Source: Parcubacteria group bacterium Gr01-1014_31 (GTDB lineage: Bacteria > Patescibacteriota > Patescibacteriia > Buchananbacterales > GWA2-38-13). From it: a DNA stretch of 64,000 nucleotides. The stretch's first letter is position 1. Each line of letters starts with the position of its first letter. Below are positions 1 to 64,000 of the stretch, piece after piece. The stretch lies in assembly GCA_007376135.1 (NCBI GenBank), contig VMFR01000001.1, forward strand, positions 9,259 through 73,258, given 5' to 3'. A model generated the notes under the pieces. It saw nothing but the letters and a program-made list of their open reading frames with translations. It made no database searches and had not been told where the DNA came from. Both the position numbers and the translations under genes were made by a program.

Positions 1-26
1 GTGAGCTGCGGGTAAATTACGATGAT

Positions 27-482
27 GTGCAGAACTCCATGAATATCATGGGGCAGTACGACCCTGACTACGGCACGATCAAGCTCCCGCTCACGCCCGA
101 GCTGCAGCAGCGGTACATCGCGATCGGCAGCCGGATCGCGTGCGAATACTGCTGCGGCGCGAAGATGATCGTCTTTCCCAACGGCAAGGCGGCCTGCGGC
201 TGCGCCCACTCGCAGGCAATGCGCGGTCTGATCGTCTACCTGTTGACCAAGCATCCCGCTGAATTCAGCGATGACCGTATCCTGCAGGAATTGGCGCGGT
301 GGAAAGCGCGTTTCTTCCCCAAGCAGATGATCGCCAAGGTCGCAGATCAGCGCGCGTCGGGCCAGTACACGCCTGATGTGGCGGCCCTTCTCTTGAACCA
401 GCCGACCGGGGGGTCGCGCAGCACTGCCGCACCGCTGCCATCCAGCCTGCAAAATCTGCCGAACATGGTCGGCGGTTGCTAA
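27..482 (+). CDS. Cys-rich protein (CxxCC...CGC) with C-terminal tail APLPSSLQNLPNMVGGC; possibly 5'-partial (frame open to window edge)
   Basis: ORF track; GTG at 27 or ATG at 39/48; frame has no stop back to nt 3; shares its last ~18 codons with the next ORF. Confidence 0.45.
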   Translation: MQNSMNIMGQYDPDYGTIKLPLTPELQQRYIAIGSRIACEYCCGAKMIVFPNGKAACGCAHSQAMRGLIVYLLTKHPAEFSDDRILQELARWKARFFPKQMIAKVADQRASGQYTPDVAALLLNQPTGGSRSTAAPLPSSLQNLPNMVGGC

Positions 483-533
483 TACCGTGCCGCGCCCAGC
501 AGATTCATCCTTCATTCTTCAATCCCTACTCGT

Positions 534-812
534 ATGGAAAATTGCACGCACCACGACCATAGCCATACTGTTCCGCACGCGGCGAGTGCTCCCGCCGCGC
601 CCGCATCAGAAACGCGCCGGCTTACCATCGCGCTGGTCGCCGTCACGGCGTTCCTCGGCATCCAAACCGTGCAGCTGGTTTCGCTGCGCCGCAGCCTGGC
701 GGCCGCACCGTCCGCTGCTGCTCCGGTCGCGGCGGCCGCGGCTGCCCCACAGGGTGCCGCTCCGCTGCCGTCCAGCCTGCAAAATCTGCCGAACATGGTC
801 GGCGGCTGCTAG
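534..812 (+). CDS. small membrane protein: His-rich N-terminus (CTHHDHSH), one TM helix, Ala/Pro linker, same C-terminal tail PLPSSLQNLPNMVGGC
   Basis: ORF track; ATG at 534; C-terminus encoded by a near-identical ~55-nt repeat of 422-482. Confidence 0.4.
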   Translation: MENCTHHDHSHTVPHAASAPAAPASETRRLTIALVAVTAFLGIQTVQLVSLRRSLAAAPSAAAPVAAAAAAPQGAAPLPSSLQNLPNMVGGC

Positions 813-815
813 GGT

Positions 816-1637
816 ATGCCGCGTTTCATGCGACCGACGTTCGCCGTTGCGATAGTGGCGGTGGCTGTTGCGGCGCTCAACGTCGCGGGCACCGCGCAGC
901 TATTCGGGCAGGTCAAATCCTCGCCAACTCCCGTGCCGCCTCCGCGTTTACAGGTGACCGTGGTCACCGATGCCGCCTGCGCCGAGTGCGCCTCGCTTGA
1001 ACCAGTGGTTGCCCAACTGGCGAAGTTCAATATTGTCCTGGAGCGGGCAACGTTTGAACGCAACAGCACGGAGGGGGCAGCCTTGCTGACGCGGTACGGC
1101 ATCGTTACCGTACCGACGTTGGTGGTGAGCGGCGATGTGGACGCCCTACCGGAACTGGCATCGTTTTGGCAGAAGCTGGGGCGGCGCGCGGCGGACGCCG
1201 TCATTCTTGATCCGCCCATTCCGCCCTACCGCGACGTGCAGAGCGGACAGATCCGCGGCCGGGTGGCCGTGACCCTGGTGGGCGATGCCGCTTGCACCAC
1301 CTGCTACGACGCGAATGAGCACCTGACCATTCTGGCACGCTTCGGCATCAAGGATGAAAACCCGCGCCGGGTGGACATCCGTTCCACGGACGGCCAAACA
1401 TTGCGCCGTGATTACGGCATTACCATGGTCCCGACGTTCGTGCTCACCGGCGAGGTTGGCGTTTACGAAGGGCTGTCGAACATTTGGGTACAAGTGGGTA
1501 CCACCGAAAAGGATGGCGCCTACGTTTTCCGGCAGGGGGTAGCGAGCATGGGCACGTACCGTGATCTGGCGACGGGCAAAATTATTTTGCCCACCCCGAC
1601 TCCCACACCCTCGCCGGTCCAAGGAGTCCAGCCATGA
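816..1637 (+). CDS. membrane-anchored protein-disulfide oxidoreductase-like protein with two thioredoxin-fold units (CAEC...VPT; CTTC...VPT)
   Basis: N-terminal hydrophobic anchor; two CxxC motifs each followed ~40 aa later by a cis-Pro-like VPT(L/F)V motif; starts 3 nt after previous stop. Confidence 0.6.
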   Translation: MPRFMRPTFAVAIVAVAVAALNVAGTAQLFGQVKSSPTPVPPPRLQVTVVTDAACAECASLEPVVAQLAKFNIVLERATFERNSTEGAALLTRYGIVTVPTLVVSGDVDALPELASFWQKLGRRAADAVILDPPIPPYRDVQSGQIRGRVAVTLVGDAACTTCYDANEHLTILARFGIKDENPRRVDIRSTDGQTLRRDYGITMVPTFVLTGEVGVYEGLSNIWVQVGTTEKDGAYVFRQGVASMGTYRDLATGKIILPTPTPTPSPVQGVQP

Positions 1638-2566
1638 ACGCCAATTCCGTCCGGGGACTGGCGAGGTCGCCCTGGTCGGCCGGGGTGGCAGGGATGCTTG
1701 GCATGGCCGGGCTGTACGCAACGATCGTTACCCTCCTGAGCCGGTCCGCGGGGCATACATGGGAGCAGTTCCTGCTCTACCGCTGGTGGATGCTGGCGAT
1801 GTTCCTCGCGTTTGGCATCCAGGTTGGTATCGTTCGGCTGCTGGCCCTGCGTCGTCACAACGCGATTCGCCAGGCGGCGGTGGCCGGCGGTACCGGTTCG
1901 GTGGCCATGGCGGCATGCTGCGCGCACCACGCCCTCGACTTTCTGCCGTTCATCGGGGGAACCTTGGTGGCGGGATTTGTCGTGCGCGCCCAGGCGCCGC
2001 TGCTGGCGGTGGGCGTGGCGTCGAACCTCGCCGGGATAGCGGTACTGTTGGGTCGGCTGTGGGGGGTTCCGTGGCGGCGATGGTTGGCGGTCCGCCGTTC
2101 TCGCACCGGTGGTCTTCGATCGCTGGCGTCCTTGGCGTACGCCGGCGGCGGTGCGTTGGCGGTCGTTATTGCCGCCGCGAGTTTCGGATTGTTGGGAATC
2201 AGCGCGGGGCCAGTGGAAAGCCCGACAGCACGACTCGCGGACATCCAGCGGCCGACGCGAAACGATGCGCAAGCCTCCATCGAGGTGACCGTCAGCCCGC
2301 TGCAGCTGGACCAACTCGGCGTCAGGTTTGCCGTCGGTCTCGAAACCCACACGGTCGAGCTGGACTACGATTTCGCGGCCCTCAGCAGTCTGACCGTCGA
2401 CCGTCGCACCTATGCCGCGCAGCGCTGGGAAGGCGGGCGCGGCGGGCATCACTTGTCCGGCATCTTGGTGTTCCCGCCGTTGCCCCCGCAGGCGCGCACC
2501 GTGGTACTGACCATGAACGGCGTCGGCGGCGTGGTCCGAAAATTCGACTGGTCGGTCACGCCGTAA
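1634..2566 (+). CDS. polytopic membrane protein with vicinal CC-HH motif (AMAACCAHH) in a TM helix plus ~120-aa C-terminal soluble domain
   Basis: ATGA start/stop overlap with upstream gene (translational coupling); 4-5 predicted TM segments; no family recognised. Confidence 0.5.
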   Translation: MNANSVRGLARSPWSAGVAGMLGMAGLYATIVTLLSRSAGHTWEQFLLYRWWMLAMFLAFGIQVGIVRLLALRRHNAIRQAAVAGGTGSVAMAACCAHHALDFLPFIGGTLVAGFVVRAQAPLLAVGVASNLAGIAVLLGRLWGVPWRRWLAVRRSRTGGLRSLASLAYAGGGALAVVIAAASFGLLGISAGPVESPTARLADIQRPTRNDAQASIEVTVSPLQLDQLGVRFAVGLETHTVELDYDFAALSSLTVDRRTYAAQRWEGGRGGHHLSGILVFPPLPPQARTVVLTMNGVGGVVRKFDWSVTP

Positions 2567-2639
2567 CGTGAGTTCACAAGCGGCGGGCAGGTGCTATACT
2601 GAAGCAACCTTCCCGCCGCTTTGCGGTTTTCTCTTAGTT

Positions 2640-4049
2640 ATGCGCCGTATTCTCATCGTCAATCCGAATCTCTACTCATCGCGCGCCACCGTGATGCGCG
2701 GGCGGCACCGGCCGCCGCTGGACTTGGCCTACATTGCCGCTCTCCTGCGCAACGATTTTGAAGTGCGGCTCGTGGACGCGCGCGTCGACAATCTTGATGT
2801 GTGCCAGATGTACGCGGAGGTGGCGGCCTATTCTCCCGAGGTGCTCATTACGACGACCACGCCCGTGGACCGCTGGGAGTGCCCGCAGTCCTATTTGGAG
2901 TCATTCTTCAGCTGGCTTGGCGATGTTGCCAACCTGCCCACCAAGCCCGTGATCATCGTCACGGGCACGCACGGCACCACGCAGCCCGACTGGCTGCTGC
3001 GCCGTTGCCCGTCCATCGATTTCTTGGTGCGCGGCGAACCTGAACGGACGTGTGAGGCGTTGGTGCGCGCAATTGCGGCCGGCGGCCATCCGTCCGTCAT
3101 CGCCGGAGTGTCGTACCGCCAGGAGGAAAAGATCCTGCACAATCAGGCAGCACCGCGCATTCTGGACCTGGACGCCCTGCCCTTGCCGGCCTACGACCTG
3201 CTGCCGATGGGCAAGTACCGCTACACGTTCGGCGACATCCCGCAACCGTTCTCCATCGTGCTGGCCACCCGCGGGTGCCCGTACCGCTGCACCTTCTGCT
3301 GCCGGGTCATGATGGAGAACGCCTACGTTACGCGCAAACCCCAGCAGGTGTACGATGAATTGAAGTACCTGCGCGAGCGGTTCGGCGTGCGCGGGATTTT
3401 TTTCCAGGACTGGGAGTTCACCATCAACAAGTTTTTCGTCAATGCGCTGATGGACCTGCTGCTCGCCAAGCCGTTGGGCATCACCTGGGGTTGTAACGCG
3501 CGCGCCAATGATTTCCAACAACCCCAACTGTTCGAGAAGATGCAGCGGGCCGGCTTGGTGCGGGTGAACATCGGCTTTGAGTCCGGTTCTCCCGAGGTCC
3601 TGGAGGCGGTCAACAAGAAGATCACGGTCGACGACCTGGCGCGGGCCATAGAAGTGACCCGGCGGCTGAAGCTGCACTTGGGAATGTACGCGCTGCTCAA
3701 CGCGCCCGGGGAAACGGCAAAAACCATCCGCGAAACCATGGCGTTCCTCAAGCGCCAGGGGATCAGTTCGATGAATTTCAACCTGGTCGTGCCGTACTTC
3801 GGCACCGCGGTGCACGAGCAGCTGCGCGAGCAGCTCGGCCCCGAAGCGGCCGAGCACCTGACCTGGGATACCATCGAAGAGTACGCCGGCCGCACCCGCA
3901 CGCAGTTGCCGCCTTGGCTGGCGCGCCTCTACCAGCGTCACACGAAATACCGCCTCTCCAGCGGGCCGATCTACTGGCTGCGCCCTGCGGTCTGGGCCGA
4001 GGTCGGGAGAAAGGTCGTGGGCCGCATGCATCCGCATGAGGGAAAGTAG
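2640..4049 (+). CDS. B12-binding-domain radical SAM protein
   Basis: N-terminal Rossmann-like B12-binding region (RILIVNPN...LDLAYIAALLR); CxxxCxxC cluster motif GCPYRCTFC; start moved to internal ATG 2640. Confidence 0.8.
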   Translation: MRRILIVNPNLYSSRATVMRGRHRPPLDLAYIAALLRNDFEVRLVDARVDNLDVCQMYAEVAAYSPEVLITTTTPVDRWECPQSYLESFFSWLGDVANLPTKPVIIVTGTHGTTQPDWLLRRCPSIDFLVRGEPERTCEALVRAIAAGGHPSVIAGVSYRQEEKILHNQAAPRILDLDALPLPAYDLLPMGKYRYTFGDIPQPFSIVLATRGCPYRCTFCCRVMMENAYVTRKPQQVYDELKYLRERFGVRGIFFQDWEFTINKFFVNALMDLLLAKPLGITWGCNARANDFQQPQLFEKMQRAGLVRVNIGFESGSPEVLEAVNKKITVDDLARAIEVTRRLKLHLGMYALLNAPGETAKTIRETMAFLKRQGISSMNFNLVVPYFGTAVHEQLREQLGPEAAEHLTWDTIEEYAGRTRTQLPPWLARLYQRHTKYRLSSGPIYWLRPAVWAEVGRKVVGRMHPHEGK

Positions 4050-4058
4050 CGTAGCGTT

Positions 4059-4086
4059 CAGCCGCCCTTTGCCGGGCGGTTTTTGT
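4059..4086 (+). terminator. rho-independent terminator after radical SAM gene
   Basis: stem CCGCCC / GGGCGG with 6-nt loop followed by TTTTT. Confidence 0.6.
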
Positions 4087-4106
4087 TTGGGCGTTCCGTC
4101 GGTTTG

Positions 4107-4115
4107 TGGTATAAT
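4107..4115 (+). promoter_or_regulatory. extended -10 element TGgTATAAT upstream of receiver gene
   Basis: TGnTATAAT match ~37 nt upstream of ATG 4152; upstream TTGTTT hexamer is spaced 21 nt (non-canonical). Confidence 0.4.
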
Positions 4116-4151
4116 TATGCCCTAGTATCAACGCGCGCGGGCGCGATTCTT

Positions 4152-4562
4152 ATGGCAACCAAGAGCACGAAGAAGCCGACAACCACGGCGGCGGGCGGCA
4201 AGGCCGTTCTCATCATCGAGGATGATGAATTTTTGGCAAAAATGATGGCCCGGATGCTGGAAGAGGCCGGGCTGCGGTGTACGCTGGCGGGGAACGGCAA
4301 AGAAGGCTTGCGGAAAGCGCAGGCGGATGTCCCGCAGCTCATCATCCTGGACATCATCCTGCCTGATTTGGACGGGTTTGCGATTTTGAGCAAATTGAAA
4401 GCCGCCGCCGCTACCAAAGCGGTTCCGGTCATCATCATTTCCAACCTTGGCCAGGAGGAAGACGTGCAGCAGGGTCTGCGGTTGGGCGCCAAGGACTACA
4501 TCGTAAAGAGCGACCTCAGCCTGGATGCGGTGGTGGCTAAGGTGATGAAGCAACTGAAATAA
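4152..4562 (+). CDS. stand-alone response-regulator receiver domain (CheY-like), likely pilus-associated
   Basis: phospho-acceptor Asp in IILDIILPDLDG, DYIVKSD motif; no output domain; immediately upstream of pilB/pilC. Confidence 0.8.
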   Translation: MATKSTKKPTTTAAGGKAVLIIEDDEFLAKMMARMLEEAGLRCTLAGNGKEGLRKAQADVPQLIILDIILPDLDGFAILSKLKAAAATKAVPVIIISNLGQEEDVQQGLRLGAKDYIVKSDLSLDAVVAKVMKQLK

Positions 4563-4565
4563 CAT

Positions 4566-4654
4566 TTGACTGTTGACCTTTGACCATTGACCGCGTTGAT
4601 GTTGGTCAAATTTCGCCGCTTGTCAAATGTTGCCGGTCAATGGTTAATGGTCAG
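4566..4654. promoter_or_regulatory. array of TTGAC(C) heptads (four tandem 7-bp units) followed by inverted GGTCAA copies, upstream of pilB
   Basis: TTGACTG TTGACCT TTGACCA TTGACCG at 4566-4593, then GGTCAA/GTCAA at 4604, 4622, 4635, 4642(GGTTAA), 4649(GGTCAG). Confidence 0.45.
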
Positions 4655-4655
4655 T

Positions 4656-6350
4656 ATGCACGTATCGGATGAACAACTGAAAGAGGCGCTGGTTTCGCGG
4701 CAGCTGTTGCCCGCGAGCCAGGTGAACGCTGCGTTCGCGAAGGCGGAGGCGCAGCATCTGTCTTTGCGCGAGGTGCTGTTGAACGATGATCTGATCGCCG
4801 ACGAGCACGTGGGCCGACTGATCGCCGACCTGCTGGGGGTCCCGTTCATTAACCTCCGCAAAGTGCAAATACCGGAGGCGGTGCTGCGGTTGATTCCGGA
4901 AGTGGTGGCCAAGAGCCGCCAGGTGATCGCGGTCAAACGCGATCGCGAGGGGTTGACGGTCGCGATGGCGGATCCCGACGACATGGAGGCGGTGGCGCTG
5001 GTGCAGAAGGCGACCGGCGAGCTGGTCACGCCGGCCTTGGCCACCCCGCGCGACCTCGGCGGCGCGTTGTCGCGGTACCGGAAGGGCTTGCAAGAGGATT
5101 TTTCCGCGCTGCTGACGGCGGCCGCGTCGGAAGCGGAAGCTGCCACCAAAGAGCAGGCAGTGGAACAGGCGGAAGCGACGGTAGTGCGCATTGTCGAACA
5201 GCTGCTCGCGTACGCCTATGAGAATAAAGCCTCCGACCTGCATCTGGAGCCGCAGCGCGACGCTCTGGTGGTGCGTTTCCGCATCGATGGCGTCCTGCAC
5301 GAGGTGGTCGCTCTGCCGAAAGCCATCGAACCGCAGATCGTCTCCCGCATCAAGGTATTGTCCAAATTGCGCACCGACGAGCATGCGGCGGCCCAAGACG
5401 GTAAATTTCGGTTCAGCGTTCCGGAAGAGCAGGTGGATGTCCGCGTTTCCATCCTGCCGGTGACCGCCGGTGAAAAAGTGGTCTTGCGGCTGTTATCGTC
5501 CAAGCAGCGGGAATTTTCCCTCGAGGATCTTGGCTTTGGGGCGGGCGATCTGAAAAAAGTGAAACTGGCGTTCAACAAACCGTACGGCATGATCCTGTCC
5601 ACCGGCCCGACGGGTTGTGGCAAGACCACGACGCTCTACGCCATCCTGCAGATCCTCAACAGCCGCGAGATCAATATTTCCACGATCGAAGACCCGGTCG
5701 AGTATGAGATCGCGGGCGTGAATCAGATCCAGGTCAACGCCAAGACGAATCTGACGTTCGCGGCCGGCCTGCGCTCCATCCTGCGCCAGGACCCCGACGT
5801 CATCATGGTCGGGGAGATCCGCGACGAGGAGGCGGCCGGCATCGCGGTTAACGCCGCCATGACCGGCCATCTGGTGCTCTCGACGCTCCACACCAATGAT
5901 GCCGCGACTTCGCTGCCGCGGCTGTTGGACATGCAGGTGGAACCGTTCCTCATCTCCAGCACTGTGAATGTCATTGTGGCGCAGCGTCTGGTGCGGCGCA
6001 TCTGTAGCCAGTGTTTGGTGAGCTACCAGGCCAAGCGCAAGGAGCTTGGGGCGACGCTTTCGCCGGCGCTGGTCACCCGCCATTTCGGAAACCGCGCGTC
6101 GGTGCGGCTGTACAAGGGCAAGGGGTGCCAGGTGTGCGGCGGTACCGGGTACCACGGCCGGGTCGGCATTTTCGAAGTTCTGGAGGTGACGGAGGCGGTA
6201 CGGCGGCTGATCATGGAGCGCGCCAACGCGGATATCATCAAGGCGGAAGCGGTCAAGGAGGGGATGACGACGATGTTGGATGATGGCCTGGCGAAAGCGG
6301 TGCAGGGGGCGACGACCATTGAGGAAGTCCTGCGGGCGACCCGCGAGTGA
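4656..6350 (+). CDS. pilB: type IV pilus assembly ATPase PilB (GspE family)
   Basis: GspII_E N-domain, Walker A GPTGCGKTTT, His/Asp boxes, tetracysteine CSQC...CQVC; start chosen at ATG 4656 (track start 4587 lies in the repeat array). Confidence 0.9.
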   Translation: MHVSDEQLKEALVSRQLLPASQVNAAFAKAEAQHLSLREVLLNDDLIADEHVGRLIADLLGVPFINLRKVQIPEAVLRLIPEVVAKSRQVIAVKRDREGLTVAMADPDDMEAVALVQKATGELVTPALATPRDLGGALSRYRKGLQEDFSALLTAAASEAEAATKEQAVEQAEATVVRIVEQLLAYAYENKASDLHLEPQRDALVVRFRIDGVLHEVVALPKAIEPQIVSRIKVLSKLRTDEHAAAQDGKFRFSVPEEQVDVRVSILPVTAGEKVVLRLLSSKQREFSLEDLGFGAGDLKKVKLAFNKPYGMILSTGPTGCGKTTTLYAILQILNSREINISTIEDPVEYEIAGVNQIQVNAKTNLTFAAGLRSILRQDPDVIMVGEIRDEEAAGIAVNAAMTGHLVLSTLHTNDAATSLPRLLDMQVEPFLISSTVNVIVAQRLVRRICSQCLVSYQAKRKELGATLSPALVTRHFGNRASVRLYKGKGCQVCGGTGYHGRVGIFEVLEVTEAVRRLIMERANADIIKAEAVKEGMTTMLDDGLAKAVQGATTIEEVLRATRE

Positions 6351-6385
6351 TCTTCCGGAGAAAATCAAGGTTAAAAACACAAGGC

Positions 6386-7594
6386 ATGCAATTCGCGTAT
6401 TCGGCAGCCACGGCGGACGGGAAGATGACCCGCGGCGTTGTGGCCGCAGCCAACCAGCGGGCCGCGATCGCGCTGCTTGAACGGCAGCAGCTGGTTGTCG
6501 TGAAGCTGGAGCGCCGTCGTGACGGCAAGGCTCAGGCGCTCTACCGCGTGCCGCTGTTGCAGCGGATGCTTTTGGCGCAGCACCTGTCGACGCTCCTAAG
6601 AGCCGGCGTCAGCTTGCTGGAAGGCCTGCGAGTGGTGCAGGAAGAGGCCCGCTCACGGCGATTACGCAAGCTGTTGGAACGCGTGCGGGTCAAAGTATCG
6701 TCCGGCACCACCTTTGCCGCCGCCCTCGAATCCCAGGGCGGGGCCTTTGACTCCCTATTTACCAGTTTGGTGCGCGTCGGCGAGTCCTCCGGCACGCTGG
6801 AGGAGAATCTTTCCTACCTCGCGGATGAATTGGAGAAACGGATGGCGCTCCACACCAAAGTGCGCTCGGCGTTGACGTATCCGGCGGTGGTCGTCGGCGT
6901 GACGGGCGTGCTGGGCGCGGTCCTCGCGTTCTTCGTATTGCCCAAGATTGTTCCGCTGTTCACCTCGCTCAAGGTGAAACTCCCGCTCTCGACGGAGATC
7001 CTGTTGAGGGTCGCCGGGTTCTCCCGCGACCACGGTATGCTCTCCCTGGCGCTCATCGCCGGCGCCATCATTGCTTTCCGTTTGCTGACCTTGCGGGGAC
7101 CGTTGCGGCGGCAATGGCATTGGTTCTTGCTGCGTTTGCCGGTGGTCGGCCGCATTACGCGAAGTTTGAACCTGGCCAACGCCTGCCGGACCCTGGGGAC
7201 GCTGTTGAAGAGCGGCGTGCCGTTGCTGGAGGCGCTTGATATCACCGCCGGCACACTGGGGAATACGGCGTACCGCGAGGAATTTTCCGCTCTGCGGGAT
7301 GCGGCCGGCACCGGCACCAGCCTCGCTGCAAGCATGGCGCAGCCCTCGCGGCGGAAGCTGTTCCCGCCCTTGACGCTGTCGCTGGTCCGGGTGGGCGAAT
7401 CCAGCGGGAAACTGGACGAGAGTTTGCTCTACCTGAACCGTTTCTACGAACGCGAGGTGGATAATTTAATGAAAGATCTGACGGTCATCCTGGAGCCGAT
7501 GCTGTTGGTGTTCATCGGACTGGTGGTGGCGTTCGTCGCCGGGGCCATCATTACGCCTATCTACCAGATCTCCGGCAGTCTGCGAGTGAGATGA
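6386..7594 (+). CDS. pilC: type IV pilus inner-membrane platform protein PilC (GspF family)
   Basis: two GspF repeats, 3 TM regions; start at ATG 6386 preceded by AAGG. Confidence 0.85.
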   Translation: MQFAYSAATADGKMTRGVVAAANQRAAIALLERQQLVVVKLERRRDGKAQALYRVPLLQRMLLAQHLSTLLRAGVSLLEGLRVVQEEARSRRLRKLLERVRVKVSSGTTFAAALESQGGAFDSLFTSLVRVGESSGTLEENLSYLADELEKRMALHTKVRSALTYPAVVVGVTGVLGAVLAFFVLPKIVPLFTSLKVKLPLSTEILLRVAGFSRDHGMLSLALIAGAIIAFRLLTLRGPLRRQWHWFLLRLPVVGRITRSLNLANACRTLGTLLKSGVPLLEALDITAGTLGNTAYREEFSALRDAAGTGTSLAASMAQPSRRKLFPPLTLSLVRVGESSGKLDESLLYLNRFYEREVDNLMKDLTVILEPMLLVFIGLVVAFVAGAIITPIYQISGSLRVR

Positions 7595-7597
7595 TCT

Positions 7598-9646
7598 ATG
7601 AGGTTTCACTGGCCGCGGCGCAGCGTGGTGGGCATCGACCTTTCTGACCGGTCGATCGAGGCGTTGCAGCTGAAGCGGTCGCTGGGGAAGCCCGCACTGG
7701 CTGCCTACAGCCGGGTGCAGTTGCCGCCGGGTGTCGTTGAGGACGGGCGGATCCTACAGCCGGCCGCGCTGGTGGAACGGGTGCGCCAGCTGCTGCAGAA
7801 AGCGCGTCCGGAGCCCATTAAGGAGCATCTGTGTGTTATCGCCCTGCCGGAATCCCAGGTCTATTCGCATGTGTTTTCGTTGCCCGCGGCGTTCCAGGCC
7901 GAACAGGTGCGGCGGGCAATCCTCCTGGAGGCGGAGCACTTCATGCCCATCCCACTCAGGGAAAGTTATTTGGATTTTCGTCCTATCGGCGTCCGCGGCG
8001 AGTATCAGGAGGTGGCGTTTGCGGCGACCCGGCGCGGCCTGGTGCATACGTACCTTGAGGTTTTCAAGTCCGCCGGGCTCCAGCCTATCGCCTTCGAGCC
8101 GGAATCCGTCAGTCTGGGCCGGTCGCTGGTGCGCCGGACCTTAGGCGACGGGTCGGCGGCTACTCTTATTGCGGATGTGGGTATGCGTACGACCAATGTC
8201 CACCTCGTGCGCCAGGGTGCGGTCATCGGCAGTTTGACGATTCCGCGGGCCGGCGGTCACTTCACTGAGGCGGTCGCCGCGGCCATGAAGATTTCCCCGG
8301 AGGAGGCCGAGACCCGCAAACTGCAGGTCGGGTTCGACGAGCGGCGGGGCGATGCCGTCCTGGTGTCCGCGCTCTCGTCGGCAGCGGTGCCGATCATCGC
8401 CGAGGTCAAGCGGTTCGTGGCGTACGCGGTCGAACATCGCGGCGTAACCGTACGCCAGGTGGTGTTGGCCGGCGGGTCCGCCTTGCTGCCGGGGTTCCCG
8501 GAATTTTTGTCGGCCCAGTTGAGTTTACCCGTCAGCGTCGGGGAGCCGTTGGCGCGCCTTTGGCAGGGCCGCGTGAAGCTGCCCGAACGCCAGGGCGTGC
8601 TGTATGGCAATGTCATCGGGCTGGCGCTGCGCGGGCTGCACCGCGACCCGGTTGCGGCGGGACCAAATCTGCTGATTCAGGCGCAGGACCGCATCCGCAG
8701 CGAACAACTGCAGCATTTTTTGACCGTACCGAAATTCGATCGGCGGCTGTGGGGAATGGTCGCCGCACTGGTATGCTCCCTGCTGGTGCTGGGGGGGCTG
8801 TTGTGGTACCGATCGGCAACGCCGGCGCCAAACCCGCGCTACGTGGTGGAATTTTCTCCGTTGGACTGGGCCAAGAGTAAGGCGCCGCAGACGACGGAGC
8901 TGGCTATTTCCTTTGCGTCCGCGGAGGCTGTTCCCGCCAATGCGCTTCCCGCGCGATTCCTGGAAGGAGTATTCACCGCCACGGACGTTTTCGCGGCTAC
9001 GGCGTCCGCCACCGTTGCCACCACGGACACGCTGGTGCGATTGGTGAACACGACCGATCGGGACCAGCCACTGGTGTCCAATACCCGGCTGGAGGCAAAT
9101 GACGGAACCACCCTGCGTCTTACCTCCGGGGTCATCGTGCCCGCGGACGGTACTTTGACCATTGCCGTTCCCCTCCCGCCGGACGGTGGAGTGAGCGGGC
9201 GTTTGCGACTGCCGGGGTTGTCGGTTGATGCCCAGCGGTCCATCTACGCCGAAGTCATCCTCCCCGCCGCCGTCATCGGGGCAGGCGATGTCGCCGCGGC
9301 CCGCGAGCGGCTGTTTGCCTCAGCGCGGCAGTTGGCAACCGATGCCTTCGTTGTTCAACAGGAAGCTGAGGAGTACCTGCTGCCGATATTCCCCCCGCTT
9401 GAGGGGGAGGCGCTGACGACGTCGTTGCCAGTCGGAGCATTCGCCGTCGAATTTTCGGCCACGCTGCGCCAACCCTTCGGAGGCATCGTGGTGTTCAAGA
9501 ATGACCTGGTATCGGCGATCACCGCCGCGTTTGGCCCCCTGGAGCAGCCGCTCCAGTCCGTCAGTTTCACGCTTGGCAAGCTGGATTTGGCGGAGCGCCG
9601 GATTTCTGTTATAATAACCACAGCCAGCCCGCCTGTGGAAAAGTAA
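7598..9646 (+). CDS. PilM-like actin-fold ATPase fused to PilN-like TM segment and a ~280-aa C-terminal extracytoplasmic domain
   Basis: N-terminal VVGIDLSDRSIEAL... PilM/FtsA-like fold; single TM (LWGMVAALVCSLLVLGGLLWY) near residue 390. Confidence 0.7.
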   Translation: MRFHWPRRSVVGIDLSDRSIEALQLKRSLGKPALAAYSRVQLPPGVVEDGRILQPAALVERVRQLLQKARPEPIKEHLCVIALPESQVYSHVFSLPAAFQAEQVRRAILLEAEHFMPIPLRESYLDFRPIGVRGEYQEVAFAATRRGLVHTYLEVFKSAGLQPIAFEPESVSLGRSLVRRTLGDGSAATLIADVGMRTTNVHLVRQGAVIGSLTIPRAGGHFTEAVAAAMKISPEEAETRKLQVGFDERRGDAVLVSALSSAAVPIIAEVKRFVAYAVEHRGVTVRQVVLAGGSALLPGFPEFLSAQLSLPVSVGEPLARLWQGRVKLPERQGVLYGNVIGLALRGLHRDPVAAGPNLLIQAQDRIRSEQLQHFLTVPKFDRRLWGMVAALVCSLLVLGGLLWYRSATPAPNPRYVVEFSPLDWAKSKAPQTTELAISFASAEAVPANALPARFLEGVFTATDVFAATASATVATTDTLVRLVNTTDRDQPLVSNTRLEANDGTTLRLTSGVIVPADGTLTIAVPLPPDGGVSGRLRLPGLSVDAQRSIYAEVILPAAVIGAGDVAAARERLFASARQLATDAFVVQQEAEEYLLPIFPPLEGEALTTSLPVGAFAVEFSATLRQPFGGIVVFKNDLVSAITAAFGPLEQPLQSVSFTLGKLDLAERRISVIITTASPPVEK

Positions 9647-9718
9647 GATCACTGGCGGGAGGACGAGAATTATAATTTCAGCGGCAGCAGTTGCCGCCGC
9701 AACCTAACGTATTTATTT

Positions 9719-10234
9719 ATGGCGAGTGCGCGCGCGGTGCTCCGCAGGCAGAACGCGGGGTTTACCCTCATTGAGCTGCTCATTGTCATTGGCATCATTT
9801 CGGTGCTGGCAGCTATTATCTTCGTTGCCGTTGACCCGGCGCGGCGCTTTGCGGAAGCTCGGAACGCTCAACGTTGGAGCGAAGCGAACGCCGTTTTGAA
9901 TGCGATCTTGAAGTGTACCGTCGACAATAACGGCACCCTCCCATCTAATCTGAATACGGCGGCGAGCGGCACGTACTTCATGATCGGGACCGGTGCTGAC
10001 GCGACCAGCTGCACCTCCCAGGCGACGTCGGCCGTTTTGGACCTCGGCGCCTCCACCTGCGAGGGGGCAACGACCCTGGCACCCGATTACATGGCCTCGA
10101 TGCCGGTGGACCCGACGGGGAGCGGGTGGACGGCGGCCAAGTCCGGCTACTACATCATCAAATCCACTTCCGGACGCATCACGGTGGGTGCATGCGCGGC
10201 AGAGCGCGGCGAAGCCATCAGCGTCACGCGATAA
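9719..10234 (+). CDS. type IV pilin / pseudopilin (prepilin-type N-terminal cleavage/methylation domain)
   Basis: leader MASARAVLRRQNAG then FTLIELLIVIGII with Glu at +5. Confidence 0.85.
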   Translation: MASARAVLRRQNAGFTLIELLIVIGIISVLAAIIFVAVDPARRFAEARNAQRWSEANAVLNAILKCTVDNNGTLPSNLNTAASGTYFMIGTGADATSCTSQATSAVLDLGASTCEGATTLAPDYMASMPVDPTGSGWTAAKSGYYIIKSTSGRITVGACAAERGEAISVTR

Positions 10235-10250
10235 AACCAGTATTGCCCTC

Positions 10251-10283
10251 AAGACGGCCCGCAGTGGGCCGTCTTTTGGTTTT
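10251..10283 (+). terminator. rho-independent terminator after pilin gene
   Basis: stem GACGGCCC / GGGCCGTC, 5-nt loop, TTTTGGTTTT. Confidence 0.7.
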
Positions 10284-10378
10284 GCCTGCGTACCTGCGCT
10301 ATACTGCAGAGGTAGGTATGCCCGGCAGGACATGGGCCAATGAACCGGAACAGGATAATCGACTGCGATTAAATATTC

Positions 10379-10402
10379 CCAGGTGGTGACGTGATCACCT
10401 GG
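10379..10402. promoter_or_regulatory. palindromic operator-like site CCAGGTG-GTGACGTGATCAC-CACCTGG (imperfect) immediately upstream of DJ-1 gene
   Basis: 7-bp perfect inverted repeat flanking GTGATCAC core; 23 nt upstream of ATG 10425. Confidence 0.4.
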
Positions 10403-10424
10403 TTTGACCGTTGTACTACCGGGT

Positions 10425-10937
10425 ATGTCTGCCAAAGTCGTGTTCATCGTTGCCCAGCGTGATTTTCGTGATGAGGAGTTGTTGCAGACGCGCGAGGTAC
10501 TGGAGCGTTTCGGCGTGCAAACGTATGTCGCCGCGGATTCCCAAGAGCCGGCGCACGGAAAATTCGGTTCGCTGGTCTTGCCCAGTCTGACCATCCAGGG
10601 GGTCTCGGCGCGGCACTTCGACGGGATCATTTTCGTCGGCGGTCCGGGCGCGCGCGGCCTGTTCGAGAAGCGGACCGTGTTGCGGCGCGCCCAGGAGTTT
10701 GCTCAGGCCAACAAGGTGGTCGCGGCTATCTGCAGCGCACCGACCATCCTGGCTAACGCCGGCCTGCTGATGGGGAAGCGGGCAACCGCGTTCCCCACCG
10801 AGGAGACGGTGCTACGCGATCACGGCGCGGAGTATACCGGCCTGCCGGTCGAAGCGGACGGGAACCTCATCACGGCCAAGGATTCCACCTACGCGCGCGA
10901 TTTTGCCGAGCGCATTGCCTGGGAGCTAGGACGGTAG
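10425..10937 (+). CDS. DJ-1/PfpI family protein (class I glutamine amidotransferase-like)
   Basis: IIFVGGPGA and nucleophile-elbow AAICSAP motifs; start at internal ATG 10425 (MSAKVVFIV). Confidence 0.75.
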   Translation: MSAKVVFIVAQRDFRDEELLQTREVLERFGVQTYVAADSQEPAHGKFGSLVLPSLTIQGVSARHFDGIIFVGGPGARGLFEKRTVLRRAQEFAQANKVVAAICSAPTILANAGLLMGKRATAFPTEETVLRDHGAEYTGLPVEADGNLITAKDSTYARDFAERIAWELGR

Positions 10938-10965
10938 CCCCTGCTCCAGGCGGTCACGAGCACCC

Positions 10966-10995
10966 TTGTTGCATTGGTACCCGTCAATATATAAT
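10966..10995 (+). promoter_or_regulatory. sigma70-type promoter TTGTTG-N18-TATAAT for sodA
   Basis: hexamers at 10966-10971 and 10990-10995, ~30 nt upstream of ATG 11025. Confidence 0.5.
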
Positions 10996-11024
10996 TCAAA
11001 CGCACGTAATTCATCTGCAAACCT

Positions 11025-11636
11025 ATGCCATACACACTGCCCAAATTGGCCTACGCTCTTGATGCGCTGGAGCCGCATCTTGACGCGCGGACGATGGAGA
11101 TCCACCACGGCAAACACCACCAGGCGTACGTCGACAATCTCAATAAGGCCCTGGAGTCCTATCCCGAACTCCAGCGGTTGACCCCGGAAGAGCTGGTGGC
11201 GCAGCTTTCTACGGTGCCGGAAGCCGCGCGCACCGCCGTCCGCAACAATGCCGGGGGACACCTCAACCACAGTTGGTACTGGGAGTGGATGGCGCCGAAA
11301 GCCGCAGGAAAGCCTGACGGAAAATTGGCGAAAGCGTTCGAACAAGAGTTTGGCGGGTTCTCCGGGTTCCAGGAGCAGTTTACCAAGGCCGGCATGACCC
11401 GTTTCGGCAGCGGTTGGGCGTGGCTCGTCATCAAAGAGGGAAAACTTTCGGTTCTCTCGACGGCCAACCAGGACAATCCGTTGACCGACGGCTTTACCCC
11501 GCTGCTGGGCTGCGACGTGTGGGAGCACGCCTACTATTTGAAGTATCAGAACCGCCGGGTTGATTATTTAAAGGCGTGGTGGAGCGTGGTGAACTGGGGA
11601 AACGTCGAAACGCGCTTCGCGAAAACGCAGCGGTAA
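11025..11636 (+). CDS. sodA: superoxide dismutase, Mn-type signature
   Basis: [20 protein letters not shown] (GG = Mn-type), [19 protein letters not shown]; close to E. coli SodA. Confidence 0.9.
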
Positions 11637-11660
11637 CCGGCGAGGTTGGATTTTTTTGCT

Positions 11661-11900
11661 ATGCCCGCCGTCACCATCTATTCCACCCCGACCTGTCCGT
11701 ACTGCAAGATGGCAAAAGCCTACCTGCAGAAAAAGAACGTCCCGTTCACCGACGTGGATGTGTCCGTCGATGCGGCGAAGGCCGAAGAAATGATCGAAAA
11801 ATCAGGGCAACTGGGCGTGCCGGTGTTGGATATCGGCGGCCGTATCGTTATCGGGTTCGATCAGCCGCAGATCGAAGCGGCCCTGGTTGAAATGAAATAA
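11661..11900 (+). CDS. glutaredoxin-family protein (CPYC)
   Basis: VTIYSTPTCPYCKMAK... GVPVLDIGG; start at ATG 11661. Confidence 0.8.
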   Translation: MPAVTIYSTPTCPYCKMAKAYLQKKNVPFTDVDVSVDAAKAEEMIEKSGQLGVPVLDIGGRIVIGFDQPQIEAALVEMK

Positions 11901-11916
11901 ACGTTGCGTTCGCGGT

Positions 11917-12480
11917 ATGCGCCGGAATTATTCCCTTCTTTTTTTCGCCGCGGCATTCGTTACCTTGGCGAGTGTTGGATGCACGCGCACGGCATTGACG
12001 CCGAACGTTGCGCCGCCTGATGCATCCGCACCCGCGGTGCCGTCCAACGGGGAACGCGTTCCCGAAGCGGCGGGCAGCCCGCTCGAGCAGCCCCAGCGGG
12101 CCACCGCGGATACGCCCGTGCCTCCCGCGGTATCCAGCTATCGGCCGTTCACGAAAGATGCCTACGAACAGGCCAAGGCCGACGGACGGCCGATCCTGCT
12201 GTATTTTTACGCCAACTGGTGCCCGTTGTGCGCCGACCAGGAACCGCAGGTGGCCGAACTTTTCCGCAGTCCGGCGATGGCCGATTGGGGGGTGGCGGCG
12301 TTCCGCGTCAACTACAACGACAGCGACAGTGACAGTGATGAGCGGGACTTGGCGGCGGAACTCGGCGTGAACTACCAGCATACCTTTTTTACATTCGACC
12401 GGAGCGGCAAGCAGGTGTGGCGGGCGACCGGCACGCAAACGCCCGCGCAGCTGCGTTCTCGTCTGGAAGCGATCCGGTAA
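11917..12480 (+). CDS. secreted/lipoprotein thioredoxin-like protein (TlpA-like, WCPLC)
   Basis: N-terminal signal ...LASVGC; thioredoxin fold ILLYFYANWCPLC. Confidence 0.7.
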   Translation: MRRNYSLLFFAAAFVTLASVGCTRTALTPNVAPPDASAPAVPSNGERVPEAAGSPLEQPQRATADTPVPPAVSSYRPFTKDAYEQAKADGRPILLYFYANWCPLCADQEPQVAELFRSPAMADWGVAAFRVNYNDSDSDSDERDLAAELGVNYQHTFFTFDRSGKQVWRATGTQTPAQLRSRLEAIR

Positions 12481-12494
12481 CGGCTTGGTTTGGT

Positions 12495-13331
12495 ATGGAG
12501 ACGCTCACTCTGCCATCGTTGCTCGCGCTTTCCGCATTTTCCGGTGCGTTGACCATCGCCGCGCCCTGTATCCTATCGCTGTTGCCCGTGATGCTGGGTT
12601 CAGCCTTGGGGCAGCACCGTCTGCGGCCGCTCTTCATCGTGCTGGGGCTGGTGTCCAGCTTCACCGCCTTCGGCCTGGCGTTCGCGACCTTCACGCGATT
12701 TTTCGGCTTGAACCGAGTGCAATTCCGCCAGATCGCCGTCTGGCTGATCTTTTTTTTCGGGTTGGCGCTGCTGTTCCCGCGCCAGTATGAGCGGATCTCC
12801 GCCGGACTGAAATCCTTGCGTTCCCGCCTTATGCTCCGAATGCGCGGCGGCAATCTTCCCGTGCCGACTTTGCACCGGCCAAGGGCCGGTTTCCGCGGCG
12901 CGTTCCTGCTCGGCGCCTCCATGGGTTTGGCCTGGGTGCCGTGTGCCGGACCGGTGCTGGGTGTGATCTTCACGATCGCTGCTTCGCAGGAAGCCTACGG
13001 AACTGCGGCGCTGCTGTTTGCAGCATACGCAGTCGGTGCCGGCGTGCCGTTGTTGGTGATCGGGTACGGCGGCAATTGGATCGCGGCCAAGACCAGATTT
13101 CTGGCCGGGAAGACCGAACTGGTGCGCCGCATCGCCGGGGCGCTGCTGGCAACCATGGGCCTGCTGATGATCACCGAATTGGACCGCCGGCTGGAAATAT
13201 CCGCTTTCGGCCTGTTCCCGAATACGGTAGGTATCGAAGAGCGCCTGCTGGAAGAGCAGATGGATGAGTTGCCCATGGGGGAACTCGTGGACCCGGGCCA
13301 GAAAATGCCGGTGCTGCCGCGTCAGCCATGA
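12495..13331 (+). CDS. ccdA: cytochrome c-type biogenesis / thiol-disulfide transporter CcdA (DsbD family)
   Basis: two conserved TM Cys motifs APCILSLLP and VPCAGPVL; 6 TM; start at ATG 12495. Confidence 0.75.
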   Translation: METLTLPSLLALSAFSGALTIAAPCILSLLPVMLGSALGQHRLRPLFIVLGLVSSFTAFGLAFATFTRFFGLNRVQFRQIAVWLIFFFGLALLFPRQYERISAGLKSLRSRLMLRMRGGNLPVPTLHRPRAGFRGAFLLGASMGLAWVPCAGPVLGVIFTIAASQEAYGTAALLFAAYAVGAGVPLLVIGYGGNWIAAKTRFLAGKTELVRRIAGALLATMGLLMITELDRRLEISAFGLFPNTVGIEERLLEEQMDELPMGELVDPGQKMPVLPRQP

Positions 13332-14470
13332 AGTCTATGCATCTTCGCGGGTGGTTGAACATCCTGATTAGTATCGCGGTCATCGTCGCGGTCGTGACGG
13401 TCGGCTACCGGCTGATCTATGCGTCCAATCCGCTCAAGCAAGCGGGAGCATTGTTCTCCAGCCTTTTTGACCGTTCGTCCATGCTCCATTCCAGCTTGCG
13501 GCGCGAAGCCGTGCCCGCCCCCGAGTTGGCCGGTATTCAGCAGTGGTTCAACACCGCCGGCAATACGCCCTTGCGCATCTCCGACCTGCGCGGAAAGGTC
13601 GTCATCGTTGATTTTTGGACCTATAGCTGCATCAACTGCATCCGGACCATGCCGTATATCACGGCCTGGGACAAAAAATACCGCGATCGCGGTTTGGTGA
13701 TTATTGGCGTGCATACTCCGGAATTCGAATTCGAAAAGGTCCCCGCGAACGTCGCGGGGAAGATCAAGGAGTACGGCATTGAATACCCGGTGGCGCTGGA
13801 TAGCCGCTACGATACCTGGAACGCCTACGGTAACCAATTCTGGCCGGCCAAGTACTTCATCGACCATGAGGGTAACATCGTCTGGCGCCATTTCGGGGAA
13901 GGCGCGTACGAGGAATCGGAAGCAAAGATCCAGGAGCTGTTGCGCAATGCCGGTTTGCTCGATGATGTCCCGCCGACGGCAGCCGTCAGCCCGAATGTCG
14001 ATTTTTCCCTGATCAAGACGCCGGAACTGTATTTCGGCTATCGCCGGCTGCTGTCGCCGTCCCAGCGGCGGCATTTCGCGCCTGACCAGCTTCGCCCGGG
14101 CGAGGTCAACCGGTACGCCGCGCCGCCAACGTTACAGGAGAACGAATTTACCCTGGTCGGTGATTGGCTGATGGAGGATGAGTACGCCGAGCTGAGATCG
14201 GCGCAGGGGGCGATCCTTATCCGTTACTTCGCCACCAAGGCGAATCTGGTGCTGGAGGCGACCCCTGCTGCCAGGGCGAGCGTGCTCGTGGATGGCGAGC
14301 CGCTCCGGGGCGCGGGTCGCGGGAGCGATGTGCGCACAGACGGAACCGTGGCCATCGGCGAACCAAGACTGTATAATCTGACCGTTGCCGGGGACGACCT
14401 GGGCTGGCATACTCTGGAGGTGCGGTTCGACCGGCCCGGCATCCGTGCGTTCTCGTTCACCTTCGGCTGA
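13328..14470 (+). CDS. membrane-anchored TlpA/ResA-like thiol-disulfide oxidoreductase (redoxin, DipZ C-terminal-like) with ~140-aa C-terminal extension
   Basis: ATGA overlap with ccdA stop; TM anchor; VVIVDFWTYSCINC...YFIDHEGNIV. Confidence 0.75.
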   Translation: MKSMHLRGWLNILISIAVIVAVVTVGYRLIYASNPLKQAGALFSSLFDRSSMLHSSLRREAVPAPELAGIQQWFNTAGNTPLRISDLRGKVVIVDFWTYSCINCIRTMPYITAWDKKYRDRGLVIIGVHTPEFEFEKVPANVAGKIKEYGIEYPVALDSRYDTWNAYGNQFWPAKYFIDHEGNIVWRHFGEGAYEESEAKIQELLRNAGLLDDVPPTAAVSPNVDFSLIKTPELYFGYRRLLSPSQRRHFAPDQLRPGEVNRYAAPPTLQENEFTLVGDWLMEDEYAELRSAQGAILIRYFATKANLVLEATPAARASVLVDGEPLRGAGRGSDVRTDGTVAIGEPRLYNLTVAGDDLGWHTLEVRFDRPGIRAFSFTFG

Positions 14471-14571
14471 ACTGGGTGGCGACCGTTGGCAGACCAACCC
14501 GTTGTGTTATATTATTCACCAGCAGCTTATGCTGCCGGGGAAAATCTCCCCGCGATAATTATGTGTGTGGT

Positions 14572-15390
14572 ATGCGAAAATATTTCGCGTTCATGGCGCT
14601 TGGCGCCGCATTGATCGCGGCCGCTTGCACTCGTCAAGTGCCGCCGCCCCAGGCCGGGGGTAACGACAATGACCAGGCCGCCGTCAGCCCGACGCCCGAT
14701 GTTAGGGCGGCAAAGACGGTCGTCCAGATCCTGAACTTGCGCAGCAAAGCGTTGGCCGGCCAACCGTTGGAGGTGACCTGGCAGGTCAAACCGGAGGATG
14801 GCGCGACCGGTACCATCAGCCATACCGCGTTCCACTACGATGTTATCTCCCATCCGGGCGTGTTGGGCCAGGACGTAACTCCCGCCGCCGCCGGCTACAA
14901 GGAGTTGACGCCGGATTTTGCCCAGGGCGAGTTCCAGGTACCGCGGTCGTTCTCGGCGAAATTGACGCCGCAAGCCGGGAAATTGTACGTTCGGGCGCAC
15001 ACGATCATCGAGGGAAAGCAGTACTGGACCGACGAGGCCGTGGTGGAGGTGGTATCCGACCCGGCAATGATGGGCGAGGGCGGAGACCAGGACGATGAAA
15101 CGGTGAGCGGCGAGGTGAAAACCCTGACCATGACCGCAGAGACTTGGGAATTCGAGCCGTCGACCATCCGGGTGAAGAAAGGCGACCGCGTCAAATTGGT
15201 GGTTACCAGCAAGGACGTTACGCATGGATTGATACTGCCGCAGTACAAGATCGACGAGAAGCTCGAGCCGGGCAAGACGGTGACCGTCGAATTCACCGCC
15301 GATACCGCGGGTGAATTCCCGTTCTGGTGCAATGTACCGTGCGGGGAAGGCCACCGCGAGATGCGCGGTACGCTGATTGTGGAAGAGTAA
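14572..15390 (+). CDS. lipoprotein with C-terminal cupredoxin domain carrying a complete CuA-type site (H-x34-C-x3-C-x3-H-x2-M)
   Basis: signal ...LIAAAC; VTHG...FWCNVPCGEGHREM matches the CuA ligand spacing of COX2/NosZ; no oxidase subunit I nearby. Confidence 0.65.
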   Translation: MRKYFAFMALGAALIAAACTRQVPPPQAGGNDNDQAAVSPTPDVRAAKTVVQILNLRSKALAGQPLEVTWQVKPEDGATGTISHTAFHYDVISHPGVLGQDVTPAAAGYKELTPDFAQGEFQVPRSFSAKLTPQAGKLYVRAHTIIEGKQYWTDEAVVEVVSDPAMMGEGGDQDDETVSGEVKTLTMTAETWEFEPSTIRVKKGDRVKLVVTSKDVTHGLILPQYKIDEKLEPGKTVTVEFTADTAGEFPFWCNVPCGEGHREMRGTLIVEE

Positions 15391-15421
15391 TAAAATTTTT
15401 CGCGCCGACGCGCGTTCCTTT

Positions 15422-15553
15422 ATGGGGTACCTGTGCACTGAGTGCGGCTACTCCACGGAGCATCCAGGGCATTGTCCCGAGTGCGAGTTACTACTGCAGG
15501 AGATTTGCGAGACCTGCGGGCAGTTGCTGGCCGAGTGCGAGTGCGACGATTAG
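15422..15553 (+). CDS. 43-aa Cys-rich peptide (3x CxxC + CxC), zinc-ribbon-like
   Basis: MGYLCTECGYSTEHPGHCPECELLLQEICETCGQLLAECECDD; below track size cut-off; weak RBS. Confidence 0.3.
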   Translation: MGYLCTECGYSTEHPGHCPECELLLQEICETCGQLLAECECDD

Positions 15554-15571
15554 TCGGCGGTGCTGCCGACC

Positions 15572-15603
15572 CACAAGCTCCGGGTAACCCCCGGGGCTTG
15601 TGT
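15572..15603 (+). promoter_or_regulatory. GC-rich hairpin CACAAGC-TCCGGG..CCCGG-GCTTGTG without U-tract
   Basis: 7-bp outer plus 5-bp inner stem; between small ORF and uvrB. Confidence 0.3.
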
Positions 15604-15685
15604 TGCGCCGGTTCCTTCGGTTTGGTAGGATGGAGCAACAATTGAGCCGATTTCAGGGGAACCGCGCGGGTTCCCCGGCTATGCT

Positions 15686-17713
15686 ATGGGAAAATCCCCG
15701 TCTTACGCCCGACCTGCCCCTCGGCGACCACTCTCTGCCGGGCCCGGTTTTGCGTTACGCGCACCGTTCGCGCCGGCGGGGGACCAGCCCGCGGCGATCG
15801 CGGCGTTGACCGAAGGGGCCAAGCCCGGCAGCCAGCAGACGCTGCTCGGGGTCACGGGTTCCGGCAAGACCTTCACCGTCGCCAGCGTCATCAATAATCT
15901 GCAGCTGCCGACCCTGGTACTGTCGCACAACAAGACCTTGGCGGCGCAGCTTTACCAGGAATTGCAGGATTTTTTTCCTGACAACCGGGTGTGCTACTTT
16001 GTTTCCTACTACGATTACTACCAGCCGGAAAGCTACCTGCCGGCCTCGGATACCTACATTGAAAAAGACGTCCTCATCAATGAGAAGATCGAGCAGCTGC
16101 GGCTGGAGGCGGCCACCAGCCTCCTGACACGCCGCGACGTCATCGTCGTGTCGTCGGTGTCCTGTATTTACGGTTTCGGCCGTCCGGAGGACTATGCCGC
16201 CGGCAGCCTGACGGTTACCGTCGGGCAAGAGCTGGACCGCGATGCGCTGCTGCGCCGTCTCGTCGGAATGCTGTATGAACGAAACGACGTGGATCTGCGT
16301 CCGGGGCGGTTCCGGGCTCGCGGTGGCACGGTCGATGTGTTGCCGGGTTCGGCGTTCGCGCACCTGGTGCGATTGACGTTCGAAGGCGACCGCATCGCCA
16401 GCATTACGGAACATCACCGGTTGACGGGTCGCCTCGTGACCGCGCTCGCGGAGGTGACCGTATTTCCCGCTAAGTCGTTCGTCGTTCCCGACGAGCGCCG
16501 CGGGTCGGCAATTTCCGCCATCCGGGCGGAACTGGAAGAGCGCGTGCCCCAGCTGGGGCCGCTCGAGGCCTACCGCCTGCGTCAGCGTACGGAGTACGAC
16601 CTGGAGATGATTGAGCAGCTCGGGTACTGCAAGGGCATCGAGAACTATTCGCGCCACTTTGATCACCGTACGCCCGGTAGTCATCCGTACACGCTGCTGG
16701 ACTTTTTTGAGTACGCCGCGCGCGACTGGCTCATGGTCATGGACGAGTCGCATGCCACACTGCCGCAGGTCGGCGGGATGTACCACGGTGATCGGGCACG
16801 CAAAAAGAACCTGGTGGATTACGGTTTCCGGCTGCCTTCGGCCTATGATAATCGTCCGCTCACGGCCGCCGAGTTCGATGGCTACCTGCGGCGGGTAATC
16901 TACACGTCGGCGACGCCCGCGGCGGAAGAGATCTCCCGTTCCTCGCGCGTGGTGGAGCAGATCATCCGGCCCACCGGGCTGGTCGACCCGCCCGTCGAGG
17001 TCCGGCCCGTGGCCACCCAGGTGCCAGACCTGATCAGCGAGCTTAAATCCACGGTGGCGAAGAATCACCGCGCGCTGGTGACCACGCTGACGAAAAAATT
17101 AGCCGAGGATCTGAGCCAGTATCTGGTCGGCGCCGGTTTGAAGTGCGAGTACTTGCATGCGGAGATCGAGACCCTCGAGCGCACTGAGCTGTTACGGCGG
17201 CTACGCAGTGGCGTTATCGACGTCGTGGTGGGCATCAACTTGCTGCGCGAAGGGCTGGATCTGCCCGAGGTCGCGCTGGTCGCCATCCTCGACGCCGACC
17301 GCGAGGGATTTTTGCGCAATGCCACCAGTCTGATCCAGACCATCGGCCGCGCCGCCCGGAATATCGACGCCAAGGTCATCATGTACGCCGACCGCGTGAC
17401 GGGAGCGATGCGCGAGGCGATACACGAAACCGAGCGTCGTCGCGAGCGTCAGTTGAACTACAATCGCGCTCACCACATTACCCCCCAGGGCATCCACAAA
17501 GCCATCCGCGACATGGCGCCGACGGTGCCCGTCGGCGCGCCGGAAAGGTCCGAGCACCGGGCGGCGCTGGTGGAAGACCTTGATACGCAGATGCGTGAGG
17601 CCGCGGAGGCGTTGGATTTTGAGCGCGCCATCGAGTTGCGGGAAAGGATCAGAACGCTGCAGGCCGGCGTTGCCGAAACGCGTCCCCGTTCGCGGCGGCG
17701 TACGACGGCGTAA
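15686..17713 (+). CDS. uvrB: excinuclease ABC subunit B
   Basis: [32 protein letters not shown], helicase motifs, C-terminal UvrC-interaction region; ~14-aa N-terminal extension relative to E. coli. Confidence 0.95.
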
Positions 17714-17726
17714 CTTTTTTTCTATT

Positions 17727-20594
17727 ATGTCGGAGGAATTCATCAAAATTCGCGGCGCGCGCGAGCATAATCTGAAGAATATCTCGGTCGATATTCCCAT
17801 CGACCAGTTGACGGTCATTACCGGGCTGTCGGGTTCTGGCAAGTCGTCGTTGGCGTTCGATACCCTCTACGCTGAAGGGCAGCGCCGCTACGTGGAGTCG
17901 CTCTCCGCGTACGCGCGGCAGTTTTTGGGCGTCATGGGCAAACCCGACGTCGATAAGATCACCGGGCTTTCTCCCGCCATTTCCATCGAGCAGAAATCGG
18001 TATCCAAGAACCCGCGCTCGACGGTCGGCACCGTCACCGAGATCTATGATTACCTGCGGTTGCTGTTCGCGCGCATCGGCGAGCCGCACTGCCCGCGCTG
18101 CGGGAACAGTATCGCCCCGCAGTCGGCCGAACAGATCGTCGCGACGCTGCTGCAACAGCCTGCCGGTACCATGTTCACGATCTTTGCACCGGTAGTGCGC
18201 GGACGCAAGGGAACCTACGGGGCGCTGTTTGCCGATCTGGCCGCTCGCGGGTTTGCTCGTGCGCGCGTGGACGGCAAACTGCGGGATCTGGCCGACTGGG
18301 AGCAGTACCGGCTGGATAAACAGGTCAAACACACCGTCGACGTGTTGGTCGACCGCATCAGCGCCAGCGACAAGGCAAAAAGCCGGTTGACCGAGGCCGT
18401 GGAAACGGCGCTGGGGGCGACCGACGGTCTGGTAATTTCCTCATTCGGGGAGGGGAAGTCGGCCCGCGAGCAATTATTCTCGCGCAACTACGCCTGTGCG
18501 GCGTGCGGCATCTCGGTAGACGATCTGCAGCCGCGGCTGTTTTCCTTTAATTCGCCGTTCGGGGCCTGTCCGGAGTGCCATGGGTTGGGTATCTCACAGA
18601 AGTTCGACCCCGAACTGGTGGTGCCCGACGACCATAAGGCGCTTTCCGAGGGCGCGGTGCGGCCCTGGCAGACCCATCTGGATGGCTGGCGCAACCGGTT
18701 GGTGGAGAGTGTGGCGCGCCACTACCATGTCGACCCCTGGACCCCCTGGCGCAAGCTGCCCGCAACGTTCAAGAGCGTCATCCTGTACGGCAGCGAGGAG
18801 GAGATCGATTTCAAGCTTGAGTCCTACGGCGGCGATTCATCCTGGCAGTTCACCAAGACCTTCGAGGGGGTGATCCCGCAGCTGGAACGGCTCTACCATC
18901 AGACCACTTCCGCTTACCGCCGCGAGGAAATGGAAAAATATATGCGCGTGGCCACCTGCCCTGCCTGCGGAGGCAAGCGGTTGAAGCCCGAGGCGCTGGC
19001 GGTAACCGTCAACGGGCGCAATATCTGGGAGGCCTGTGAGCTGGCGGTCGAGGATCTGCTGAAGACCTTCGGCGGCATGCCGATGACCCCGACTCAGCAG
19101 GCGGTTTCCGGCGTCATTGTCAAGGAGGTCATTGCGCGCCTGACGTTCCTGGTCGACGTGGGCCTGGGCTACCTGACGCTGGCGCGACAGGCCGGTACCC
19201 TGGCGGGCGGCGAAGCGCAGCGCATCCGGCTGGCAACCCAGATCGGTTCCGAGCTGCGCGGCGTGCTCTATATTCTGGATGAACCGAGTATCGGGTTGCA
19301 CCAGCGCGACAATGCCAAGCTGATCAGCACCCTGCGGCGTTTACGCGACCTCGGCAATACCGTGGTCGTGGTCGAACACGACGAGGAGACCATCCGTACC
19401 GCCGACTTCGTGCTGGACCTCGGACCGGGTGCGGGCATCCACGGCGGGGAGGTTGTGGCGGCCGGCACGCCCCAAGAGATCGAGCAAAACCCGGCGTCGC
19501 TCACCGGGCGTTACCTGTCGCGCCGGCTGCAGATCCCGGTACCGGACAAGCGGCGCAAGGTTTTTGATGTTCTTGAGGTCGTCGGCGCGGCCGAGCACAA
19601 CTTGAAAGGTATTGACGTCAAATTCCCGCTCCATGTGTTGACCTGCGTCTCCGGGGTTTCCGGTTCAGGGAAATCCACGCTGGTGAACGACATCCTTGCT
19701 CAGGCGCTGCAAAAGATCTTCAACGCCTCAAGCGACCGGCCCGGCAAACACCGCCTGCTTCGCGGGTACGGCCAGCTCGACAAGGTCGTGCTGGTGGACC
19801 AGTCGCCCATCGGGCGCACCCCGCGGTCCAACCCGGTGACCTACATCGGTGCGTTCACCGCGATCCGCGAGCTCTTTGCCCAGACCACGGAGGCCAAGGC
19901 GCGCGGCTACCAGCCGGGGCGATTCTCCTTCAACGTGGCAGGAGGCCGGTGCGAAGAGTGCGACGGCGACGGGGTCAAAAAGATCGAGATGCATTTTTTG
20001 CCGGACGTGTACGTGACCTGTGAACGCTGCAAGGGATTGCGTTACAATGCCGAAACGCTCGCCGTGCGGTATAAGGGAAAAACCATCGCTGAGGTGCTGG
20101 CGATGTCCGTGGAGGAGGCGCTCGCTTTTTTTGCGCCGCTGCCGGGGCTGGCGCACAAACTTCAGACCCTTCACGACGTCGGCCTGGGGTACATTCATCT
20201 CGGGCAGTCGGCCACCACGCTATCGGGCGGGGAGGCGCAACGCATCAAACTGACCTCGGAACTGTCGCGCAAAGGCGGCCGGACGCTCTATATCCTGGAT
20301 GAACCGACCACCGGATTGCATTTTGCGGATGTGCAGAAGCTATTAGATGTGCTCAACCGGCTGGTCTCGAAGGGTAATTCGGTGCTGGTCATCGAGCACA
20401 ATCTGGACGTGCTGAAGTCAGCCGACTGGATCGTCGACTTGGGACCTGAAGGCGGGGAGCGGGGCGGCCGCGTCATTGCCGAAGGCACGCCGGAAAAGAT
20501 CGCCAAATGCTGGCGCTGGTCGCACACCGGTCGTTACTTGCGGCCTCTACTGGGCGGCGCGCGCCCAGTGGTGAGAAAAAAAAGACGGCCGTAG
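17727..20594 (+). CDS. uvrA: excinuclease ABC subunit A
   Basis: two ABC ATPase modules ([14 protein letters not shown]; [11 protein letters not shown]), zinc fingers CxxC; start at ATG 17727 ([19 protein letters not shown]). Confidence 0.95.
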
Positions 20595-20631
20595 CAGAGC
20601 TGAAGCCGCTTTGATGCCCGTTTTCTCGCGC

Positions 20632-20665
20632 AAAAAAAGAGAGGGTCGACCGCTGGGGTCGACCC
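20632..20665 (-). terminator. intrinsic terminator for small gene A (minus strand)
   Basis: GGGTCGACC / GGTCGACCC stem followed on minus strand by T7. Confidence 0.55.
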
Positions 20666-20686
20666 GGTGGAAAAAGGGCGTCGTCG

Positions 20687-20890
20687 TTACGACTCCTCGT
20701 CGCTGACGGTCCGGGAAAGAACCGGTATCGGTTGAAGGGGGTCGTGGCCGAGGCGTCTGAGCTCAGGGCCGGTTACGTAGTCGATGTTGCCACCGCACTG
20801 GGGGCAGCTGCCCTCCTCGTCGGGCACCACCGGCACCCGGCACTTGACCCCGCGGCAAAACGGAAAGGAACCAAGCTCCTCATGGTCCAT
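20687..20890 (-). CDS. 67-aa zinc-ribbon-like protein (C-x4-C ... C-x2-C)
   Basis: ATG 20890 with AGGAGGAG SD 5 nt upstream; MDHEELGSFPFCRGVKCRVPVVPDEEGSCPQCGG... Confidence 0.6.
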   Translation of the reverse strand: MDHEELGSFPFCRGVKCRVPVVPDEEGSCPQCGGNIDYVTGPELRRLGHDPLQPIPVLSRTVSDEES

Positions 20891-20923
20891 CACTCTCCTC
20901 CTGTCATTTGGAGTTTCAGGTAT

Positions 20924-20945
20924 AAAAAAAACCCGCTTCGGGCGG
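20924..20945 (-). terminator. terminator-like hairpin + U8 inside the 5' leader of gene A (possible attenuator)
   Basis: minus-strand GCCCGAAGCGGG followed by TTTTTTTT, ~30 nt upstream of the SD of gene A and ~60 nt downstream of its promoter. Confidence 0.4.
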
Positions 20946-21009
20946 ATAGCGGCGCGGGTGCTCCCGCCTGATCGGATAGTCGTCGTTTTCAAGGACGCAA
21001 ATTATCAGA

Positions 21010-21038
21010 ATGGTAACGCGCGTCGCATGCGCTGTCAA
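21010..21038 (-). promoter_or_regulatory. sigma70-like promoter TTGACA-N17-TACCAT (minus strand) for gene A
   Basis: plus-strand TGTCAA 21033-21038 and ATGGTA 21010-21015. Confidence 0.45.
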
Positions 21039-21068
21039 GGGTTTGGTGTGGATAAGCGCGAAAAGCCT

Positions 21069-21091
21069 AAAAAAAGACCGCTGGTGCGGTC
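21069..21091 (-). terminator. intrinsic terminator of gene B (minus strand)
   Basis: GACCGC-TGGT-GCGGTC hairpin followed on minus strand by T7. Confidence 0.6.
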
Positions 21092-21125
21092 TCGGCTGGG
21101 CGGCGCGGAAAGGGCGGCAAAGGAA

Positions 21126-21302
21126 TTATTGCCGGGGCTGGCGGGGTGGTCGGGTGACCACCCGATCTTTTTTGTCTAGCACCATGTCCGAAGCGACGAA
21201 AATACTTTGGCAATTGCGGCAGCGGTGTTCTTTGCCCTTGACGGGCGGAGGTGCGGGTTTGCCGCAGTAGGAGCATCTCCCCTTCACGATGTAGGCGATC
21301 AT
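21126..21302 (-). CDS. 58-aa zinc-ribbon protein (CxxC ... CxxC)
   Basis: ATG 21302 with AAGGAGGG SD; MIAYIVKGRCSYCGKPAPPPVKGKEHRCRNCQ... Confidence 0.6.
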   Translation of the reverse strand: MIAYIVKGRCSYCGKPAPPPVKGKEHRCRNCQSIFVASDMVLDKKDRVVTRPPRQPRQ

Positions 21303-21359
21303 GCGCCCTCCTTTTGGTGCACGTCGGCCGTTGTGAAAACAGCGGCATTCCCCCTTGGC

Positions 21360-21388
21360 GTTATACCTGGAGCGCCAACCACCGTCAA
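21360..21388 (-). promoter_or_regulatory. sigma70-like promoter TTGACG-N17-TATAAC (minus strand) for gene B
   Basis: plus CGTCAA 21383-21388, GTTATA 21360-21365. Confidence 0.5.
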
Positions 21389-21390
21389 GC

Positions 21391-21427
21391 AAAAAAAGAC
21401 GGGCCGGATGCGATGCAGCCGACCCGT
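21391..21427 (-). terminator. intrinsic terminator of gene C (minus strand)
   Basis: 9-bp stem ACGGGUCGG/CCGGCCCGU (one G-U) with 11-nt loop followed by U7. Confidence 0.7.
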
Positions 21428-21454
21428 TCCATGTCTGTTCTCCCCCGGAGAACT

Positions 21455-21646
21455 TCAGTCGAAGAACGCCCCCAGGCAGAAGTCATATCTGCACAAATTG
21501 CAGATGCTGCCTTCGTCGATAATGCCGCCGCAGCTGCAGTGGCATCCGTGCCTGACCGGCGGCCGCCGTTCGTTTGGAGCCTCAACGCGAGGTGGGAGCC
21601 CCTTGGGCGGACTGGATTCGGCGGAAGGCCGTTTCGAAGTTTCCAT
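21455..21646 (-). CDS. 63-aa Cys-rich protein (6 Cys: CHCSC...C..C.....C)
   Basis: ATG 21646 with GGAGG SD 6 nt upstream; consensus promoter upstream. Confidence 0.6.
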   Translation of the reverse strand: METSKRPSAESSPPKGLPPRVEAPNERRPPVRHGCHCSCGGIIDEGSICNLCRYDFCLGAFFD

Positions 21647-21713
21647 GAAATACCTCCATGGTTTTGGTGGTTTCTAGGTACAGGAGGAAACGAAGGTGCA
21701 TAAGATAACATCC

Positions 21714-21742
21714 ATTATATAACAAATAGTATGTTTTGTCAA
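21714..21742 (-). promoter_or_regulatory. perfect-consensus sigma70 promoter TTGACA-N17-TATAAT (minus strand) for gene C
   Basis: plus TGTCAA 21737-21742 and ATTATA 21714-21719; AT-rich context. Confidence 0.7.
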
Positions 21743-21940
21743 GGGTATTGAAAATAAAAAAGACGCCCCGGCAGATAGTTTGGGATTATTGCCGGAGCGT
21801 TGGGGATATTCTATGTCAAGAGGTCCTAGTCCGCCGTCGGCGTTCCTGCTATTATGCAGGTACGTCATTCTCCGAGGTCGCGTCGCTTCGGGCGGACCAC
21901 GGGCCGGGGGCTTCGCCGTCCGGTAACCATTCACTTCCGT

Positions 21941-22828
21941 ATGCGCCGAATCTTTGCGCGCTGGGCTGGAACGGGAGCGGTCGGGCGTCGTAGCCCCGTC
22001 ATCCGCAGCACGCTGCTGACCGTGCTGGCGGCCACCTTGGTCGCCGCCACCGTGCTGGCCGCGACCACCATCAGCACCAACGTCGTCACCGAGGGGACGC
22101 TGGCGGTGACGGGACGGGCGACCACGTCTGCCTCGTTAGTGATCGGCACCAGCCAGTCTGGGCCGTTCGACCTCGGCGCGGGCGATCTGTTCGTTGGCGG
22201 GGAAGCGACCACGACGGGCAACCTCGGCGTGGGCAACAGCTCCAATGCCGATGACGACTCCCTCTTCTTTGACCAACATGGCGCGGAAGCCTTGTGGTGG
22301 GACGACAGCCCCGGCCAGTTCCAGGTCACCGACGACCTCATCGTAAACGGGGCCGCGACCACCACCGGAACCCTCGCCATTGGCACGAGTGCCGCCTCTG
22401 ACGACGACTACCTCTTCTTCGACGACGGCTGGACCGAGGCGCTGTGGTGGGACAATGACCCCGGCCAGTTCCAGCTGACTGACGATCTCCTGGTGAGCGG
22501 CAACGCCACCACGACCGGCTACCTGGTGGTCGGCGGTACGAACCCCACCAGCAACCTCGCCGCCGGGTCCCTCTGGGTCAGCGGCACGGCCTCGTCCACC
22601 AACGTGGTGGTTTCCGGCCAGGCCACGACCACTGGCAACCTTTCCGTTGGCCACAGCAACCAGACGGCCAACAGCACCACCACCGTCACCTTCGGCAGCT
22701 ACGAGGCGACCAGCGTCAACCAGGGTGTCTGTCTCAAGATTCGCCAGGGCACTGCCTTCGTGTGGTGTTACATTGGCGGGGCCAACGGCACGACCCTCAC
22801 GTGCAGCAAGACGATCAGCTGCGAATAA
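21941..22828 (+). CDS. secreted repetitive surface protein (Thr/Gly-rich, ATTTGxLxVG repeats, C-terminal 4-Cys module)
   Basis: signal/TM at N-terminus from ATG 21941; ~50-aa tandem repeat DDD(S/Y)LFFD...ALWWD..PGQFQ(V/L)TDDL. Confidence 0.6.
   Translation: MRRIFARWAGTGAVGRRSPVIRSTLLTVLAATLVAATVLAATTISTNVVTEGTLAVTGRATTSASLVIGTSQSGPFDLGAGDLFVGGEATTTGNLGVGNSSNADDDSLFFDQHGAEALWWDDSPGQFQVTDDLIVNGAATTTGTLAIGTSAASDDDYLFFDDGWTEALWWDNDPGQFQLTDDLLVSGNATTTGYLVVGGTNPTSNLAAGSLWVSGTASSTNVVVSGQATTTGNLSVGHSNQTANSTTTVTFGSYEATSVNQGVCLKIRQGTAFVWCYIGGANGTTLTCSKTISCE
22246..22545 (+). repeat. two tandem ~150-nt coding repeats inside the surface-protein gene (coordinates approximate)
   Basis: ~75% nt identity between consecutive units; protein-level repeat obvious. 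Confidence 0.55.
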
Positions 22829-22837
22829 CCGGCGTGA

Positions 22838-24022
22838 ATGACGCTTCGTCCTATGTTCCGGCTCCTTCGATCAGTTTGGGTATTTGCTCTCGCGGCAGCA
22901 CTCGTACCCTTGGCCGGGCAGGCGGCGTACAACGACGTGCAATTCACTGCCGACACGAATCTTGAGTTGGCGAATGGCGACGTGGTGGTGGCGGAGAGTG
23001 GTGGGGCCGTTGAATCGTTGACCGTGAACGCCGCGTCGATCGAGATTACGATCTCCTCCGGTTCCTCTATCACGCTGCGCAGCGACGCCCGCCGGCAGAT
23101 GACCCTTTCGCCCGGTGTCGCGACGCTGACCTGCGGGAGTACGTCGTCGAGTTTTGCGCTGACCGGCGGCGCAAGTTTGCAGACGATAACGCTAACGGTC
23201 GAAGCGGGGTCCACCTGCACCGCGGCCGCGGCGGCAACCCCCACGCCCGCCAGCACGACCGGCAGAGGCGGCGGGCTGCCCCCACGGCCATCGCCGCCGA
23301 CGGCCGTCGCCGCCTCGATCAACGACGGCGCGGCGCAGACGGCCAGCCGCACGGTGACCCTGACCCTGCAGGCGACCAACGCCGTCCTGATGCTGGTGTC
23401 CAACTTCGCCGACTTCCATGATGCACCGTCCTGGGTGCCATACCGGACCAGCCTGCCGTGGACCTTGCGGGAAGGCACGGGCGAACAGTCCGTGTTCGTC
23501 AAGTTTCGCAGCCCGCAGGGCGGCGAGAGCGCGGTGGTGAGCGACGCGATTCAGCTGACGGGCGGTGGTGCCGGACCCGTTGCGCCACCGCCGGGCGTTG
23601 CGTTGACGGAAGGGTCGCTCGTCAAGGAGGCCGGCGCGCTACCGATCTACCGCATGGAAAACGGCGTTCTGCGCTGGTTGCCCAGCCCTACCATCTTCCT
23701 GGCGCACGGTCACCGCTGGCAGGACGTTCGCACCGTGGCGAGCCTCGCCGGGATTCCGCGGGGCGAACCATACTCGCTGTCTACCAGCCCGCAGCCGCGT
23801 TTCACGCTGCCGCTGCGCCGCGGCGTCAGCGGCCCGCAGGTGTACGCGCTCCAGCTGTTGCTGCAGACGCGCGGGTACTTCCCGACGACCGTGCCGCCCA
23901 CCGGGTACTTCGGGCCGGTCACCACGGCCGCCGTCGAACAGTTCCAGAGTGCACACGGGCTCCCAGTCGTCGGCAGCGTTGGCCCGCAGACCCGTGCGGT
24001 GTTGAACCAGCTCTCTCAGTAG
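22838..24022 (+). CDS. secreted protein with C-terminal peptidoglycan-binding domain (PG_binding_1-like)
   Basis: signal peptide (alt. start ATG 22853); C-terminal LPLRRGVSGPQVYALQLLLQTRGYF...GYFGPVTTAAVEQFQ. Confidence 0.65.
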   Translation: MTLRPMFRLLRSVWVFALAAALVPLAGQAAYNDVQFTADTNLELANGDVVVAESGGAVESLTVNAASIEITISSGSSITLRSDARRQMTLSPGVATLTCGSTSSSFALTGGASLQTITLTVEAGSTCTAAAAATPTPASTTGRGGGLPPRPSPPTAVAASINDGAAQTASRTVTLTLQATNAVLMLVSNFADFHDAPSWVPYRTSLPWTLREGTGEQSVFVKFRSPQGGESAVVSDAIQLTGGGAGPVAPPPGVALTEGSLVKEAGALPIYRMENGVLRWLPSPTIFLAHGHRWQDVRTVASLAGIPRGEPYSLSTSPQPRFTLPLRRGVSGPQVYALQLLLQTRGYFPTTVPPTGYFGPVTTAAVEQFQSAHGLPVVGSVGPQTRAVLNQLSQ

Positions 24023-24039
24023 TCGCGCCGCTTCGCTGC

Positions 24040-25400
24040 ACCAGTCGTACGGTCGCGGGAACTAGGACGCTCGCCAGAGAAGGTCCGAATCTACGGTCAC
24101 GCTGTGGGGTGTTCACCCTGTGGCGTGTTGCTGTTTACGCCATGGGCTACCGTCGGCGTATACCGGTACGGCTGCCGGTGCTTGAGCATGGCGTAGATGA
24201 TGTCCACGAGCCGCCGCTTGAGGCAGCAAAGCGCGTGGACCTTGGTCTTGCCCTCGGCGAGCTTCTTCTGGAAGTACTGGCGCGCGGCCGGATTCCCCGT
24301 GGGACTGATCTGGCTCAACGCGATGCGGTGCAGTGCCAGGTTGAGCCGACGGTTGCCGGCGCGGGTCTTGCGGTGCCGCACGGTCTTGCCCGAGGAACGT
24401 TCGCGCGGGCTCAACCCCGCGTACTTGGCGAGCGCTGACGGCGACCGGAAGCGTACGATGTCGCCCACCTCAGCGAGCACCAGCACCGCGAGCACCGGGC
24501 CGCAGCCGCTCATCGTGTCCAGGTACTGGCCCGAAGCGCGTAGGCACTCACGAAGGTCATCCTCGAGATCTTGGATCTGCTCGCGGCAGTAGGCCAGCCG
24601 TTCGATCTTGCGTCGGATTTGCCGCGCCAGCAGCACCGGGTCGCCCGGGACGTCGGTGGCCTTGCGGGGCACGGGGCAGCGGCGCCAGTAGCGCAGGGCC
24701 TTCTGTGAGAAAGGGTCGGTGAACTTGTCCCGGTAGGCGGAGTTGTACGCGGCATGGAGCAGCCGGTGGAGCTGGTTCTTCATTCGGGTCTGCTCCTTGA
24801 CGAGGAAGCTGCGGTCCAGCGTCAGCTCCTTGAGCGCCTTGGCGGTTTCCTCGGCCGGCGTTACGCTGTAGCTGGGCAAGCTGTCCATCCGCTGGATCAA
24901 GACTCGCGCGACGCCCAACGCATCCAGAGAATCCGTCTTCTCTGGATGCGTTTCGTGCCGGCGCAGCCGGTCCACCAGGATCGGCGCGACGGTCTTGACC
25001 GGCAGCCCGGCATCAGCCAGGTACCGGGCGAGCCGGAACCCGTAGCCGGTGCTGTCCTCGAGCGCGACCTGCGGGGTCAGCCCGCGCTCGGTCGCTTCAC
25101 GTTCAATAGCCGCAACGAAAGTTTGAAAATCTTCGGCCGTGTTGCCGACGGTCAGCTCCAGCAGGCGGTGGCCGAAGCAGTTGGTGAGAACGGCGGTGTG
25201 GCGGTCCTTGTGGACGTCGATGCCGACGTACAGGCAGCGGTCGGGCGCGGGTGCGTCGCGCAATTCCAAGGCACCACCCAGGCGGGTGCGCATAGGCTCA
25301 CTCGGGTGAGGGAATTAGCGACTCACCAGCGAAACTCCAGTATCCAGGCCTTCGCCCCGCGCGGGCAGGGCTGGCGATACTCTATTTGTTCATGCTGGTG
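24040..25400 (-). mobile_element. IS110-family insertion sequence (boundaries approximate; no terminal inverted repeats expected)
   Basis: single transposase ORF with IS110 N-terminal DEDD domain and C-terminal helix-hairpin-helix region, flanked by ~60 and ~100+ nt non-coding sequence, inserted between a surface-protein gene and uvrC. Confidence 0.6.
24097..25293 (-). CDS. IS110-family transposase
   Basis: LYVGIDVHKDRHTAVL... N-terminal motif; GCGPVLAVLVLAEVGDIVRF... C-terminal motif. Confidence 0.85.
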   Translation of the reverse strand: MRTRLGGALELRDAPAPDRCLYVGIDVHKDRHTAVLTNCFGHRLLELTVGNTAEDFQTFVAAIEREATERGLTPQVALEDSTGYGFRLARYLADAGLPVKTVAPILVDRLRRHETHPEKTDSLDALGVARVLIQRMDSLPSYSVTPAEETAKALKELTLDRSFLVKEQTRMKNQLHRLLHAAYNSAYRDKFTDPFSQKALRYWRRCPVPRKATDVPGDPVLLARQIRRKIERLAYCREQIQDLEDDLRECLRASGQYLDTMSGCGPVLAVLVLAEVGDIVRFRSPSALAKYAGLSPRERSSGKTVRHRKTRAGNRRLNLALHRIALSQISPTGNPAARQYFQKKLAEGKTKVHALCCLKRRLVDIIYAMLKHRQPYRYTPTVAHGVNSNTPQGEHPTA

Positions 25401-25621
25401 AAGGACGAAGGCAAGCTGCAATCCCCGGATAGCCTTGCGGTCGGCAGCAGTTGTGCGGGCAATACCTGCCTCCGCCTCCACCGTACCACACGGGGGTAGC
25501 TTCCTGCACCCTGCCCAAATCTTTGCATACTGGCAGTTGTGGGCTGCGGTTATTCTAGTGGCCGATTGATTGCCCACCTGCTTTGCGGGGACTTGGTCCC
25601 CAAGAACAAGGAGGAGTCGAA

Positions 25622-25708
25622 ATGCCGGATGATATTGGTAGCCACCAATATATTGCGGTAGTAAATGTTTGTCAAGGCGTTCCCATCTGTAAGCTGCCGT
25701 GGTAGGAT
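25622..25708 (+). CDS. 28-codon upstream ORF with strong SD, ending 4 nt before uvrC start
   Basis: AAGGAGGAG-5nt-ATG; MPDDIGSHQYIAVVNVCQGVPICKLPW; speculative. Confidence 0.2.
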
Positions 25709-25712
25709 TTTT

Positions 25713-27308
25713 ATGCTTATGTTCAGCGATGCGCTCGCGAAGGTCACGTTGCCGGAAGCCCCGGGGAGCTACCAGTTCTTCGACGCGAAGGGCGAGGTTA
25801 TCTATGTCGGCAAGGCCAAGAGTATCGCCAAGCGCGTTGCCAGCTACCGCCGCGCAAGCGACTACAAAACCACCCGGCTGCTGACGGAGGTCGCCGACAT
25901 CCAGTGCACCGTCACGGGGAGCGAAGTGGAGGCGCTGCTGCTGGAAGCCAAGCTCATTCGTCAGCATCAGCCCAAATACAACATCACCCTCAAGGGCGGC
26001 GAACGCTACGCGTACATTCAGGTGACCAATGAACCGTTCCCGCGCCTGGTGACCACGCGCCAGCCCAAGCCCGGCGACCGGGTTTTTGGTCCCTACACGT
26101 CGGGGGAGGCGCGCGTGCAAGCCATCCATTTGGCGAATACGCTGTTCAAACTCCGCGTGTGCAAGCGGTTGCCGAAGCGTCCCTGCCTGCTCTACCACAT
26201 GAAATTGTGCTCGGCGCCGTGTATCGGCAACATCACCAAGGATGCCTATGCGCGGAATGTGAAGCAAGCCGAACGGCTGCTGCGCGGCGATGTACCACCG
26301 CTGGTCGATGATTTAACGCGGGAGATGAGGGAGTACGCCGCGCAACAGGAGTATGAACAGGCGAAGCTTCGGCGCGACCAGGTCCGCGCACTGCAGCGAA
26401 TAGGGAACGAACCGGGGGCGAAGCTGCGCCAGGCCTATGATCAGGATGTGGTCAATTTTTCTGCGGCCGGAGCCAAGGTTGTCGTGCAGGTGTTCCACGT
26501 CAATCGCGGCATCATCTCGCGTCGGCGCGAGTTCACCCTGCGCCGTACGTTGCCGCAATCCGACGCCGCGATGCTGGCAGATTTTTTGACCCAGTACTAC
26601 TACGCCGAGGACATTCCGGGCGAGGTCATTGTGCCCATCGCCGCGGAGCGGCAGCCGGTGGTGGCCAATTACCTGTCGCAGGCCGCCGGCCGCAAGGTGC
26701 GCATCACCGTGCCCAAGCAGGGAGAAAAATTACGGCTCCTCGAGCTGCTGGCCGAAAATATCGCCGTCAGTTTGAAGGCGGGCGACAGCGCGCTTTTGGA
26801 ACTGCAGGAAAAATTGCGTTTGCCGCGGTTGCCGCGCGTGATTGAATGCGTGGATATTTCCAATCTTGGCCCGACCAACGCGGTCGGGTCATTGGTTTTT
26901 TTCCGTGACGGCAAGCCGGACAAGAACGAGTACCGGCGGTTCAAGGTCCGCACCGTGGCGGGGCAGTCGGACTACGACGCAATGAAGGAGGTCATTGGCC
27001 GACGCTTCCGCCGGTTGCTGGCGGATCGCGCTGCGCTGCCCGACCTGCTGCTGGTGGACGGGGGCAAGCCGCAGCTGTCCGCCGCGGTGTCGGTCTTCCG
27101 GGAGCTTGGGCTGCAGCAGCCCGTCGCGGCCCTGGCCAAGCGCCGGGAGGAACTGTACACGACGGATAGTCAGTACCCGTTGCGCATTGCCCGGACGTCG
27201 CCGGCGTTGAAACTGGTCCAGCGCGTCCGCAATGAAGCCCACCGATTTGCCATTGGCTACCAGCGCCTCCTGCGGGGTAAAGATCTGCGGGCGCAGTTAA
27301 AATTTTAA
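25713..27308 (+). CDS. uvrC: excinuclease ABC subunit C
   Basis: GIY-YIG N-terminal (PGSYQFFDAKGEVIYVGKAK), UvrBC domain, RNaseH-like endonuclease domain, C-terminal HhH; start ATG 25713. Confidence 0.9.
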   Translation: MLMFSDALAKVTLPEAPGSYQFFDAKGEVIYVGKAKSIAKRVASYRRASDYKTTRLLTEVADIQCTVTGSEVEALLLEAKLIRQHQPKYNITLKGGERYAYIQVTNEPFPRLVTTRQPKPGDRVFGPYTSGEARVQAIHLANTLFKLRVCKRLPKRPCLLYHMKLCSAPCIGNITKDAYARNVKQAERLLRGDVPPLVDDLTREMREYAAQQEYEQAKLRRDQVRALQRIGNEPGAKLRQAYDQDVVNFSAAGAKVVVQVFHVNRGIISRRREFTLRRTLPQSDAAMLADFLTQYYYAEDIPGEVIVPIAAERQPVVANYLSQAAGRKVRITVPKQGEKLRLLELLAENIAVSLKAGDSALLELQEKLRLPRLPRVIECVDISNLGPTNAVGSLVFFRDGKPDKNEYRRFKVRTVAGQSDYDAMKEVIGRRFRRLLADRAALPDLLLVDGGKPQLSAAVSVFRELGLQQPVAALAKRREELYTTDSQYPLRIARTSPALKLVQRVRNEAHRFAIGYQRLLRGKDLRAQLKF

Positions 27309-27312
27309 ATCT

Positions 27313-28326
27313 ATGCAAAAAAAATTACCCCTCGTCGTTGCGTTCAGCGTGCTGCTGTGGGCAGCCGCTGCCTGTACCCCGGCCCAGCGCTTGTCGTGGG
27401 TACCGGCCAACGGGCCGGCCGCTTCGCCGACCCCGCACCCGGTGTCGCTCCCTTCCTTGCGGGCCAAGCCGCTGGATGGCGGGGATTTCAAGCTCGGCAA
27501 AGTGCTTTCCGCCAATGAGGCCTACACGCGGTACTCTATTACCTATCGCAGCGGGGAATTGAAAATCTCCGGCATCATGAACGTGCCCAACGGGAAGGGG
27601 CCGTATCCGCTGCTGCTGCTTAATCATGGCTACATCGACCCGGCCGTCTATACCAACGGGCGCGGTCTGAAGCGCGAGCAGGACTATCTGGTGAGGGAGG
27701 GCTACGTCGTGCTGCACTCCGATTACCGCAACCACGCGGGTTCCGACCGGGAACCCGACCCCGAACAGCGTTTCCGGATGGGCTATGCAGAGGACGTAAT
27801 GAACGCCATCGCCGCTGTCCGCGCCGCGAATCTTTCGTTCGTGGACGCGACGCGGGTGGGGATGCTCGGCCATTCGATGGGCGGCGGCGTGACGTTGCAG
27901 TTGATGGCGGCCAAGCCCGACCTCATTGCGGCGGCGGTGCTGTTCGCGCCGGTGTCGGGCGACGTGCGGGACAATTTCGAGCGCTGGACCAAGCAGCGGC
28001 CCAGCACCACGGAAAAGATCATCGCTGCGTACGGCCGTCCGGAAGATAACCCCGCGTTCTGGGACCATATGTCGCCGTTGACCTACGTGAATGAATTTCT
28101 CACTCCGGTGCAGATCCACCATGGCACCGATGATGACGACGTGCCGCTCGAGTGGTCCGACCGGCTCTACACCCGGCTTCAGGCGGCGGGAAAAGAAAGC
28201 CAATTCTTCGTCTACCGCGGCGAACCGCACGAATTCATCAACGCCTGGCCGGCGGTGATGCGCCGGACGACGCAGTTTTTCGATACCCACCTGCAGTTGC
28301 CTACCATTCCATCAGCAGCACGCTGA
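27313..28326 (+). CDS. lipoprotein alpha/beta-hydrolase (S9 peptidase/dienelactone hydrolase-like)
   Basis: signal ...LLWAAAAC; nucleophile elbow GHSMGG; C-terminal His region. Confidence 0.65.
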   Translation: MQKKLPLVVAFSVLLWAAAACTPAQRLSWVPANGPAASPTPHPVSLPSLRAKPLDGGDFKLGKVLSANEAYTRYSITYRSGELKISGIMNVPNGKGPYPLLLLNHGYIDPAVYTNGRGLKREQDYLVREGYVVLHSDYRNHAGSDREPDPEQRFRMGYAEDVMNAIAAVRAANLSFVDATRVGMLGHSMGGGVTLQLMAAKPDLIAAAVLFAPVSGDVRDNFERWTKQRPSTTEKIIAAYGRPEDNPAFWDHMSPLTYVNEFLTPVQIHHGTDDDDVPLEWSDRLYTRLQAAGKESQFFVYRGEPHEFINAWPAVMRRTTQFFDTHLQLPTIPSAAR

Positions 28327-28624
28327 GGAACGCGAGGGCTAGGCCGATGCGGTTAGCGAGCGTCAATTCTTCGCGGAAGAGGTAGGCGCCGACCAGCACG
28401 GCGGCGGCGAGGTTGGCGACCGTGAAGACGGTAATGGCCCGAGCCAGTCCTTCCTGGCGGAGCGAGAACGCCCAGAAGACCGATCCGGCGAAGTACACGC
28501 CCAGCCCAAGGACCAGCAAGGTGGTGCGCTCGGTGCGCGACCACTGCTTGAACAGCACGTCGCCGGCGACCTCCAGGATGACTGCCGCCGCGATCAAGGC
28601 GATGAACATCAGCCGGGTTTGCAT
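28301..28624 (-). CDS. SMR-family small multidrug-resistance-type transporter (4 TM)
   Basis: 107 aa, conserved Glu in TM1 (ILEVAGD), four hydrophobic segments; -10 TATAAT 8 nt upstream of ATG (near-leaderless). Confidence 0.6.
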   Translation of the reverse strand: MQTRLMFIALIAAAVILEVAGDVLFKQWSRTERTTLLVLGLGVYFAGSVFWAFSLRQEGLARAITVFTVANLAAAVLVGAYLFREELTLANRIGLALAFLSVLLMEW

Positions 28625-28651
28625 ACGCTTGGATTATAGCATGCGGGCCGG

Positions 28652-28680
28652 TTGAAAAATCGCGCGTTTTGTGCTATTAT
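28652..28680 (+). promoter_or_regulatory. sigma70-like promoter TTGAAA-N17-TATTAT for rsmI
   Basis: hexamers at 28652-28657 and 28675-28680. Confidence 0.55.
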
Positions 28681-28698
28681 TGCAGCACATTATTTGTT

Positions 28699-29364
28699 AT
28701 GGGAACTCTGTACGTGGTGGCCACACCCATCGGGAATCTGGCCGACATTACGCAGCGCGCGATCGACACCCTGCGCGCAGCCGACCTGATCGCCTGCGAG
28801 GATACGCGCCACACCTCGATCCTGCTGCGCCACCTTGGCATTGCCGCGCCGCTCACCAGCTACCATCAGCATAGCGGTCCGGTAAAAATCGAGCAGGTCG
28901 TGCGCGCCCTGGGAGAAGGGAAGAAGGTCGCGGTCGTGACGGACGCCGGCACGCCGGGTGTGAATGACCCTGGCGGCAAGCTGGTAGCTGCCGCGGCCGC
29001 TGCCGGGAATCAGATCGTCCCCATCCCCGGCCCGTCGGCAATCGTTGCCGCGCTTTCCGTGTCGGGGCTCCCGGCCGATGATTTCCGTTTTCTTGGTTTT
29101 TTGCCGCACAAGAAGGGGCGGCAGACGGCCATCGCCGGCATCGCGGCGGCCGAGACGACCGTAGTGTTCTACGAGTCCACTCATCGCATTCTGAAAACAC
29201 TGCAGCAGTTGGCCGACGCGCTCACTGCGGATCGCCCCGTCGTGGTGTGCAGGGAATTGACCAAGCAGTTTGAAACCGTCTACCGCGGCAGTTGCCAAGA
29301 GGTACTGCAGCAGTTGCAGGCCGGCGTTACCAAAGGGGAGTTTGTCGTTGTAGTTGGATTCTGA
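28699..29364 (+). CDS. rsmI: 16S rRNA (cytidine1402-2'-O)-methyltransferase
   Basis: GTLYVVATPIGNLADIT...LIACEDTRHT tetrapyrrole-methylase fold; start ATG 28699. Confidence 0.85.
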   Translation: MGTLYVVATPIGNLADITQRAIDTLRAADLIACEDTRHTSILLRHLGIAAPLTSYHQHSGPVKIEQVVRALGEGKKVAVVTDAGTPGVNDPGGKLVAAAAAAGNQIVPIPGPSAIVAALSVSGLPADDFRFLGFLPHKKGRQTAIAGIAAAETTVVFYESTHRILKTLQQLADALTADRPVVVCRELTKQFETVYRGSCQEVLQQLQAGVTKGEFVVVVGF

Positions 29365-29379
29365 TCTGTTCTCGGCTCG

Positions 29380-29790
29380 TTATTGGGCAATCAATTCACA
29401 ATCGATGGTGCATTGGCACCATTTGTTACCAAATTCCATGGTTTTCGAAGATGCGTTACACCACCAGGCACTACCAGGGTTGTGACCTTCACATAGGCTG
29501 CCCACAGGGCAATTGTTGGAAACCTTTCCCCGAATAGTTTGGAGATTTGATTCCACTAAATTGTTTTGCTCGATTAACTCTACTTTCTGTGTAATCAAAG
29601 CTTCCCCATCCTTTTTTGCTTGGTTGAGTGCAGTATTCGTTTCCATGTACCGCTTTGTCGCTAGTTTAGACTCTCTATGAAGTGTCCCCACCCATCGGGC
29701 GAGTTGTCTATTAGTGTTCCATAATGTTACTAGTTGAGCGGAAAGAATAGCCGATCCGATGATTAGCCCTACCAAGATGATTTTTTTCAT
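29380..29790 (-). CDS. low-GC island gene 1: N-terminal TM anchor, coiled-coil region, C-terminal 6-Cys module (C-x5-C-x10-C-x13-C-x-C-x3-C)
   Basis: ORF track; local GC ~42% versus ~65% genome; paralogue of next gene. Confidence 0.55.
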   Translation of the reverse strand: MKKIILVGLIIGSAILSAQLVTLWNTNRQLARWVGTLHRESKLATKRYMETNTALNQAKKDGEALITQKVELIEQNNLVESNLQTIRGKVSNNCPVGSLCEGHNPGSAWWCNASSKTMEFGNKWCQCTIDCELIAQ

Positions 29791-29816
29791 AACTTTGTTC
29801 TGATTTATTGCTACCT

Positions 29817-30260
29817 TTAGCGTTCGGATGGCCGGGAAGCCACCTCACATTCTTCGGTGCATGTGCAGAAATTTGGCGCAAGCCCACGATCTACATAGTT
29901 CCCATTCTGGTCACACCTGAAACCAGAACCTCGGGTTTTACCTCTACAGCTATTTTCTTTGAGACAAATTATGGGCGTGGGGCTAGTTAAATTTTCATAG
30001 AATTTTACCCCAGCTGAGTTGCCCTCTAGAGATTGGCGAAGCGAAGTTATTTCACTCGACAACAGTGCATTTGAGGTTTGTGTAGCCTTGAGGTTCTGTT
30101 CAATCACCTGAGTTTCTAGGCCTAATGTTTCACGGTAACGGAGCAATGAATCAACGGTTGAAAGGAATATGTTATTATTAAGTGCGAACACTAACGTAAA
30201 AGCTGCCAAGAAAACAATGAGTGTACCGAACATCCCGATCCAGGCGTCGATTATTTTCAT
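29817..30260 (-). CDS. low-GC island gene 2: paralogous TM anchor + coiled coil + 6-Cys module (C-x5-C-x10-C-x15-C-x-C-x3-C)
   Basis: start at ATG 30260 (MKIIDAWIGMFG...); same Cys framework as gene 1. Confidence 0.55.
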   Translation of the reverse strand: MKIIDAWIGMFGTLIVFLAAFTLVFALNNNIFLSTVDSLLRYRETLGLETQVIEQNLKATQTSNALLSSEITSLRQSLEGNSAGVKFYENLTSPTPIICLKENSCRGKTRGSGFRCDQNGNYVDRGLAPNFCTCTEECEVASRPSER

Positions 30261-30315
30261 AGAAATACTTGTGAGGAGTAACAATTCACCTTCATCCTAG
30301 CATATTTTTTCTGAC

Positions 30316-31779
30316 ATGCCCAAGAAGTTCTACGTCACCACGTCCATTCCCTACGTCAATGCCGCGCCCCACATCGGGTTCGCGCTGGAGCTGGCGCAGA
30401 CGGATGCCATTGCGCGCTGGCAACGGCAGCACAAACGTGACGTTTTTTTTCTGACGGGCGCCGACGAGAACAGCCTCAAGAACGTCCGTGCGGCCGAAGC
30501 CGAAAAGATGTCCACGCCGGAGCTGGTCATCCGCAATACGCAGCGTTTTTCCGACCTCGGCAAGGCGTTGAACATCTCGAACAGCGCGTTCATTCGGACG
30601 TCATTGCCCGAGCATCACGCCGGTGCTCAGGCGCTGTGGCGCGCCTGCAAGTCGGAGGATATCTATCGTAAGAGCTATCAGGGGTTGTACTGTGTGGGGT
30701 GCGAGACGTTCTACTTGGAAAAGGACCTGGTCGGCGGCACCTGCCCCGAGCACCGCACCGTCCCCGAGCTCGTCAATGAGGAGAACTACTTTTTCCGCCT
30801 CTCCGCCTACCAGCAGCGCCTGCTGCAGCTGATCAACGACGGCACCCTGGAGATCATTCCGGAGGGTCGGCGTAACGAGATCACCAGCTTCATCAGCATG
30901 GGATTGGAGGATTTCAGCATTTCGCGCTCGCGCACTCGGGCTAAGGACTGGGGCGTGGATGTGCCGGGCGATCCGGGCCAGGTGATGTACGTCTGGTTCG
31001 ATGCGTTGTCCAATTACTTGACGGCGCTGGGCTACGGGCAGAAACCCGCTCCGCGCTACAAGCGCTATTGGCCAGCCGACCTGCATGTCATCGGCAAGGG
31101 GATCACCCGTTTTCACGCGGTGTACTGGCCGGCGATGCTGTTGTCCGCGGGTGTCCCGTTGCCCAGGCGTATCTTTGTCCACGGCTACATTACCGTCGGC
31201 GGGGGAAAGATCTCCAAGTCGTTGGGGAACACCGTCGATCCGTTCGCGCTGATCGATGAGTTCGGCGCCGACCCGGTGCGCTACTACTTGCTGCGCTACG
31301 TCCACCCCACCCAGGACAGCGATTTTTCTGCCGAGAAGGTCGCCGAAGCGTACCAGGCCGACCTGGCCAATGGGCTGGGCAATCTGACCTCGCGGGTGAC
31401 CGGTCTGATCGAACAGAGCAAGATGGAGATCACCCCGCGGAAGCTTCCGTCGCCGTCCAAAGAGTTGGCGGCGGCGATGGCCTCCTTCGATTTCAATGAA
31501 GCGTTGCGACTGGTCTGGGAAGAGGTGCGTCGGACCGACGCGCTCATCGCGGCGGCGGAACCCTGGAAGCTGGCCAAGGCCGGCAAGACCACACAGCTCA
31601 AGACGGTCCTGGCCAAGGCCCTGACGGGATTGGCCACCGCCGCGTTCTGGCTGGAGCCGTTCCTGCCGGCGACGGCGGAAAAGATCCAAAACTCACTGGC
31701 GGTGCGTCCCATGGTCAAAGTGGCGCCGCTGTTCCCGCGCCTTGAAATCAAAGAGCCTGCGGCTCCAGCCCAGGTCTAA
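30316..31779 (+). CDS. metG: methionyl-tRNA synthetase (short form without C-terminal tRNA-binding extension)
   Basis: HIGH-like PYVNAAPHIGF, zinc knuckle CxxC...CxxC, KISKS. Confidence 0.9.
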   Translation: MPKKFYVTTSIPYVNAAPHIGFALELAQTDAIARWQRQHKRDVFFLTGADENSLKNVRAAEAEKMSTPELVIRNTQRFSDLGKALNISNSAFIRTSLPEHHAGAQALWRACKSEDIYRKSYQGLYCVGCETFYLEKDLVGGTCPEHRTVPELVNEENYFFRLSAYQQRLLQLINDGTLEIIPEGRRNEITSFISMGLEDFSISRSRTRAKDWGVDVPGDPGQVMYVWFDALSNYLTALGYGQKPAPRYKRYWPADLHVIGKGITRFHAVYWPAMLLSAGVPLPRRIFVHGYITVGGGKISKSLGNTVDPFALIDEFGADPVRYYLLRYVHPTQDSDFSAEKVAEAYQADLANGLGNLTSRVTGLIEQSKMEITPRKLPSPSKELAAAMASFDFNEALRLVWEEVRRTDALIAAAEPWKLAKAGKTTQLKTVLAKALTGLATAAFWLEPFLPATAEKIQNSLAVRPMVKVAPLFPRLEIKEPAAPAQV

Positions 31780-31802
31780 ATCGATCATCTATTGGTCGCT
31801 GT

Positions 31803-32354
31803 ATGATCACGCTGAGTCTGCCGGACTTTGTGATGGTGCTGGTGATCGTGTGCTTTGGGGCGTTCGGTTTCGCGCTCGGATTGATCCAGGTGGTCGGCAG
31901 CCTCGTGGGGATGGTGGTTGGCGCGTGGCTCGCCAGCCTCTCCTATTCGCCGCTGAGCAGGCAGATGAGCCAATACTTTTTGGGTCGGACCGGGGCGGCT
32001 GATGCGACCGCCTTTCTTATCGTCTTTTTGCTGGTCAACCGGCTGTCGGCGGCCGTGTTCTTCGTTCTCAACCGCGTATTTCGCCTCTTGTCCTTCATTC
32101 CGTTCCTGAAGACGTTCAATCGGATCCTGGGCGCCGCCTTTGGTTTTTTGGAAGGCGCACTGCTGCTGGGTATTATTCTGCGCGCCGCGCAGCACTTTAG
32201 CGCGTTTCCGTGGGTGACCCAGCTGATCGGCGAATCGAAGATCGCCGGTTTCCTCCTGGCGTTGGTACAGCTCGCGTCTCCGCTCTTACCCGCGCTCTTG
32301 TCGGTCGTTCGGCCCGCTTCCCCCATACCCAATGAGCAGCTTCCGGTTATTTGA
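31803..32354 (+). CDS. CvpA-family membrane protein
   Basis: 4 TM, N-terminal LPDFVMVLVIVCFGAFGF pattern typical of CvpA; weak. Confidence 0.45.
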   Translation: MITLSLPDFVMVLVIVCFGAFGFALGLIQVVGSLVGMVVGAWLASLSYSPLSRQMSQYFLGRTGAADATAFLIVFLLVNRLSAAVFFVLNRVFRLLSFIPFLKTFNRILGAAFGFLEGALLLGIILRAAQHFSAFPWVTQLIGESKIAGFLLALVQLASPLLPALLSVVRPASPIPNEQLPVI

Positions 32355-33162
32355 TTCTCACGCCCACGTCAATTTCGTCGCGTTCGAAGACGATTGGCGC
32401 GCGGTGTTGGATGACTGCCAGCGGCACGGCGTGGCCGTTACCTTGGTAGGGTCACAGTTGCCGACCAGCCGTCGTGCCATCGAGCTGGCCGAACTCTATC
32501 CGGAGGGTGTGTACGCTGCCGTCGGTCTGCATCCGGTGCATGTTGCCGACCAGCCGCAGCCGTTCCGCGTCGAGGACTACGCCGCCATGATTTCCGCGTC
32601 GTCCAGGGTGGTCGCCATCGGGGAAACCGGCATCGATCATTTTCGTCTGCCGGCGGGACGCGAGGCCCAAGATCTGGAACGTCAGCGCGAGGTGTTCATT
32701 GCTCAACTGCGTTTGGCGCGCGACCATGAACTGGCATTGGTGATTCATACGCGCGAACATCCCACGAAGCCGCCCGCCGCGTATGCCGAGGTTTTGGGGA
32801 TCCTGCGGCGCGAGCAGGCCGCAGGCTTGCCGCAGGGCGTCATCCATTGTTTTTTGGGCACCGTTGAGGAGGCCGAGGCGTTCACTGCGTTGGGGCTGTA
32901 CGTCGGCATCACCGGCATCATCACGTTCGAAAAAAGGTCCGAGCAGTTGCGCCGCGTGGCCGCTGCCGTGCCGCTCGAGCGGCTGGTGGTGGAAACCGAT
33001 AGCCCGTATCTGGCGCCGCAATCCTACCGCGGCAAGCGCAATCAGCCGCAGTACGTCGCGCACGTCGTGGAGGAGATCGCCCGCTGCAAGGGGGTAAGTG
33101 CGGCGGTCGCCGCTGAGCAAACGAGTGAGAATGCGCGGCGGCTTTTCGGCATAAAAAATTGA
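32332..33162 (+). CDS. TatD-family metal-dependent hydrolase/DNase
   Basis: FDSHAHVNF ... IGETGIDH ... ETDSPYLAP. Confidence 0.85.
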   Translation: MSSFRLFDSHAHVNFVAFEDDWRAVLDDCQRHGVAVTLVGSQLPTSRRAIELAELYPEGVYAAVGLHPVHVADQPQPFRVEDYAAMISASSRVVAIGETGIDHFRLPAGREAQDLERQREVFIAQLRLARDHELALVIHTREHPTKPPAAYAEVLGILRREQAAGLPQGVIHCFLGTVEEAEAFTALGLYVGITGIITFEKRSEQLRRVAAAVPLERLVVETDSPYLAPQSYRGKRNQPQYVAHVVEEIARCKGVSAAVAAEQTSENARRLFGIKN

Positions 33163-33181
33163 ATAATTTTAGGCGCGGGGG

Positions 33182-33210
33182 TTGACACGCCCATCGCTTT
33201 GTGGTATTCT
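33182..33210 (+). promoter_or_regulatory. sigma70 promoter TTGACA-N17-TATTCT with TGn extended -10
   Basis: hexamers 33182-33187 and 33205-33210; TG at 33202-33203. Confidence 0.55.
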
Positions 33211-33267
33211 CGTTTCGCTTCATTCAGCGATTGTTTCGTTGAACAAGCGTTTGACGTTTGGTCTGTC

Positions 33268-33298
33268 TGCCAACGGTGGCAGATTGCCACCGTTGGCA
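33268..33298 (+). repeat. 31-bp perfect palindrome TGCCAACGGTGGCA-GAT-TGCCACCGTTGGCA in the leader of the NYN gene
   Basis: 14-bp perfect inverted repeat, 3-nt spacer; sits just 5' of a strong SD/9-codon uORF. Confidence 0.7.
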
Positions 33299-33322
33299 CC
33301 CTCGGGAAAGGAGGTAGTTGCA

Positions 33323-33352
33323 ATGCAGAACCGTCGTACGTTCACAATTTGA
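33323..33352 (+). CDS. 9-codon upstream ORF MQNRRTFTI with strong SD (GAAAGGAGG)
   Basis: followed by GC-rich hairpin plus TGTTTTT (33371-33399) then the SD of the main gene; leader-peptide-like layout. Confidence 0.25.
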   Translation: MQNRRTFTI

Positions 33353-33440
33353 CAGTTCGTCAACGTTTAGGGGCGCGCGCGTAGCGATGCCCTGTTTTTC
33401 CACCCTTGATTCCACGCCGTCGTGCGCAGAAGGAGCACCC

Positions 33441-34523
33441 ATGTCCTATGAGTGGAAAAGAGGTGGAGAGAGTGTAAAGGTGTCGTTCCGCGTGAACGAC
33501 CGACCCCCGCCCGAAACTTCGGGACTCTCGGTGGTTGGAACCGATATGGTGGAGCGATTTCGCAGCCGCTATATCGGGATTGTCGCCGCGCCCGGCGAGC
33601 CGCAAACCGAAGCCATGCGCAAGGCGGTATTCCCCGCCAACCGGATGGTCGAGGATGCCCTCGACGCGCTCGCGCGGCACTGTCGTCCTCCCTGGCGGCT
33701 CTCGTGCTATCTGATGACGCGGGAGACGGTTTTCTCGGCCTACGAGGTCGATTATTTCAGGGCCAAGAACCTGAAACTCGACCCGGAAGAGCTCTTCCAA
33801 TCCCTGCTGTTGCGCTGTCACCATCTGGAGCAGCGTTTGAGCGCGGAAGTCCGCGCACGGGAAGGGTTGGAGCAGCAGCTCGCCGATATTGGCGAGCAGG
33901 TGCAGTGGATCGCCGCGCGGCGGCGGCGATGCGCGGTGGTCGTTGACTACCCGAATTTCCGCCAGTCGGTGCAAGCCGAAGCGGCCCGTCTGCCGTTGGA
34001 GCAAACCACCCTCACCGGTGCGGTCGAAGCCATCCGTTGGTATGCGGCAACCTGGCCGCGTGAAGTGGTCGCGGTCCAAGTCGTGGACCACTTCCGTCCG
34101 ACCGAACTGGACTTCCATCGAGCCCTCGAGGTTCATGGCTACAATTTTGTGGCCGCGCCCCCGGACGAACGGGTCAACACCACCGACCAGGTGGTGCGCG
34201 ACGAAGCGCTGCGACTGGCGCAACGCCAGGATCTTCGGCTGCAGGAGCTTTTCCTGTTCACCGGCGACGGTGATTTCGCGCCGCTGGTCCGCACGCTCCG
34301 GGACGAGTATGGGCTCAAAGTGTTCGTGGCCGGATTCCTCGGTCACGTCTCTCAGGCCCTGACCAACCTCGTACCGGTCATCTATCTGGACCACATCGTT
34401 CCGTTACCGCCACCCAGGTACTGGGTGGAACTCAAGGCCGTCGAGCTGGCCTCGGAGAGCGGCCCAAGTCCGTCGCCATCGGCGTCCGACTCGCCGTCTT
34501 CTGCACCCCCCGCGAATCCGTAA
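33441..34523 (+). CDS. protein with C-terminal NYN (LabA-like, PIN-related RNase) domain and ~190-aa unknown N-terminal domain
   Basis: SD GAAGGAG 5 nt before ATG 33441; C-terminal AVVVDYPNF...DHFRPTELD...LFLFTGDGDFAPLV...GLKVFVAGF. Confidence 0.6.
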   Translation: MSYEWKRGGESVKVSFRVNDRPPPETSGLSVVGTDMVERFRSRYIGIVAAPGEPQTEAMRKAVFPANRMVEDALDALARHCRPPWRLSCYLMTRETVFSAYEVDYFRAKNLKLDPEELFQSLLLRCHHLEQRLSAEVRAREGLEQQLADIGEQVQWIAARRRRCAVVVDYPNFRQSVQAEAARLPLEQTTLTGAVEAIRWYAATWPREVVAVQVVDHFRPTELDFHRALEVHGYNFVAAPPDERVNTTDQVVRDEALRLAQRQDLRLQELFLFTGDGDFAPLVRTLRDEYGLKVFVAGFLGHVSQALTNLVPVIYLDHIVPLPPPRYWVELKAVELASESGPSPSPSASDSPSSAPPANP

Positions 34524-34543
34524 CTTCGTGGGCCCACTCCGTT

Positions 34544-34577
34544 CCGCCGCTTCATTCTCGGAGCGGCGGTTTTTTTC
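34544..34577 (+). terminator. rho-independent terminator after NYN gene
   Basis: CCGCCGCT / AGCGGCGG stem, 10-nt loop, T8. Confidence 0.75.
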
Positions 34578-34580
34578 GGC

Positions 34581-34610
34581 TTGTGCGCGGCGGCAAACGG
34601 CGGCTACAAT
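34581..34610 (+). promoter_or_regulatory. sigma70-like promoter TTGTGC-N18-TACAAT for helicase-nuclease gene
   Basis: hexamers 34581-34586 and 34605-34610, 12 nt upstream of ATG 34623. Confidence 0.5.
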
Positions 34611-34622
34611 AGGGTGGTTCCT

Positions 34623-37600
34623 ATGTCCTCGGACCTGCTCGCCAATTTGAACGATGCGCAGCGCGCGGCCGTCACCCACGGCGATGGGCCGCTGTTGATC
34701 GTGGCCGGCGCGGGAACGGGCAAAACGACGGTGGTGACCTCGCGAGTGGCGTGGCTCATCACGCAGGGCAAAGCGAACGCGGACGGCGTACTGGCGCTGA
34801 CGTTCACCGACAAGGCCGCCGGGGAAATGGAGGAGCGCATCGACCGGCTGGTGCCGTACGGCACCGTCGACCTGTGGGTCTCGACGTTCCACGGATTTTG
34901 CCAGCGGGTCTTGGCCGCGCATGCCGTGGACATCGGGCTGCCGGGCAATTTCCGTCTGCTGAACGCGACCCAGCAGTGGCTGCTGGTGCGTGAGCATTTG
35001 GATGAGTTTAAACTTAAGTATTACCGGCCGTTGGGCAATCCGGCGAAATTCATCCACGCGCTGCTCTCCCATTTTGGCCGCGCCAAGGACGAGGCTGTCA
35101 GTCCGGAGGAATACCTGCGGTTCGGCAAGGAGCTGGCCCTCAACACGGACACCGACCGATTCGTGTCGCAGATCCTGACCGAGGACGAGCGCGCGCAGCT
35201 GACGGCCGGGGAGGTGCGCGAATTGGCGGCCATGGAGATCAGCAAGATCAACGAGGTGGCCGAGGCATACTTTACGTACCAGCGGCTGTTGCTAGACCAA
35301 GGCGCACTGGATTTCGGCGATCTCATCACCTCCATGCTGCGGCTGCTGCGCGAGCGTCCCAAGCTGTTGGCCCAGTATCGAGCGCAGTTCAAGTACGTAC
35401 TGGTGGATGAATTTCAAGATACCAACTGGGCGCAGTACGAATTGGTCAAGCTGCTGGCGGAACCGAAGCGCAACATTACCGTGGTGGGCGACGACGACCA
35501 GTCTATCTATAAATTCCGCGGCGCGTCGGTCGCCAACATTTTACAGTTCAAGGACGATTACCCCCAGGCGCGCGAGATCTTTTTGACCACCAACTACCGT
35601 TCGCGGCAGGGCATCCTGGACGCCAGTTACCAGGCCATCCAGCGCAACAATCCTGAGCGTTTGGAGGTCATTTTGGCGGCGCGCAACGCGGGGAAGGGCT
35701 TGTCCAAGCGATTGACTGCCGTACGAAGGGGCGATGCGGCGTTGCAGGTGATCGTCGCTCCGACGGCCGAAGACGAGGTGCGGCAAGTGGTCGGTATGAT
35801 CCGCGAACGCAAGGAAAAAGATCCGGCTTTGAATTGGTCGGATTTCGCGGTGCTGGCGCGCGCCAACGACCACCTCAACGGGTTCGATTACGGCCTGCAG
35901 CAGGCTAGTATCCCGTACCTGCTGTATTCTTCGCGCGGCCTGTACACGAAACCCGTCGTGCTGGACGTCGTCGCGCTCCTGCGGCTGCTGGACAATTACC
36001 ACGAGAGTCCGGCGATGTACCGGGTGCTGACTTGGGCGGTTTGGGACCTGCCGCAGGCGGCGTTGGTTGCCCTCAACTACTGGGCGCACCGCAAGGCGCG
36101 CTCGCTCTACCACGTGGCGCGCGATGCGTCCGGCGTGCCGGAGCTCGACGACGAGGTACGCGCCAAGCTCTCCGCCGTCGTCGCCTTGGTGGACGAACTG
36201 GCAAAATTGACGCGTGAGAAAACCGCCCGTGAGGTCGTGTTGGAGCTGCTGCAGCGGTCCGGGTACCTGGCATGGCTGACGGGCAGTGAAGACGCGCGTC
36301 GGCTGGAGCAGGTCGGCTACCTCAACCAGTTCTTCCGCGTTTTGACCAATTTTGAAACGACGGCGGCGGATCGCAGCGTGCGCGCATTCTTGCGTCAGTT
36401 CACGCTCGAGCTGGAGGCGGGGGAGGCCGGTGCGCTGGCGCCGGAGCTGGAGCAGGGTCCGGACGCCGTGCGGCTGATGACCGTGCATGCGGCCAAGGGG
36501 CTGGAATTCTCCCATGTCTTCGTGGTCAATATGGCCGAGCGGCGGTTCCCGACGACCGAACGCGCCGAGACCATCCCGTTGCCCGCCGGCCTCATCAAGG
36601 AGCGATTGCCGGGCGGGGATGTGCACCTGCAGGAGGAGCGCCGGCTCTTATACGTGGCCGTCACGCGAGCCAAGGATTCCATTACCTTCAGCTATGCTCA
36701 GCGGTACGGCGGCACGAGAGCAAAAAAGCCCAGTCCGTTTTTGGCCGAGCTCAATCTCGTGCCGCCCGAGGAAGCGGCGCGTCCTGTCGGGGTTGTACCG
36801 CAACTGGATCTGGAGGCTGGTGAGAGCCATGCGTTGCCCAAGGGGCGGCATGAGTTTTACCGCATGCCCGTAAAGTTCTCGTACTCGCAATTGAAGGCGT
36901 ATGAGACCTGCCCGTGGAAATACCGTTTCGCTTTCCTGCTGCGTGTTCCGGTGCGCGGCCGCGCCGTCTTCAGTTTCGGCCAAACCATTCACGCCGTGCT
37001 GCAGCGGACCTACGAGCTGGTGGTAAATCGTCAGGGAGCGGCACAAACCACGCTGTTCGACTCTCCGCGCGGCGGCGGGGCCCGGCCCGTGGGCGAGCTG
37101 GTGCGGCTGGAGGAATTGCGGCAGCTGTATCGCGACTGCTGGGTGGATGATTGGTATGAAAATCCACAGCGGAGAGAGGAGAATTTTGCTCACGGCTTGG
37201 AGCTTATCGCCGATTACTATGCGTTCATCAAAGACCAGGTGGTCAATCCCAAATACTTGGAGCAGGGGTTTAATTTGAAATTGGAAGATCAGGCGACCGG
37301 CCGTTCCCATATCCTGTTCGGCAAGATCGACCGCGTGGATGAGCGCGACGGCAAATTGTCACTCATCGATTACAAGACAGGAAAGCCCAAGGACAAGCTG
37401 GCCACCGAAGATAAGGAGCAGTTGCTCATCTACCAGTTGGCCGCGGCCGAGATCTTCGGCCAGCCCGTCACCAGCCTGACGCTCTACTACCTTGAGGGTA
37501 ACCGGCAGCAATCATTCCTCGGCACCGACAAGGATCTAGCACGGCTGAAAACCAAAGTGTTGACGGCGATCGCCGAGATCGAGCGCGGTCGGTTCGTACC

Positions 37601-37664
37601 CACGCCGGGCAAGGTGTGCGCCAGCTGCGAGTTTCGCGACATTTGCGAGTACCGGGCAATGTAA
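34623..37664 (+). CDS. UvrD/PcrA-family SF1 helicase fused to C-terminal PD-(D/E)XK nuclease with Cas4/AddB-type Cys cluster
   Basis: AGAGTGKTTV Walker A, DEFQDTN, helicase motifs; C-terminal ...DYKTGK... and CASCEFRDIC (CxxCxxxxC) at the extreme C-terminus. Confidence 0.8.
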   Translation: MSSDLLANLNDAQRAAVTHGDGPLLIVAGAGTGKTTVVTSRVAWLITQGKANADGVLALTFTDKAAGEMEERIDRLVPYGTVDLWVSTFHGFCQRVLAAHAVDIGLPGNFRLLNATQQWLLVREHLDEFKLKYYRPLGNPAKFIHALLSHFGRAKDEAVSPEEYLRFGKELALNTDTDRFVSQILTEDERAQLTAGEVRELAAMEISKINEVAEAYFTYQRLLLDQGALDFGDLITSMLRLLRERPKLLAQYRAQFKYVLVDEFQDTNWAQYELVKLLAEPKRNITVVGDDDQSIYKFRGASVANILQFKDDYPQAREIFLTTNYRSRQGILDASYQAIQRNNPERLEVILAARNAGKGLSKRLTAVRRGDAALQVIVAPTAEDEVRQVVGMIRERKEKDPALNWSDFAVLARANDHLNGFDYGLQQASIPYLLYSSRGLYTKPVVLDVVALLRLLDNYHESPAMYRVLTWAVWDLPQAALVALNYWAHRKARSLYHVARDASGVPELDDEVRAKLSAVVALVDELAKLTREKTAREVVLELLQRSGYLAWLTGSEDARRLEQVGYLNQFFRVLTNFETTAADRSVRAFLRQFTLELEAGEAGALAPELEQGPDAVRLMTVHAAKGLEFSHVFVVNMAERRFPTTERAETIPLPAGLIKERLPGGDVHLQEERRLLYVAVTRAKDSITFSYAQRYGGTRAKKPSPFLAELNLVPPEEAARPVGVVPQLDLEAGESHALPKGRHEFYRMPVKFSYSQLKAYETCPWKYRFAFLLRVPVRGRAVFSFGQTIHAVLQRTYELVVNRQGAAQTTLFDSPRGGGARPVGELVRLEELRQLYRDCWVDDWYENPQRREENFAHGLELIADYYAFIKDQVVNPKYLEQGFNLKLEDQATGRSHILFGKIDRVDERDGKLSLIDYKTGKPKDKLATEDKEQLLIYQLAAAEIFGQPVTSLTLYYLEGNRQQSFLGTDKDLARLKTKVLTAIAEIERGRFVPTPGKVCASCEFRDICEYRAM

Positions 37665-37739
37665 CTTGTAGGAAGTAGCTGGTAGCTGGTAGGGTTACGT
37701 AAGCTATCCTACAAGCTACCAGCTATAAGCTACTTCCTC
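37665..37739. repeat. ~70-bp compound imperfect palindrome with internal AGCTGGT direct repeat and central TTACGTAA
   Basis: AGGAAGTAGCT (37670-80) pairs with AGCTACTTCCT (37728-38); AGCTGGTAGCTGGTAGG pairs with CCTACAAGCTACCAGCT; 14-nt loop contains TTACGTAA. Confidence 0.6.
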
Positions 37740-37742
37740 GCT

Positions 37743-38066
37743 ATGCCGTTCCTGCCTTTGAAAGATCTGCTGCCGCGGGCGTTGCGGACCGCCAAGATCA
37801 CCGATCAGGTGCAGGCGGCGCAGGTGCTTGACGCGGCGCAGCGGGTGCTGGCGCAGTTGCTGCCACCGCAGGCGATGACGGGCGTGCAGGTGCTCCAGCT
37901 GCGGCAGGGGACGCTGACCATCCGCGTGCCGTCGTCAGCCGTAGCCAACGAACTGCGGTTGCGGCAGGGTGACGTGCTGCGCCAGCTCAATGCTCAGGTT
38001 GGCTTGCAGGTTTTGCACCTCCACTGCCGGCCGACGGGCGAGCGCGAGGATTACCCAGAAGCATGA
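37743..38066 (+). CDS. DUF721/DciA-like small protein
   Basis: 107 aa; Leu/Gln-rich pattern resembling DUF721; weak assignment. Confidence 0.35.
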   Translation: MPFLPLKDLLPRALRTAKITDQVQAAQVLDAAQRVLAQLLPPQAMTGVQVLQLRQGTLTIRVPSSAVANELRLRQGDVLRQLNAQVGLQVLHLHCRPTGEREDYPEA

Positions 38067-38219
38067 AGAATTATTCGCGAAAAATGAGCCGGCGCGTGAC
38101 GCGCTACCGCAGCCCGAGTACCTACATCGTGCGGCGGGCCGAGAACGCCAAGCGCCTGCCACCAATGACGCCGCCGGCGCACGGACAGCCGAAACGCCGT
38201 TCCAAGGGGCGCGGCTGAA
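38064..38219 (+). CDS. 51-aa highly basic small protein, start overlapping upstream stop (ATGA)
   Basis: MKNYSRKMSRRVTRYRSPSTYIVRRAENAKRLPPMTPPAHGQPKRRSKGRG; below track cut-off; speculative. Confidence 0.25.
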
Positions 38220-38300
38220 TCTTCCGTTCCGCGGCGATTTGCCGTATACTGACCCCTAGGGCAGACACGGAGTTCTTCGTCTGCACTCGGTATATTTTAC

Positions 38301-38708
38301 ATGCGGCCAGCGTGGTACAACCTTTTGATACTCATCGGCACCGTTGGGGCATGGGCTTCCTGGTGGTCGGTGGTCGCCAATATTGAACCCGCCGGCGGTA
38401 GTCCGACGGCCTTGGCGTATTTTTTTAGTACGCTTTTTTTCGCTCTGATGGGGACGATCTACCTCGTCGCATATTTTTTACAGATGCGTCTGATCGGCCG
38501 GCAGGCGCCCACGCAATGCGTGCGCGCGAGCACCCGCCAGGCGGTGCTGTTCACGACATTGCTATGCGCATCGCTGGCGCTCCAGGGTTGGCGGCTTCTG
38601 ACGTGGTTCAACGCCTTGCTGCTCATCGCGCTCTTGACATTCATTGAGCTGATGTTTATCAGCCGCCAGCGGCATCCGGTCGCGGCGGGCGAGTGGCGCC
38701 GGACGTAG
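38301..38708 (+). CDS. hypothetical membrane protein (3-4 TM)
   Basis: ORF track; hydrophobic segments; TATATT 4 nt upstream of ATG. Confidence 0.45.
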   Translation: MRPAWYNLLILIGTVGAWASWWSVVANIEPAGGSPTALAYFFSTLFFALMGTIYLVAYFLQMRLIGRQAPTQCVRASTRQAVLFTTLLCASLALQGWRLLTWFNALLLIALLTFIELMFISRQRHPVAAGEWRRT

Positions 38709-38709
38709 T

Positions 38710-39753
38710 ATGGAACAGGCTTTGCAACAATTGCGCCAAGATGCGGAAGCGCGGGTGGCGGCGGCCCGCGACGCGGCGGCGTTGCGCCAGGTGGAGATCG
38801 AGTACCTCGGCCGCGGCGACGGGAAACTCACCGTGCTGCTTGCCGGCCTGCCGGGTTTGCCGCTCGAACAGCGCAAGTCCGCCGGCCAGCTGGCGAACGA
38901 GGTGAAAGCTGCAATCATTACCCGCCTCAACGAGCGGCGGGCGACGTTCGGGCAGGCGGAAAGCGACCTGGATGTCACGCAGCCGGGCATTGCGCCCCAG
39001 GTCGGCCACCGCCACCTCGTGACGCAAGCCATCGACGAGATCACCGCGATTTTTGAGCGCATCGGGTTCCAGCGTTCGCGGCATTCCGAGGTGGACTGGG
39101 AGCACTATGCGTTCGCGGCGCTCAATATGCCCGCTGACCACCCGGCGCGCGACGAATGGGAAACTTTTTTCGTGGATGCCGAGCCGCATTCGAAATTGGG
39201 ACGGCGCGTGCTCACTCCGCACACGTCCAACGGGCAGGTGCGCGAGATGGAACAGCGCCGTTTGCCCATCCGGATGGTGAACATCGGCAAATGCTACCGT
39301 CGGCAGATCGACGTGTCGCACGTGCCGATGTTCTACCAGTTCGAGGGGTTGGTGGTGGACGAGGGCATCACGATGGCCCATTTGGTGGGAACGCTGGATT
39401 ATTTTGCCAAGGCGTTTTTCGGTCCGGACCGGAAAATACGCATCCGGCCCTACCATTTCCAGTTCACGGAGCCCAGCATTGAAATTGACATCAACTGCGC
39501 AGTTTGTGGCGGCCGCGGCCAGCTTGCCGACGGAAAAATCTGCCGCTTGTGCAAGCAGGGCTGGCTGGAGTTGGGCGGCGCCGGAATGGTGCACCCCAAC
39601 GTTTTAAAGGCCGGCAAAGTTGACCCGAAAAAGTATTCCGGGTTTGCGTTCGGCTGGGGCGTGGAGCGCTGCTTCCTGATGAAATCCGGGCTGCAGATCC
39701 CCGACATCCGTATGCTGTACGAGAACGATCTGCGGTTTTTGCAGCAGTTTTAG
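38710..39753 (+). CDS. pheS: phenylalanyl-tRNA synthetase alpha subunit
   Basis: class II motifs, FQFEGLVVDEGITMAHL, C-terminal NDLRFLQQF. Confidence 0.9.
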   Translation: MEQALQQLRQDAEARVAAARDAAALRQVEIEYLGRGDGKLTVLLAGLPGLPLEQRKSAGQLANEVKAAIITRLNERRATFGQAESDLDVTQPGIAPQVGHRHLVTQAIDEITAIFERIGFQRSRHSEVDWEHYAFAALNMPADHPARDEWETFFVDAEPHSKLGRRVLTPHTSNGQVREMEQRRLPIRMVNIGKCYRRQIDVSHVPMFYQFEGLVVDEGITMAHLVGTLDYFAKAFFGPDRKIRIRPYHFQFTEPSIEIDINCAVCGGRGQLADGKICRLCKQGWLELGGAGMVHPNVLKAGKVDPKKYSGFAFGWGVERCFLMKSGLQIPDIRMLYENDLRFLQQF

Positions 39754-39768
39754 CTGCGGCTCGCGCGC

Positions 39769-41931
39769 GTGACGGACGGAAAAATCGAGCACGAAGTGGT
39801 TTGTGGCGCTCCCAATATCGAGGTCGGACAGATTGTTCCGTTCGCGCCGCTCGGCGCTACGCTGCGCGACATGAAAACCGGGGGCAGCTGGACGCTGACG
39901 GCGGCGAAAATTCGCGGGGTGGAAAGCCGCGGAATGCTGTGCGCCACGGACGAACTCGGGGTGGGCGACGACCATAGCGGCATTTGGGTGCTCCCCTCGG
40001 GCACGCCGCTGGGGGCAGCGCTGGAAAAAGTCTACCCAGCCGACGATGTTATTTTCCATGTTGAAGTAACGGGCAACCGGCCCGACTGTATGTCGGTTTT
40101 TGGCACGGCGCGTGAGGCAGCCGCCGTCGTGCCCAAGGCCAAGTTGCAGCAGCAAAAAGTTGTTCCGCCGAAAATGCAGGGTACGGAGGTGCCGCTGACC
40201 GTTAAAGTGGCAGAATCCCGCCTCTGCCCGCGTTACCAGGCCGTGGTTATTGATGGTGTTCGCGTTGGTCCATCGCCATTATGGCTGCAGCAGCGCCTGA
40301 TTTCCGCGGGCAATCGCCCCATCAACAACGTCGTAGACATCACCAACTACATTCGGCTGGAGTACGGCAATCCCTTACATGTCTTTGACTACCGCGCGCT
40401 GGCGGGAAACGCCATTGTCGTGCGGCGCGCCAAAGCCGGAGAGAAGCTTACGGCGCTTGATGAAAAGACCTATCCGTTGGCCGTTACCGACCTGGTCATC
40501 GCCGATGCGAAAAAACCCGTTGCTATCGCTGGGGTGATGGGCGGGCAGGATTCGGCGGCCACTGCGGCGACCACGACCATCGTGTATGAGGTCGCCAATT
40601 TCGACCCGGTTGCGGTGCGCAAAACCAGTCGTCGGTTGGCGCTGCTGTCAGAGAGTTCGCTGCTGTTCGAAAAGGGTCTGCCGCCCCAGGCGACGGACGC
40701 GGCATTGCGTCGGGCACTTGAGTTGACGCTGCAGATCTGCGGCGGGCATATTGTCAGCCCGGTGTACGACGTTAAGCGTCCGCTGCCCAGACCGAAAACT
40801 GTTCCCTTTGACCCGGTGCAAATCACGCGGACCTTGGGCGTTACGGTTGCTCGGGCCGCGGCGAAAACCATGCTCCAGCGGTTGGGGTTTGTCGTGGCAG
40901 GGGCAAAGACCTGGCGGGTAACCCCGCCGTGGTGGCGCAGCGACGTTCTCGCGGCCCATGACGTGGTAGAGGAAGTGTCGCGGCTGTATGGTTACCATCG
41001 GCTGCCGGCACAACTGCCGGCTGGCCGCATTCCGGTCAGGCAGCCCGATATTCTCCTGGGGTTGCAGACCCGGATTCGGGACTGGCTGATAGGACAGGGA
41101 TTCACGGAGATCCAATCGTATTCCCTCGTTTCCGGTAAGCTTCTGGAGTTGATCGGGCTGCCGACAGCGGTGGCACTGCGCGTCGCCAACCCTTTGAGCG
41201 CCGAATTCGAATACCTGCGGCCGACGTTGAGCGCAAGTCTGCTGTCCGTAGCGGGCCAGAATATCAAGCGGTTCGCCCGCCAGCGGCTGTTCGAGCTGGC
41301 CAACATTTACCATCCCAAATCCGGCGGACTGCCTGATGAGTTGCCGATGCTGGCGTTGGCCATGACCGACCGGACGGACGATTTTTTCGCCGCCAAAGGC
41401 GTGGTGGAGATGATGCTCTTGCAGCTTGGCGTGCGGGGGTTGCGTTTCGTTCCGGACGCCGCCGGGATCAATGAATTCTGGCAGCCGAGGGCGCAGATTT
41501 CCGTCGGCTCGACCACCATCGGCCGTCTCGGGCCGGTAACCCCGCAAGTATTGGAACGATTCGGCATCCGCCAGCCATTGATCCTGTGCGGATTGGATCT
41601 GACCGCCTTGGTGCCGCTCGCGCATCCTGTGCTTGAGTACCGGCAAATCCCGTCGTTCCCCGTCAGCGAGCAAGACCTGGCCGCTGTGCTGGATGCGAAG
41701 ATCTCCTGGCAGCAGTTTCGGTCGGCGATCGTGGGCATTCATCCGCTGGTCCGCCAGGTAACGTTTTTGAGCGCGTACCGCGACGCCAAACTTCCGCCGG
41801 GCAAAAAGAGCATCGCCTGCCGCATTGAATTCCGTGCCGACGATCGGACATTGTCTTCGGGGGAAGTGGACGGTATACTGGGGAAAGTAAAGGAGAAGCT
41901 GCAGCAACAATTTGCCGCGACCATCCGCTAA
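39769..41931 (+). CDS. pheT: phenylalanyl-tRNA synthetase beta subunit (N-terminally short, ~70 aa shorter than E. coli PheT)
   Basis: VCGAPNIEVGQ... B3/B4, B5, FDX-ACB domains; GTG start; frame opens immediately after pheS TAG. Confidence 0.85.
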   Translation: MTDGKIEHEVVCGAPNIEVGQIVPFAPLGATLRDMKTGGSWTLTAAKIRGVESRGMLCATDELGVGDDHSGIWVLPSGTPLGAALEKVYPADDVIFHVEVTGNRPDCMSVFGTAREAAAVVPKAKLQQQKVVPPKMQGTEVPLTVKVAESRLCPRYQAVVIDGVRVGPSPLWLQQRLISAGNRPINNVVDITNYIRLEYGNPLHVFDYRALAGNAIVVRRAKAGEKLTALDEKTYPLAVTDLVIADAKKPVAIAGVMGGQDSAATAATTTIVYEVANFDPVAVRKTSRRLALLSESSLLFEKGLPPQATDAALRRALELTLQICGGHIVSPVYDVKRPLPRPKTVPFDPVQITRTLGVTVARAAAKTMLQRLGFVVAGAKTWRVTPPWWRSDVLAAHDVVEEVSRLYGYHRLPAQLPAGRIPVRQPDILLGLQTRIRDWLIGQGFTEIQSYSLVSGKLLELIGLPTAVALRVANPLSAEFEYLRPTLSASLLSVAGQNIKRFARQRLFELANIYHPKSGGLPDELPMLALAMTDRTDDFFAAKGVVEMMLLQLGVRGLRFVPDAAGINEFWQPRAQISVGSTTIGRLGPVTPQVLERFGIRQPLILCGLDLTALVPLAHPVLEYRQIPSFPVSEQDLAAVLDAKISWQQFRSAIVGIHPLVRQVTFLSAYRDAKLPPGKKSIACRIEFRADDRTLSSGEVDGILGKVKEKLQQQFAATIR

Positions 41932-41952
41932 ATCACAAATAAAAATTATCTT

Positions 41953-42258
41953 ATGTTCGATACCTCGGGCGACATCCTCAACATGGTGCTGGCGGTTTGC
42001 GCCGTGACGCTGACCATCTTCATCGTCTGGACCCTGTATCACCTGCTCAATGTCCTGCGCAACGCCAACCGCATCTCCACCTCCGTGCGGCTGAAACTGG
42101 AGGTCGTGGACCGCATCCTTGAGTTGGTAAAAGATAAATTGGAAAAGGGGGCCAGCAACTTGAATCTGATAGCCGATTCCGCCATCAAACTGGTCGGGTT
42201 TCTTATCGAGCGACAGGCGGAAAAGCCGGGGAAAGGGCGCCGAAAAAAAGACGAGTAG
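41953..42258 (+). CDS. small membrane protein, hypothetical
   Basis: 101 aa, one TM then charged helix. Confidence 0.4.
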   Translation: MFDTSGDILNMVLAVCAVTLTIFIVWTLYHLLNVLRNANRISTSVRLKLEVVDRILELVKDKLEKGASNLNLIADSAIKLVGFLIERQAEKPGKGRRKKDE

Positions 42259-42276
42259 CACGCAACTAAAAACAAT

Positions 42277-42313
42277 AAAAAAAGGAGTTCGTCGGTTGAC
42301 GAACTCCTTTTTG
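42277..42313. terminator. bidirectional intrinsic terminator between convergent genes
   Basis: perfect 10-bp stem GGAGTTCGTC / GACGAACTCC, 4-nt loop, flanked by A7 and T5. Confidence 0.8.
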
Positions 42314-42342
42314 ATTGAAGGTGCATGGCGCCGGTGCGTGGC

Positions 42343-43209
42343 TCACTCCGTTGTTTGGCGGCGGGTGATGACCACTGTGAGGAAATCAAAGCGGTTCGGT
42401 GAAACGTTGACAACGTCCAGTCCATGATCCCTGACGCTGCGATGGAGATCAGACATCGCCTTGCCGTCGCAAGAAATCGTCCATGGTCCCGTCGGGAGGA
42501 AGCCGAAACCTGGCGGCCATGGGGCATGGATGATTAGCACCGCGTCTTGGGTGAAGCGCAGCGCATGATGCGCAAAGTCCAGCAACGCGGTGACCTCGCT
42601 GAAGGTCGAGAATGGCAGCTCGAACCGGCTTAGCAGACCGTCAACGGATTTGTCGGCGGGTCTGATGACCTGCACAAGGCCAGAGTCGACAAGGGTGATG
42701 CGTTCGAGTTGGTGACGTTCCCGCAAGAGGACGGCCAGGCGTTCGTGCAGCCATGCGATGCTGGCCGCGTCGGTGATGACCGTCAGGCGGTAGGCGTGCC
42801 GTGCCGCGTCCGCCAGGTCCTTCACGGCGTCCCGGTAACTGCCGACCAAAAAAATCCGCGGCGCCTCGAGGGGATCGAATCGTGACACCAGCTGCGGAAT
42901 GAGGTGGGCAGCGGGCAGAAAATTCCAGTCGGTGTCTCTCAACAGAGAACGATCCGTTAAGAAACCTTGCCGATAGCCACGACGGCGTTGACGGGTATGG
43001 CGTTTGGGATCAGGTTTGCCTGCATCGCGCGATACCCAATAGGGTACTTTTGGCCGTTTACTCACGGCGACCTCCTTTCTTTTGTCAGAGAACATCGTCG
43101 GGAACAAACGATGATCCACTCTAGGATAAACATTGTCCTCTGTCAAGGAAAAACGGAAAAACTGATTTGAAAATATCGCGGACTCCTCCCTTGGGGTACC
43201 TTCCGCCAT
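42343..43209 (-). CDS. hypothetical protein (288 aa)
   Basis: ORF track, ATG 43209; no confident family assignment. Confidence 0.4.
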   Translation of the reverse strand: MAEGTPREESAIFSNQFFRFSLTEDNVYPRVDHRLFPTMFSDKRKEVAVSKRPKVPYWVSRDAGKPDPKRHTRQRRRGYRQGFLTDRSLLRDTDWNFLPAAHLIPQLVSRFDPLEAPRIFLVGSYRDAVKDLADAARHAYRLTVITDAASIAWLHERLAVLLRERHQLERITLVDSGLVQVIRPADKSVDGLLSRFELPFSTFSEVTALLDFAHHALRFTQDAVLIIHAPWPPGFGFLPTGPWTISCDGKAMSDLHRSVRDHGLDVVNVSPNRFDFLTVVITRRQTTE

Positions 43210-43240
43210 GGGCCGACGCTCAAGGCCTTCCTCGCCACGG

Positions 43241-43273
43241 GAATAAAAGAAGCCGCCTCGTGAAGGAGGCGGC
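43241..43273 (-). terminator. intrinsic terminator after purH (minus strand)
   Basis: GCCGCCTC / GAGGCGGC stem, followed on minus strand by TTCTTTTATT. Confidence 0.65.
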
Positions 43274-43293
43274 TGTGCGGTTGCAGAAGGCGC

Positions 43294-44904
43294 TTAGTGC
43301 CCGTAGAATCCCCGGCCAAGCTTGTCCGGAAACATCCCGAGCACGACGCCGGCATCCTGGAAGGTCTTGATGACCGCTGCATCGTTAACGGAACCACTCG
43401 ACGTGAGTACCGCGCGAATGCCGGCATCCACCAGGACCTGGGCGCCGTCCGGGAACGGGAAGAAGCTGTCACTGTAGGCGACCGCACCTTTCGAGTCGTG
43501 TCCCGCCTCGCGTACCCGCTGAATGGCAAGTTTGGCCGCAGTCACCCGGTCTTGTTGACCCACACCATTGCCAATCAGGTAACTCGGTCCCTTGCCGCTG
43601 ACCACCGTGACGGTGTTGCTGTTGCTGAACGCACCAACTGCCCAGGCCAGTATGAGCCCATTACGGTCATCATCCGTCGGCGTGCCGTACCACCGGAGCT
43701 CGGGGTGCCGTAAATCCAGCACGAAGGTGTAGTTGTCCTGCGACAGAAAGCCACCCCGGACCGGGCGAGCCAGCGGAGCAGTGTCGATGGTGCCCGGTCC
43801 TCCCAAGTGCTCAAGCGCCGGGTTACCCAGCATCCGGCACTTGCCGTGTTTCCGCCGGAGAATTTCTCTCGCACCATCGGTAAACGTTGGAGCGGCGATG
43901 ACGTCGATCAAGCGCCGCTCGCCAGCGGGGCGTCCCACCCATACCAGGTGGTGCGCGGAGCGGTCGTTGACCGGCCGGTTCGTCAGCACGGTGCCGCCCA
44001 TAATCGCTTGGCGGCTGCCTTGAACCATCAAATCGACCGCCAGCACTTCGCTTTGACTGGCGGTAGCGCCACACGGGTTGCCGTGTTTGACGCCGATGAC
44101 GAACGGTTGCACCGTCGTGAGGTTGAGCTGCTGTGCTGCTGCCAGGTGGGCACCGACGGCCAGCACACGGTGGAGATCAACCCAGTTGTTGTAGCTGGGC
44201 TTTTCTCCTTCTACGAGCTCGAAACGTTCCAGCGCCAGCGGATCGTTGGTGTCCAGACTGTAGAGTGCGGCGTTACCCTGGTACGGATTTTCGCCGTAGA
44301 GACACGAGTGGACACGTCGGCCAATGAGACCGGCGAATTCGCCCTCGCCGAGGTAGCTGGCGGAAAGCAGCGCGTAGCGGGCAACAATGAATTCCGCTTT
44401 GGCTGCCAACCAACGCAGCTTGGCCGGGTCGTTTGCGGTACCATCCCGCAACCACTGCAGGACCATCGCCCGATCGGCCGGGTCGCCAATGACGAGACGC
44501 CGACCCTTGGCCGCCGACCGGAGCAGGGTTGGCCCGCCGATGTCGGTCTGCTCGGTGACGGACTCCAGCGTGCTGCCTGGCCGGGTCATCTCCATCCCCA
44601 GGGGGTAGAAGTCAATGCAGGCCAGATCGATGTGGGGAATGCCGAGCGCTTCCAGCTCGGCGATGTCAATGTCCCGAGAAAGCAGTCCGGCGTGCACTTC
44701 CCGCGACAGGGTTACCACGCGGTGGCCGAGGATCGGGCCCCCGCCGACCAGTTCGGCCACATCGCGCACGGGTAGACCGGCCCCGGCGATGGCCTTCGTG
44801 GTTCCACTTGAAGCCAGTAGCTGCCAGCCTCTGCTGACCAGCTCGCGAGCGAACTCCACGATTCCTTCTTTGGAGTACACCGACAGTAACGCTACTTTTT
44901 CCAT
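43294..44904 (-). CDS. purH: bifunctional AICAR transformylase / IMP cyclohydrolase
   Basis: MGS-like N-domain (ALLSVYSKEGIVEFA...ASSGTTKAI...ILGHRVVTL) and AICARFT C-domain. Confidence 0.9.
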   Translation of the reverse strand: MEKVALLSVYSKEGIVEFARELVSRGWQLLASSGTTKAIAGAGLPVRDVAELVGGGPILGHRVVTLSREVHAGLLSRDIDIAELEALGIPHIDLACIDFYPLGMEMTRPGSTLESVTEQTDIGGPTLLRSAAKGRRLVIGDPADRAMVLQWLRDGTANDPAKLRWLAAKAEFIVARYALLSASYLGEGEFAGLIGRRVHSCLYGENPYQGNAALYSLDTNDPLALERFELVEGEKPSYNNWVDLHRVLAVGAHLAAAQQLNLTTVQPFVIGVKHGNPCGATASQSEVLAVDLMVQGSRQAIMGGTVLTNRPVNDRSAHHLVWVGRPAGERRLIDVIAAPTFTDGAREILRRKHGKCRMLGNPALEHLGGPGTIDTAPLARPVRGGFLSQDNYTFVLDLRHPELRWYGTPTDDDRNGLILAWAVGAFSNSNTVTVVSGKGPSYLIGNGVGQQDRVTAAKLAIQRVREAGHDSKGAVAYSDSFFPFPDGAQVLVDAGIRAVLTSSGSVNDAAVIKTFQDAGVVLGMFPDKLGRGFYGH

Positions 44905-45074
44905 GCGTATCCTTTCTCACCGGTGGGTGGTGGATTTGCAGTTTGTTGCCAAAGATCAGCCATTCAAACGCGTAGGGATGGTATGCTATGGACTGGGGTG
45001 TTGTCAATGTGACCTGATGGCCAAAAATGTACTATACTAGAGCCGAGGGGAACCCTCATTTTTTCGCGCTTCCC

Positions 45075-48000
45075 ATGTCGTTCGTCCACCTCCACACGCA
45101 CTCGCACTACAGCTTACTTGACGGCTTGTCCAAGATCGACGAACTGGTCGGGCTGGCCAAGAAATTCGGCATGCCTGCCGCTGCGCTGACGGACCACGGG
45201 GTGATGTATGGGCTCGTGGAATTCTACCAGAAATGCAGCAAGGCCGGCATCAAGCCTATCCTCGGGGTGGAGGCATACCTGGCCAGGAACCTGCATACGG
45301 ATAAACGGCCCAAGCTCGACGACAGTCCCTATCACCTGCTGCTGCTCGCCAAAACCGACCAGGGGTACCGCAATCTCATTAAACTCACGACCATCGCGCA
45401 CCTGGAAGGGTTTTACTACAAGCCGCGCGTGGATTGGGCGCTCATCGAGCGGTACCACGAGGGAATCATCGCGACCTCCGGCTGCCTGCAGGGGGAGCTG
45501 GCGCGCCAGCTGGTCAGCGGCGACTACGAGGGCGCCAAAAAAGTGGCCCGCCGCTACCTGGAAACGTTCGGCCGCGGGAATTATTTCCTTGAGGTGCAGC
45601 ACCACCCCAACCTTCCCGAGCAGGGCGTGGTGAACGCCGGCGTGTTCAAATTGGGCGCAGCACTGGACATCCCGGTCGTGTCGACGGCGGATTCGCACTA
45701 CCCGACGACGGACGACGCGTACGCGCAGGATGTCATGATCTGCATCCAGACCAAGAAGGTCCTGTCGGATACCGACCGCATGACGATGGTCGGTGGCGAC
45801 TACTCGTTCCAGTCGCCCGACGTGATGCGGTCGCATTTCCCCGACCATCCCGAGGTCGCCGACAACACGTTGAAGGTCGCCGAGTCCTGCCAGGTGACAC
45901 TGCAGTTCGGTAAGTCGCTGTTGCCGCACTTCGTGGTGCCGTCCGGCATGGGGACGGATGACTACCTGGCGGAACTGTGCCGTCAGGGGTTGGGTGACCG
46001 TTACGGGGCCCAGGCCGAAAGCCGCGAAGTGCAGGAGCGGTTGACCTACGAGCTCGAGGTCATCAAAAAGACCGGCTACGCCTCCTACTTTCTTATCGTG
46101 CAGGATTTCATCAACTGGGCGAAGCGCAACAAGGTCGTCGTCGGCCCGGGCCGCGGGTCGGCGGCCGGCAGCATCGTCGCGTACTTGACGCGCATCACCG
46201 ATATTGACCCCTTGCGCTACCAGCTCATCTTCGAGCGGTTCCTCAACCCTGAGCGCATCTCCATGCCCGATATCGATTCCGATTTCGCCGATCATCGCCG
46301 CGATGAGGTGCTACAGTACGTTGCCGACAAATACGGCCGCGACCGGGTGGCGCAGATCATCACCTTCGGCACGATGGCGGCGCGCGCGTCGGTGCGCGAC
46401 GTGGGCCGGGCGATGAGCCTGCCGTACAGCTACTGCGACAAGGTCGCCAAGCTCATTCCTCCGACGCTCGACCTGGCCGAAGCTATCAAGTCGGTGCCAG
46501 AGCTGCAGGAGGTGTTGGCCGATCCGGCGGGTAAGAAACTCCTGTCCACCGCCCAGCGCCTCGAGGGCTGCGCGCGCCATGCCAGCACCCATGCGTGCGG
46601 CGTGGTCATTACCAAGGATCCGCTCGATCACTACGTGCCCCAGCAGCCGTCCACCGAGGGTACGATGACCATGACGCAGTACGAGATGCATGCCATCGAG
46701 GACCTTGGCTTGCTGAAGATGGACTTCCTTGGCCTGCGTAACTTGACGGTTATCGAGAATACGCTGGAGATCCTGCGTAAGGCGCGCGGTATCGAGATGG
46801 ACCTGAGCGCCCTGCCGCTGGACGACCGGCAGACCTTCGCGCTCCTGCAGCGGGCGGAGACCACCGGCGTGTTCCAGCTGGAATCGTCGGGAATGAAGCG
46901 CTACCTCAAACAGCTCAAGCCGTCCGAATTCGAAGATATCATTGCCATGGTTTCGCTCTACCGGCCCGGACCGATGGAGTTCATCCCCGAGTATATCGCG
47001 GGCAAACATGGTATCCGGCAGATCACCTACCTGGATCATCGTTTGGAACCGATCCTGGGGAAGACCTACGGCATCGCCGTCTACCAGGAGCAGATCATGG
47101 TTATTGCCCGGCAGCTGGCCGGGTTCTCCTACGGCGAGGCCGATGTGCTGCGCAAGGCGGTGGGCAAGAAGATCGCTCACCTGCTGGCCGAGCAGGAGGA
47201 AAAAATGGTCGCCGGGATGGTGAAGAACGGCATCAAACAGTCGGTTGCCAAAAAGATCTGGGATTTCATTTTGCCGTTCGCTCGCTATGGGTTCAACCGG
47301 TCGCACGCCGCCTGCTACGCAACGGTCGCGTACCAGACCGCGTACTTGAAATCGCGCTACCCGGCCGAATTCATGGCGGCGCTGCTGACCGGCGACCAGG
47401 GAGATATCGACCGGGTCGCCATCGAAGTGGAGGAGTGCCGCCAGATGGGCCTGACGATCTTGCCTCCGGATCTCAATGAAAGCTTTTCATCGTTCACGGT
47501 GGTCTACGATACGCCGGAGGTTCTTCGGGACAAGGCCAGCACCACCATCCGTTTCGGGTTGACAGCCATCAAGAACTTGGGTGAGAACGTGGTGAAGGCC
47601 ATCATCCGTGAGCGCAAGGAACACGGGCCATACGCGAACCTGGAGGATTTTTTGAGCCGCGTAAAAACCAAGGACCTGAACAAAAAATCCCTCGAAGCGC
47701 TGGCAAAATCCGGCGCGTTGGACCGTTTCGGCGAGCGTAACCTCCTGCTGTCCAACCTCGACAATCTGCTGTCGTTCCTGAAGTCCGTCAACGACGAACT
47801 CTCCAGCCAACAGGGGAGCCTGTTTTCCAATCTCGCCCAGTCCAGCACCCTGCCGAAGCTGCGCCTGGAGCCGGTGGAACCCGCGACCGATCGGCAGAAG
47901 GTCTCTTGGGAGCGCGAACTGCTCGGATTGTTCCTCTCTTCTCATCCTTTGAAAGCATTCACCGCCGTGCTGCGCAACCAGGCCATACCGCTGACCGAAC

Positions 48001-48620
48001 TTGCCAATACTCCCGACCTGGTCGGCCGGCCGGTGACGGTTGCCGGGGTGATCGGGACCATCAAGCGGGTCATCACGCGCCGGGGCGAGCAGATGATGTT
48101 CGCCAAGATCGAAGACCCAACCGGCGCGCTTGAGGTACTGGTGTTCCCAAGTATTCTCCAGCAGGACCCGTCCGTCTGGCAGGAGGACGCGGTGGTCGCG
48201 ATGCGCTGTCGGCTATCGGATAAGGATGGGGAGACTAAGCTCATCTGCCAGCGCGCGCTGGCCTTAACCGAAGAGACGGCCGTGGACGTGCTACAGACCC
48301 TCGCCCAAGAGGTGGATGACCGTCCGCTGGGCAACGGGTTTGGACGCCGGACCGTGGCGGCGGCACCGGCAACCACGGTGGTGGAACGCGGTACGGCCTA
48401 TCTGACCGTGCCCGCCACGATGGACCGGCAGGCCATTGCCACACTCAAGGAGCAACTCAGCCATTATCCGGGAGCCTACCGCGTCTGCCTGATGGTGGAA
48501 AGCGAGCGTGGTTTTAAAAAGATCGTGACCAGCTATCTGGTTTCCGACCGCCCGGCGTTGCGGGATGAATTGTCCGCGATCCTCGGACCGCAGGCGGTGC
48601 GGTTCGAGGACGCGGCGTAG
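45075..48620 (+). CDS. dnaE: DNA polymerase III alpha subunit
   Basis: PHP domain HLHTHSHYSLLDG, polymerase core, OB-fold; start ATG 45075. Confidence 0.95.
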   Translation: MSFVHLHTHSHYSLLDGLSKIDELVGLAKKFGMPAAALTDHGVMYGLVEFYQKCSKAGIKPILGVEAYLARNLHTDKRPKLDDSPYHLLLLAKTDQGYRNLIKLTTIAHLEGFYYKPRVDWALIERYHEGIIATSGCLQGELARQLVSGDYEGAKKVARRYLETFGRGNYFLEVQHHPNLPEQGVVNAGVFKLGAALDIPVVSTADSHYPTTDDAYAQDVMICIQTKKVLSDTDRMTMVGGDYSFQSPDVMRSHFPDHPEVADNTLKVAESCQVTLQFGKSLLPHFVVPSGMGTDDYLAELCRQGLGDRYGAQAESREVQERLTYELEVIKKTGYASYFLIVQDFINWAKRNKVVVGPGRGSAAGSIVAYLTRITDIDPLRYQLIFERFLNPERISMPDIDSDFADHRRDEVLQYVADKYGRDRVAQIITFGTMAARASVRDVGRAMSLPYSYCDKVAKLIPPTLDLAEAIKSVPELQEVLADPAGKKLLSTAQRLEGCARHASTHACGVVITKDPLDHYVPQQPSTEGTMTMTQYEMHAIEDLGLLKMDFLGLRNLTVIENTLEILRKARGIEMDLSALPLDDRQTFALLQRAETTGVFQLESSGMKRYLKQLKPSEFEDIIAMVSLYRPGPMEFIPEYIAGKHGIRQITYLDHRLEPILGKTYGIAVYQEQIMVIARQLAGFSYGEADVLRKAVGKKIAHLLAEQEEKMVAGMVKNGIKQSVAKKIWDFILPFARYGFNRSHAACYATVAYQTAYLKSRYPAEFMAALLTGDQGDIDRVAIEVEECRQMGLTILPPDLNESFSSFTVVYDTPEVLRDKASTTIRFGLTAIKNLGENVVKAIIRERKEHGPYANLEDFLSRVKTKDLNKKSLEALAKSGALDRFGERNLLLSNLDNLLSFLKSVNDELSSQQGSLFSNLAQSSTLPKLRLEPVEPATDRQKVSWERELLGLFLSSHPLKAFTAVLRNQAIPLTELANTPDLVGRPVTVAGVIGTIKRVITRRGEQMMFAKIEDPTGALEVLVFPSILQQDPSVWQEDAVVAMRCRLSDKDGETKLICQRALALTEETAVDVLQTLAQEVDDRPLGNGFGRRTVAAAPATTVVERGTAYLTVPATMDRQAIATLKEQLSHYPGAYRVCLMVESERGFKKIVTSYLVSDRPALRDELSAILGPQAVRFEDAA

Positions 48621-48665
48621 TTTTCCCCTTGCGCCGAACGCCGTTGGGCGGCACACTACTAGAGT

Positions 48666-49811
48666 ATGGCAACTTCTGACGCGCCGCGGGTCACTCGCGG
48701 GTATCTCATTTTCGGACTCCTGTTCGCCGCCGCCGGCGTGGGTTTGTGGGTGCTTTTATCCAGCTCATTGTACGGTCGCGCCGAGATCATCGTGACGGCG
48801 GCGCAGACCCGGGCGAGCGGCGAGTATTTGGTGGTCATTCAGGACGGTGTTGGCGCGTCGGATGTGCCTGACCCGCAGGTGGTGCCGGGACGCATCCACG
48901 AGCAGACCTTCGACGGCAGCCAAACTTTTACGGCGAGCGGCAGAGTGCCCCGCACCTTGGATACCATTGGCGACGTGACCCTGCGCAACACGAGTTCCCG
49001 CAGCCAGACGCTGGTGGCAACCACTCGTGTACTGGCGCCCGACGGTACGCTTTTGCGCTTGAAGGACCGGGTGGTGGTACCGGCGAACGGCACGGTGAAG
49101 GCCGCCGTCTACCCCGACAAACCCGAAGCCTTCCGGCAGTTGGCGCCCACTCGGCTGATCATTCCCGGGCTGCCGGTCAGCCAGCAGGCCCTGATCTACG
49201 GTGAGACCTCCGAGTCCCTGCCGTCCGGCGGCGGCGAGGTTCCCGCAGTGACCGTGGAAGACCTAAAGAACGCGGAAGCGGCCCTGGTGAAGTCGTTGAG
49301 CCGGGAAGCGCTGGAACGGTTCGATGGCCTGCTAGCCGAGCGGGAAAAGTTATACAGCAAGATGGTCCACAAGGAGGTCGTCGCCAGCACCGCCGACGCG
49401 AAGGCCGGCGACCAGCTGACCGAATTCACCGCGACTTTGACGCTGAAGGTCGTTGCGTTGGCGTTCGACGAGGTCCGTTTGAGCGGGCAGGTGCGCCAGC
49501 ATTTGAGCGAGCAGCTGCCGTTCACTCATGAGCTGGTCGCGCTGGACCCGTCCAGTTTGAAGTATGAAACCCAGCGGTATGATCCGGTGCGCAAAGAGGT
49601 GACGCTGAAGGTCTACGCCGAGGGGCAATCGGCCCTGAAGCCTGGCAGCGCGCTTCTTAATCCGTCCGCCATGGCCGGACTGACAAAAGCGCAGATTCAG
49701 ACATTCTTCCAACGTTACCCCGAAGTGAAAAGTGTTGAGGTGCGTTTCAGTCCCGAGGGTTTGCCCCGCGCTCCGCGGTCCGCCAGCCGCATCACCTTTA
49801 CCGTGCGATGA
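48666..49811 (+). CDS. membrane-anchored hypothetical protein (381 aa)
   Basis: N-terminal TM YLIFGLLFAAAGVGLWVLL; ATGA overlap with next gene. Confidence 0.45.
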   Translation: MATSDAPRVTRGYLIFGLLFAAAGVGLWVLLSSSLYGRAEIIVTAAQTRASGEYLVVIQDGVGASDVPDPQVVPGRIHEQTFDGSQTFTASGRVPRTLDTIGDVTLRNTSSRSQTLVATTRVLAPDGTLLRLKDRVVVPANGTVKAAVYPDKPEAFRQLAPTRLIIPGLPVSQQALIYGETSESLPSGGGEVPAVTVEDLKNAEAALVKSLSREALERFDGLLAEREKLYSKMVHKEVVASTADAKAGDQLTEFTATLTLKVVALAFDEVRLSGQVRQHLSEQLPFTHELVALDPSSLKYETQRYDPVRKEVTLKVYAEGQSALKPGSALLNPSAMAGLTKAQIQTFFQRYPEVKSVEVRFSPEGLPRAPRSASRITFTVR

Positions 49812-50569
49812 AGCGCCGCGCCGCGTGGACCAAGGCTCAACTGGCGGCTCACCTGGCCGCCGCGCGCCTGTTGGAGCAGGTGCGCGACGAGGTCTGGTGG
49901 TATTTGCGTTCGCAGCGGCGGGCCAGCGAGCGCGCAACGCAGGAGTTCGTGCTCGGCCGTTTCCGCCGTTACGGGTTGCGGAACGAATTGTCGCGGCCGA
50001 TCGTCGCATTTGGCGCTCATACGGGCGAGGTGCACTATTTCCCGCCCGCTCGCGGTTCGGCCCGTTTTCGCCGCGGGACCTGGGTGCTTTTGGATCTGTG
50101 GGCCAGATTGCAGCAGCCGGGAGCACCGTACGCGGACGCCACCTGGATGGCTTGGTACGGCTCACGCGTGCCGACGAGATTGGCGCGGGCATTTGCCGCG
50201 GTGCGGGCGGCGCGCGATGCGAGCCTGCGCTATTTGCTGACACAGACCGCGTCGGGGGCGGTTCCCAGTGGAGCGGCCCTGGATGGGGTCGCCCGTCGGT
50301 CGCTGCACCGGGCCGGCTTCCGCGGAAAATTCACTCACAGTCTTGGACATAGTCTGGGGCTCCACGGACCGCACGGGAGTCAGGGGCCGCTTTCGCCAAA
50401 AAATCCGAAATCCTTGGTCCCGGGTGTCGGGTATACGATCGAACCGGGCATCTACCTGCCGGGCCGCTACGGTGTGCGGCTGGAAATGGACCTGATGTTG
50501 ACCTCCGAGCGGCAGGTCATCGTGACCACCGCGCTGCAGCAGAATATCATCCGGCTTTCGGCCGGATAA
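49808..50569 (+). CDS. M24-family metallopeptidase catalytic domain (Xaa-Pro aminopeptidase/creatinase-like)
   Basis: HSLGHSLGLHGPHG and GYTIEPGIYLPGRYGVRLEMD pita-bread motifs. Confidence 0.65.
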   Translation: MKRRAAWTKAQLAAHLAAARLLEQVRDEVWWYLRSQRRASERATQEFVLGRFRRYGLRNELSRPIVAFGAHTGEVHYFPPARGSARFRRGTWVLLDLWARLQQPGAPYADATWMAWYGSRVPTRLARAFAAVRAARDASLRYLLTQTASGAVPSGAALDGVARRSLHRAGFRGKFTHSLGHSLGLHGPHGSQGPLSPKNPKSLVPGVGYTIEPGIYLPGRYGVRLEMDLMLTSERQVIVTTALQQNIIRLSAG

Positions 50570-50608
50570 AAAAAGACCGGCGTGAGCTCGTGTGAGCTCC
50601 CACCGGTC
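50568..50608 (-). terminator. intrinsic terminator (minus strand) for small gene D
   Basis: GACCGG...CCGGTC stem with internal GTGAGCTC repeats, followed on minus strand by T7. Confidence 0.55.
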
Positions 50609-50618
50609 AAGGCGAACA

Positions 50619-50828
50619 TCAGAGGATGTGGGAGAACCCCACGATCTTCTCGGCACGCTGGCCGCAGGCGAGGCATACCCACCGTACGCAGCGGGCGAAC
50701 ACTCGGACCCCACGCAGGGTCACTTCTCGCGGCCCCCAATGCTGGAGGCGAACCTTGCCTGTCGGATGCTCGCAACTACAGGGCGGCTCCTCCTCGTTCG
50801 CTTTCGGCGACGACTCCTTGTGGAGCAT
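50619..50828 (-). CDS. 69-aa Cys-rich protein (CSC ... C-x4-C-x2-C)
   Basis: ATG 50828 with AGAGGG SD; consensus promoter upstream; MLHKESSPKANEEEPPCSCEHP...CVRWVCLACG. Confidence 0.45.
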   Translation of the reverse strand: MLHKESSPKANEEEPPCSCEHPTGKVRLQHWGPREVTLRGVRVFARCVRWVCLACGQRAEKIVGFSHIL

Positions 50829-50875
50829 GGCACCCTCTGGTGAAAAGAACCCAGTCAGACCCAATGTGCTCCGGT

Positions 50876-50904
50876 ATACTACATAGTTTTTGAACCATTG
50901 TCAA
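50876..50904 (-). promoter_or_regulatory. sigma70 promoter TTGACA-N17-TAGTAT (minus strand) for gene D
   Basis: plus TGTCAA 50899-50904 and ATACTA 50876-50881. Confidence 0.55.
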
Positions 50905-51162
50905 GGGGGGAGGGCAGCATCGCCGTCTCGGTTTGACAGTCGTTTCACTCCTGCGCTATCGTTCAGCTACCGGTGATTGGGGCGGTTACCAACCCCCACC
51001 TCGTCGACATGGCGGGGCTTCCTAATAAGGGACTAAGCCGGGCATAAAGAGCGGTCCCGTTTTGGCGGGACAACTTGGGTGGAACCGCGGGAGATTTGCC
51101 TCTCGTCCCAATATCGCCAGAAGCGTGGCGGTTTTGGAACGGGAGGTTTTTTGCAACGACGT

Positions 51163-51699
51163 ATGCGCGTGCCGACCCTAAAAAAAACGGACGTGACGTT
51201 GCGGCCCCTGCGGGTTTCCGACGCGCCGGCGTTTTGCCGCTGGCTGCAGGACCCCGAAGTCACCCGTTTTCTTAATCGGCACGAAGACCCGCCGACGTTG
51301 CGCGAGGAACGCGAGTACCTGCGAGATGAGCAGCGCCGCGCCGATCATGCGCAGTGGGGGATCGTCGTTGAACGCGAATTGGTCGGCACCGTGGCGCTTG
51401 ATAAGATCGATCGCGAACACCGTCGCGCGGTCTACGGGATCTTCATCGGCAACCCAAGATACTGGGGACAGGGATATGGAACGGCGGCTGGCCGTTTAGT
51501 GGTTCGCTTTGGTTTCCGGCAGCTTAAGCTCCAACGGATCTCTCTGCTCGTTTACGTTTATAATACCCGCGGTTATCGTTCCTACCGGCGACTCGGCTTC
51601 CGCCGCGAAGGAAGACTGCGCAACCATTTCTATCGAAACGGCACCCATCATGATGCCTTCGTGATGGGAATGCTCCGGCGGGAATATTTATCTTTATGA
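51163..51699 (+). CDS. GNAT-family N-acetyltransferase (RimJ/RimL-like)
   Basis: acetyl-CoA binding RGYGTAAGRLVV...; alternative TTG start 51151 4 nt after GGGAGG. Confidence 0.7.
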   Translation: MRVPTLKKTDVTLRPLRVSDAPAFCRWLQDPEVTRFLNRHEDPPTLREEREYLRDEQRRADHAQWGIVVERELVGTVALDKIDREHRRAVYGIFIGNPRYWGQGYGTAAGRLVVRFGFRQLKLQRISLLVYVYNTRGYRSYRRLGFRREGRLRNHFYRNGTHHDAFVMGMLRREYLSL

Positions 51700-52094
51700 A
51701 TTTGTCAAGCAATATAAATAGTATTTTATTACTTAGGGGCAGCGTAATTGCCGCTACCGATAAATTATTATTTTGGAGGCGATGGGGTGAGCTAGAGTTA
51801 TATCAGGAGGGGATTTTATTAAAGTTAGCATCGCTTTGGTTTATGAGTTTCTTTTTCCATAAACATGACATAGTTTTTGAAATAAATAAAAAGGATATTA
51901 TTCAAGTCGGCCGAATTAGCAATATTTTCATTCTCTTTTGGCTTCAGGGTATATCTGCGTTTTATATTAAATATATGGATAAAGAGCATCGGGTTAAAAA
52001 ATTTACCGTGGTCTGTGGATGGTTATTCAGTGGCGTTAAAGCCGATGAGGAATGGATAAGTAATTTTAAAAAGATAGGAGTTAATGTTAAATAG
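51696..52094 (+). CDS. extremely AT-rich (~33% GC) 132-aa hydrophobic protein, start overlapping GNAT stop (ATGA)
   Basis: ORF track; sharp compositional break 51700-52100 versus ~65% GC flanks. Confidence 0.4.
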   Translation: MNLSSNINSILLLRGSVIAATDKLLFWRRWGELELYQEGILLKLASLWFMSFFFHKHDIVFEINKKDIIQVGRISNIFILFWLQGISAFYIKYMDKEHRVKKFTVVCGWLFSGVKADEEWISNFKKIGVNVK

Positions 52095-53913
52095 TATTTC
52101 TATGCCAAAAGAAAAAAACGTTAACCCACCGGTAGCATTGGAGGCCATGCGGCATTCGTTCGCCCACGTGCTGGCGCAGGCGGTGCTGCAGTTGTACCCG
52201 GACGCCAAACTGGCGATCGGGCCGGTCATTGACGACGGTTTTTACTATGATTTCGACCTGGGCCAAGGCAAAACGTTCACTCCCCAGGACCTGCCGAAAC
52301 TGGAGAAAGTGATGAAAAAGATAATCGCCCAGAGCCAGAAATTCGAGCGCTACGAGGGTGGGGTGGATGAATCAATCGAGTATCTACAAAGTAAGCAGCA
52401 GCCCTACAAGGTGGAATTGGCGCAAGAGCTGAAAGCGGCGGGAACGGCCACCGTGAGCTTTTACCGCAACACCGACCCGGCCGGCAAAAAACGTTTCTTC
52501 AATGACCTGTGCAAGGGGCCGCATGTGGCGTCGACCAAGGAACTGGGGGCGTTCAAACTGATGTCCATCGCCGGCGCCTACTGGCGGGGGAGTGAGAAGA
52601 ACGCGATGCTCCAGCGCATCTACGGCGCGGCTTTCGCGACGCAGGAGGAACTGGATGCGTACCTGGAGCGGCGTAAGCTGGCGGAGGAACGCGACCACCG
52701 GAAGATCGGTTTGCAGCAGCAACTGTTCTTCATCGACGAGCGGGTGGGCAAGGGGCTTCCGCTGTGGCTGCCCAACGGCACCATCATCCGCGACGAATTG
52801 GAACGCCTGGCGAAGGAGACCGAGGCGCGGTACGGCTACCTGCGCGTCAGCACGCCGCACCTGGCCAAGGAAGAGCTCTACCTGACCTCCGGGCACCTGC
52901 CCTACTATCAGGGGAGCATGTACCCGCCGATGGTGATGGACGACGGGACCTACTACTTGAAGGCGATGAACTGCCCGCACCACCACCTTATTTTTCAGCA
53001 GCAGCTGCGCAGTTACCGCGAGCTGCCCCTGCGGCTGGCCGAGTATGGCGTGTGCTACCGCAACGAGCTGTCCGGGACGCTCGCCGGCCTGCTGCGCGTG
53101 CGCATGCTGACCATGAACGACGCGCACATCTACTGCCGCAAGGAACAGATCAAGAAGGAATTTGCCAAGGTGCTGGAAATGGTGCTGTATTACTTCAAGT
53201 TGTTCGGGTTCAAGGAATACTCATTCCGGCTCTCCCAGTGGGACCCGACGCATGCGGATAAGTACGTCAACCAGCCCCAGAACTGGGAGTACAGCCAGCG
53301 GGTGTTGCGGGAGGTCCTGGAGGAAATGCAGGTGTCCTACGCGGCGGTGGATAATGAGGCGGCGTTCTACGGACCGAAGATCGACGTGCAGTTCAAGTCG
53401 GTCATCGGCCGGGAGGAAACGCTTTCCACCATCCAGCTTGATTTTCTTGCCCGTGAACGGTTCGGGTTGTCCTATGTCGATGAACACGGCACGCGCAACA
53501 GCGAGGTGTTCGTCATCCATCGCGCGCCGTTGTCCGTGCACGAGCGGATGGTTGCGTTCTTGACCGAACACTACGGAGGGGCGTGGCCGGTGTGGCTCGC
53601 GCCGGTCCAGGTCCAGGTCATCATGGTGTCGGAAAAGTTTGCCGATGCCGCCCGCAGCGTCGCGGCAACGCTGTCCGCTGCCGGGCTTCGCGCGAAACTG
53701 GACGACGCGGATGAAACGGTGAGCAACAAGATTCGCCAGGCCGAGCAGGCCAAAGTGCCGTTCATGGTGGTGATCGGCGAGAAGGAAGCGGCGGCGGGAA
53801 CGCTGGCGGTGCGGACGCGGGGTGGCCGCCAGCTGCAGACCTTGAAGGCCGATGAGTTCACGGCGATGGTAACGAAGCTCGTTCAGTCCCGCGCGGAACA
53901 GTGGTCGGCATAA
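52084..53913 (+). CDS. thrS: threonyl-tRNA synthetase lacking N-terminal TGS domain
   Basis: N2 domain MRHSFAHVLAQAV..., class II core, anticodon-binding domain; alternative starts at 52102/52147. Confidence 0.9.
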   Translation: MLNSISMPKEKNVNPPVALEAMRHSFAHVLAQAVLQLYPDAKLAIGPVIDDGFYYDFDLGQGKTFTPQDLPKLEKVMKKIIAQSQKFERYEGGVDESIEYLQSKQQPYKVELAQELKAAGTATVSFYRNTDPAGKKRFFNDLCKGPHVASTKELGAFKLMSIAGAYWRGSEKNAMLQRIYGAAFATQEELDAYLERRKLAEERDHRKIGLQQQLFFIDERVGKGLPLWLPNGTIIRDELERLAKETEARYGYLRVSTPHLAKEELYLTSGHLPYYQGSMYPPMVMDDGTYYLKAMNCPHHHLIFQQQLRSYRELPLRLAEYGVCYRNELSGTLAGLLRVRMLTMNDAHIYCRKEQIKKEFAKVLEMVLYYFKLFGFKEYSFRLSQWDPTHADKYVNQPQNWEYSQRVLREVLEEMQVSYAAVDNEAAFYGPKIDVQFKSVIGREETLSTIQLDFLARERFGLSYVDEHGTRNSEVFVIHRAPLSVHERMVAFLTEHYGGAWPVWLAPVQVQVIMVSEKFADAARSVAATLSAAGLRAKLDDADETVSNKIRQAEQAKVPFMVVIGEKEAAAGTLAVRTRGGRQLQTLKADEFTAMVTKLVQSRAEQWSA

Positions 53914-53944
53914 AAAAAGCAGCCACCCTACCCAGCGTGGCTGC
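53912..53944 (-). terminator. intrinsic terminator (minus strand) overlapping the 3' end of the basic-protein gene
   Basis: GCAGCCAC / GTGGCTGC stem, followed on minus strand by T7. Confidence 0.5.
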
Positions 53945-54449
53945 CACAGGGGTCCTGGAGGCGGTGCTCTTTGACATAGAGCAGCGCGTGCAGGAACGTG
54001 CAGCGGAGGGCGCGGGAGACTCGCGTAAGGAAGTAGTGCGTGGTCATCATCTGCCGCCAGATCCCTTCGATGGCAGGGGAGGCGATGCGGTGGCTGGGTA
54101 CGTGCGGGGAGCGCTTGAGCTCCCGTTCCAGCCGGGCCAGCAGCCGGCGCTGGGTGATGACGCGCTCTTTGCGGTAGCGCAATCCGGAAAACAGCTTGAG
54201 CTGCGCCCTACCGACGATGAGCCGCCGTTCGGTATCGTAATCCCAGCAATCCTCCGCCGGACAGCGCCGTTTGAGACGCCGCACCGCGTGATGGCGGTCG
54301 TCGCTGTTCGCGAAAGTGAGCGCGTACAGGTCGGTACGCTCTTGGAATTCGGCCCGGAATGTCTTCCTGGCCTCGGCGCGCGCCAACCGGCGCCGTCGTT
54401 TGCACTTCTTCGACCCTCCGGAAAAAAGGTGCGAGCGTCGTGGTGCCAT
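53928..54449 (-). CDS. 173-aa Arg/Lys-rich hypothetical protein
   Basis: ATG 54449 with AAAGGAGGA SD 5 nt upstream and TTGACA-N17-TATGTT promoter; no family recognised. Confidence 0.55.
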   Translation of the reverse strand: MAPRRSHLFSGGSKKCKRRRRLARAEARKTFRAEFQERTDLYALTFANSDDRHHAVRRLKRRCPAEDCWDYDTERRLIVGRAQLKLFSGLRYRKERVITQRRLLARLERELKRSPHVPSHRIASPAIEGIWRQMMTTHYFLTRVSRALRCTFLHALLYVKEHRLQDPCGSHAG

Positions 54450-54491
54450 CGGAGTCCTCCTTTCTGGCAGTAGGACGCGGTTGCCGCCCCA

Positions 54492-54520
54492 AACATAATG
54501 CGCGTGCCAGGTTTTGTCAA
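54492..54520 (-). promoter_or_regulatory. sigma70 promoter TTGACA-N17-TATGTT (minus strand)
   Basis: plus TGTCAA 54515-54520 and AACATA 54492-54497; divergent from miaA. Confidence 0.55.
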
Positions 54521-54532
54521 CTCCATGGTGCT

Positions 54533-55501
54533 ATGGCAGGACTGCCAAGGGTGATCGTCGTGGCGGGCCCGACCGGGTCGGGGAAGACCAGGCTGGCCGT
54601 TGCTTTGGCGCGCCGTTTTGGTGGGGAGATCATCTCCGCCGATTCCCGCCAGGTGTACCGCGGAATGGATATCGGCACCGGAAAGGATTTGCGGGAGTAC
54701 GGGGCAAGAATTCAAAGGGCAAGGGGCAAAAGGGAAAAGTTGGGAGCTGATTTCAAAAATTCATTCGTGCCGTACCACCTGATCGACGTGGTCGGCCCGC
54801 GGACCCATTTTACCGTGGCTGATTTTCAACGACGGGCGTATCGCGCCATCGGGGATATTGTGCGGCGCGGGAAATTGCCGATCATTTGCGGTGGGACCGG
54901 GTTGTATGTGGATGCAGTGGTGAAGGGGTACCGTTTCGGAGCAGCAAGAATCAAGAAACAAGAATCAAGGAAGTTGCGGCAGCGGGTCGAACGGTTATCA
55001 ACGCGGCAGCTCTTGGAACTTCTAAAAAAGATCGACCCGGTGACCTATCGGGTCATCGACCGGCGCAACCGGCGGCGGGTGCAACGGGGAGTGGAAATTT
55101 ATTACGCCACCGGCCGCCCCAAGTCGCTGGCGCTGGCGGCCCAGGCGCCGCAGTATGATTTTTTACAGCTGGGTATTCGCGTACCATCGGCGCAGCTGTA
55201 CCGGCGGTTGCATCGCCGTCTCGAACAGCGGCTGCGCGCGGGAATGATCGGCGAAGTACAGCGGCTTCATCGTTCGGGAGTCTCCTGGTCGAGGCTGGAA
55301 ACGTTCGGGTTGGAATACCGCTGGGTCAGCCGCTATCTGCGCGGGCAAGCCAGCCGTTTTGAACTTGAGCGCGGGCTTTTTTCCGATATCAAACAATTTT
55401 CACGGCGGCAGATGACGTGGTTTCGGCGGAATACGGAGCTGCGATGGGTGGCAAGCCTTCGCGGCGCCACGGCCTCCGTACGACGCTTCTTGCGTCAATA
55501 A
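54533..55501 (+). CDS. miaA: tRNA dimethylallyltransferase
   Basis: P-loop VIVVAGPTGSGKT, ISADSRQVYRGMDIGT; start ATG 54533. Confidence 0.9.
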   Translation: MAGLPRVIVVAGPTGSGKTRLAVALARRFGGEIISADSRQVYRGMDIGTGKDLREYGARIQRARGKREKLGADFKNSFVPYHLIDVVGPRTHFTVADFQRRAYRAIGDIVRRGKLPIICGGTGLYVDAVVKGYRFGAARIKKQESRKLRQRVERLSTRQLLELLKKIDPVTYRVIDRRNRRRVQRGVEIYYATGRPKSLALAAQAPQYDFLQLGIRVPSAQLYRRLHRRLEQRLRAGMIGEVQRLHRSGVSWSRLETFGLEYRWVSRYLRGQASRFELERGLFSDIKQFSRRQMTWFRRNTELRWVASLRGATASVRRFLRQ

Positions 55502-55533
55502 AAAGAGGCCCCGCCAGCGGATCACCGGCGGGG
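55499..55533. terminator. hairpin CCCCGCC / GGCGGGG shared by miaA end and the minus-strand small gene (T-tract on minus strand)
   Basis: 7-bp GC stem, 11-nt loop, flanked by A/T runs. Confidence 0.45.
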
Positions 55534-55554
55534 AAAGGTCGGGAGGTGACACAA

Positions 55555-55716
55555 TCATTCGATTGTGTCGTCTTCGTCATCATCGGGGTCATCACCGATA
55601 TCGATATCGGGCGGCGGGTTGTCGCCCGGGGATCTGGGTGGCGGGCCCTGAGGACGCAGCGGCTTGGGTTGGGGAAAGAGCGGTGAGGAAAGCTGAGGGT
55701 CTTTACCGGGCTTCAT
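55555..55716 (-). CDS. 53-aa Pro-rich / acidic small protein
   Basis: ATG 55716 with GGAGGA SD; MKPGKDPQLSSPLFPQPKPLRPQGPPPRSPGDNPPPDIDIGDDPDDDEDDTIE; low complexity. Confidence 0.3.
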   Translation of the reverse strand: MKPGKDPQLSSPLFPQPKPLRPQGPPPRSPGDNPPPDIDIGDDPDDDEDDTIE

Positions 55717-55885
55717 GGGGTCCTCCTTCGGTGAATGTGATATGGATCACCGACACCCTACGCCGTCGTTGACCCGTCGTCAAGTGCGCGCAGTCCGTAT
55801 TTACATCCGTGCGAGTATTTGTTACCATCTATTTTTGTACCCGTTCGTATTTTGGAGTATTCAATCCCGTGGTTAAGGAGGTTGC

Positions 55886-56167
55886 GTGGCACATTACCAT
55901 CTGACGGCGGCCGATTTCCGCCGTCTTCACGATAGTAAACGGCACCAGCCATGCCTGCTGCCGTTTGGGTTCTTTTCCCGCGAGCGGTTGGAGGAGATCG
56001 CTGCCTACAGCCGGTGCGCTTGGCAAGTCGAGGAGTTTTATTTCTGGTTCCCGGATTGTCCGGATGCCGACACGGTGCTCAGCCACCTGTCCCGCCCGCC
56101 GTTCAGCGCCGTCATTCCCGATGGCCGCACAAGTGATCAGCGGCTTACCAGCCTGCTCGATCCGTGA
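55886..56167 (+). CDS. 93-aa hypothetical protein
   Basis: GTG start 4 nt after AAGGAGG; followed by strong terminator. Confidence 0.5.
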   Translation: MAHYHLTAADFRRLHDSKRHQPCLLPFGFFSRERLEEIAAYSRCAWQVEEFYFWFPDCPDADTVLSHLSRPPFSAVIPDGRTSDQRLTSLLDP

Positions 56168-56182
56168 CCTTTTTCATACGAT

Positions 56183-56216
56183 ACGGCGCCACCTAGGTGG
56201 CGCCGTTCATTTTTGT
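56183..56216 (+). terminator. rho-independent terminator
   Basis: perfect 11-bp stem ACGGCGCCACC / GGTGGCGCCGT, 3-nt loop, TCATTTTTG. Confidence 0.75.
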
Positions 56217-56230
56217 CCAGACTTGGCGGG

Positions 56231-56659
56231 CTATTTTTCTTTGAAAAAGGTATCCACCGCCGGACGGTGCCAGGGCAGGAAGCGGAAGCGGCGGTAGTTG
56301 CGCCGGTTCAGCCAGGCATAGGATTCTTGGTGTTTGCCCAGCCGGACGCTGCCCTGACGCAGGTCGCAATGATACCCGACCAGCAGGACCCCGGCCTTTC
56401 CGGGGGCGCGGTGTTTGTAGACGACGAATGGTTGACGGATGCTGACCTTGGCGCGACTGCCGATCTCTTCATGGAGTTCGCGCCGTAGCGCGGTGGTGAG
56501 CGGTCGGGGAAACTCCCGGTGCTCCACGCGTCCGCCCGGCAGGTCCCACCCGTTTTTTCCTTTGCCGCGGATGACCAACAGCCGCCCCCGGGGGTCGGTG
56601 ATGAAGCATTTCAGCGCAACTTGGCACAGCTGGTGCCGTCGCGGTGTACGTTTTTTCAT
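56231..56659 (-). CDS. NUDIX hydrolase
   Basis: Nudix box GGRVEHREFPRPLTTALRRELHEEIG; start ATG 56659. Confidence 0.8.
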   Translation of the reverse strand: MKKRTPRRHQLCQVALKCFITDPRGRLLVIRGKGKNGWDLPGGRVEHREFPRPLTTALRRELHEEIGSRAKVSIRQPFVVYKHRAPGKAGVLLVGYHCDLRQGSVRLGKHQESYAWLNRRNYRRFRFLPWHRPAVDTFFKEK

Positions 56660-56748
56660 ATCAGCAGTATACCACGCAACCACTCGGCCGAAAAAAGAAC
56701 CCGCCGTAGATGACTTGGCGGGGTGTGTCGCATCGGCTTGATGATGCG

Positions 56749-56889
56749 TTAGGGTAACCGCCGAAGAATCCGGCGGCAGAAGGATTTTACGGCCCAGATG
56801 AAGAGCAGAACGGCGGCGCAGACGGCCAAGCCAATGAACGCCGACCACGGGTTGTTGGCCAGGGCCTCTTCGGTAACGGCAAGGAACAC
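56749..56889 (-). CDS. 46-aa hydrophobic peptide translationally coupled downstream of gatB
   Basis: AGGAGG overlapping gatB stop, 6 nt, GTG; one TM helix then RRILRRLP. Confidence 0.3.
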   Translation of the reverse strand: MFLAVTEEALANNPWSAFIGLAVCAAVLLFIWAVKSFCRRILRRLP

Positions 56890-56899
56890 GTTGTACCTC

Positions 56900-58441
56900 C
56901 TAGGGTTTGAGTTGCTTGACCAGGTGTTCTTTTACGATCGCGGGGTCAGCCTTGCCTTTTGCTTGTTTCATGACCTGCCCGACGAGAAACATGATCGCGG
57001 CTTCCTTGCCATTGCGGTAGTTGGCAACCGCCTCCGGGTTTGCCGCAACGACCGCGTTGATGATGTGCTCAAGGTCGGCGCCGCTCGCGGACTGGTCCAA
57101 GCCGCCGGCCTCAATGATCTGCGACGGGTCCTGGCCGGTGCGGTACATGATTTCCAGCACTTGCTGGGCGATGGTCGAGTTGATCTTGCCGTGGCCCAGG
57201 ATGGTGATGAATTCGGCGAAATTCTCCGGGGTCACGCGGCAGGCGGAAATCTCGGTCTTGTCGGCATTGAGCAGCGCGCCCAGCCGGTTGACCAGCCAGT
57301 TGACGACGACTTTGGTAAGTTTCCTGGTTTCGCTCGCTTCCTGCGCGTCGGAGTGCTGAGGCAGCGCATCCACCCACCCGCCGAGTTCCGACATCACGCG
57401 TTCGAAGTAGTCGGCCAGCTGCGGATCGTCGGTGAGCAGCCGAGCTTCCGCGGCGGTGAGCCCGTACTCTTTCGCATAGCGCGCGCGGCGAGCGATCGGC
57501 AGTTCCGGCAGCTGGGCCCGCAAGGTTTCTAGGTCGAATCCGCCGACCGCGCCGGGGGAGAAATCCAGCGGCGGAAGGTCGGGTTCGGGGAAGTAGCGGT
57601 AGTCATGCGCCTCTTCTTTCGTGCGTTGCTCCTCGGTCACGCCGGTCGCATCGTTCCAGCCGCGGGTGGTTTTGCCAGCCTCTTTGCCGGTACGGCCATC
57701 TTCGCGGTATTCGGTAGTCTGCCGCTTGATCTCGTACTGCAATGCCCGTTCCAGCGCTTTGAACGAGTTCATGTTCTTGACCTCGACGATGGGAGTGGCG
57801 GCTATTTTTTCTCCCCGCGCGTCCAATTCCCAAAGGTTGACGTTGGCGTCGCAGCGCAGGTGGCCTTTCTCCATGTCGGCGTCCGATATTTTCAGCGCGC
57901 GCATGATCAAACGAAGCTCCTGGAGGAAGATCTTGGCTTCCAGCGGAGAGCGAAGGTCGGGTTCGCTGACGATCTCCATCAGCGGCGTGCCTGCGCGGTT
58001 GTAGTCCACCAGCGTATGGCGGCCGTCGGGCGCGTGGATGTTCTTCGCGGCATCCTCCTCCAGGTGGATGCGGCGGATGTTGATGCGCCGAAGAACTCCG
58101 GCCTCATCGGTCACCTCGAGAAACCCGTTGACGGCGATCGGCTGGTCGTACTGCGAGATCTGGTAGCCCTTCGGCAGATCGGGGTAGAAATAGTTTTTGC
58201 GGTCGAATTTGGATTGCGGCGGTATCTGACATTCCAGCGCCATGCCCGCCAGAGCTGTCCAAACGATGGCTTGGCGGTTGGCGACCGGCAGCGTTCCGGG
58301 ATGACCCATGCACACCGGGCACACCGTGGTGTTGGCCGGCAGTTCTTCTCCCCGGTTGTCGCAGCCGCAGAACATCTTGGATTTGGTCTTCAGCTGAACG
58401 TGGATCTCCAGGCCGATGATGGGCTGCAAAGTGGTTTTCAT
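56900..58441 (-). CDS. gatB: aspartyl/glutamyl-tRNA amidotransferase subunit B
   Basis: N-terminal IIGLEIHVQLKTKSKMFC, GatB catalytic and YqeY-like C-terminal domain; start ATG 58441. Confidence 0.9.
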   Translation of the reverse strand: MKTTLQPIIGLEIHVQLKTKSKMFCGCDNRGEELPANTTVCPVCMGHPGTLPVANRQAIVWTALAGMALECQIPPQSKFDRKNYFYPDLPKGYQISQYDQPIAVNGFLEVTDEAGVLRRINIRRIHLEEDAAKNIHAPDGRHTLVDYNRAGTPLMEIVSEPDLRSPLEAKIFLQELRLIMRALKISDADMEKGHLRCDANVNLWELDARGEKIAATPIVEVKNMNSFKALERALQYEIKRQTTEYREDGRTGKEAGKTTRGWNDATGVTEEQRTKEEAHDYRYFPEPDLPPLDFSPGAVGGFDLETLRAQLPELPIARRARYAKEYGLTAAEARLLTDDPQLADYFERVMSELGGWVDALPQHSDAQEASETRKLTKVVVNWLVNRLGALLNADKTEISACRVTPENFAEFITILGHGKINSTIAQQVLEIMYRTGQDPSQIIEAGGLDQSASGADLEHIINAVVAANPEAVANYRNGKEAAIMFLVGQVMKQAKGKADPAIVKEHLVKQLKP

Positions 58442-58467
58442 ACGACAGTCAGGCGAAATCAAGGGTT

Positions 58468-58496
58468 ACCCTAGCACGGAAATTCGTAAAATGCAA
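58468..58496 (-). promoter_or_regulatory. sigma70-like promoter TTGCAT-N17-TAGGGT (minus strand) for gatB
   Basis: plus ATGCAA 58491-58496, ACCCTA 58468-58473. Confidence 0.45.
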
Positions 58497-58498
58497 AA

Positions 58499-58530
58499 TG
58501 AAAAAGACGGGCGAGTATCTCGTCCGTCGC
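58499..58530 (-). terminator. intrinsic terminator after tmk (minus strand)
   Basis: GACGGGCGAG / CTCGTCCGTC stem (1 mismatch), followed on minus strand by CTTTTTC. Confidence 0.6.
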
Positions 58531-58535
58531 GCTTT

Positions 58536-59198
58536 TTAGTGCACGTCCGGCGGGAGGTTGAAACGTTCCCGTACCGCGTTCCAGATCTCGGCATGGATCT
58601 CGATCGGCGGCAGCAGCACGCCGTCGCGGGTGCACTCGATGGTTTGCCAGCCGAAGGTTTTGGCCAGCGTCGAGCATTGGCGTTCGGCCGCCTCCAGGTG
58701 CGTTTGCTCGCGCTCCAGGCCGTCGGGGACCCGGCTGCGCTGTTGGATGAGCTGGAATGCCACCTGCACGGGCAGGTGTAAAAAAATGGTCAGGTCGGGT
58801 TTCGGTAAACCAAGAATTTCGAATTCCATCGCGATGTCCCAACGCCTGAAATCAGCCTGCTGCGAAGAGGGAAGGTTGGCCGTCTGGTGGATGAGGTTGG
58901 AGTAGACATACCGGTCCAGCACGATCGCGTGTCCGGTATCCATCCATTCCTGGATCTGCTTGCTCGATTCCCAGCGGTCCAGCGCGTAGAGCACCGAGGC
59001 CAGATACGGATTGACCGACGTGGGCGGGCCGAATTCCCCGTCCAGGTAGCGGCGCACCATTTTGCCAAAAAAATTCCGTTGGTAGCCGGGAAAGTCGAGC
59101 GTGCCGACGCTGTACTTGGCTTGCTGGAGGTGCTCCACCAACAGCCGGGTCTGCGTGGCCTTGCCGGAGCCGTCGATGCCTTCAATGATGATGAGCAT
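58536..59198 (-). CDS. tmk: thymidylate kinase
   Basis: P-loop IIIEGIDGSGKAT, DRY-like motif LDRYVYS. Confidence 0.9.
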   Translation of the reverse strand: MLIIIEGIDGSGKATQTRLLVEHLQQAKYSVGTLDFPGYQRNFFGKMVRRYLDGEFGPPTSVNPYLASVLYALDRWESSKQIQEWMDTGHAIVLDRYVYSNLIHQTANLPSSQQADFRRWDIAMEFEILGLPKPDLTIFLHLPVQVAFQLIQQRSRVPDGLEREQTHLEAAERQCSTLAKTFGWQTIECTRDGVLLPPIEIHAEIWNAVRERFNLPPDVH

Positions 59199-59207
59199 GG
59201 GTGGAGG

Positions 59208-59759
59208 TCAAGACGTACTGGGAGCAGGTGTGAGCGGAAATAGTTCGAGGTGAAGGAACGGAGCGAGCGCCGCGATGACCGCGTCGCGATAACCGACGGT
59301 GCGGGTGAGCCGGCCGTTTGTGATCAAGCCGAAATACCCTTGCTGTTGTTTGGAGTTTGTCATACCGAAGAGCTCGTCATCCACCGCGCCCAGCTCATCG
59401 CCGCGTTGCAGCCGGGCGACGATCGCTGGCGGCAGTGGCACTTGGAATGATGACCCTACGCCCAGCCGGCCGTTGCGGTCGACCACGACCGCCCACCCCA
59501 TGCTGAACCAGCGCGTACCGATGGATTGAACGCCGCCTTCAAGGCCGACGCCGAAATCAGCGTCGTGCTGGCGGAGCGCGAAATTCGCCCGGGCCAGCGC
59601 CCCGCGGATCGATTCGTCGCTACTCATTGGCTGGTCCGCAACGCCCGACGGCGCGGCCGCACATTCTACGCGTACGACCTCGTCCGGCCAGACCTTATTG
59701 AACGCATCCTGTACCGCCGCCTGTTTGACCGGATTGTTCGATCCGACGATCACGCGCAT
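59208..59759 (-). CDS. YjjX/Ham1-like non-canonical purine NTP phosphatase (DUF84-type)
   Basis: MRVIVGSNNPVKQAAV...; alignment to E. coli YjjX pattern; start ATG 59759. Confidence 0.6.
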   Translation of the reverse strand: MRVIVGSNNPVKQAAVQDAFNKVWPDEVVRVECAAAPSGVADQPMSSDESIRGALARANFALRQHDADFGVGLEGGVQSIGTRWFSMGWAVVVDRNGRLGVGSSFQVPLPPAIVARLQRGDELGAVDDELFGMTNSKQQQGYFGLITNGRLTRTVGYRDAVIAALAPFLHLELFPLTPAPSTS

Positions 59760-59763
59760 ATTG

Positions 59764-60189
59764 CTAGCGCCCCGCTTGCTGTAAAAAACCTTCCACGATC
59801 GGGCGCCAGCCATCGCCGACGTAGCCAACCGCCTGGAAATACGCCGCGCTGTTGCCGGCGATCAACGGTGACAGCCGGATGACAATATCGCGCCGGTACA
59901 TGCAGAGCACGGGAATTTTTTGCTGCAGCGCAACCGCGATTTCGTAGCCCGTGCCGAGGCTGGGGGTCGTTGTTTCCGCGACGAGGGCGTCAGCTTGGGC
60001 GAGTAACCGCATATCGCGGTCAAAGATCTGACGGTCGGTGCGCTCTTCCTCGTGGGCCAGCACATCTTTGGCGGTGACGTGCATGGTCAGCACCTCGTGG
60101 CCCAGCCTTGCCAGGTGCGCAACGATCTGCTGGTTGGTTGTCAGGTTGTCGCGGCCGCCCCGCATGGCGGCGGCAAAATAGATCTTCAT
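59764..60189 (-). CDS. nucleoside 2-deoxyribosyltransferase-like (DNPH1/Rcl family)
   Basis: MKIYFAAAMRGGRDN... N-terminal motif; start ATG 60189 overlapping thyX stop. Confidence 0.55.
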   Translation of the reverse strand: MKIYFAAAMRGGRDNLTTNQQIVAHLARLGHEVLTMHVTAKDVLAHEEERTDRQIFDRDMRLLAQADALVAETTTPSLGTGYEIAVALQQKIPVLCMYRRDIVIRLSPLIAGNSAAYFQAVGYVGDGWRPIVEGFLQQAGR

Positions 60190-61823
60190 GAGGCTCGTCG
60201 ATATTTTTTGTCCAGCTCGCGCTCCTTGACCCGCTGGCGCGCTTCGGAATCCGCGCGCGACCAGTAGTAGTCGGCGTAGTCCACGAACCGCATCATGTCC
60301 GCGCGCCACGGCGAGCGTTTTTTGATCTCGGCGTGCATCCGTTGCGACACCATGCGGTACTCCGGATGCCCTTGCGGCGTGGAGCGCAGTTCCAGCATGT
60401 GCATCAGGGCGCGGTCATTGGCGCCAAAGACCCAGCGTGTTTTATGGCCGTGAAGCACTGCGTACTGGGCCTCGGCGCGCAATCCGGCGGCGACCAGTTT
60501 ATCGTAGAGTGCGCGCACCGCATCGTCGCAGGAAATCAGCTTTGATTCCAGCTTGAGCTCCCGCAGTTCGTCCGGGACAAAGTAGCCGAGGTGCGGGGTG
60601 AACGGCTGCCACAGCTGGGTGCCCATGCGGTGCCGCTGCAGGTCCTTGAACACCTGGTAGGTGACTAGTAGGTCGAACGTGTAGGGGTAGCCGTCTTCCA
60701 GGGCGCGGCCGGGCCGATCGCGCCGTGTTTGGCGCTCACCCACGTAGGTCCGCCAGATGCGTTCACGGCCGGCCGGGGGGAGTTTGGTGATCAGCGTTTC
60801 CAATTGGGAAATCGGCAGGTGGCAGTGCGCGTAGAGCATGGCCGAAATCGTCCGGATGTCGCGCTTGGATTCCGACGTTACCAGCGGCAATAGAGAAACC
60901 ATGTCAGCCGGCTGCGGAACCATCCCTGTCGTCAGCTCGTCGGTCAGTTTCTGCATCGCGGTTTCAACGCCCGCCGCGTAGTCGCTGCGTTTGGCGCGCT
61001 TGACGTACTTCGGGATGATCTGGGTCAGGGCGGCGTGCGCTTGCCCGCCCATATCCTGCATCTCGCGCAGGGGACTGGTCAGAAAATTGGACACCATACT
61101 CTGGTAGAAGCGTCCGTTCCCAAAGACTCCAACGTTGTGGTGGGTGGACAGCGGCAGCAACACCCGCAGCGTGTCGCAGATCTTGGCCCGCAGGTCGAAC
61201 GTGTAGGTGCGCTTGAATGCCTTCACGTCGGCTTCGTTGACGCAGTCGGAAAATTTTTCTTTTTTACCGTCGCCGTTGATGTCGTACTCGGCCTCACCCA
61301 TGGGCTTGCGCGTTTCCAGGTACGCTTTCAGTACCGGCACCAGCTCGGCGTAGGTGGCAAAGCACCGGTCGGTGACGGTCGTAAACTCTTTTGCCAGCGG
61401 AGAAGAGAGAATGGTCGGGTCGCGGTAGTAGCGGAAGCGGCCCTGGTCGTCGGGCTGGTCGTAGTAGACGTAGCGCGTGGATTGCACGATGAACGCGCCA
61501 CCGATGCGGTGGTCGCAGACTGCCTTCTCACCGATGGCCGATACTTTCTCAAACGACACGTGCGCGCCTTCCAGCTCGCCCACTGAATCGTCGCCGTAGG
61601 CGACCAGTACCCGGTCGATGAGCTCCTGGGCGTGGACCGCGTCCACCGCGCCGGCCTGGATGAATTCTTTGAGCAGGGTCTCCTTAAAGCCGCCCGGAGC
61701 TCTGCTGTAGCGGGCGTAGACCGCGCCGACCAGGCCGTCCATGCCTTTGATGGCGAACACATCCGCCGTCGGGTCGGTCACGTATTTGGAGAGCAGCTCG
61801 AGTTGTTCCGGGGTAAAGGCCAT
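60186..61823 (-). CDS. thyX: flavin-dependent thymidylate synthase ThyX, unusually long (545 aa) two-lobed form
   Basis: ThyX signature FKDLQRHRM in C-terminal half; N-terminal half ThyX-like but degenerate; start ATG 61823. Confidence 0.8.
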   Translation of the reverse strand: MAFTPEQLELLSKYVTDPTADVFAIKGMDGLVGAVYARYSRAPGGFKETLLKEFIQAGAVDAVHAQELIDRVLVAYGDDSVGELEGAHVSFEKVSAIGEKAVCDHRIGGAFIVQSTRYVYYDQPDDQGRFRYYRDPTILSSPLAKEFTTVTDRCFATYAELVPVLKAYLETRKPMGEAEYDINGDGKKEKFSDCVNEADVKAFKRTYTFDLRAKICDTLRVLLPLSTHHNVGVFGNGRFYQSMVSNFLTSPLREMQDMGGQAHAALTQIIPKYVKRAKRSDYAAGVETAMQKLTDELTTGMVPQPADMVSLLPLVTSESKRDIRTISAMLYAHCHLPISQLETLITKLPPAGRERIWRTYVGERQTRRDRPGRALEDGYPYTFDLLVTYQVFKDLQRHRMGTQLWQPFTPHLGYFVPDELRELKLESKLISCDDAVRALYDKLVAAGLRAEAQYAVLHGHKTRWVFGANDRALMHMLELRSTPQGHPEYRMVSQRMHAEIKKRSPWRADMMRFVDYADYYWSRADSEARQRVKERELDKKYRRAS

Positions 61824-61827
61824 AGGG

Positions 61828-62259
61828 TTAGTGGCCGGTCGAGCCGAAACCTCCGCGTGATTTTGGCGCGACCGTGCTGACTTCCTCCCAACTTGCGCGG
61901 TCGATTTTGACGAACGTCCCTTGGGCGAACCGCACCCCGCGTTCCAGCGAGACATCAGTTTCTCCGTAATTGTAGACTGCCACGTGGATTTCGTCGTCGG
62001 GTCCGAAGTAGTCCTGGTCGATCAAACCTGGGGCATTGGGCCCCAGCAGGTTGAATTTTTTCGGCGTGCCAGAGCGCAGGCTAATGAATAAGGCGTACCC
62101 TTTGGGAACCTTGATAATGAAGTTGGTCGGCACGCGCCGGTAGCCGTTCGCCGGCACGACGGTGGTTTCTCGCGCGTAGAGGTCAAACGCGCACGCGCCG
62201 GACGTGTGGTAGTCCGGCAGCGGCAGCGTGGGGTCGAGGCGTTTGATCTTGACGCGCAT
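61828..62259 (-). CDS. dut: dUTP diphosphatase
   Basis: motifs GACAFDL, SRSGTP, GLIDQDY, RGGFGSTG. Confidence 0.85.
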   Translation of the reverse strand: MRVKIKRLDPTLPLPDYHTSGACAFDLYARETTVVPANGYRRVPTNFIIKVPKGYALFISLRSGTPKKFNLLGPNAPGLIDQDYFGPDDEIHVAVYNYGETDVSLERGVRFAQGTFVKIDRASWEEVSTVAPKSRGGFGSTGH

Positions 62260-62270
62260 GAAAAAAACCG

Positions 62271-62831
62271 TTAGCCGCGGCTGCGAATTTTCGTGAGGAT
62301 GGCGTCCAACTGCGCGTAGAGGGCAGGAAAATCGCCGTTATTATCGACGGTGAAATCGGCCGAGGACATGACCTCCGCGATCTGGCGTTCGGCTTCCTGC
62401 TGGCCTTCGCGGGCAAAGTCGGCGAACGTTTTGTGCTCGTCGTCGGGATTTTCGTTGCGTTGGGTGATGCGCTCGAACCGCACCCGCTCCTCGGCGCTGA
62501 TGCCGACCAGGAAAAAGCCCTCAATATTGCGCAGGAATTTGATATCCGGCAGCCGCCGCACGCCGTCCACCGTCACCAGCGCGCCCGTATCGGCCCCGAC
62601 GTCCTGGGCGATGGCGCGCGCCAGCAGATCGTCGCCGAAGGCCCCCCGGAGGGTGGACGAAACCTGCTGCAGGTTGTCGCGGGTGTGCGGCAGGTACACT
62701 CGGTTCAGGATGTCGCGCAGGATGGTGGAGAAACGATGGGAACGTGCGCCGTAGCGGTCAGCTAGATATTGGCAGCAGGTCCCTTTGCCTGACGCCATCG
62801 GTCCGACGAATCCCAGAATGATCTTGGACAT
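62271..62831 (-). CDS. P-loop nucleotide kinase (dNMP-kinase / adenylate-kinase-like)
   Basis: Walker A GPMASGKGT; located in a dNTP-metabolism operon. Confidence 0.5.
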   Translation of the reverse strand: MSKIILGFVGPMASGKGTCCQYLADRYGARSHRFSTILRDILNRVYLPHTRDNLQQVSSTLRGAFGDDLLARAIAQDVGADTGALVTVDGVRRLPDIKFLRNIEGFFLVGISAEERVRFERITQRNENPDDEHKTFADFAREGQQEAERQIAEVMSSADFTVDNNGDFPALYAQLDAILTKIRSRG

Positions 62832-62834
62832 AAT

Positions 62835-63380
62835 TCAGCGTCCGCCCGAGGGAGTAACGGTAAATTCGACGGGCGGTGCGGACTTGGTGGGAATTTCTTC
62901 GGTGAACAGGCGCGCCAGTTCCTGCTTCCAGGCGGGATTTTCCCGGTAGAGGTCCACCTGCAGGCCGGCGGATTTCAGGTAGTCGACCGCCTGAGTATTG
63001 CGGTAGATCCGGCCGATGACGACGCGGACGATGCCCGCCGCGACGAGGTATTTGCAGCAGTGGATGCAGGGACTGTATTTGGCGTACATCGTGGAGCCGC
63101 GCGTAGACGTGCCGCCCTGGGCGGCGGCTTGCAGAATGGCGTTGTGCTCGCCGTGCACCGTGCGCACGCAGTGCCCCTCTTCCAACAGGTGGCCTTCGTC
63201 GTCGCAGTGGGGGAGGCCCGGGGGCGAGCCGTTGTAGCCGGTCGAAATGATGCGTTTGTCTTTGACCAGGACCGAGCCGGCATGCAAACGGTCGCAGGTA
63301 GAACGCGTCGCGACCAGCATCGCGATCGCCATAAAATAATCGTCCCAGGACGGTCGGTGCGGGGCGCTGATCATACCCAA
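62835..63380 (-). CDS. dCMP deaminase (CMP/dCMP deaminase zinc-binding)
   Basis: RPSWDDYFMAIAMLVATRSTC, HGEHNAIL, SPCIHCCK. Confidence 0.85.
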   Translation of the reverse strand: MGMISAPHRPSWDDYFMAIAMLVATRSTCDRLHAGSVLVKDKRIISTGYNGSPPGLPHCDDEGHLLEEGHCVRTVHGEHNAILQAAAQGGTSTRGSTMYAKYSPCIHCCKYLVAAGIVRVVIGRIYRNTQAVDYLKSAGLQVDLYRENPAWKQELARLFTEEIPTKSAPPVEFTVTPSGGR

Positions 63381-63589
63381 TGGGAGTAGTCGGGAATCAA
63401 TTGGATATCAAGATACTACCCCAGAAATTGAGTCTTTTCAAATAAGTGAAAGCGCCTGACCAAGATGGACCAGGCGCCCGTAAAAACCAAATAGTACCGT
63501 CGTTACGGAGTTCTCAACACGCGCGCGGTGCGCATGCAAATTAATGAGCAAATAATTCCGGAAAATATTTTCGATTCCGTTGGTTCAGA

Positions 63590-64000
63590 TTATGTTTTTA
63601 CGGGCTGGTTGCCCTCGTTATCTCGGTCTTCCGTGGGCGGCGTTCCGCCATTCTGTGCCTCATGGCCGTTCGTGCTTCCGTTGTTACGGTAGCAGAAGCG
63701 CGGGTCGTCCAGCAGGACCACCTCGTCGGCTGCGTCACGGAGCGCGGCGGATAAATTCGAGCGGAAGCTCATCACGACCACATAGTGGCCGCTGCGTTGA
63801 AGGTCGACCATGAGATCGATGAAATCACCATCACCGGTAATGAGCACGGCCACATCGAGTTGCGGCGCAAAATTTTTGGCGTCAACCGCGAGGCCGACGT
63901 CCCAGTTCCCCTTGCGCATCCCGTCGGGGAAAATTTGGAGGTCTTTCGCCCGCACCCGGTAGCCGGAACATTTCAGGCTATAGATATACGCTTGCTTGCT
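63590..64000 (-). CDS. NYN-domain (LabA-like) protein, 5'-partial (continues beyond window end)
   Basis: GNWDVGLAVDA...VLITGDGDFIDL...HYVVVMSF; frame open through nt 64000. Confidence 0.6.
   Translation of the reverse strand, partial: SKQAYIYSLKCSGYRVRAKDLQIFPDGMRKGNWDVGLAVDAKNFAPQLDVAVLITGDGDFIDLMVDLQRSGHYVVVMSFRSNLSAALRDAADEVVLLDDPRFCYRNNGSTNGHEAQNGGTPPTEDRDNEGNQPVKT

Follow-up and report, generated by a model that had tools for sequence, protein, structure and literature searches.

CuA centers in known systems

A stand-alone CuA-like cupredoxin that is membrane-tethered, extracytoplasmic and placed outside both heme-copper oxidases and N2O reductase is known from methanotrophs as PmoD. 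Its site spans a homodimer and has another ligand arrangement, whereas the ligands of the Parcubacteria protein considered here, compared by description, are COX2-like and reside in a single chain. Orphan CuA proteins are also already known in DPANN, where they were reported in 2024 as 'nosZ-like' proteins, which are extracytoplasmic, have a conserved CuA motif but no CuZ site and branch, in the tree of that study, between Cox2 and clade II NosZ (Zhang et al., mBio 2024, PMC10936187). The DPANN genomes encoding them contain no other oxidase or electron transport chain subunits (PMC10936187). Judged by this description, the Parcubacteria protein resembles them in its extracytoplasmic location, CuA motif and affinity to NosZ C-termini. 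It differs, however, in being bacterial (CPR), in having an added His-triad domain and in being encoded within a conserved block of thiol-redox and superoxide dismutase (SOD) genes, which is absent from the description of the 'nosZ-like' proteins (PMC10936187).

In Bradyrhizobium, both CuA cysteines of CoxB need reduction before metallation, and TlpA is the established reductant (PMC6669012). An oxygen reductase (HCO or bd) subunit I was detected in 3 of 492 Patescibacteria SAGs and in none of the 81 DPANN SAGs, and neither CPR nor DPANN possess the electron transport chains through which DsbA/DsbB are usually reoxidised (PMC7507113).

Gene cluster in a Parcubacteria genome

The DNA analysed, hereafter the window, is a stretch of 64 kb out of a 539-kb contig of the MAG Parcubacteria group bacterium Gr01-1014_31, a groundwater bacterium with a tiny genome (Parcubacteria, CPR). 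On its forward strand, genes for a YruB-type glutaredoxin, a WCPLC Trx-fold lipoprotein, CcdA, a DipZ-ectodomain homologue and a 272-aa lipoprotein are followed by one for a 43-aa peptide with eight cysteines (Table 1). The preliminary description had listed these five linked genes and the trailing peptide; every one of them was recovered at its position, and the Pfam and PDB assignments upheld their identities. As a whole that observation is confirmed and the interpretation attached to it supported, while the N-terminal His-triad domain of the lipoprotein had been overlooked, as had the SOD and DJ-1 genes located upstream.

Table 1. Positions of genes, domains and signals in the window.
Feature	Position	Strand	Basis or remark
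Terminator-like hairpin	10251-10275		precedes DJ-1/PfpI gene
DJ-1/PfpI family protein (context gene)	10404..10937	+	Pfam PF01965 E=5e-33; orthologue equally placed in L002
Fe/Mn superoxide dismutase	11025..11636	+	Pfam Sod_Fe_N, Sod_Fe_C; NCBI TSC76841.1
Glutaredoxin-like protein, cytoplasmic, YruB family, CPYC motif	11661..11900	+	PF00462 E=2e-20
Trx-fold lipoprotein, extracytoplasmic, WCPLC active site	11917..12480	+	Thioredoxin_2 and Thioredoxin matches
CcdA/DsbD_TM, membrane thiol-disulfide electron conduit	12495..13331	+	DsbD_TM, DsbD_2 above cut-offs
Membrane-anchored Redoxin + Thioredoxin_10 protein, CINC motif	13328..14470	+	Pfam Thioredoxin_10 E=2e-31, Redoxin
Sigma-70-like promoter motif TTGGCA-16-TATATT with TG	14486..14513	+	consensus scan, 10/12 matches
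CuA lipoprotein, 272 aa	14572..15390	+	lipobox Cys19; C-terminal Cupredoxin_1 E=8e-13
Signal peptide and lipobox (Cys19) of CuA lipoprotein	14572..14628	+	read from sequence
N-terminal beta-sandwich domain, aa 46-168	14707..15075	+	AF2 pLDDT 91.5
CuA-type cupredoxin domain, aa 181-272	15112..15390	+	phmmer, Foldseek
CuA ligands	H218 (15223-15225), C253 (15328-15330), C257, H261, M264
43-aa cytoplasmic peptide, zinc-ribbon-like	15422..15553	+	CxxC-x9-CxxC-x7-CxxC-x6-CxC

Two related loci, L001 and L002, keep the whole block at 42-75% protein identity, and a third, L007, keeps a part of it. The SOD gene and the glutaredoxin gene that follows it are 24 nt apart; both SOD and DJ-1 are conserved in L002, the sole relative with upstream sequence, and five further loci have an SOD gene no more than 2 kb from a CuA-family gene. 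The 43-aa peptide is a hypothetical protein at NCBI and gives only sub-threshold Zn-ribbon matches in Pfam, and all eight cysteines are retained in L001 (3971-4102) and L002 (10396-10527). The conservation of the block, of the peptide cysteines and of the CuA ligands makes the gene arrangement exceed chance. Synteny among L001, L002 and L007 may nevertheless reflect close kinship only, since conservation extends to UvrB and the pilus genes.

The CuA lipoprotein

Judged from its sequence and fold, the C-terminal domain of the lipoprotein is a ba3-subunit-II-like cupredoxin with a complete set of predicted CuA ligands. In phmmer it aligns end to end with the CuA domain of Thermus thermophilus ba3 subunit II (2cua and 1ehk chain B) at E~1e-12, and Foldseek superimposes it on 1ehk_B with an rmsd of 1.1 Å over 89 residues at 35% identity. 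All five side-chain ligands of the Thermus center are present at equal spacing: the pattern proposed earlier, H218-x34-C253-x3-C257-x3-H261-x2-M264, holds exactly, and each of its ligands falls in the alignment column of its Thermus counterpart. The ligands are also conserved in orthologues, being invariant in A2; of 99 family ORFs, drawn from 83 loci, 91 have retained the full motif. The two proteins thus share cupredoxin fold, ligand set and spacing. Unlike the Thermus subunit, however, the Parcubacteria protein lacks a transmembrane helix, in place of which it has a lipid anchor with a linker and an additional N-terminal domain, no subunit I gene is found near it, and its CoxB equivalog score is far under the cut-off. 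The lipobox Cys19 is at least 90% conserved in alignments, and orthologues carry lipoboxes of the L-x-G/A-C type.

In the NCBI annotation (TSC76846.1) the protein is a subunit II of cytochrome c oxidase, and its Pfam COX2 match is barely over the cut-off (23.7 bits, cut-off 22). Together with the size of the genome portion inspected (64 kb), this would fit a split cox or nos locus, with a true oxidase subunit II or NosZ fragment here and the gene for its catalytic partner in another part of the genome. We consider such an origin very improbable. The lipoprotein anchor and the extra domain of 120 aa replace the transmembrane helices of subunit II, the CoxB model gives 44.5 bits against a cut-off of 147.7, and the NosZ models, whose C-termini are the best partial NCBIfam matches, give approximately 65 bits against 625. 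The earlier statement that the window has no gene for oxidase subunit I or N2O reductase was borne out by Pfam, motif scans and transmembrane predictions: COX1, NosZ, Sco, PCuAC and P1B-ATPase were not found in the 64 kb (Pfam searches of most ORFs with 100 aa or more, precomputed Pfam assignments for approximately 33-55 kb, and motif scans), and none of the ORFs in the window has more than six predicted transmembrane helices. Neither COX1 nor NosZ was found within 10 kb on either side of the CuA genes in the 83 fetched family loci, and subunit I is nearly absent from Patescibacteria and absent from DPANN, where the family is commonest. The term orphan is used here for the window and for the 10 kb on either side of the CuA genes in these 83 relatives, the level of the whole MAG being covered by the literature on the lineage (PMC7507113).

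The N-terminal domain gave zero Pfam matches at E≤1 and only generic Ig-like folds as structural matches. It is a member of a hitherto undescribed family of beta-sandwiches, which has 347 cluster representatives and whose domains often occur in tandem. A triad of histidines, H84, H88 and H143, covaries in this family, all three positions being occupied in 126 of 194 domains and none in 45. Since the family is repeatedly fused to copper proteins (Cupredoxin_1, Copper-bind, COX2, MCO and CusF domains), the domain is probably a metal (copper) binding module. It also occurs with ligand-less partner domains, which counts against the reading favored below.

These features would also suit a copper handler: the lipoprotein would be a chaperone, buffer or sequestering protein similar to CupA of Streptococcus pneumoniae (2mry, 4f2e), and would use its Cys/His/Met site together with the His triad to bind Cu(I)/Cu(II), whether for tolerance or for supply. 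CupA is likewise a membrane-anchored protein with a cupredoxin fold and a Cys-based binuclear copper site, and there is weak similarity to it (E=0.004) and to CopI. In addition, genes for CPC-type P1B ATPases are found near CuA genes in six loci, and the N-terminal family forms tandem arrays of up to seven domains, in which all scored repeats (5-6 per protein) carry the triad, besides its fusions to CusF and multicopper oxidases. A copper-handling role is nevertheless distinctly unlikely. CupA is a Cu(I) chaperone with Cys and Met ligands only (C...CxMxM), whereas the Parcubacteria protein retains both His and the spacing of a redox CuA; both His and the Met are among the invariant ligands noted above, similarity to the CuA domains of ba3 and NosZ is far stronger, and no copper ATPase or copper regulator was found in the window.

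Thiol-redox genes and their neighborhoods

The glutaredoxin scores above the cut-off of TIGR02196 GlrX_YruB (94.3 versus 88.55 bits), no signal peptide was seen on inspection of its sequence, and it is a candidate for the electron-donor side of a relay. The Trx-fold lipoprotein, which is kept in L001 and L002, has a signal peptide terminating in the lipobox LASVGC and gives weak matches, below cut-offs, to DsbE, ResA and DsbD-C. CcdA has five predicted transmembrane segments and exactly two cysteines, which lie within APC and VPC motifs, and is 71-72% identical in L001, L002 and L007. The ATGA coupling reported for the following gene is seen at 13328-13331, where the ATG of the redoxin overlaps the TGA of CcdA. 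This redoxin had been called TlpA/DipZ-like, of which the second half holds: residues 62-380 match the ectodomain of M. tuberculosis DipZ (PDB 2hyx/5cyy) at E=5e-63. The redoxins of the cluster are not TlpA orthologues (27.7 bits versus a cut-off of 230).

Given the translational coupling and the homology to the DipZ ectodomain, CcdA and the CINC redoxin constitute a split DipZ. Similarly to M. tuberculosis DipZ (Rv2874; PDB 2hyx), the pair combines a CcdA-type membrane domain with Trx-like and C-terminal Thioredoxin_10 domains, but here as two genes, and with a genomic link to a CuA protein that is not known for DipZ. The locus also resembles the TlpA-ScoI-PcuC pathway of Bradyrhizobium (PMC6669012) in that a membrane-anchored extracytoplasmic CxxC Trx-fold protein is encoded with a CuA protein; it differs in its redoxins, in having the CcdA conduit within the cluster and in the lack of Sco and PcuC in the window. 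CcdA/DipZ systems have many other substrates, which counts against a CuA-specific link.

The CuA domain family comprises at least 519 loci in GTDB representatives, chiefly of DPANN archaea and CPR bacteria, hosts that almost never encode oxygen reductases, and the domain in the window is 50-64% identical to many DPANN proteins. Genes of the family are unusually near those for CcdA, DsbA-like proteins, Trx, DoxX, SOD and CPC-ATPases. Up to 2 kb away from CuA genes, thiol-redox genes have a density of 11.3 per 100 kb, versus 1.8-4.7 per 100 kb at 4-10 kb (about 3-5x), an enrichment that is inflated because the loci are phylogenetically non-independent. A thiol-redox gene lies within 4 kb in 32 of the 83 loci. 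In a woesearchaeal locus (L014), overlapping genes for CcdA and a DipZ ectodomain are followed by DoxX and then CuA, and CcdA genes directly adjoin CuA genes in two others (L075 and L079). The gene density and the archaeal repeat of the arrangement back the earlier suggestion that reductants of the CcdA/TlpA type ready the CuA cysteines, and the functional link proposed between thiol relay and CuA cysteines is in this sense backed by comparative data on gene neighborhoods.

It is possible, although unlikely, that the relay is instead a general envelope reductant, like the pneumococcal CcdA-Etrx/MsrAB system or mycobacterial DipZ, and that the CuA gene is an uncoupled neighbor with its own promoter. 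A gap of 101 nt containing the promoter-like motif separates the relay genes from the CuA gene, so that co-transcription is not assured; the motif itself is weak evidence, since the region gave 3 sites versus 1.8 ± 1.5 expected. The DipZ-ectodomain protein also resembles the Etrx, ResA and YkuV structures, 51 of the 83 loci lack thiol-redox genes within 4 kb, and the synteny of close relatives takes in the unrelated UvrB and pilus genes. Against such an uncoupled arrangement stand the fact that, across CPR and DPANN, thiol-redox genes grow sparser farther away from CuA genes, the archaeal CcdA, DipZ-ectodomain and CuA order and the adjoining CcdA genes. Moreover, Pfam searches of the ORFs revealed no other obvious extracytoplasmic Cys-dependent substrate, such as Msr or cytochrome c, in the window.

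Possible function

With moderate confidence, we favor the reading that the genes of the cluster serve to make and maintain a CuA electron-transfer lipoprotein that stands alone, is matured by the thiol relay and is tied to oxidant defence. The lipoprotein would sit on the outside of the cytoplasmic membrane. Electrons from the cytoplasmic glutaredoxin/thioredoxin pool would reach the extracytoplasmic CxxC proteins by way of the CcdA cysteine pair; these proteins would hold C253 and C257 of the apoprotein as a dithiol despite the oxidising surroundings, allowing two copper ions to be inserted. The N-terminal His-triad domain, which probably binds metal, may capture or transfer copper in place of Sco and PCuAC, which were not found in the window. 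The mature CuA center could then serve as a one-electron carrier outside heme-copper oxidase and N2O reductase.

Electrons might also flow the other way, from DsbA-like or Trx-fold proteins to CuA, which would oxidise the thiol system and pass them on to O2 or some other acceptor outside the cell. The potential of CuA is far above those of thiol/disulfide couples. In 11 cases a DsbA-like gene is found no farther than 2 kb from a CuA gene, and the chains that would otherwise reoxidise DsbA/DsbB are lacking in CPR and DPANN (PMC7507113). If true, this would mean disulfide-bond formation or thiol:oxidant turnover in cells without quinones and a respiratory chain. CuA is, however, coordinatively saturated and reacts poorly with O2, and no O2-reducing site was recognised, unless the His-triad domain should be one. 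To our knowledge, CcdA and DipZ pathways are reductive, never oxidative, in every characterised case, and we rate the oxidant role as highly unlikely.

For the favored stand-alone carrier matured by the thiol relay, the recurrence of SOD, DJ-1, glutaredoxin and DoxX among the neighbors points less to energy conservation than to a role in dealing with oxygen and oxidants at the surface of the cell.

Organization of the redox gene cluster

The genes lying between 10.4 and 15.6 kb of the window are collected in the table below together with the other features discussed here. The preliminary description had proposed a row of linked thiol-redox genes ending in a CuA lipoprotein and followed by a cysteine-rich peptide. 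All these genes were found on the forward strand, and the coupling of the CcdA and redoxin genes could be read directly in the sequence as an ATGA at 13328-13331, where the CcdA stop codon overlaps the redoxin ATG. From the superoxide dismutase (SOD) gene to the redoxin gene the spacers are 14-24 nt long or the genes overlap. The CuA lipoprotein gene is preceded by a 101-nt spacer with a sigma-70-like motif inside (14486-14513; weak evidence), and the next genes after the redox cluster are uvrB and uvrA. A set of type IV pilus genes lies directly upstream, and the synteny of pilus set and redox block is also seen in the close relative L002. In that locus a Crp/Fnr-type regulator gene (cNMP_binding and HTH_Crp_2 domains; L002 5845-6522), not present in the window, is placed between the SOD and glutaredoxin genes, and its product might control the block in response to redox state or oxygen.

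Features of the window
Feature	Position	Strand	Characteristics
151-aa ORF	27-482	+	GC3 0.83; CEYCCG motif; no Pfam match
Type IV pilus set	4083-10234		Response regulator, PilB-like ATPase, PilC, PilM-fusion, pilin
DJ-1/PfpI	10404-10937	+	Context gene
Fe/Mn superoxide dismutase	11025-11636	+	Context gene
Glutaredoxin	11661-11900	+	CPYC; YruB family, 94.3 bits (cut-off 88.55)
Thioredoxin-fold lipoprotein	11917-12480	+	Signal ...LASVGC; active site WCPLC
CcdA	12495-13331	+	Two Cys, in APC and VPC motifs; 5 predicted TM segments
Redoxin	13328-14470	+	Membrane-anchored; CINC; C-terminal Thioredoxin_10 domain
272-aa lipoprotein	14572-15390	+	Lipobox Cys19; C-terminal CuA domain
N-terminal domain of the lipoprotein	14707-15075	+	Residues 46-168
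43-aa eight-Cys peptide	15422-15553	+	CxxC-x9-CxxC-x7-CxxC-x6-CxC
IS110-family transposase	24097-25293	-	DEDD_Tnp_IS110 and Transposase_20
Low-GC stretch	28001-30300		GC 0.56 (about 0.62 otherwise)
Low-GC3 ORF	29380-29790	-	GC3 0.35-0.44 (range of the three); no Pfam match
Low-GC3 ORF	29817-30284	-	As above
Low-GC3 ORF in low-GC stretch	51696-52094	+	As above; GC 0.56
589-aa ORF	60186-61955	-	ThyX (Thy1) domain only at residues ~425-550

The 43-aa peptide is a real gene, and all eight of its cysteines are kept in the close relatives L001 and L002. It has no signal peptide; its matches to Pfam zinc-ribbon models are sub-threshold only, and no NCBIfam match was obtained. The homologue search returned only the peptide itself, and the regular-expression scan added only L001 and L002.

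No Rfam family at the gathering threshold, tRNA or rRNA was found in the 64 kb. Elsewhere in the window, the IS110-family transposase gene is located amid housekeeping genes, and the three low-GC3 ORFs may encode foreign or fast-evolving small membrane proteins. The start codon of the 589-aa ORF, which has a long unannotated N-terminal part, may be miscalled, and the 151-aa ORF may be truncated by the window edge.

The CuA domain

The AlphaFold2 model of the whole lipoprotein has a pLDDT of 82 overall and above 90 in both folded domains, the C-terminal one (residues 181-272, pLDDT >90) being a cupredoxin beta-sandwich. The alignment of residues 184-272 with the CuA domain in subunit II of the Thermus thermophilus ba3 oxidase (2cua, 1ehk_B; E ~1e-12) runs from end to end, and Foldseek places the model on 1ehk_B with an rmsd of 1.1 A over 89 residues at 35% identity, the remaining top matches being the CuA domains of NosZ. 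The exact CuA ligand spacing claimed earlier is borne out by this alignment: H218, C253, C257, H261 and M264 fall on the ligand columns of ba3 in the order H...C-x3-C-x3-H-x2-M, with an identical H-to-C spacing of 34 residues. All five ligands are invariant in an alignment of 12 sequences. In the wider family they are present in 91 out of 99 ORFs from 83 loci, 77 of these having the exact x34 spacing. At the level of Pfam the domain scores 48.7 bits with Cupredoxin_1 (PF13473; cut-off 27) and marginally, 23.7 bits, with COX2 (PF00116; cut-off 22).

The NCBI entry of the lipoprotein (TSC76846.1) is labelled 'cytochrome c oxidase subunit II', and the marginal COX2 score would agree with a split cox locus. 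We rejected both this reading and membership in NosZ on model scores and architecture. The score with the CoxB equivalog (TIGR02866) is 44.5 bits, below the cut-off of 147.7, and the N-terminal transmembrane helix of subunit II type is absent, the protein consisting of a cleavable lipoprotein signal (Cys19), a disordered linker and a soluble domain. The NosZ models give 57-65 bits against cut-offs of 625-700, with the match confined to their C-terminal ~95 positions, and the seven-bladed propeller carrying the CuZ histidine ligands was not encountered in the 272-aa protein.

The absence of an oxidase or N2O reductase body from the window, as previously stated, was upheld by the Pfam, motif and transmembrane scans. 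No heme-copper oxidase subunit I was found within the 64-kb window or within 10 kb on either side in the 83 relatives; motif scans of the window detected neither a signature of subunit I nor Sco, PCuAC or P1B-ATPase, and no ORF of the window has more than six predicted transmembrane segments. The inventory of the window, which combines Pfam searches of most ORFs with 100 aa or more and, for the segment from about 33 to 55 kb, precomputed annotation, otherwise consists of housekeeping and type IV pilus genes, the IS110 transposase and hypothetical ORFs. Oxygen-reductase subunit I has been reported in 3 of 492 Patescibacteria SAGs and in none of 81 DPANN SAGs (Beam et al., PMC7507113), which makes the prior for such a subunit in this lineage very low.

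The CuA family in CPR and DPANN

While a word-indexed search retrieved only 44 related proteins, a pattern scan of the GTDB species representatives revealed at least 519 CuA-domain relatives. The best 80 of these at least 519 belong mostly to DPANN (Woese-, Micr- and Nanoarchaeota, Norongarragalinales) and CPR (Uhr-, Kerfeld-, Peregrini-, Magasanik- and Roizmanbacteria), with about ten from Terriglobia. Most typically, family members are ~150 aa long, secreted or anchored, and made up of the CuA domain alone; full-length orthologues with two domains are few (the proteins P0003-P0007 and that of the close relative L007, 40-63% identity). The CuA domains of the DPANN relatives are 50-64% identical to that of the window.

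Genes described as 'nosZ-like' have been found in 21 of 33 DPANN MAGs; their products keep the CuA motif, lack CuZ and occur without other subunits of oxidases or the electron transport chain, and a nosZ mutant of P. aeruginosa could not be complemented (Zhang et al., mBio 2024, PMC10936187). The lipoprotein of the window shares with them the CX3CX3H CuA motif, the lack of CuZ and the extracytoplasmic location, and the published proteins very probably belong to its family. Orphan CuA proteins of ultra-small archaea are thus already on record (PMC10936187). A literature search for COX2 or CuA in Parcubacteria or CPR yielded nothing specific.

Many DPANN and CPR loci contain two CuA paralogues that adjoin or are 1-2 kb apart (L023 9845-10686, L032 9809-10934, L025, L047, L060, L086), and the ligands are lost in some second copies (L018 5503-5916, L048 8854-9291), which show a C...C.MGMG pattern. 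In three loci of Terriglobia the gene of a small secreted CuA protein is situated directly 5' of an ORF of ~450-475 aa (L055 10211-11638, L059 11370-12734, L084 3609-4967). This ORF contains a GVGxRG motif as well as a twin-arginine-like signal (NRRDFLKIG...) and looks like a periplasmic dehydrogenase of the Gfo/Idh/MocA type; the arrangement hints that in respiring bacteria the CuA family may serve as a soluble electron acceptor.

A split DipZ next to the CuA gene

The redoxin encoded after CcdA is clearly homologous to the soluble part of Mycobacterium tuberculosis DipZ (2hyx; E=5e-63 over residues 62-380, with SCINC/CxxC aligned), and its C-terminal domain matches Thioredoxin_10 (PF17991, E=2e-31). 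CcdA and the redoxin together therefore amount to a split DipZ: DipZ is one polypeptide with an N-terminal CcdA domain, whereas in the window the two parts are separate, overlapping genes. The same split is seen in the close relatives L001, L002 and L007 and in the woesearchaeal locus L014. With the TlpA equivalog (NF047696) the redoxin scores 27.7 bits, below the cut-off of 230, and the model search gave no TlpA match for the thioredoxin-fold lipoprotein. The latter has a CxxC, in contrast to the CxxxCP of Sco; the coding-frame ORFs of the window contain neither CxxxCP in a thioredoxin fold nor the PCuAC motif H-x10-M-x21-H-x-M.

L001, L002 and L007 possess the same cluster, or whatever part of it their contigs span. 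However, unrelated neighbours are conserved among these close relatives as well, and their synteny alone is thus weak evidence. In the 83 loci, the ORFs located no more than 4 kb from the CuA gene were all clustered into families, and the recurrent neighbours were CcdA/DsbD_TM proteins (15 loci), a second CcdA-like family (10), DsbA-like Thioredoxin_4 proteins (12), DoxX (10), P-type ATPases (10, with the CPC motif of copper/heavy-metal pumps in six proteins), small thioredoxin-like proteins (7), SOD (6) and glutaredoxin (5). At least one thiol-redox gene is present within 4 kb in 32 of the 83 loci. According to family HMMs applied to 10 kb on both sides, the density of thiol-redox genes is 11.3 per 100 kb up to 2 kb from the CuA gene versus 1.8-4.7 at 4-10 kb, figures that come from phylogenetically non-independent loci and from HMMs seeded in the near zone. 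Within the same 10 kb, SOD (5 of 6), DoxX (10 of 11) and DsbA-like genes (11 of 13) are almost exclusively found no further than 2 kb from the CuA gene.

The most telling case is L014, where overlapping genes for CcdA and the DipZ ectodomain, 38% identical to those of the window, are followed by DoxX and then CuA, with glutaredoxin 3 kb away; in L075 and L079 the CuA gene is directly adjoined by a CcdA gene. Such findings in distant lineages represent evidence for a link between relay and CuA that is independent of close synteny. In Bradyrhizobium, the insertion of copper into CoxB requires that both CuA cysteines first be kept reduced by TlpA, a membrane-anchored thioredoxin (PMC6669012). The proposed connection of CcdA/TlpA-type reductants to the CuA centre is supported by comparative gene density and by L014, with the candidate reductant being of DipZ type rather than TlpA. 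The copper-pump neighbours also fit this biogenesis reading. Overall, the original observation was confirmed and its interpretation gained support.

At eight loci (L036, L040, L047, L056, L060, L062, L078 and L086) a recurrent DPANN block accompanies the CuA gene, comprising the second CcdA-like protein (SfLAP/DsbD_TM), an ATP-cone protein, a VIT1 iron/manganese transporter and unannotated ORFs.

The N-terminal His-triad domain

Pfam searches up to E=1 yielded no match for the N-terminal domain. It is confidently modelled as an Ig-like beta-sandwich (pLDDT 91.5), for which Foldseek against the PDB gave generic Ig-like matches only (E>1e-3) and no specific relative; weak Foldseek matches to superoxide reductase were taken as meaningless. 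Exhaustive HMMER searching retrieved 347 cluster representatives of a sizeable family that has no Pfam model; 2-7 copies of the domain are often present in tandem. Among 128 members scanned, the partner domains were Cupredoxin_1 (27), plastocyanin/azurin-type (9), COX2 (5), multicopper oxidase (2), DOMON (2), cytochrome c (1) and CusF (1), fusions that tie the family to copper and electron-transfer proteins. The longest arrays reach seven copies, e.g., P0064 (966 aa) and P0100 (988 aa) in the family listing P0057-P0202, and the C-terminal partners are of CuA, T1-like, ligand-less cupredoxin-like ('YYGGLDF...SYWP') and 'HPxHT...HDH' types.

Across 194 domain instances, positions occupied by W, T, S, Y, F, R, W and E are 89-99% conserved. 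The histidines H84, H88 and H143 are all present in 126 domains, all absent in 45 and partially present in 23. This all-or-none pattern is the signature of a joint site, which would most simply be a metal-binding one. An initial reading of these histidines as a catalytic, CuA-coupled type-2 copper site was downgraded, as the triad is equally present with ligand-less partners and in tandem arrays. Indeed, it occurs in every scored repeat of arrays with 5-6 repeats per protein, whatever the partner domain, which argues for a self-contained metal-binding module and not for a CuA-dependent catalytic site. In a cluster devoid of Sco and PCuAC, the domain could be the copper-capturing part.

Possible function and implications

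The working most likely for this cluster is that the relay of CcdA and split DipZ holds the CuA cysteines of the surface lipoprotein reduced for metallation, the mature protein then acting as a stand-alone one-electron carrier. The neighbouring genes, DJ-1, SOD and glutaredoxin here and DoxX, SOD and DsbA-like proteins elsewhere, suggest the handling of oxygen and oxidants in the envelope, not respiration.

A more far-reaching scheme, which we consider unlikely, would see a respiration-independent extracytoplasmic redox module common to CPR and DPANN. Its stand-alone CuA, fed or matured by CcdA/DipZ, would pass single electrons between the thiol pool and an external partner such as O2, reactive oxygen species or redox proteins of a host cell; here the His-triad domain would be added as a catalytic site or as a copper-acquisition device replacing Sco and PCuAC. 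In textbooks, CuA centres belong to cytochrome c oxidase and N2O reductase alone, and if the redox-module scheme were true, this would be a third biological role of CuA.

As far as we could find, the two-domain variant of CPR, the linkage to a split DipZ and the His-triad domain family are new, the orphan CuA kind being already known from DPANN. An intact CuA domain is encoded in hundreds of ultra-small CPR and DPANN genomes lacking respiratory chains, and since the gene is kept in streamlined genomes, it is likely to matter to the cell. For a gene wrongly labelled COX2/nosZ-like, its conserved association with a split DipZ, its recurrent neighbours (SOD, DoxX, DsbA-like proteins and copper ATPases) and the His-triad family now provide a concrete hypothesis testable with recombinant proteins. 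The findings bear on the ways in which presumably anaerobic, fermenting cells deal with oxygen and on how CuA may be assembled without Sco or PCuAC.

Follow-up and report, generated by a model that had tools for sequence, protein, structure and literature searches.

Three small cysteine-rich open reading frames (ORFs), lying one after another on the minus strand beside uvrA, raise the question of whether they are real protein-coding genes and, if so, how their expression is controlled. They are found in a 64,000-nucleotide stretch of DNA (64 kb, termed the window) from Parcubacteria group bacterium Gr01-1014_31, an uncultivated bacterium of the CPR. Genomes of the CPR/Patescibacteria are small, come mostly from uncultivated organisms and contain many unannotated genes, and to our knowledge almost nothing is known about the regulation of gene expression in this group. 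The explanation that we favour, and that taken as a whole we regard as rather probable, is that the cluster is a lineage-specific set of three genes for microproteins, maintained across a clade of Parcubacteria-like CPR bacteria from groundwater, in which each protein of approximately 60 aa would be built around one Cys4 metal site of the zinc-ribbon/zinc-knuckle type, putatively occupied by zinc, and in which the third unit would have a DnaA-box promoter and an attenuator leader. The locus thus offers what appear to be three new Cys4 microprotein families for which selection at the protein level can be demonstrated, alongside a concrete regulatory region in front of one of them that comprises a DnaA-box consensus, a promoter and a leader of conserved sequence with a terminator in it. 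Should this leader be a sensing RNA, or the box a DnaA site, this would be among the first regulatory circuits described for the CPR radiation; should neither hold, the cluster would encode no more than lineage-specific hypothetical small proteins of an ordinary kind.

Organization of the cluster and its conservation

Positions 20633–21742 of the minus strand contain three units, each with a promoter, a Shine-Dalgarno (SD) sequence, an ORF and a terminator, and the products of 63, 58 and 67 aa are referred to as P1, P2 and P3. This layout had been proposed in an earlier sequence-only reading and was borne out by reading of the strand together with the ORF listing. The features are as follows, in the direction of transcription of the cluster.

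21752–21803, minus strand: relic 3΄ end (terminator) of unit 0, a conserved non-coding unit
21714–21742, minus strand: unit 1 promoter, TTGACA-17-TATAAT, sigma70-type, 12/12
21652–21657, minus strand: unit 1 SD, GGAGGT
21455–21646, minus strand: P1, 63 aa, annotated as G01um101431_35, hypothetical protein
21391–21427, minus strand: unit 1 intrinsic terminator, 9+3-bp hairpin of -20 kcal/mol directly before T7
21360–21388, minus strand: unit 2 promoter, TTGACG-17-TATAAC, 10/12, recognized by eye
21307–21313, minus strand: unit 2 SD, AAGGAGG
21126–21302, minus strand: P2, 58 aa, zinc-ribbon-type CxxC-x14-CxxC, annotated as G01um101431_34, hypothetical protein
21067–21093, minus strand: unit 2 intrinsic terminator, stem 21093–21074 followed by T7
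20897–20902, minus strand: unit 3 SD, AGGAGG
20687–20890, minus strand: P3, 67 aa, zinc-ribbon-type C-x4-C-x11-CPxCGG, with a short helix and an acidic tail
20633–20665, minus strand: unit 3 intrinsic terminator, stem 20665–20643 followed by a T-tract
17727–20594, plus strand: uvrA, convergent with the P1-P2-P3 cluster

The host, a high-GC Parcubacterium, appears to use sigma70 promoters of the canonical type together with SDs and intrinsic terminators, such that transcription units can be read from the sequence. A monocistronic sigma70 unit was taken to have -35 and -10 hexamers spaced by 16–18 nt, an SD 4–8 nt before the start codon and a GC hairpin with a U-tract after the stop codon; judged from sequence alone, the units have these hexamers, an SD, an ORF and a terminator, and these are conserved in relatives. 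The expression signals of the cluster exceed chance, as the window holds 16 promoter-like sites matching the consensus at 10/12 positions or better, where Markov shuffles predict 1.6. SD cores of 6–7 nt and terminators consisting of a hairpin plus T5 are rare among the larger genes of the window, with such a terminator found in only 5 of 46 (an approximate figure, the starts of the large genes being crude).

The relatives used for comparison were L082 (the closest), L086, L087, L088 and L089, all of them CPR contigs from groundwater metagenomes, with L086 and L087 deriving from the Rifle and Hainich samples, and homologues of all three ORFs were found among them. Counting this genome, P1 is present in five lineages, P3 in six and P2 in two, and in L087 all three are present in the same order. 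The gene order inferred as ancestral is uvrC<, non-coding unit 0, >P1, >(P2), >P3, <uvrA, so that the cluster fills the gap between a divergent uvrC and a convergent uvrA, and P3 is convergent with uvrA wherever the flank is available. Here the cluster has been parted from uvrC by an insertion of 3.7 kb associated with IS110, which also lies between the relic of unit 0 and its promoter, whilst in relatives unit 0 runs from promoter to terminator within the same cluster; its relic terminator here (~21803–21752) had been overlooked in the first reading. UvrA is 77–95% identical across this fairly shallow clade, and the neighbourhood with uvrA and uvrC may therefore reflect inheritance rather than function. 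Beyond the clade, a scan of genome contigs with UvrA as query returned only distant taxa (≤62% identity), with no homologues of P1–P3 downstream of their uvrA genes. A search for homologous proteins returned only self or near-self matches when P1 or P2 was the query, and a single truncated relative with P3; the distant P3 homologues were recovered by exhaustive HMMER search.

The signals of units 1 and 2 were then followed through the relatives. The unit 1 promoter is conserved in L082 (12/12) and L089 (11/12) and is also present in L087, and a hairpin equivalent to the unit 1 terminator is found in L082 and L089. The unit 2 promoter was rejected by the automated scan on account of the C at the last position of its -10; its counterpart in L087 is TTGACA-17-TATACA, and in L082 only a mutated -35 is left. 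P2 itself is missing from L082 through a 278-bp deletion, despite which the unit 2 terminator is kept, and it is also absent from L088 and L089. Correctly spaced SDs are present in all lineages. Because promoters and terminators are kept in relatives, independent transcription of all three units, as originally claimed, is plausible; a simple monocistronic organization is apparent for units 1 and 2, but not for unit 3. Two candidates picked out by eye, LexA/SOS-box-like palindromes in the promoters of the cluster and a hairpin in the 5΄UTR of unit 1 that would occlude its SD, were dropped as they are not conserved between relatives.

Promoter and leader RNA of unit 3

Between the unit 2 terminator and the unit 3 SD, the following features are found.

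21047–21055, minus strand: TTATCCACA, matching the DnaA-box consensus perfectly, 8 nt ahead of the -35 of unit 3
21010–21038, minus strand: unit 3 promoter, TTGACA-17-TACCAT, 10/12
20923–21003, minus strand: unit 3 leader RNA, ~80 nt, of conserved sequence and ending in an intrinsic terminator
20923–20947, minus strand: terminator-like hairpin of the leader plus U8 (stem 20947–20931, U-tract 20930–20923), between promoter and SD

Neither the DnaA-box consensus nor the leader hairpin with its T8 had been noticed in the first reading. The -35 element TTGACA is invariant in six lineages, and in all six a TAnnnT element lies exactly 6 nt before AATTTG; the conserved sequence AAUUUGGG, the predicted transcript start, falls exactly 6 nt after the unit 3 -10. 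The copy of TTATCCACA at this promoter is the sole perfect one in the 64-kb window. In relatives it lies 7–9 nt upstream of the -35, perfect in L082 and L088 and with one mismatch in L087 and L089, and is absent at the conserved offset in L086; with this one exception, the locus has what is expected in sequence terms of a DnaA-regulated promoter, namely the 9-mer with at most one mismatch at a conserved promoter-relative position. The chance of three distant lineages sharing the box at the same offset is ~1e-11. A lone DnaA box need not be functional. Initiation at unit 3 may be tuned by DnaA, i.e. by replication status.

The leader is present at all six P3 loci, with a length of ~80–110 nt. 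From its 5΄ end it comprises AAUUUG(G/C)G, a first hairpin whose loop is of the UUGACA/UUAACA type, a second hairpin (GCGGG/CCCGC), the terminator stem and U8. When compared with L082, 73 of 81 nt are identical (90%, against a neutral value of 0.61 at synonymous sites, P = 4e-9), and the 3΄ domain is 96% identical. Taking an attenuator to be an intrinsic terminator placed between promoter and start codon without an internal promoter, this arrangement was found in six of six lineages, each with a GC hairpin plus U6–8 between promoter and SD and too little space for a second promoter. The T-tract lies 32 nt before the P3 start codon here, and 32–51 nt before it across the lineages apart from L088 (100 nt). 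In L088 the terminator stem is CUCGC/GCGAG, replacing UCCGC/GCGGA, and two compensatory pairs are seen in its leader, in an alignment made by hand only. A covariation test of the leader helices on six sequences found no double-change pair (84.7% of cells paired, not different from shuffles), and single-sequence folding z-scores are unremarkable (-2.1 to +0.4). In nascent-transcript folds, all five of the sequences folded can pair the 5΄ arm of the terminator into an alternative helix, and where the terminator fold is not the MFE this helix lies within 1.6–2.5 kcal/mol of the terminator state; in GC-rich RNA, such predicted alternative pairing is a weak argument.

With the window, L082 and L089 as queries, no family of Rfam 15 (4227 families) matched the leader at the gathering threshold, and in E-value mode only chance-level matches were returned (isrK, E = 3). 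The leader resembles the terminator/antiterminator leaders of riboswitches, protein-dependent attenuators and ribosomal-protein genes in having a conserved 5΄ sequence, a terminator immediately upstream of the SD and a terminator 5΄ arm that can pair alternatively; it differs from them in belonging to none of the Rfam families and in that no covariation was detected across six sequences. Our model is that P1, P2 and P3 would each be expressed from their own sigma70-type promoter, with a strong SD and an intrinsic terminator, and that at unit 3 initiation may additionally be tuned by DnaA or replication status through the DnaA-box consensus that shortly precedes the -35. The unit 3 transcript would start with AAUUUGGG and continue into a leader ending in the GC hairpin and U-tract, 30–50 nt before the start codon. 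As this terminator is conserved ahead of P3, the protein is probably made only when RNA polymerase reads through it, i.e. by transcription attenuation. Unit 3 thus looks regulated, and not simply highly expressed. The proposal that the small proteins are ‘probably abundant’ found no support: P3 lies behind the leader terminator, after which a further promoter would not fit, and P2 appears to be dispensable, since it is deleted in the closest relative.

The same promoter, leader and terminator could instead form an independent gene for a trans-acting small RNA, with P3 produced by leaky read-through from a dual-output locus. The promoter, the conserved 5΄ end AAUUUGGG, the body of ~80–110 nt and the intrinsic terminator all suit such a gene, as does the presence in relatives of a second non-coding unit (unit 0) running from promoter to terminator in the same cluster. 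Yet every occurrence of the leader motif among the sequences compared directly precedes a P3 homologue, a distribution that fits cis-regulation better than a trans-acting RNA, and no target complementarity was identified. Covariance-model (CM) matches to the leader likewise occur only upstream of P3 homologues, with a single copy in the window, and a search of the window for a regulon, using the leader pattern, the CM and the 5΄ motif CAATTTGGGT, returned no further copies. We therefore consider a small RNA gene unlikely, and cis-acting attenuation remains the preferred reading.

A more ambitious version of the attenuation model can be drawn from known DnaA targets. The genes whose transcription DnaA controls include uvrB and that of the small protein Sda, and in Bacillus subtilis the sda gene, which encodes a small checkpoint protein, is activated by DnaA via DnaA boxes at its promoter (PMC8203912). 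Unit 3 resembles sda in that a gene for a tiny protein has its own promoter with an adjoining DnaA-box consensus, and it parallels Escherichia coli uvrB, at which DnaA boxes are likewise present in a context of DNA repair and replication. On these grounds, unit 3 might be an Sda-like checkpoint module, in which a DnaA-box promoter and an undescribed attenuator or riboswitch-like leader would control a zinc-ribbon microprotein in a nucleotide excision repair (NER) locus and couple it to replication or DNA-damage status, with P1, P2 and unit 0 as parts of the same stress module. Sda, however, is helical and not Cys-rich, with no homology to P3; its promoter has a cluster of boxes where unit 3 has a single candidate; and the CPR bacteria are without the sporulation phosphorelay. 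This proposal is speculative, and we consider it unlikely.

Alternatively, the three units might be constitutive, highly expressed microprotein genes, to which the leader hairpin and TTATCCACA are incidental. Their consensus or near-consensus promoters, 6–7-nt SD cores and strong terminators would agree with this, as would a leader structure without covariation support. It is, however, difficult to reconcile with a leader (90–96% identical) and box that are far more conserved than synonymous sites and that persist where P3 is only 33–44% identical, or with the GC hairpin and U6–8 interposed between promoter and SD in every lineage, and we regard constitutive expression as distinctly doubtful.

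The Cys4 proteins

A Cys4 microprotein was defined as a single-domain protein of fewer than ~70–100 aa with two Cys pairs at least nine residues apart that are conserved among homologues. All three proteins are of this kind, with the patterns CxC-x9-CxxC (P1), CxxC-x14-CxxC (P2) and Cx(2,4)C-x11-CxxC (P3), and these Cys are invariant across the five lineages with P1, the two with P2 and the six with P3. The sequence-only reading had described CxxC zinc-ribbon patterns, one of them with six Cys; the motif stands, and the count does not, as each family has just four invariant Cys and the extra C35 and C57 of P1 are not conserved.

P1 consists of a variable, Pro/Arg-rich N-terminal half and a conserved C-terminal motif, R-C-S-C-G-G-x2-D-x4-C-x2-C-x-[FY]-D, and has homologues in L082, L087, L088 and L089. 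Nine of its 12 invariant residues are encoded by two or more codons across lineages, including Ser as AGC, TCC and AGT. Its dN/dS against L082 is 0.63 with all indels in frame, its substitutions are spread evenly over codon positions, consistent with weak overall constraint, and its frame is not the best of six by codon usage. The P2 homologue of L087 is 47% identical and in the same position, with 14 of 26 identical residues encoded by different codons. P3, with homologues in all five relatives, has a dN/dS of 0.26 against L082 (0.06 for uvrA), and all five of its invariant residues vary in codon between lineages. The unit 3 3΄UTR and terminator are 98% identical to those of L082, and GGGTCGACC...GGTCGACCC of this terminator is also found in L089. 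Since relatives keep the Cys4 motifs while the codons change, P1, P2 and P3 are, on this comparative evidence, genuine coding genes under protein-level selection, as the sequence-only reading had supposed in calling them real proteins.

Judged by their sequences, they are also new families of small zinc-ribbon-type proteins. In Pfam, the best matches score 13–15 bits (top 14.7), against gathering cut-offs of 27–30, and P1 has no match; NCBIfam, PADLOC and PHROGs gave nothing significant, and the best hit of a PDB profile search (E = 0.011) came from a stretch sharing only CxxC. The Pfam families Zn_ribbon_3 (PF13248), Zn_ribbon_4 (PF13717), DZR, DUF7129 and DUF7575 have similar Cys spacing and predicted beta-hairpin knuckles, but every match to them falls far short of the gathering thresholds. 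The AF2 model of P3 (pLDDT 77.8) has beta-hairpins, short strands flanking the knuckles and a helix, and its top Foldseek matches are Zn-ribbon modules (adenylate kinase lid, MCM), none of them significant (E ≥ 0.16); that of P1, made from a single sequence, is uninformative (pLDDT 55). Ribosomal-protein, defence-system, phage and toxin-antitoxin readings were set aside, the Pfam, NCBIfam, PADLOC, PHROGs and PDB searches all being below threshold, and the zinc-containing ribosomal proteins bL31, bL32, bL33, bL36, uS14 and bS18 gave no Pfam or NCBIfam match even at E ≤ 10.

One-domain zinc-finger microproteins with C(P)XCG motifs have been described in prokaryotes, for example HVO_2753 and HVO_0758 of Haloferax volcanii (PMC6562870, PMC11241148), and such motifs can be metal-free and do not always bind zinc (PMC11241148). 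P1–P3 resemble these in having fewer than 70 aa, a single domain and two Cys pairs, and many proteins of this type are lineage-specific; P3 has the CPxCG(G) knuckle and P2 a CxxCG. They differ in that sequence homology is not detectable, in that the host is a CPR bacterium and not an archaeon, and in the unusual CxC...CxxC arrangement of P1. By analogy with other one-domain zinc-finger microproteins, P1–P3 would most likely act as small binding or regulatory modules.

A role in metal homeostasis had also been hinted at; in a full version of it, the proteins would be zinc or copper buffers of the metallothionein type under metal-responsive control. The proteins are indeed Cys-rich, and a 43-aa peptide with 9 Cys, claimed at 15422–15553 and confirmed in the sequence, is strongly conserved and adjoins a cupredoxin gene 5 kb from the cluster. 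Metallothionein-like proteins, however, have dense conserved Cys and multi-metal clusters, whereas four conserved Cys per protein would make a structural site and not a buffer; in addition, no metal-regulator motif was recognized, and the neighbours are uvrA and uvrC, not transporters. A metal-homeostasis role therefore seems very unlikely, and of the overall interpretation first given to the cluster the real proteins and the Cys motif have stood, whilst abundance and the metal role have gained no support. That the ORFs are untranslated, the units being non-coding RNAs with chance open frames, is scarcely credible: it would draw on the omega of P1, its even substitutions and poor codon-usage score and the lack of family membership in the databases searched, but it does not account for Cys4 and neighbouring residues that stay invariant despite codon changes, among them Ser AGY/TCN and Arg AGA/CGA switches, for indels that are all in frame, for the omega of P3 or for correct SD spacing in every lineage.

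Metagenome-contig scans with the P3 alignment and with the 43-aa peptide gave nothing useful, and viral-contig scans with P1 and with P4, the product of a further small ORF, gave no matches. P4 belongs to a fourth unit of the same architecture that had been claimed at 50568–50904, and its promoter, ORF and terminator hairpin are all present in the sequence; no diverged relative of P4 came to light among the sequences compared.

50904–50876, minus strand: promoter of the fourth unit
50828–50619, minus strand: ORF of the fourth unit (P4, 69 aa), with a hairpin of -25 kcal/mol plus T7

Three Cys4 microproteins beside uvrA

Reading of the minus strand, the ORF list and a consensus scan all bear out the three promoter/Shine–Dalgarno (SD)/ORF/terminator units that a sequence-only reading had placed beside uvrA, here termed units 1, 2 and 3 and encoding P1, P2 and P3:

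Unit 1, minus strand: promoter TTGACA-17-TATAAT 21742-21714; SD GGAGGT; 63-aa ORF (P1) 21646-21455; hairpin and T7
Unit 2, minus strand: promoter TTGACG-17-TATAAC 21388-21360; SD AAGGAGG; 58-aa ORF (P2) 21302-21126; terminator 21093-21074
Unit 3, minus strand: promoter TTGACA-17-TACCAT 21038-21010; SD AGGAGG; 67-aa ORF (P3) 20890-20687; terminator 20665-20643

What is added here is how the cluster is conserved in its architecture and, at unit 3, a regulatory region that combines a DnaA-box consensus with a conserved leader containing a terminator. In this genome (GC ~62%), the window holds 16 promoter-like sites scoring 10/12 or better where 1.6 are expected, a tenfold enrichment, so the organism does use such promoters; several stand before ordinary genes. 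By comparison (with crude gene starts), the larger genes are mostly operonic and seldom have a strong SD or a hairpin-plus-T terminator.

Word-based protein searches with P1-P3 returned almost exclusively self-matches. Through one partial P3 relative, a syntenic contig from a sister MAG was identified (L082; UvrA 95% identical); four further small homologues came from an exhaustive P3 profile search and lie on contigs L086-L089 from Hainich and Rifle groundwater metagenomes plus two Logan assemblies. The arrangement around P3 is the same in these four contigs:

L087: P1, P2 and P3, in the order of the window
L088 and L089: uvrC (minus), P1, leader-P3, uvrA (minus)
L086: leader-P3, convergent with uvrA

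No P1-P3 homologues were found downstream of uvrA in 80 other loci from across phyla, nor in the viral contigs or JGI metagenomes searched. UvrA identity across the syntenic clade is 77-95%, a modest depth, and the uvrC/uvrA synteny may simply be inherited.

Units 1 and 3 are kept in L082. Between this contig and the window, P3 is 76% identical (dN/dS 0.26) and P1 63% identical (dN/dS 0.63, with every indel in-frame); for comparison, uvrA has a dN/dS of 0.06 at a dS of ~0.5. The four cysteines of each protein are invariant across lineages, and invariant residues are encoded by differing codons between lineages (9/12 in P1, 14/26 in P2 and 5/5 in P3), including Ser AGY/TCN and Arg AGA/CGA switches, which argues for selection on the protein rather than the RNA. 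The conserved part of P1 is its C-terminal ~30 aa (RCSCGG-x2-D-x4-C-x2-C-x-[FY]-D); the N-terminal half drifts freely between lineages, and this accounts for the poor codon score of the protein and its high overall omega. The invariant cysteines with changing codons, the in-frame indels and the dN/dS of P3 lend good support to the proposal that these are real proteins; abundant and metal-responsive expression are not supported.

None of P1-P3 matches a curated family. The AF2 model of P3 (pLDDT 77.8) has strands flanking the knuckles and a short helix, its likeness to zinc-ribbon modules being non-significant, and the P1 model is uninformative. One-domain Cys4 zinc-finger/zinc-ribbon microproteins are a known class (PMC6562870, PMC11241148). 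Given the Cys4 pattern, the limited range of homologues and the lack of a curated-family match, P1-P3 are new, narrow families within this class, with putative metal binding. They are lineage-specific, and two are already annotated as hypothetical: the P2 and P1 ORFs are identical to G01um101431_34 and _35 on the 539-kb contig.

The regulatory region of unit 3

Unit 3 has more to it than promoter, SD, ORF and terminator. The sequence-only reading missed a GC hairpin with a T8 run behind it (20947-20923), which lies between promoter and SD and is present in 6/6 lineages, 32-51 nt before the P3 start codon except in L088; the gap contains no promoter-like sequence. L088 has a longer spacing of 100 nt, within which lies what looks like a decayed partial duplication of the P3 N-terminus or an older P3 start: a short frame (2354-2431; MREKVWCGHVKCRVGVMVPCSLRKE-stop) similar to the P3 N-terminus (FCRGVKCRVPVVP).

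The predicted 5' end of the unit 3 transcript is AAUUUG(G/C)G, a motif found exactly 6 nt past the -10 in every lineage. It is followed by a hairpin with a UUGACA/UUAACA-type loop, an invariant GGCGGG pairing with CCCGC, and the terminator. The leader is 90% identical to that of L082 (3' domain 96%) against ~61% at synonymous sites (P = 4e-9 and 6e-8), and the 3'UTR with terminator (20636-20686, minus strand) is 98% identical, above either coding sequence. The stem of that terminator (GGGTCGACC/GGTCGACCC) is found again in L089, and another hairpin/T8-like element, at 20577-20619 on the minus strand, overlaps the final uvrA codons. A covariance model of the leader 3' domain has one match in the window (67.6 bits; next best 15 bits) and matches in relatives only upstream of P3 homologues; the leader has no Rfam match.

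When five nascent leaders were folded without the terminator 3' arm, the terminator 5' arm entered an alternative helix in all five, with GGCGG(G) as its partner in three. The terminator fold lies 1.6-2.5 kcal/mol above the minimum free energy (MFE) in the window, L082 and L088, and is itself the MFE elsewhere. These folds are compatible with a terminator/antiterminator switch, a mechanism that we infer together with its effector. The structural evidence for it is weak: a formal count gave 84.7% paired with zero compensatory changes and no excess over shuffles, and two compensatory pairs in L088 (CUCGC/GCGAG vs UCCGC/GCGGA) appear in a by-hand alignment alone. Since single-sequence folding z-scores are also unremarkable, the leader, whose conservation in sequence and whose position are shown, is termed a candidate attenuator only.

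Upstream of this promoter, 8 nt from the -35, lies TTATCCACA (21055-21047), the sole perfect copy in 64 kb of the canonical DnaA-box consensus (as given in PMC8203912). Four more lineages have the box at a distance of 7-9 nt from the -35, perfect in L082 and L088 and as TTTTCCACA in L087 and CTATCCACA in L089, in sequence that is otherwise unalignable; it is absent at this offset in L086. The chance expectation for three distant lineages sharing it is ~1e-11. As a transcription factor, DnaA is known to act on uvrB/recN and on the gene for Sda, a small checkpoint protein (PMC8203912), and with the box conserved it is by analogy reasonable to infer that DnaA controls unit 3, which, if true, would give meaning to the uvrC/uvrA neighbourhood.

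Loss of P2, an insertion and unit 0

P2 appears to be repeatedly dispensable, because its ORF is deleted in L082 (278 bp; L082 4590-4615 vs window 21366-21095), where a decayed -35 and an intact terminator remain, and because L089 has a promoter-like site without an ORF (3759-3788) at the equivalent position. The P2 leader of L087 (590-700) has a hairpin (TGCCCATCACTGGGCA) then T-runs ahead of the SD; that of the window has a hairpin (GCCG...CGGC) without a T-tract.

The window differs from L082 and L089 by an insertion that parts the P1-P3 cluster from uvrC (25665-27308) and also splits unit 0, a conserved promoter-to-terminator unit:

21804-25532: 3.73-kb insertion, with junctions ...ATATCC|CCAACGC at 21803 and ...CAACTGCC|AGTATGC at 25533
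24097-25293, minus strand: IS110-family transposase, inside the insertion
Plus strand, inside the insertion: genes for a repeat protein (324 aa) and a PG_binding_1-domain protein (394 aa)
25675-25533 and 21803-21752, minus strand: unit 0, divergent from uvrC (L082 4039-4225; L089 ~3234-3410)

Upstream of the transposase, a non-coding end of ~240 nt contains GCCCGCACAACTGCTGCC (25460-25443), which resembles the target CAGCCCACAACTGCC and could serve an IS110 bridge RNA as its target-binding loop.

Unit 0 has its own promoter (TTGACA-17-TATATT), followed by a body of ~150 nt and an intrinsic terminator; its 3' end, orphaned here, is the hairpin with T-tract that immediately precedes unit 1 (21803-21752). 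Its L082/L089 indels are not multiples of three, so that it is considered non-coding. One of its hairpins shows compensatory change (GGGGAC/GUCCCC vs GAGGGA/UCCCUC), and it includes a CCUCCU stretch and lacks any match in Rfam. Unit 0 is regarded as a candidate small RNA.

The fourth unit and a 43-aa Cys peptide

A fourth unit (50904-50568, minus strand), encoding the 69-aa P4, is present with the full signal set described for it, and the P4 frame is the best-scoring of six. The one other copy found (L084) is 100% identical and thus uninformative on conservation. In its 5'UTR (50859-50868, minus strand), ...CACATTGGGTC lies ~8 nt past the -10 and recalls AATTTGGGT, with which the unit 3 leader begins; AATTTGGGT-like motifs are not above chance in a window-wide count.

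The 43-aa Cys peptide (15422-15553, plus strand) exists as described but does not share this architecture, having neither promoter nor SD of its own. It contains nine cysteines (CxxC-x9-CxxC-x7-CxxC-x6-CxC), and its rubredoxin-like matches are all sub-threshold. Its comparison with the L082 counterpart (42/43 residues identical, 9/11 nucleotide differences at third positions, omega 0.02) identifies it as a real and strongly constrained peptide, under far stronger constraint than P1-P3. Synteny holds for its position, with a cupredoxin-domain gene on one side and uvrB on the other, and in L082 the peptide ends a thioredoxin/DsbD/SOD/cupredoxin cluster.

Follow-up and report, generated by a model that had tools for sequence, protein, structure and literature searches.

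A low-GC islet between rsmI and metG that encodes two putative membrane-anchored proteins with a six-cysteine module

The 64-kb stretch of DNA analysed here (the window) carries a conspicuous low-GC islet of 951 bases (29365..30315), which is delimited both by its composition and by a break in homology at the flanking genes. On its left lies rsmI (28669..29364, plus strand; Pfam TP_methylase, 1.7e-38), whose last codons and stop codon stand at the islet edge, and on its right lies metG (30316..31779, plus strand; Pfam tRNA-synt_1g, 5e-93). The islet has a GC content of 43.1%, and the profile stays between 0.40 and 0.46 over about 29380-30300 and breaks sharply at both edges, compared with a window mean of 61.2% (sd 4.9%, 300-bp windows). 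A preliminary description of this DNA, made from the letters alone, had reported a segment of ~950 bp between these two genes with ~42% GC against a background of ~65%. The segment and its low GC content are borne out by these measurements, whereas the background is 61% rather than the higher figure. A second islet of a similar kind is present in the window at 51.7-52.1 kb.

The islet is almost wholly coding, and two minus-strand ORFs, here called genes A and B, fill 29365..30315. When the islet sequence is shuffled, only 0.55% of the shuffles contain an open frame of 159 codons. Scans of the islet with promoter and terminator consensus sequences found no such site. Gene A extends over 29817..30284 (155 aa) if it starts at a TTG codon at 30284, or over 29817..30260 (147 aa) if it starts at an ATG codon at 30260, and its start codon is therefore ambiguous. 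Gene B (29380..29790) codes for 136 aa and was recognized both as an ORF and by the family HMM described below. No Shine-Dalgarno-like motif precedes gene B; this type of evidence was set aside because such motifs are found before only 7 of 28 native genes.

The two predicted proteins share one architecture. Each begins with a putative membrane-spanning helix, located in A at about residues 6-27 in the numbering from the ATG codon (30180..30245, minus strand) and in B at about residues 4-24 (29719..29781, minus strand), where it is preceded by Lys-Lys. The Kyte-Doolittle maxima over 19 residues are 2.37 for A (residues 8-26) and 2.27 for B (residues 4-22). A predicted helical stalk follows, comprising residues 28-91 of A (29988..30179, minus strand), which AlphaFold2 models as continuous helix, and residues 25-90 of B (29521..29718, minus strand), which align with the coiled coil of the family. 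Leu, Ile, Val and Met are enriched at heptad positions a and d relative to shuffled sequences (p = 0.003 for A, p = 0.008 for B). Both proteins end in a six-cysteine module, or ‘knob’, which was located in A by regular expression and by a structural model (residues 99-138; 29847..29966, minus strand) and in B by regular expression and by the family alignment, termed A4 (residues 94-131; 29398..29511, minus strand). The distance from the end of the membrane helix to the first cysteine, as read from the sequence, differs by only two residues between the proteins (A, 72; B, 70).

The cysteine framework is C-x5-C-x10-C-x15-C-x-C-x3-C in A and C-x5-C-x10-C-x13-C-x-C-x3-C in B, exactly as had been noted at the outset, along with the N-terminal helix and the heptad-like region. 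The proteins had also been called paralogues, and this relationship is real but remote, given that BLASTP aligns only the module, with 28% identity and an E value of 4e-5. A relaxed form of the framework finds no further match in the six frames of the window, and in 0.94 Mb of fetched loci it matches solely true members of the family defined below.

The genomic context indicates how the islet came to occupy its present position. We sought relatives of MetG in one genome per GTDB species and found the best match in a locus designated L001 (72% identity), followed by the Komeilibacteria MAG L002 (57%). The nearest relatives of both MetG and RsmI are from CPR/Patescibacteria MAGs, with Chloroflexota close behind. 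In L001 and L002, rsmI and metG are direct neighbours on one strand in the order rsmI to metG, with gaps of 57 bp and 5 bp, respectively, and at least 13 of the 17 loci with both genes (L001, L002 and at least 11 others) keep the two as neighbours, in 13 cases no more than about 260 bp apart. When the window is aligned with L001, whose rsmI is about 25 codons longer than that of the window, homology is lost at 29358, among the final codons of rsmI, and restarts at 30316, the start codon of metG. Because homology stops and resumes at these points, we conclude that the islet is an insertion that splits the conserved rsmI-metG pair and that carries its genes on the opposite strand.

Codon usage also marks the islet as foreign. 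GC at third codon positions (GC3) is 0.43 in gene A and 0.44 in gene B versus 0.72-0.85 in native genes, and an adaptation index trained on 28 native genes gives z = -7.8 for both A and B. Horizontal acquisition, which had been proposed from composition alone, is supported by this foreign codon usage together with the absence of the islet from the rsmI-metG junction of relatives. The sequence TTCTGA is found at both islet edges (29359..29364 and 30309..30314, plus strand) and might be read as a 6-bp direct repeat. It is the sole candidate for a mark of mobility and could be a chance match. There are no terminal inverted repeats or long repeats at the edges, no integrase ORF in the islet, and no tRNA or Rfam family anywhere in the 64-kb window.

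The six-cysteine module defines a family that extends well beyond the window. We searched 1.84 billion cluster representatives exhaustively with HMMER, using a profile of the two window modules and a threshold of E <= 0.001, and obtained 26 matches, among which 21 carry the framework C-x5-C-x10(11)-C-x13-C-x-C-x3-C. Five of the matches (P0001, P0008, P0013, P0014 and P0024) were rejected as members, since they are repeat proteins that lack the framework. Word-indexed homology searches with A, B and an alignment of 31 modules gave no match, and a seven-sequence subset of alignment A4 served as the query for the locus search. The family consensus from this alignment is C-x-K-[DE]-N-x-C-K-F-R-T-P-G-S-x-F-R-C-...-G-x2-W-C-E-C-x3-C-E-V, including a conserved Gly four residues before the fourth cysteine that is present in both A and B. 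Protein A retains the conserved Asn, the basic residues and G-S-x-F-R-C, has the loop C-R-G-K-T-R-G-S, and carries an insertion of two residues in its third loop relative to the family. Protein B, with the sequence C-E-G-H-N-P-G-S-A-W-W-C, has lost the conserved Asn (four residues after the first cysteine) and the basic residues of the loop, and given this loss it may be degenerating.

With an HMM built exclusively from members outside the window, A reaches 55.9 bits (E = 3e-15) and B reaches 37.2 bits (E = 2e-9), and the profile matches none of the remaining ORF fragments in a set of 16,646 at E <= 10. Because this profile singles out both proteins, A and B are judged to be true family members, and B is the most divergent of all. 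A search of Pfam with 31 module copies at E <= 10 found nothing for the module beyond scattered single noise matches, and a profile search of PDB sequences at the same threshold found no match. NCBIfam, PHROGs and PADLOC returned only sub-threshold matches to the coiled coils of members (SMC, JetC, FlbB, ATG16, spanin and DivIC are among this noise) and nothing relevant for A or B. The literature that was searched holds no account of the six-cysteine module. On this comparative evidence, the module is a real and previously undescribed domain.

Members outside the window attach the module to a variety of N-terminal parts. The arrangement seen in A and B, with an N-terminal membrane helix, a coiled coil and a C-terminal module, recurs in P0005, P0010, P0016, P0018, P0020, P0023, P0025 and P0026, where P0025 is the protein MDD5253666.1, annotated as a ‘hypothetical protein’ of Candidatus Nanoarchaeia. 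In the L087 member, the module is preceded by a beta-rich ectodomain behind a classical signal peptide of the cleavable type, whereas the member at the syntenic locus L086 carries it on a membrane helix and coiled coil. In P0012, a signal peptide that is likewise classical and cleavable is followed by helical repeats rich in Cys, a Pro-rich linker and the module, and in P0011 and P0021 the module follows multi-TM proteins. Tandem arrays of two to seven module copies are found in the secreted proteins P0002, P0003, P0004 and L088, and those of P0003, P0004 and L088 belong to large Cys-rich secreted proteins. Because the module is placed after membrane anchors, signal peptides and ectodomains, it is an extracytoplasmic unit that is usually C-terminal. 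The stalk is interchangeable, because L086 and L087 have different N-terminal parts at one genomic position. Family members elsewhere are encoded by single genes, and hence a required pairing of the kind suggested by A and B is not a trait of the family.

Structure prediction is consistent with a compact domain. AlphaFold2, supplied with the A module and the 31-module alignment, returned a model with a mean pLDDT of 90.9 and three short strands, and we are confident in the prediction that the module folds as a small beta-rich knob. In the model of full-length A, a single helix spans residues 2-91 and is joined to the beta module by a low-confidence linker. A Foldseek comparison of the module model with PDB structures yielded no significant neighbour. 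The three best matches (2xtt_A, 2f91_B and 2vu8_I) superimpose with rmsd values of 1.2-2.0 A over 34-35 columns, all with E > 1, and all three are pacifastin-type inhibitors bound to proteases. In the degenerate first module copy of P0009, the second to fifth cysteines are kept while the first and sixth are lost together, which provides a weak hint of a disulfide bond between the first and last cysteines of the module. The initial reading, in which no name could be given to the fold, is thus upheld: searches with the cysteine module by sequence and structure produced 21 metagenomic members and neither a known family nor a significant structural neighbour.

The 21 true members are all metagenomic, fall into tiny clusters of one or two members each, and include CPR-type (Patescibacteria-like) contigs and one DPANN archaeon. 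The archaeal member, MDD5253666.1, is located in a genuine DPANN genome among genes for FEN1, family B polymerase, CDC48 and TrmB, and another member adjoins Obg on bacterial contigs. Comparison of the gene neighbourhoods of the family identified no conserved one and none that indicates a pathway. Relatives are absent from 2.9 million viral contigs, 50,697 phage genomes, plasmids (tblastn) and BFVD structures. At eight JGI loci on contigs of 26-46% GC, each member gene matches the GC content of its own contig.

Genes A and B do not appear to be products of a recent tandem duplication, an origin that we reject because each is nearer to outside members than to the other: A matches P0005 and P0017 with E values of about 4e-14 and B matches P0016 with 3e-13, compared with 5e-4 for A versus B. 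The contigs that carry P0017, the nearest relative of A, and P0016, the nearest relative of B, have GC contents of 41.7% and 43.3%, respectively, and that of the islet is 43.1%. The donor genome probably had ~42-43% GC and belonged to one of the ultra-small CPR/DPANN symbionts.

High-GC lineages hold family members at other stages of compositional adjustment. In L093-L095 (61% GC), which represent a relative of the window organism, the genes for an S9 peptidase (60-66% identity) and EamA (58% identity) have the same order and orientation as in the window, and the member P0026 lies 29 bp upstream of EamA with a native GC3 of 0.78. On the high-GC contig L096, the GC3 of the member is intermediate, at 0.53 versus 0.69-0.80 for its neighbours. 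Because family copies with native, intermediate and foreign composition coexist in high-GC lineages, the pattern suggests that members were acquired repeatedly from donors of lower GC and then ameliorated. The family membership of A and B, their status as something other than recent duplicates, and the native-composition member in a related high-GC lineage are observations that go beyond the preliminary description.

We propose that the islet is a foreign two-gene cassette whose products are membrane-anchored helical stalks bearing small six-cysteine knobs at the cell surface, a structural reading that we hold to be evenly poised between right and wrong. According to this proposal, a cassette from a CPR- or DPANN-type donor split the rsmI-metG pair. 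The N-terminal helix would anchor each protein in the cytoplasmic membrane with its N-terminus remaining inside, and about 65-70 residues of heptad-biased helix would form a stalk of roughly 10 nm. The stalks would probably be dimeric coiled coils, possibly including an A/B heterodimer. Their near-equal lengths (72 and 70 residues to the first cysteine) would put both heads level with each other, in keeping with heterodimer formation. Each stalk would present, outside the membrane, a knob of 38-40 residues locked by three disulfides. Alternatively, the six cysteines of the module may bind metal. Export, disulfide bonding, oligomerisation and binding are all properties that we infer for A and B, whereas the foreign composition, the insertion, the family membership, the architecture and a confidently predicted small beta-rich fold are shown by the analysis.

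The knob would then serve as a ligand-binding head for contact with host cells, with a component of the cell wall or with a secreted protein. Such a contact or adhesion function is suggested by the architecture, and we advance it tentatively, considering it somewhat less probable than its negation. Attachment to other cells is the presumed lifestyle of most CPR bacteria and DPANN archaea, and to our knowledge very few of their attachment molecules have been described. A more far-reaching version, which we regard as rather unlikely to hold in full, is that the module constitutes a new three-disulfide fold in a family that moves between CPR bacteria and DPANN archaea, and that its tip grips hosts or neutralises proteases of the host surface. 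The window would in that case capture the fresh uptake of two divergent alleles as one step in a continuing turnover of host-contact proteins, next to the native and half-ameliorated copies of related lineages.

Three potential roles had been suggested for the two proteins when the islet was originally described, namely a surface-display pair, a toxin or bacteriocin-like pair, and a spanin-like pair. Surface display fits best, given that the module is always predicted to lie outside the membrane on varied stalks and ectodomains. The foremost rival to the stalk-and-head proposal retains this location and differs in the task of the knob, which would act as a membrane-tethered inhibitor of the canonical type whose basic loop enters trypsin-like proteases from a host or a competitor, thereby protecting the cell surface. 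The best Foldseek matches, though non-significant, are the pacifastin-type inhibitors named above, and the family consensus holds a conserved position, mostly Arg or Lys, in a cysteine-pinned loop (C-K-F-R-T-P-G-S) with Pro-Gly after it. Furthermore, the module arrays of P0002, P0003 and P0004 resemble the multi-headed inhibitor precursors that exist as tandem arrays. We nevertheless consider this function unlikely. We give a similarly low standing to the idea that the cassette is recent passenger DNA, unexpressed or decaying, whose ORFs are intact only for want of time. Its wholly unameliorated composition, the lack of promoter- or terminator-like sites in the consensus scans, the weak start-site evidence, the loss of conserved residues from B, which is the most divergent member, and the antisense placement of both genes within a formerly compact rsmI-metG unit are all in keeping with a passenger. 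In contrast, A and B are full length with their six cysteines, membrane helix and stalk intact, nearly all of the islet is coding, and relatives (L093) retain members until they are fully ameliorated, an indication that the family is maintained by selection.

The pair of small, Cys-rich and horizontally moving products also brings to mind a toxin or bacteriocin accompanied by a partner or immunity protein, with one acting as a secreted killing peptide and the second shielding the producing cell. However, A and B have the same anchored architecture, the islet holds no double-glycine leader, processing site, exporter, peptidase or immunity gene, members elsewhere are single genes, and PADLOC and Pfam gave no toxin matches; we therefore judge this explanation to be very unlikely. 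Even less probable is a spanin-like pair or some other remnant of a phage lysis or moron region, to which one is led by the foreign character of the islet and by weak PHROG Rz-like matches of P0005 and P0010 over the membrane helix and coiled coil (E = 3e-6 and 6e-6). Those matches cover low-complexity coil alone, which also matches SMC, FlbB and JetC, and A and B have no PHROG spanin match at E <= 0.1. In addition, neither protein has a cysteine before residue 94, such that there is no lipobox cysteine and no o-spanin; no holin, endolysin or phage gene lies nearby, as the neighbours are rsmI and metG; and viral contigs, phage genomes and BFVD structures hold no relatives. The sharp compositional break at both edges might also betray a metagenome assembly chimera, in which low-GC reads of another organism were joined into a high-GC contig. 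Chimeras normally have one breakpoint, whereas here the native syntenic genes restart exactly at the metG start codon and the insert comprises two complete genes. The window contains a second similar islet at 51.7-52.1 kb, and an independent assembly offers a parallel in the high-GC contig L096, whose family gene is lower in GC, so an assembly artefact is also highly improbable.

Among these findings, the domain, its distribution across CPR-type and DPANN genomes and the evidence for repeated uptake are new, while an orphan gene for a surface protein in a small horizontally acquired islet is already familiar. Should the module do no more than cap orphan proteins structurally, the islet would be an ordinary orphan-gene islet. 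To judge from this islet, the rsmI-metG junction repeatedly receives genes for small membrane proteins. Since the module is small, confidently modelled, presumably locked by disulfides, predicted to occur only on the outer face of CPR bacteria and DPANN archaea, found on both sides of the divide between bacteria and archaea, and apparently gained time and again, it represents a tractable candidate for a head that mediates host contact or evasion of host defences. At about 40 residues, it is also suited to synthesis or expression and to direct assay.

The closest known counterparts of A and B are the unnamed metagenomic members, with which they have in common the framework, conserved residues and the layout of membrane helix, coil and module. 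The copies in the window differ from these other members in being compositionally foreign, arranged as a tandem pair and deeply diverged. Among characterized domains, the pacifastin inhibitors (PF05375), which are arthropod proteins that inhibit serine proteases, resemble the module in having about 35-40 residues, six cysteines and three strands, and in the possibility of tandem arrays. However, their spacing of C-x9-12-C-x2-C-x-C-x6-8-C-x4-C is not matched by the C-x5-C-x10-C-x13/15-C-x-C-x3-C of the module, and the PF05375 profile finds no match among 31 modules at E <= 10. EGF-like modules likewise have six cysteines including C-x-C, are extracellular, are often repeated and function as binding modules, but their spacing of C-x7-C-x4-5-C-x10-13-C-x-C-x8-C is unlike that of the module. 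The EGF profile reaches at best one of the 31 modules (E = 0.51), and EGF structures are not among the Foldseek matches listed. Pacifastin disulfides connect cysteines 1-4, 2-6 and 3-5, and a bond between the first and sixth cysteines would presumably depart from both the pacifastin and the EGF topologies.

Other resemblances concern the stalk. Rz i-spanins share with A and B an N-terminal membrane helix and an extracytoplasmic coiled coil, which is a generic feature, and they lack the C-terminal knob that defines the family. The same bitopic layout of membrane helix and coiled coil is found in FtsL/DivIC and PilO, and P0020 has been named ‘Tfp pilus assembly protein PilO’ by JGI. These families also have no cysteine knob, the DivIC/FtsL profile matches of members are faint, covering only the coil and falling far below curated cut-offs, and for A and B there is neither a match to FtsL, DivIC or PilO profiles nor a context of division or pilus genes. 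A functional parallel is offered by stalk-and-head adhesins, which include the streptococcal M proteins and the trimeric autotransporter adhesins with their coiled-coil stalks. A and B have no kinship with these proteins in sequence or fold, are much smaller, and would be anchored by an N-terminal membrane helix, whereas the adhesins are anchored in the cell wall or outer membrane. The model proposed for A and B nonetheless shares with the adhesins their overall design, in which a small head for binding is held away from the cell surface by a long helical stalk.

The left edge of the low-GC islet between rsmI and metG coincides with the 3' end of rsmI, whose reading frame closes with ...VVVGF-stop (29340-29364). 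The rsmI orthologue of the closest relative, as judged by MetG (locus L001), is longer by approximately 25 codons. In the window gene, the insertion has taken the place of this C-terminal tail and provides a new stop codon. The same junction is occupied in two other CPR-type genomes, where gaps of ~600 bp each carry a small plus-strand ORF for a multi-TM protein (L017, 5246-5773; L065, 5388-5852). GC content in the L017 gap is 0.386 versus 0.497 for the locus. The rsmI-metG junction seems to be a site where genes for small membrane proteins have been taken up repeatedly.

Among the MAGs with a MetG that most resembles CPR-type sequences, several (L001, L003, L005 and others) are labelled 'uncultured Gammaproteobacteria' or 'Pseudomonadales', and these labels are probably placeholders or incorrect taxonomic assignments.

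A second low-GC islet is located at 51696-52094 on the plus strand, and its GC content (0.33; GC3 0.35, codon z = -8.4 relative to native genes) is below even that of the rsmI-metG islet. It contains an ORF of 132 aa that lies between a gene for a GNAT acetyltransferase and thrS, sharing a few bases with each. The encoded protein does not belong to the six-Cys family, and searches of Pfam, PHROG, NCBIfam and PADLOC returned no match for it. Two more short GC dips are present in the window, at 21601-21900 and 63301-63700, with minima of 0.487 and 0.473, respectively, in 300-bp windows. When starts were taken from the longest ORF, a Shine-Dalgarno-like motif was evident upstream of only 7 of the 28 native genes, and no tRNA or Rfam family was found across the 64 kb.

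Family members in other high-GC contigs differ in how closely they match their surroundings. P0026, from a related high-GC lineage (L093, 1634-2414; likewise in L094 and L095), has native codon usage with a GC3 of 0.78 and is positioned 29 bp upstream of an EamA gene. These contigs are syntenic with the window, with protein identities of 60-66% for the S9 peptidase and 58% for EamA, and the P0026 site is near that of the window's islet but at a different position. P0018 (L096, 1984-2457) exhibits an intermediate GC3 of 0.53, compared with 0.69-0.80 for the other genes of its contig, which suggests an older acquisition. The closest relative of islet gene B, P0016, adjoins a minus-strand tyrosine recombinase gene (Phage_integrase; 652-1557) on the short contig L098; this neighbour may code for an Xer protein with a housekeeping role or may instead serve mobility.

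The six-Cys module is also carried on dissimilar N-terminal portions. Two syntenic loci have in common neighbouring genes for proteins of 159 and ~290 aa, but the part preceding the module differs between them: in L086 (3870-4334) it is a TM segment plus coiled coil (154 aa in all), whereas in L087 (7194-8147) it is a signal peptide followed by a beta-rich ectodomain of ~270 aa (317 aa in all). In P0009, residues 49-78 form a degenerate first module that retains C2-C5 while C1 is replaced by Ile and C6 by Tyr. The joint loss of these two cysteines hints at a C1-C6 disulfide. Finally, P0025 (MDD5253666.1; L089, 8001-8375) resides on a 509-kb DPANN archaeal contig among genes for FEN1, a family B DNA polymerase, CDC48 and TrmB, and therefore the six-Cys family spans both bacteria and archaea.
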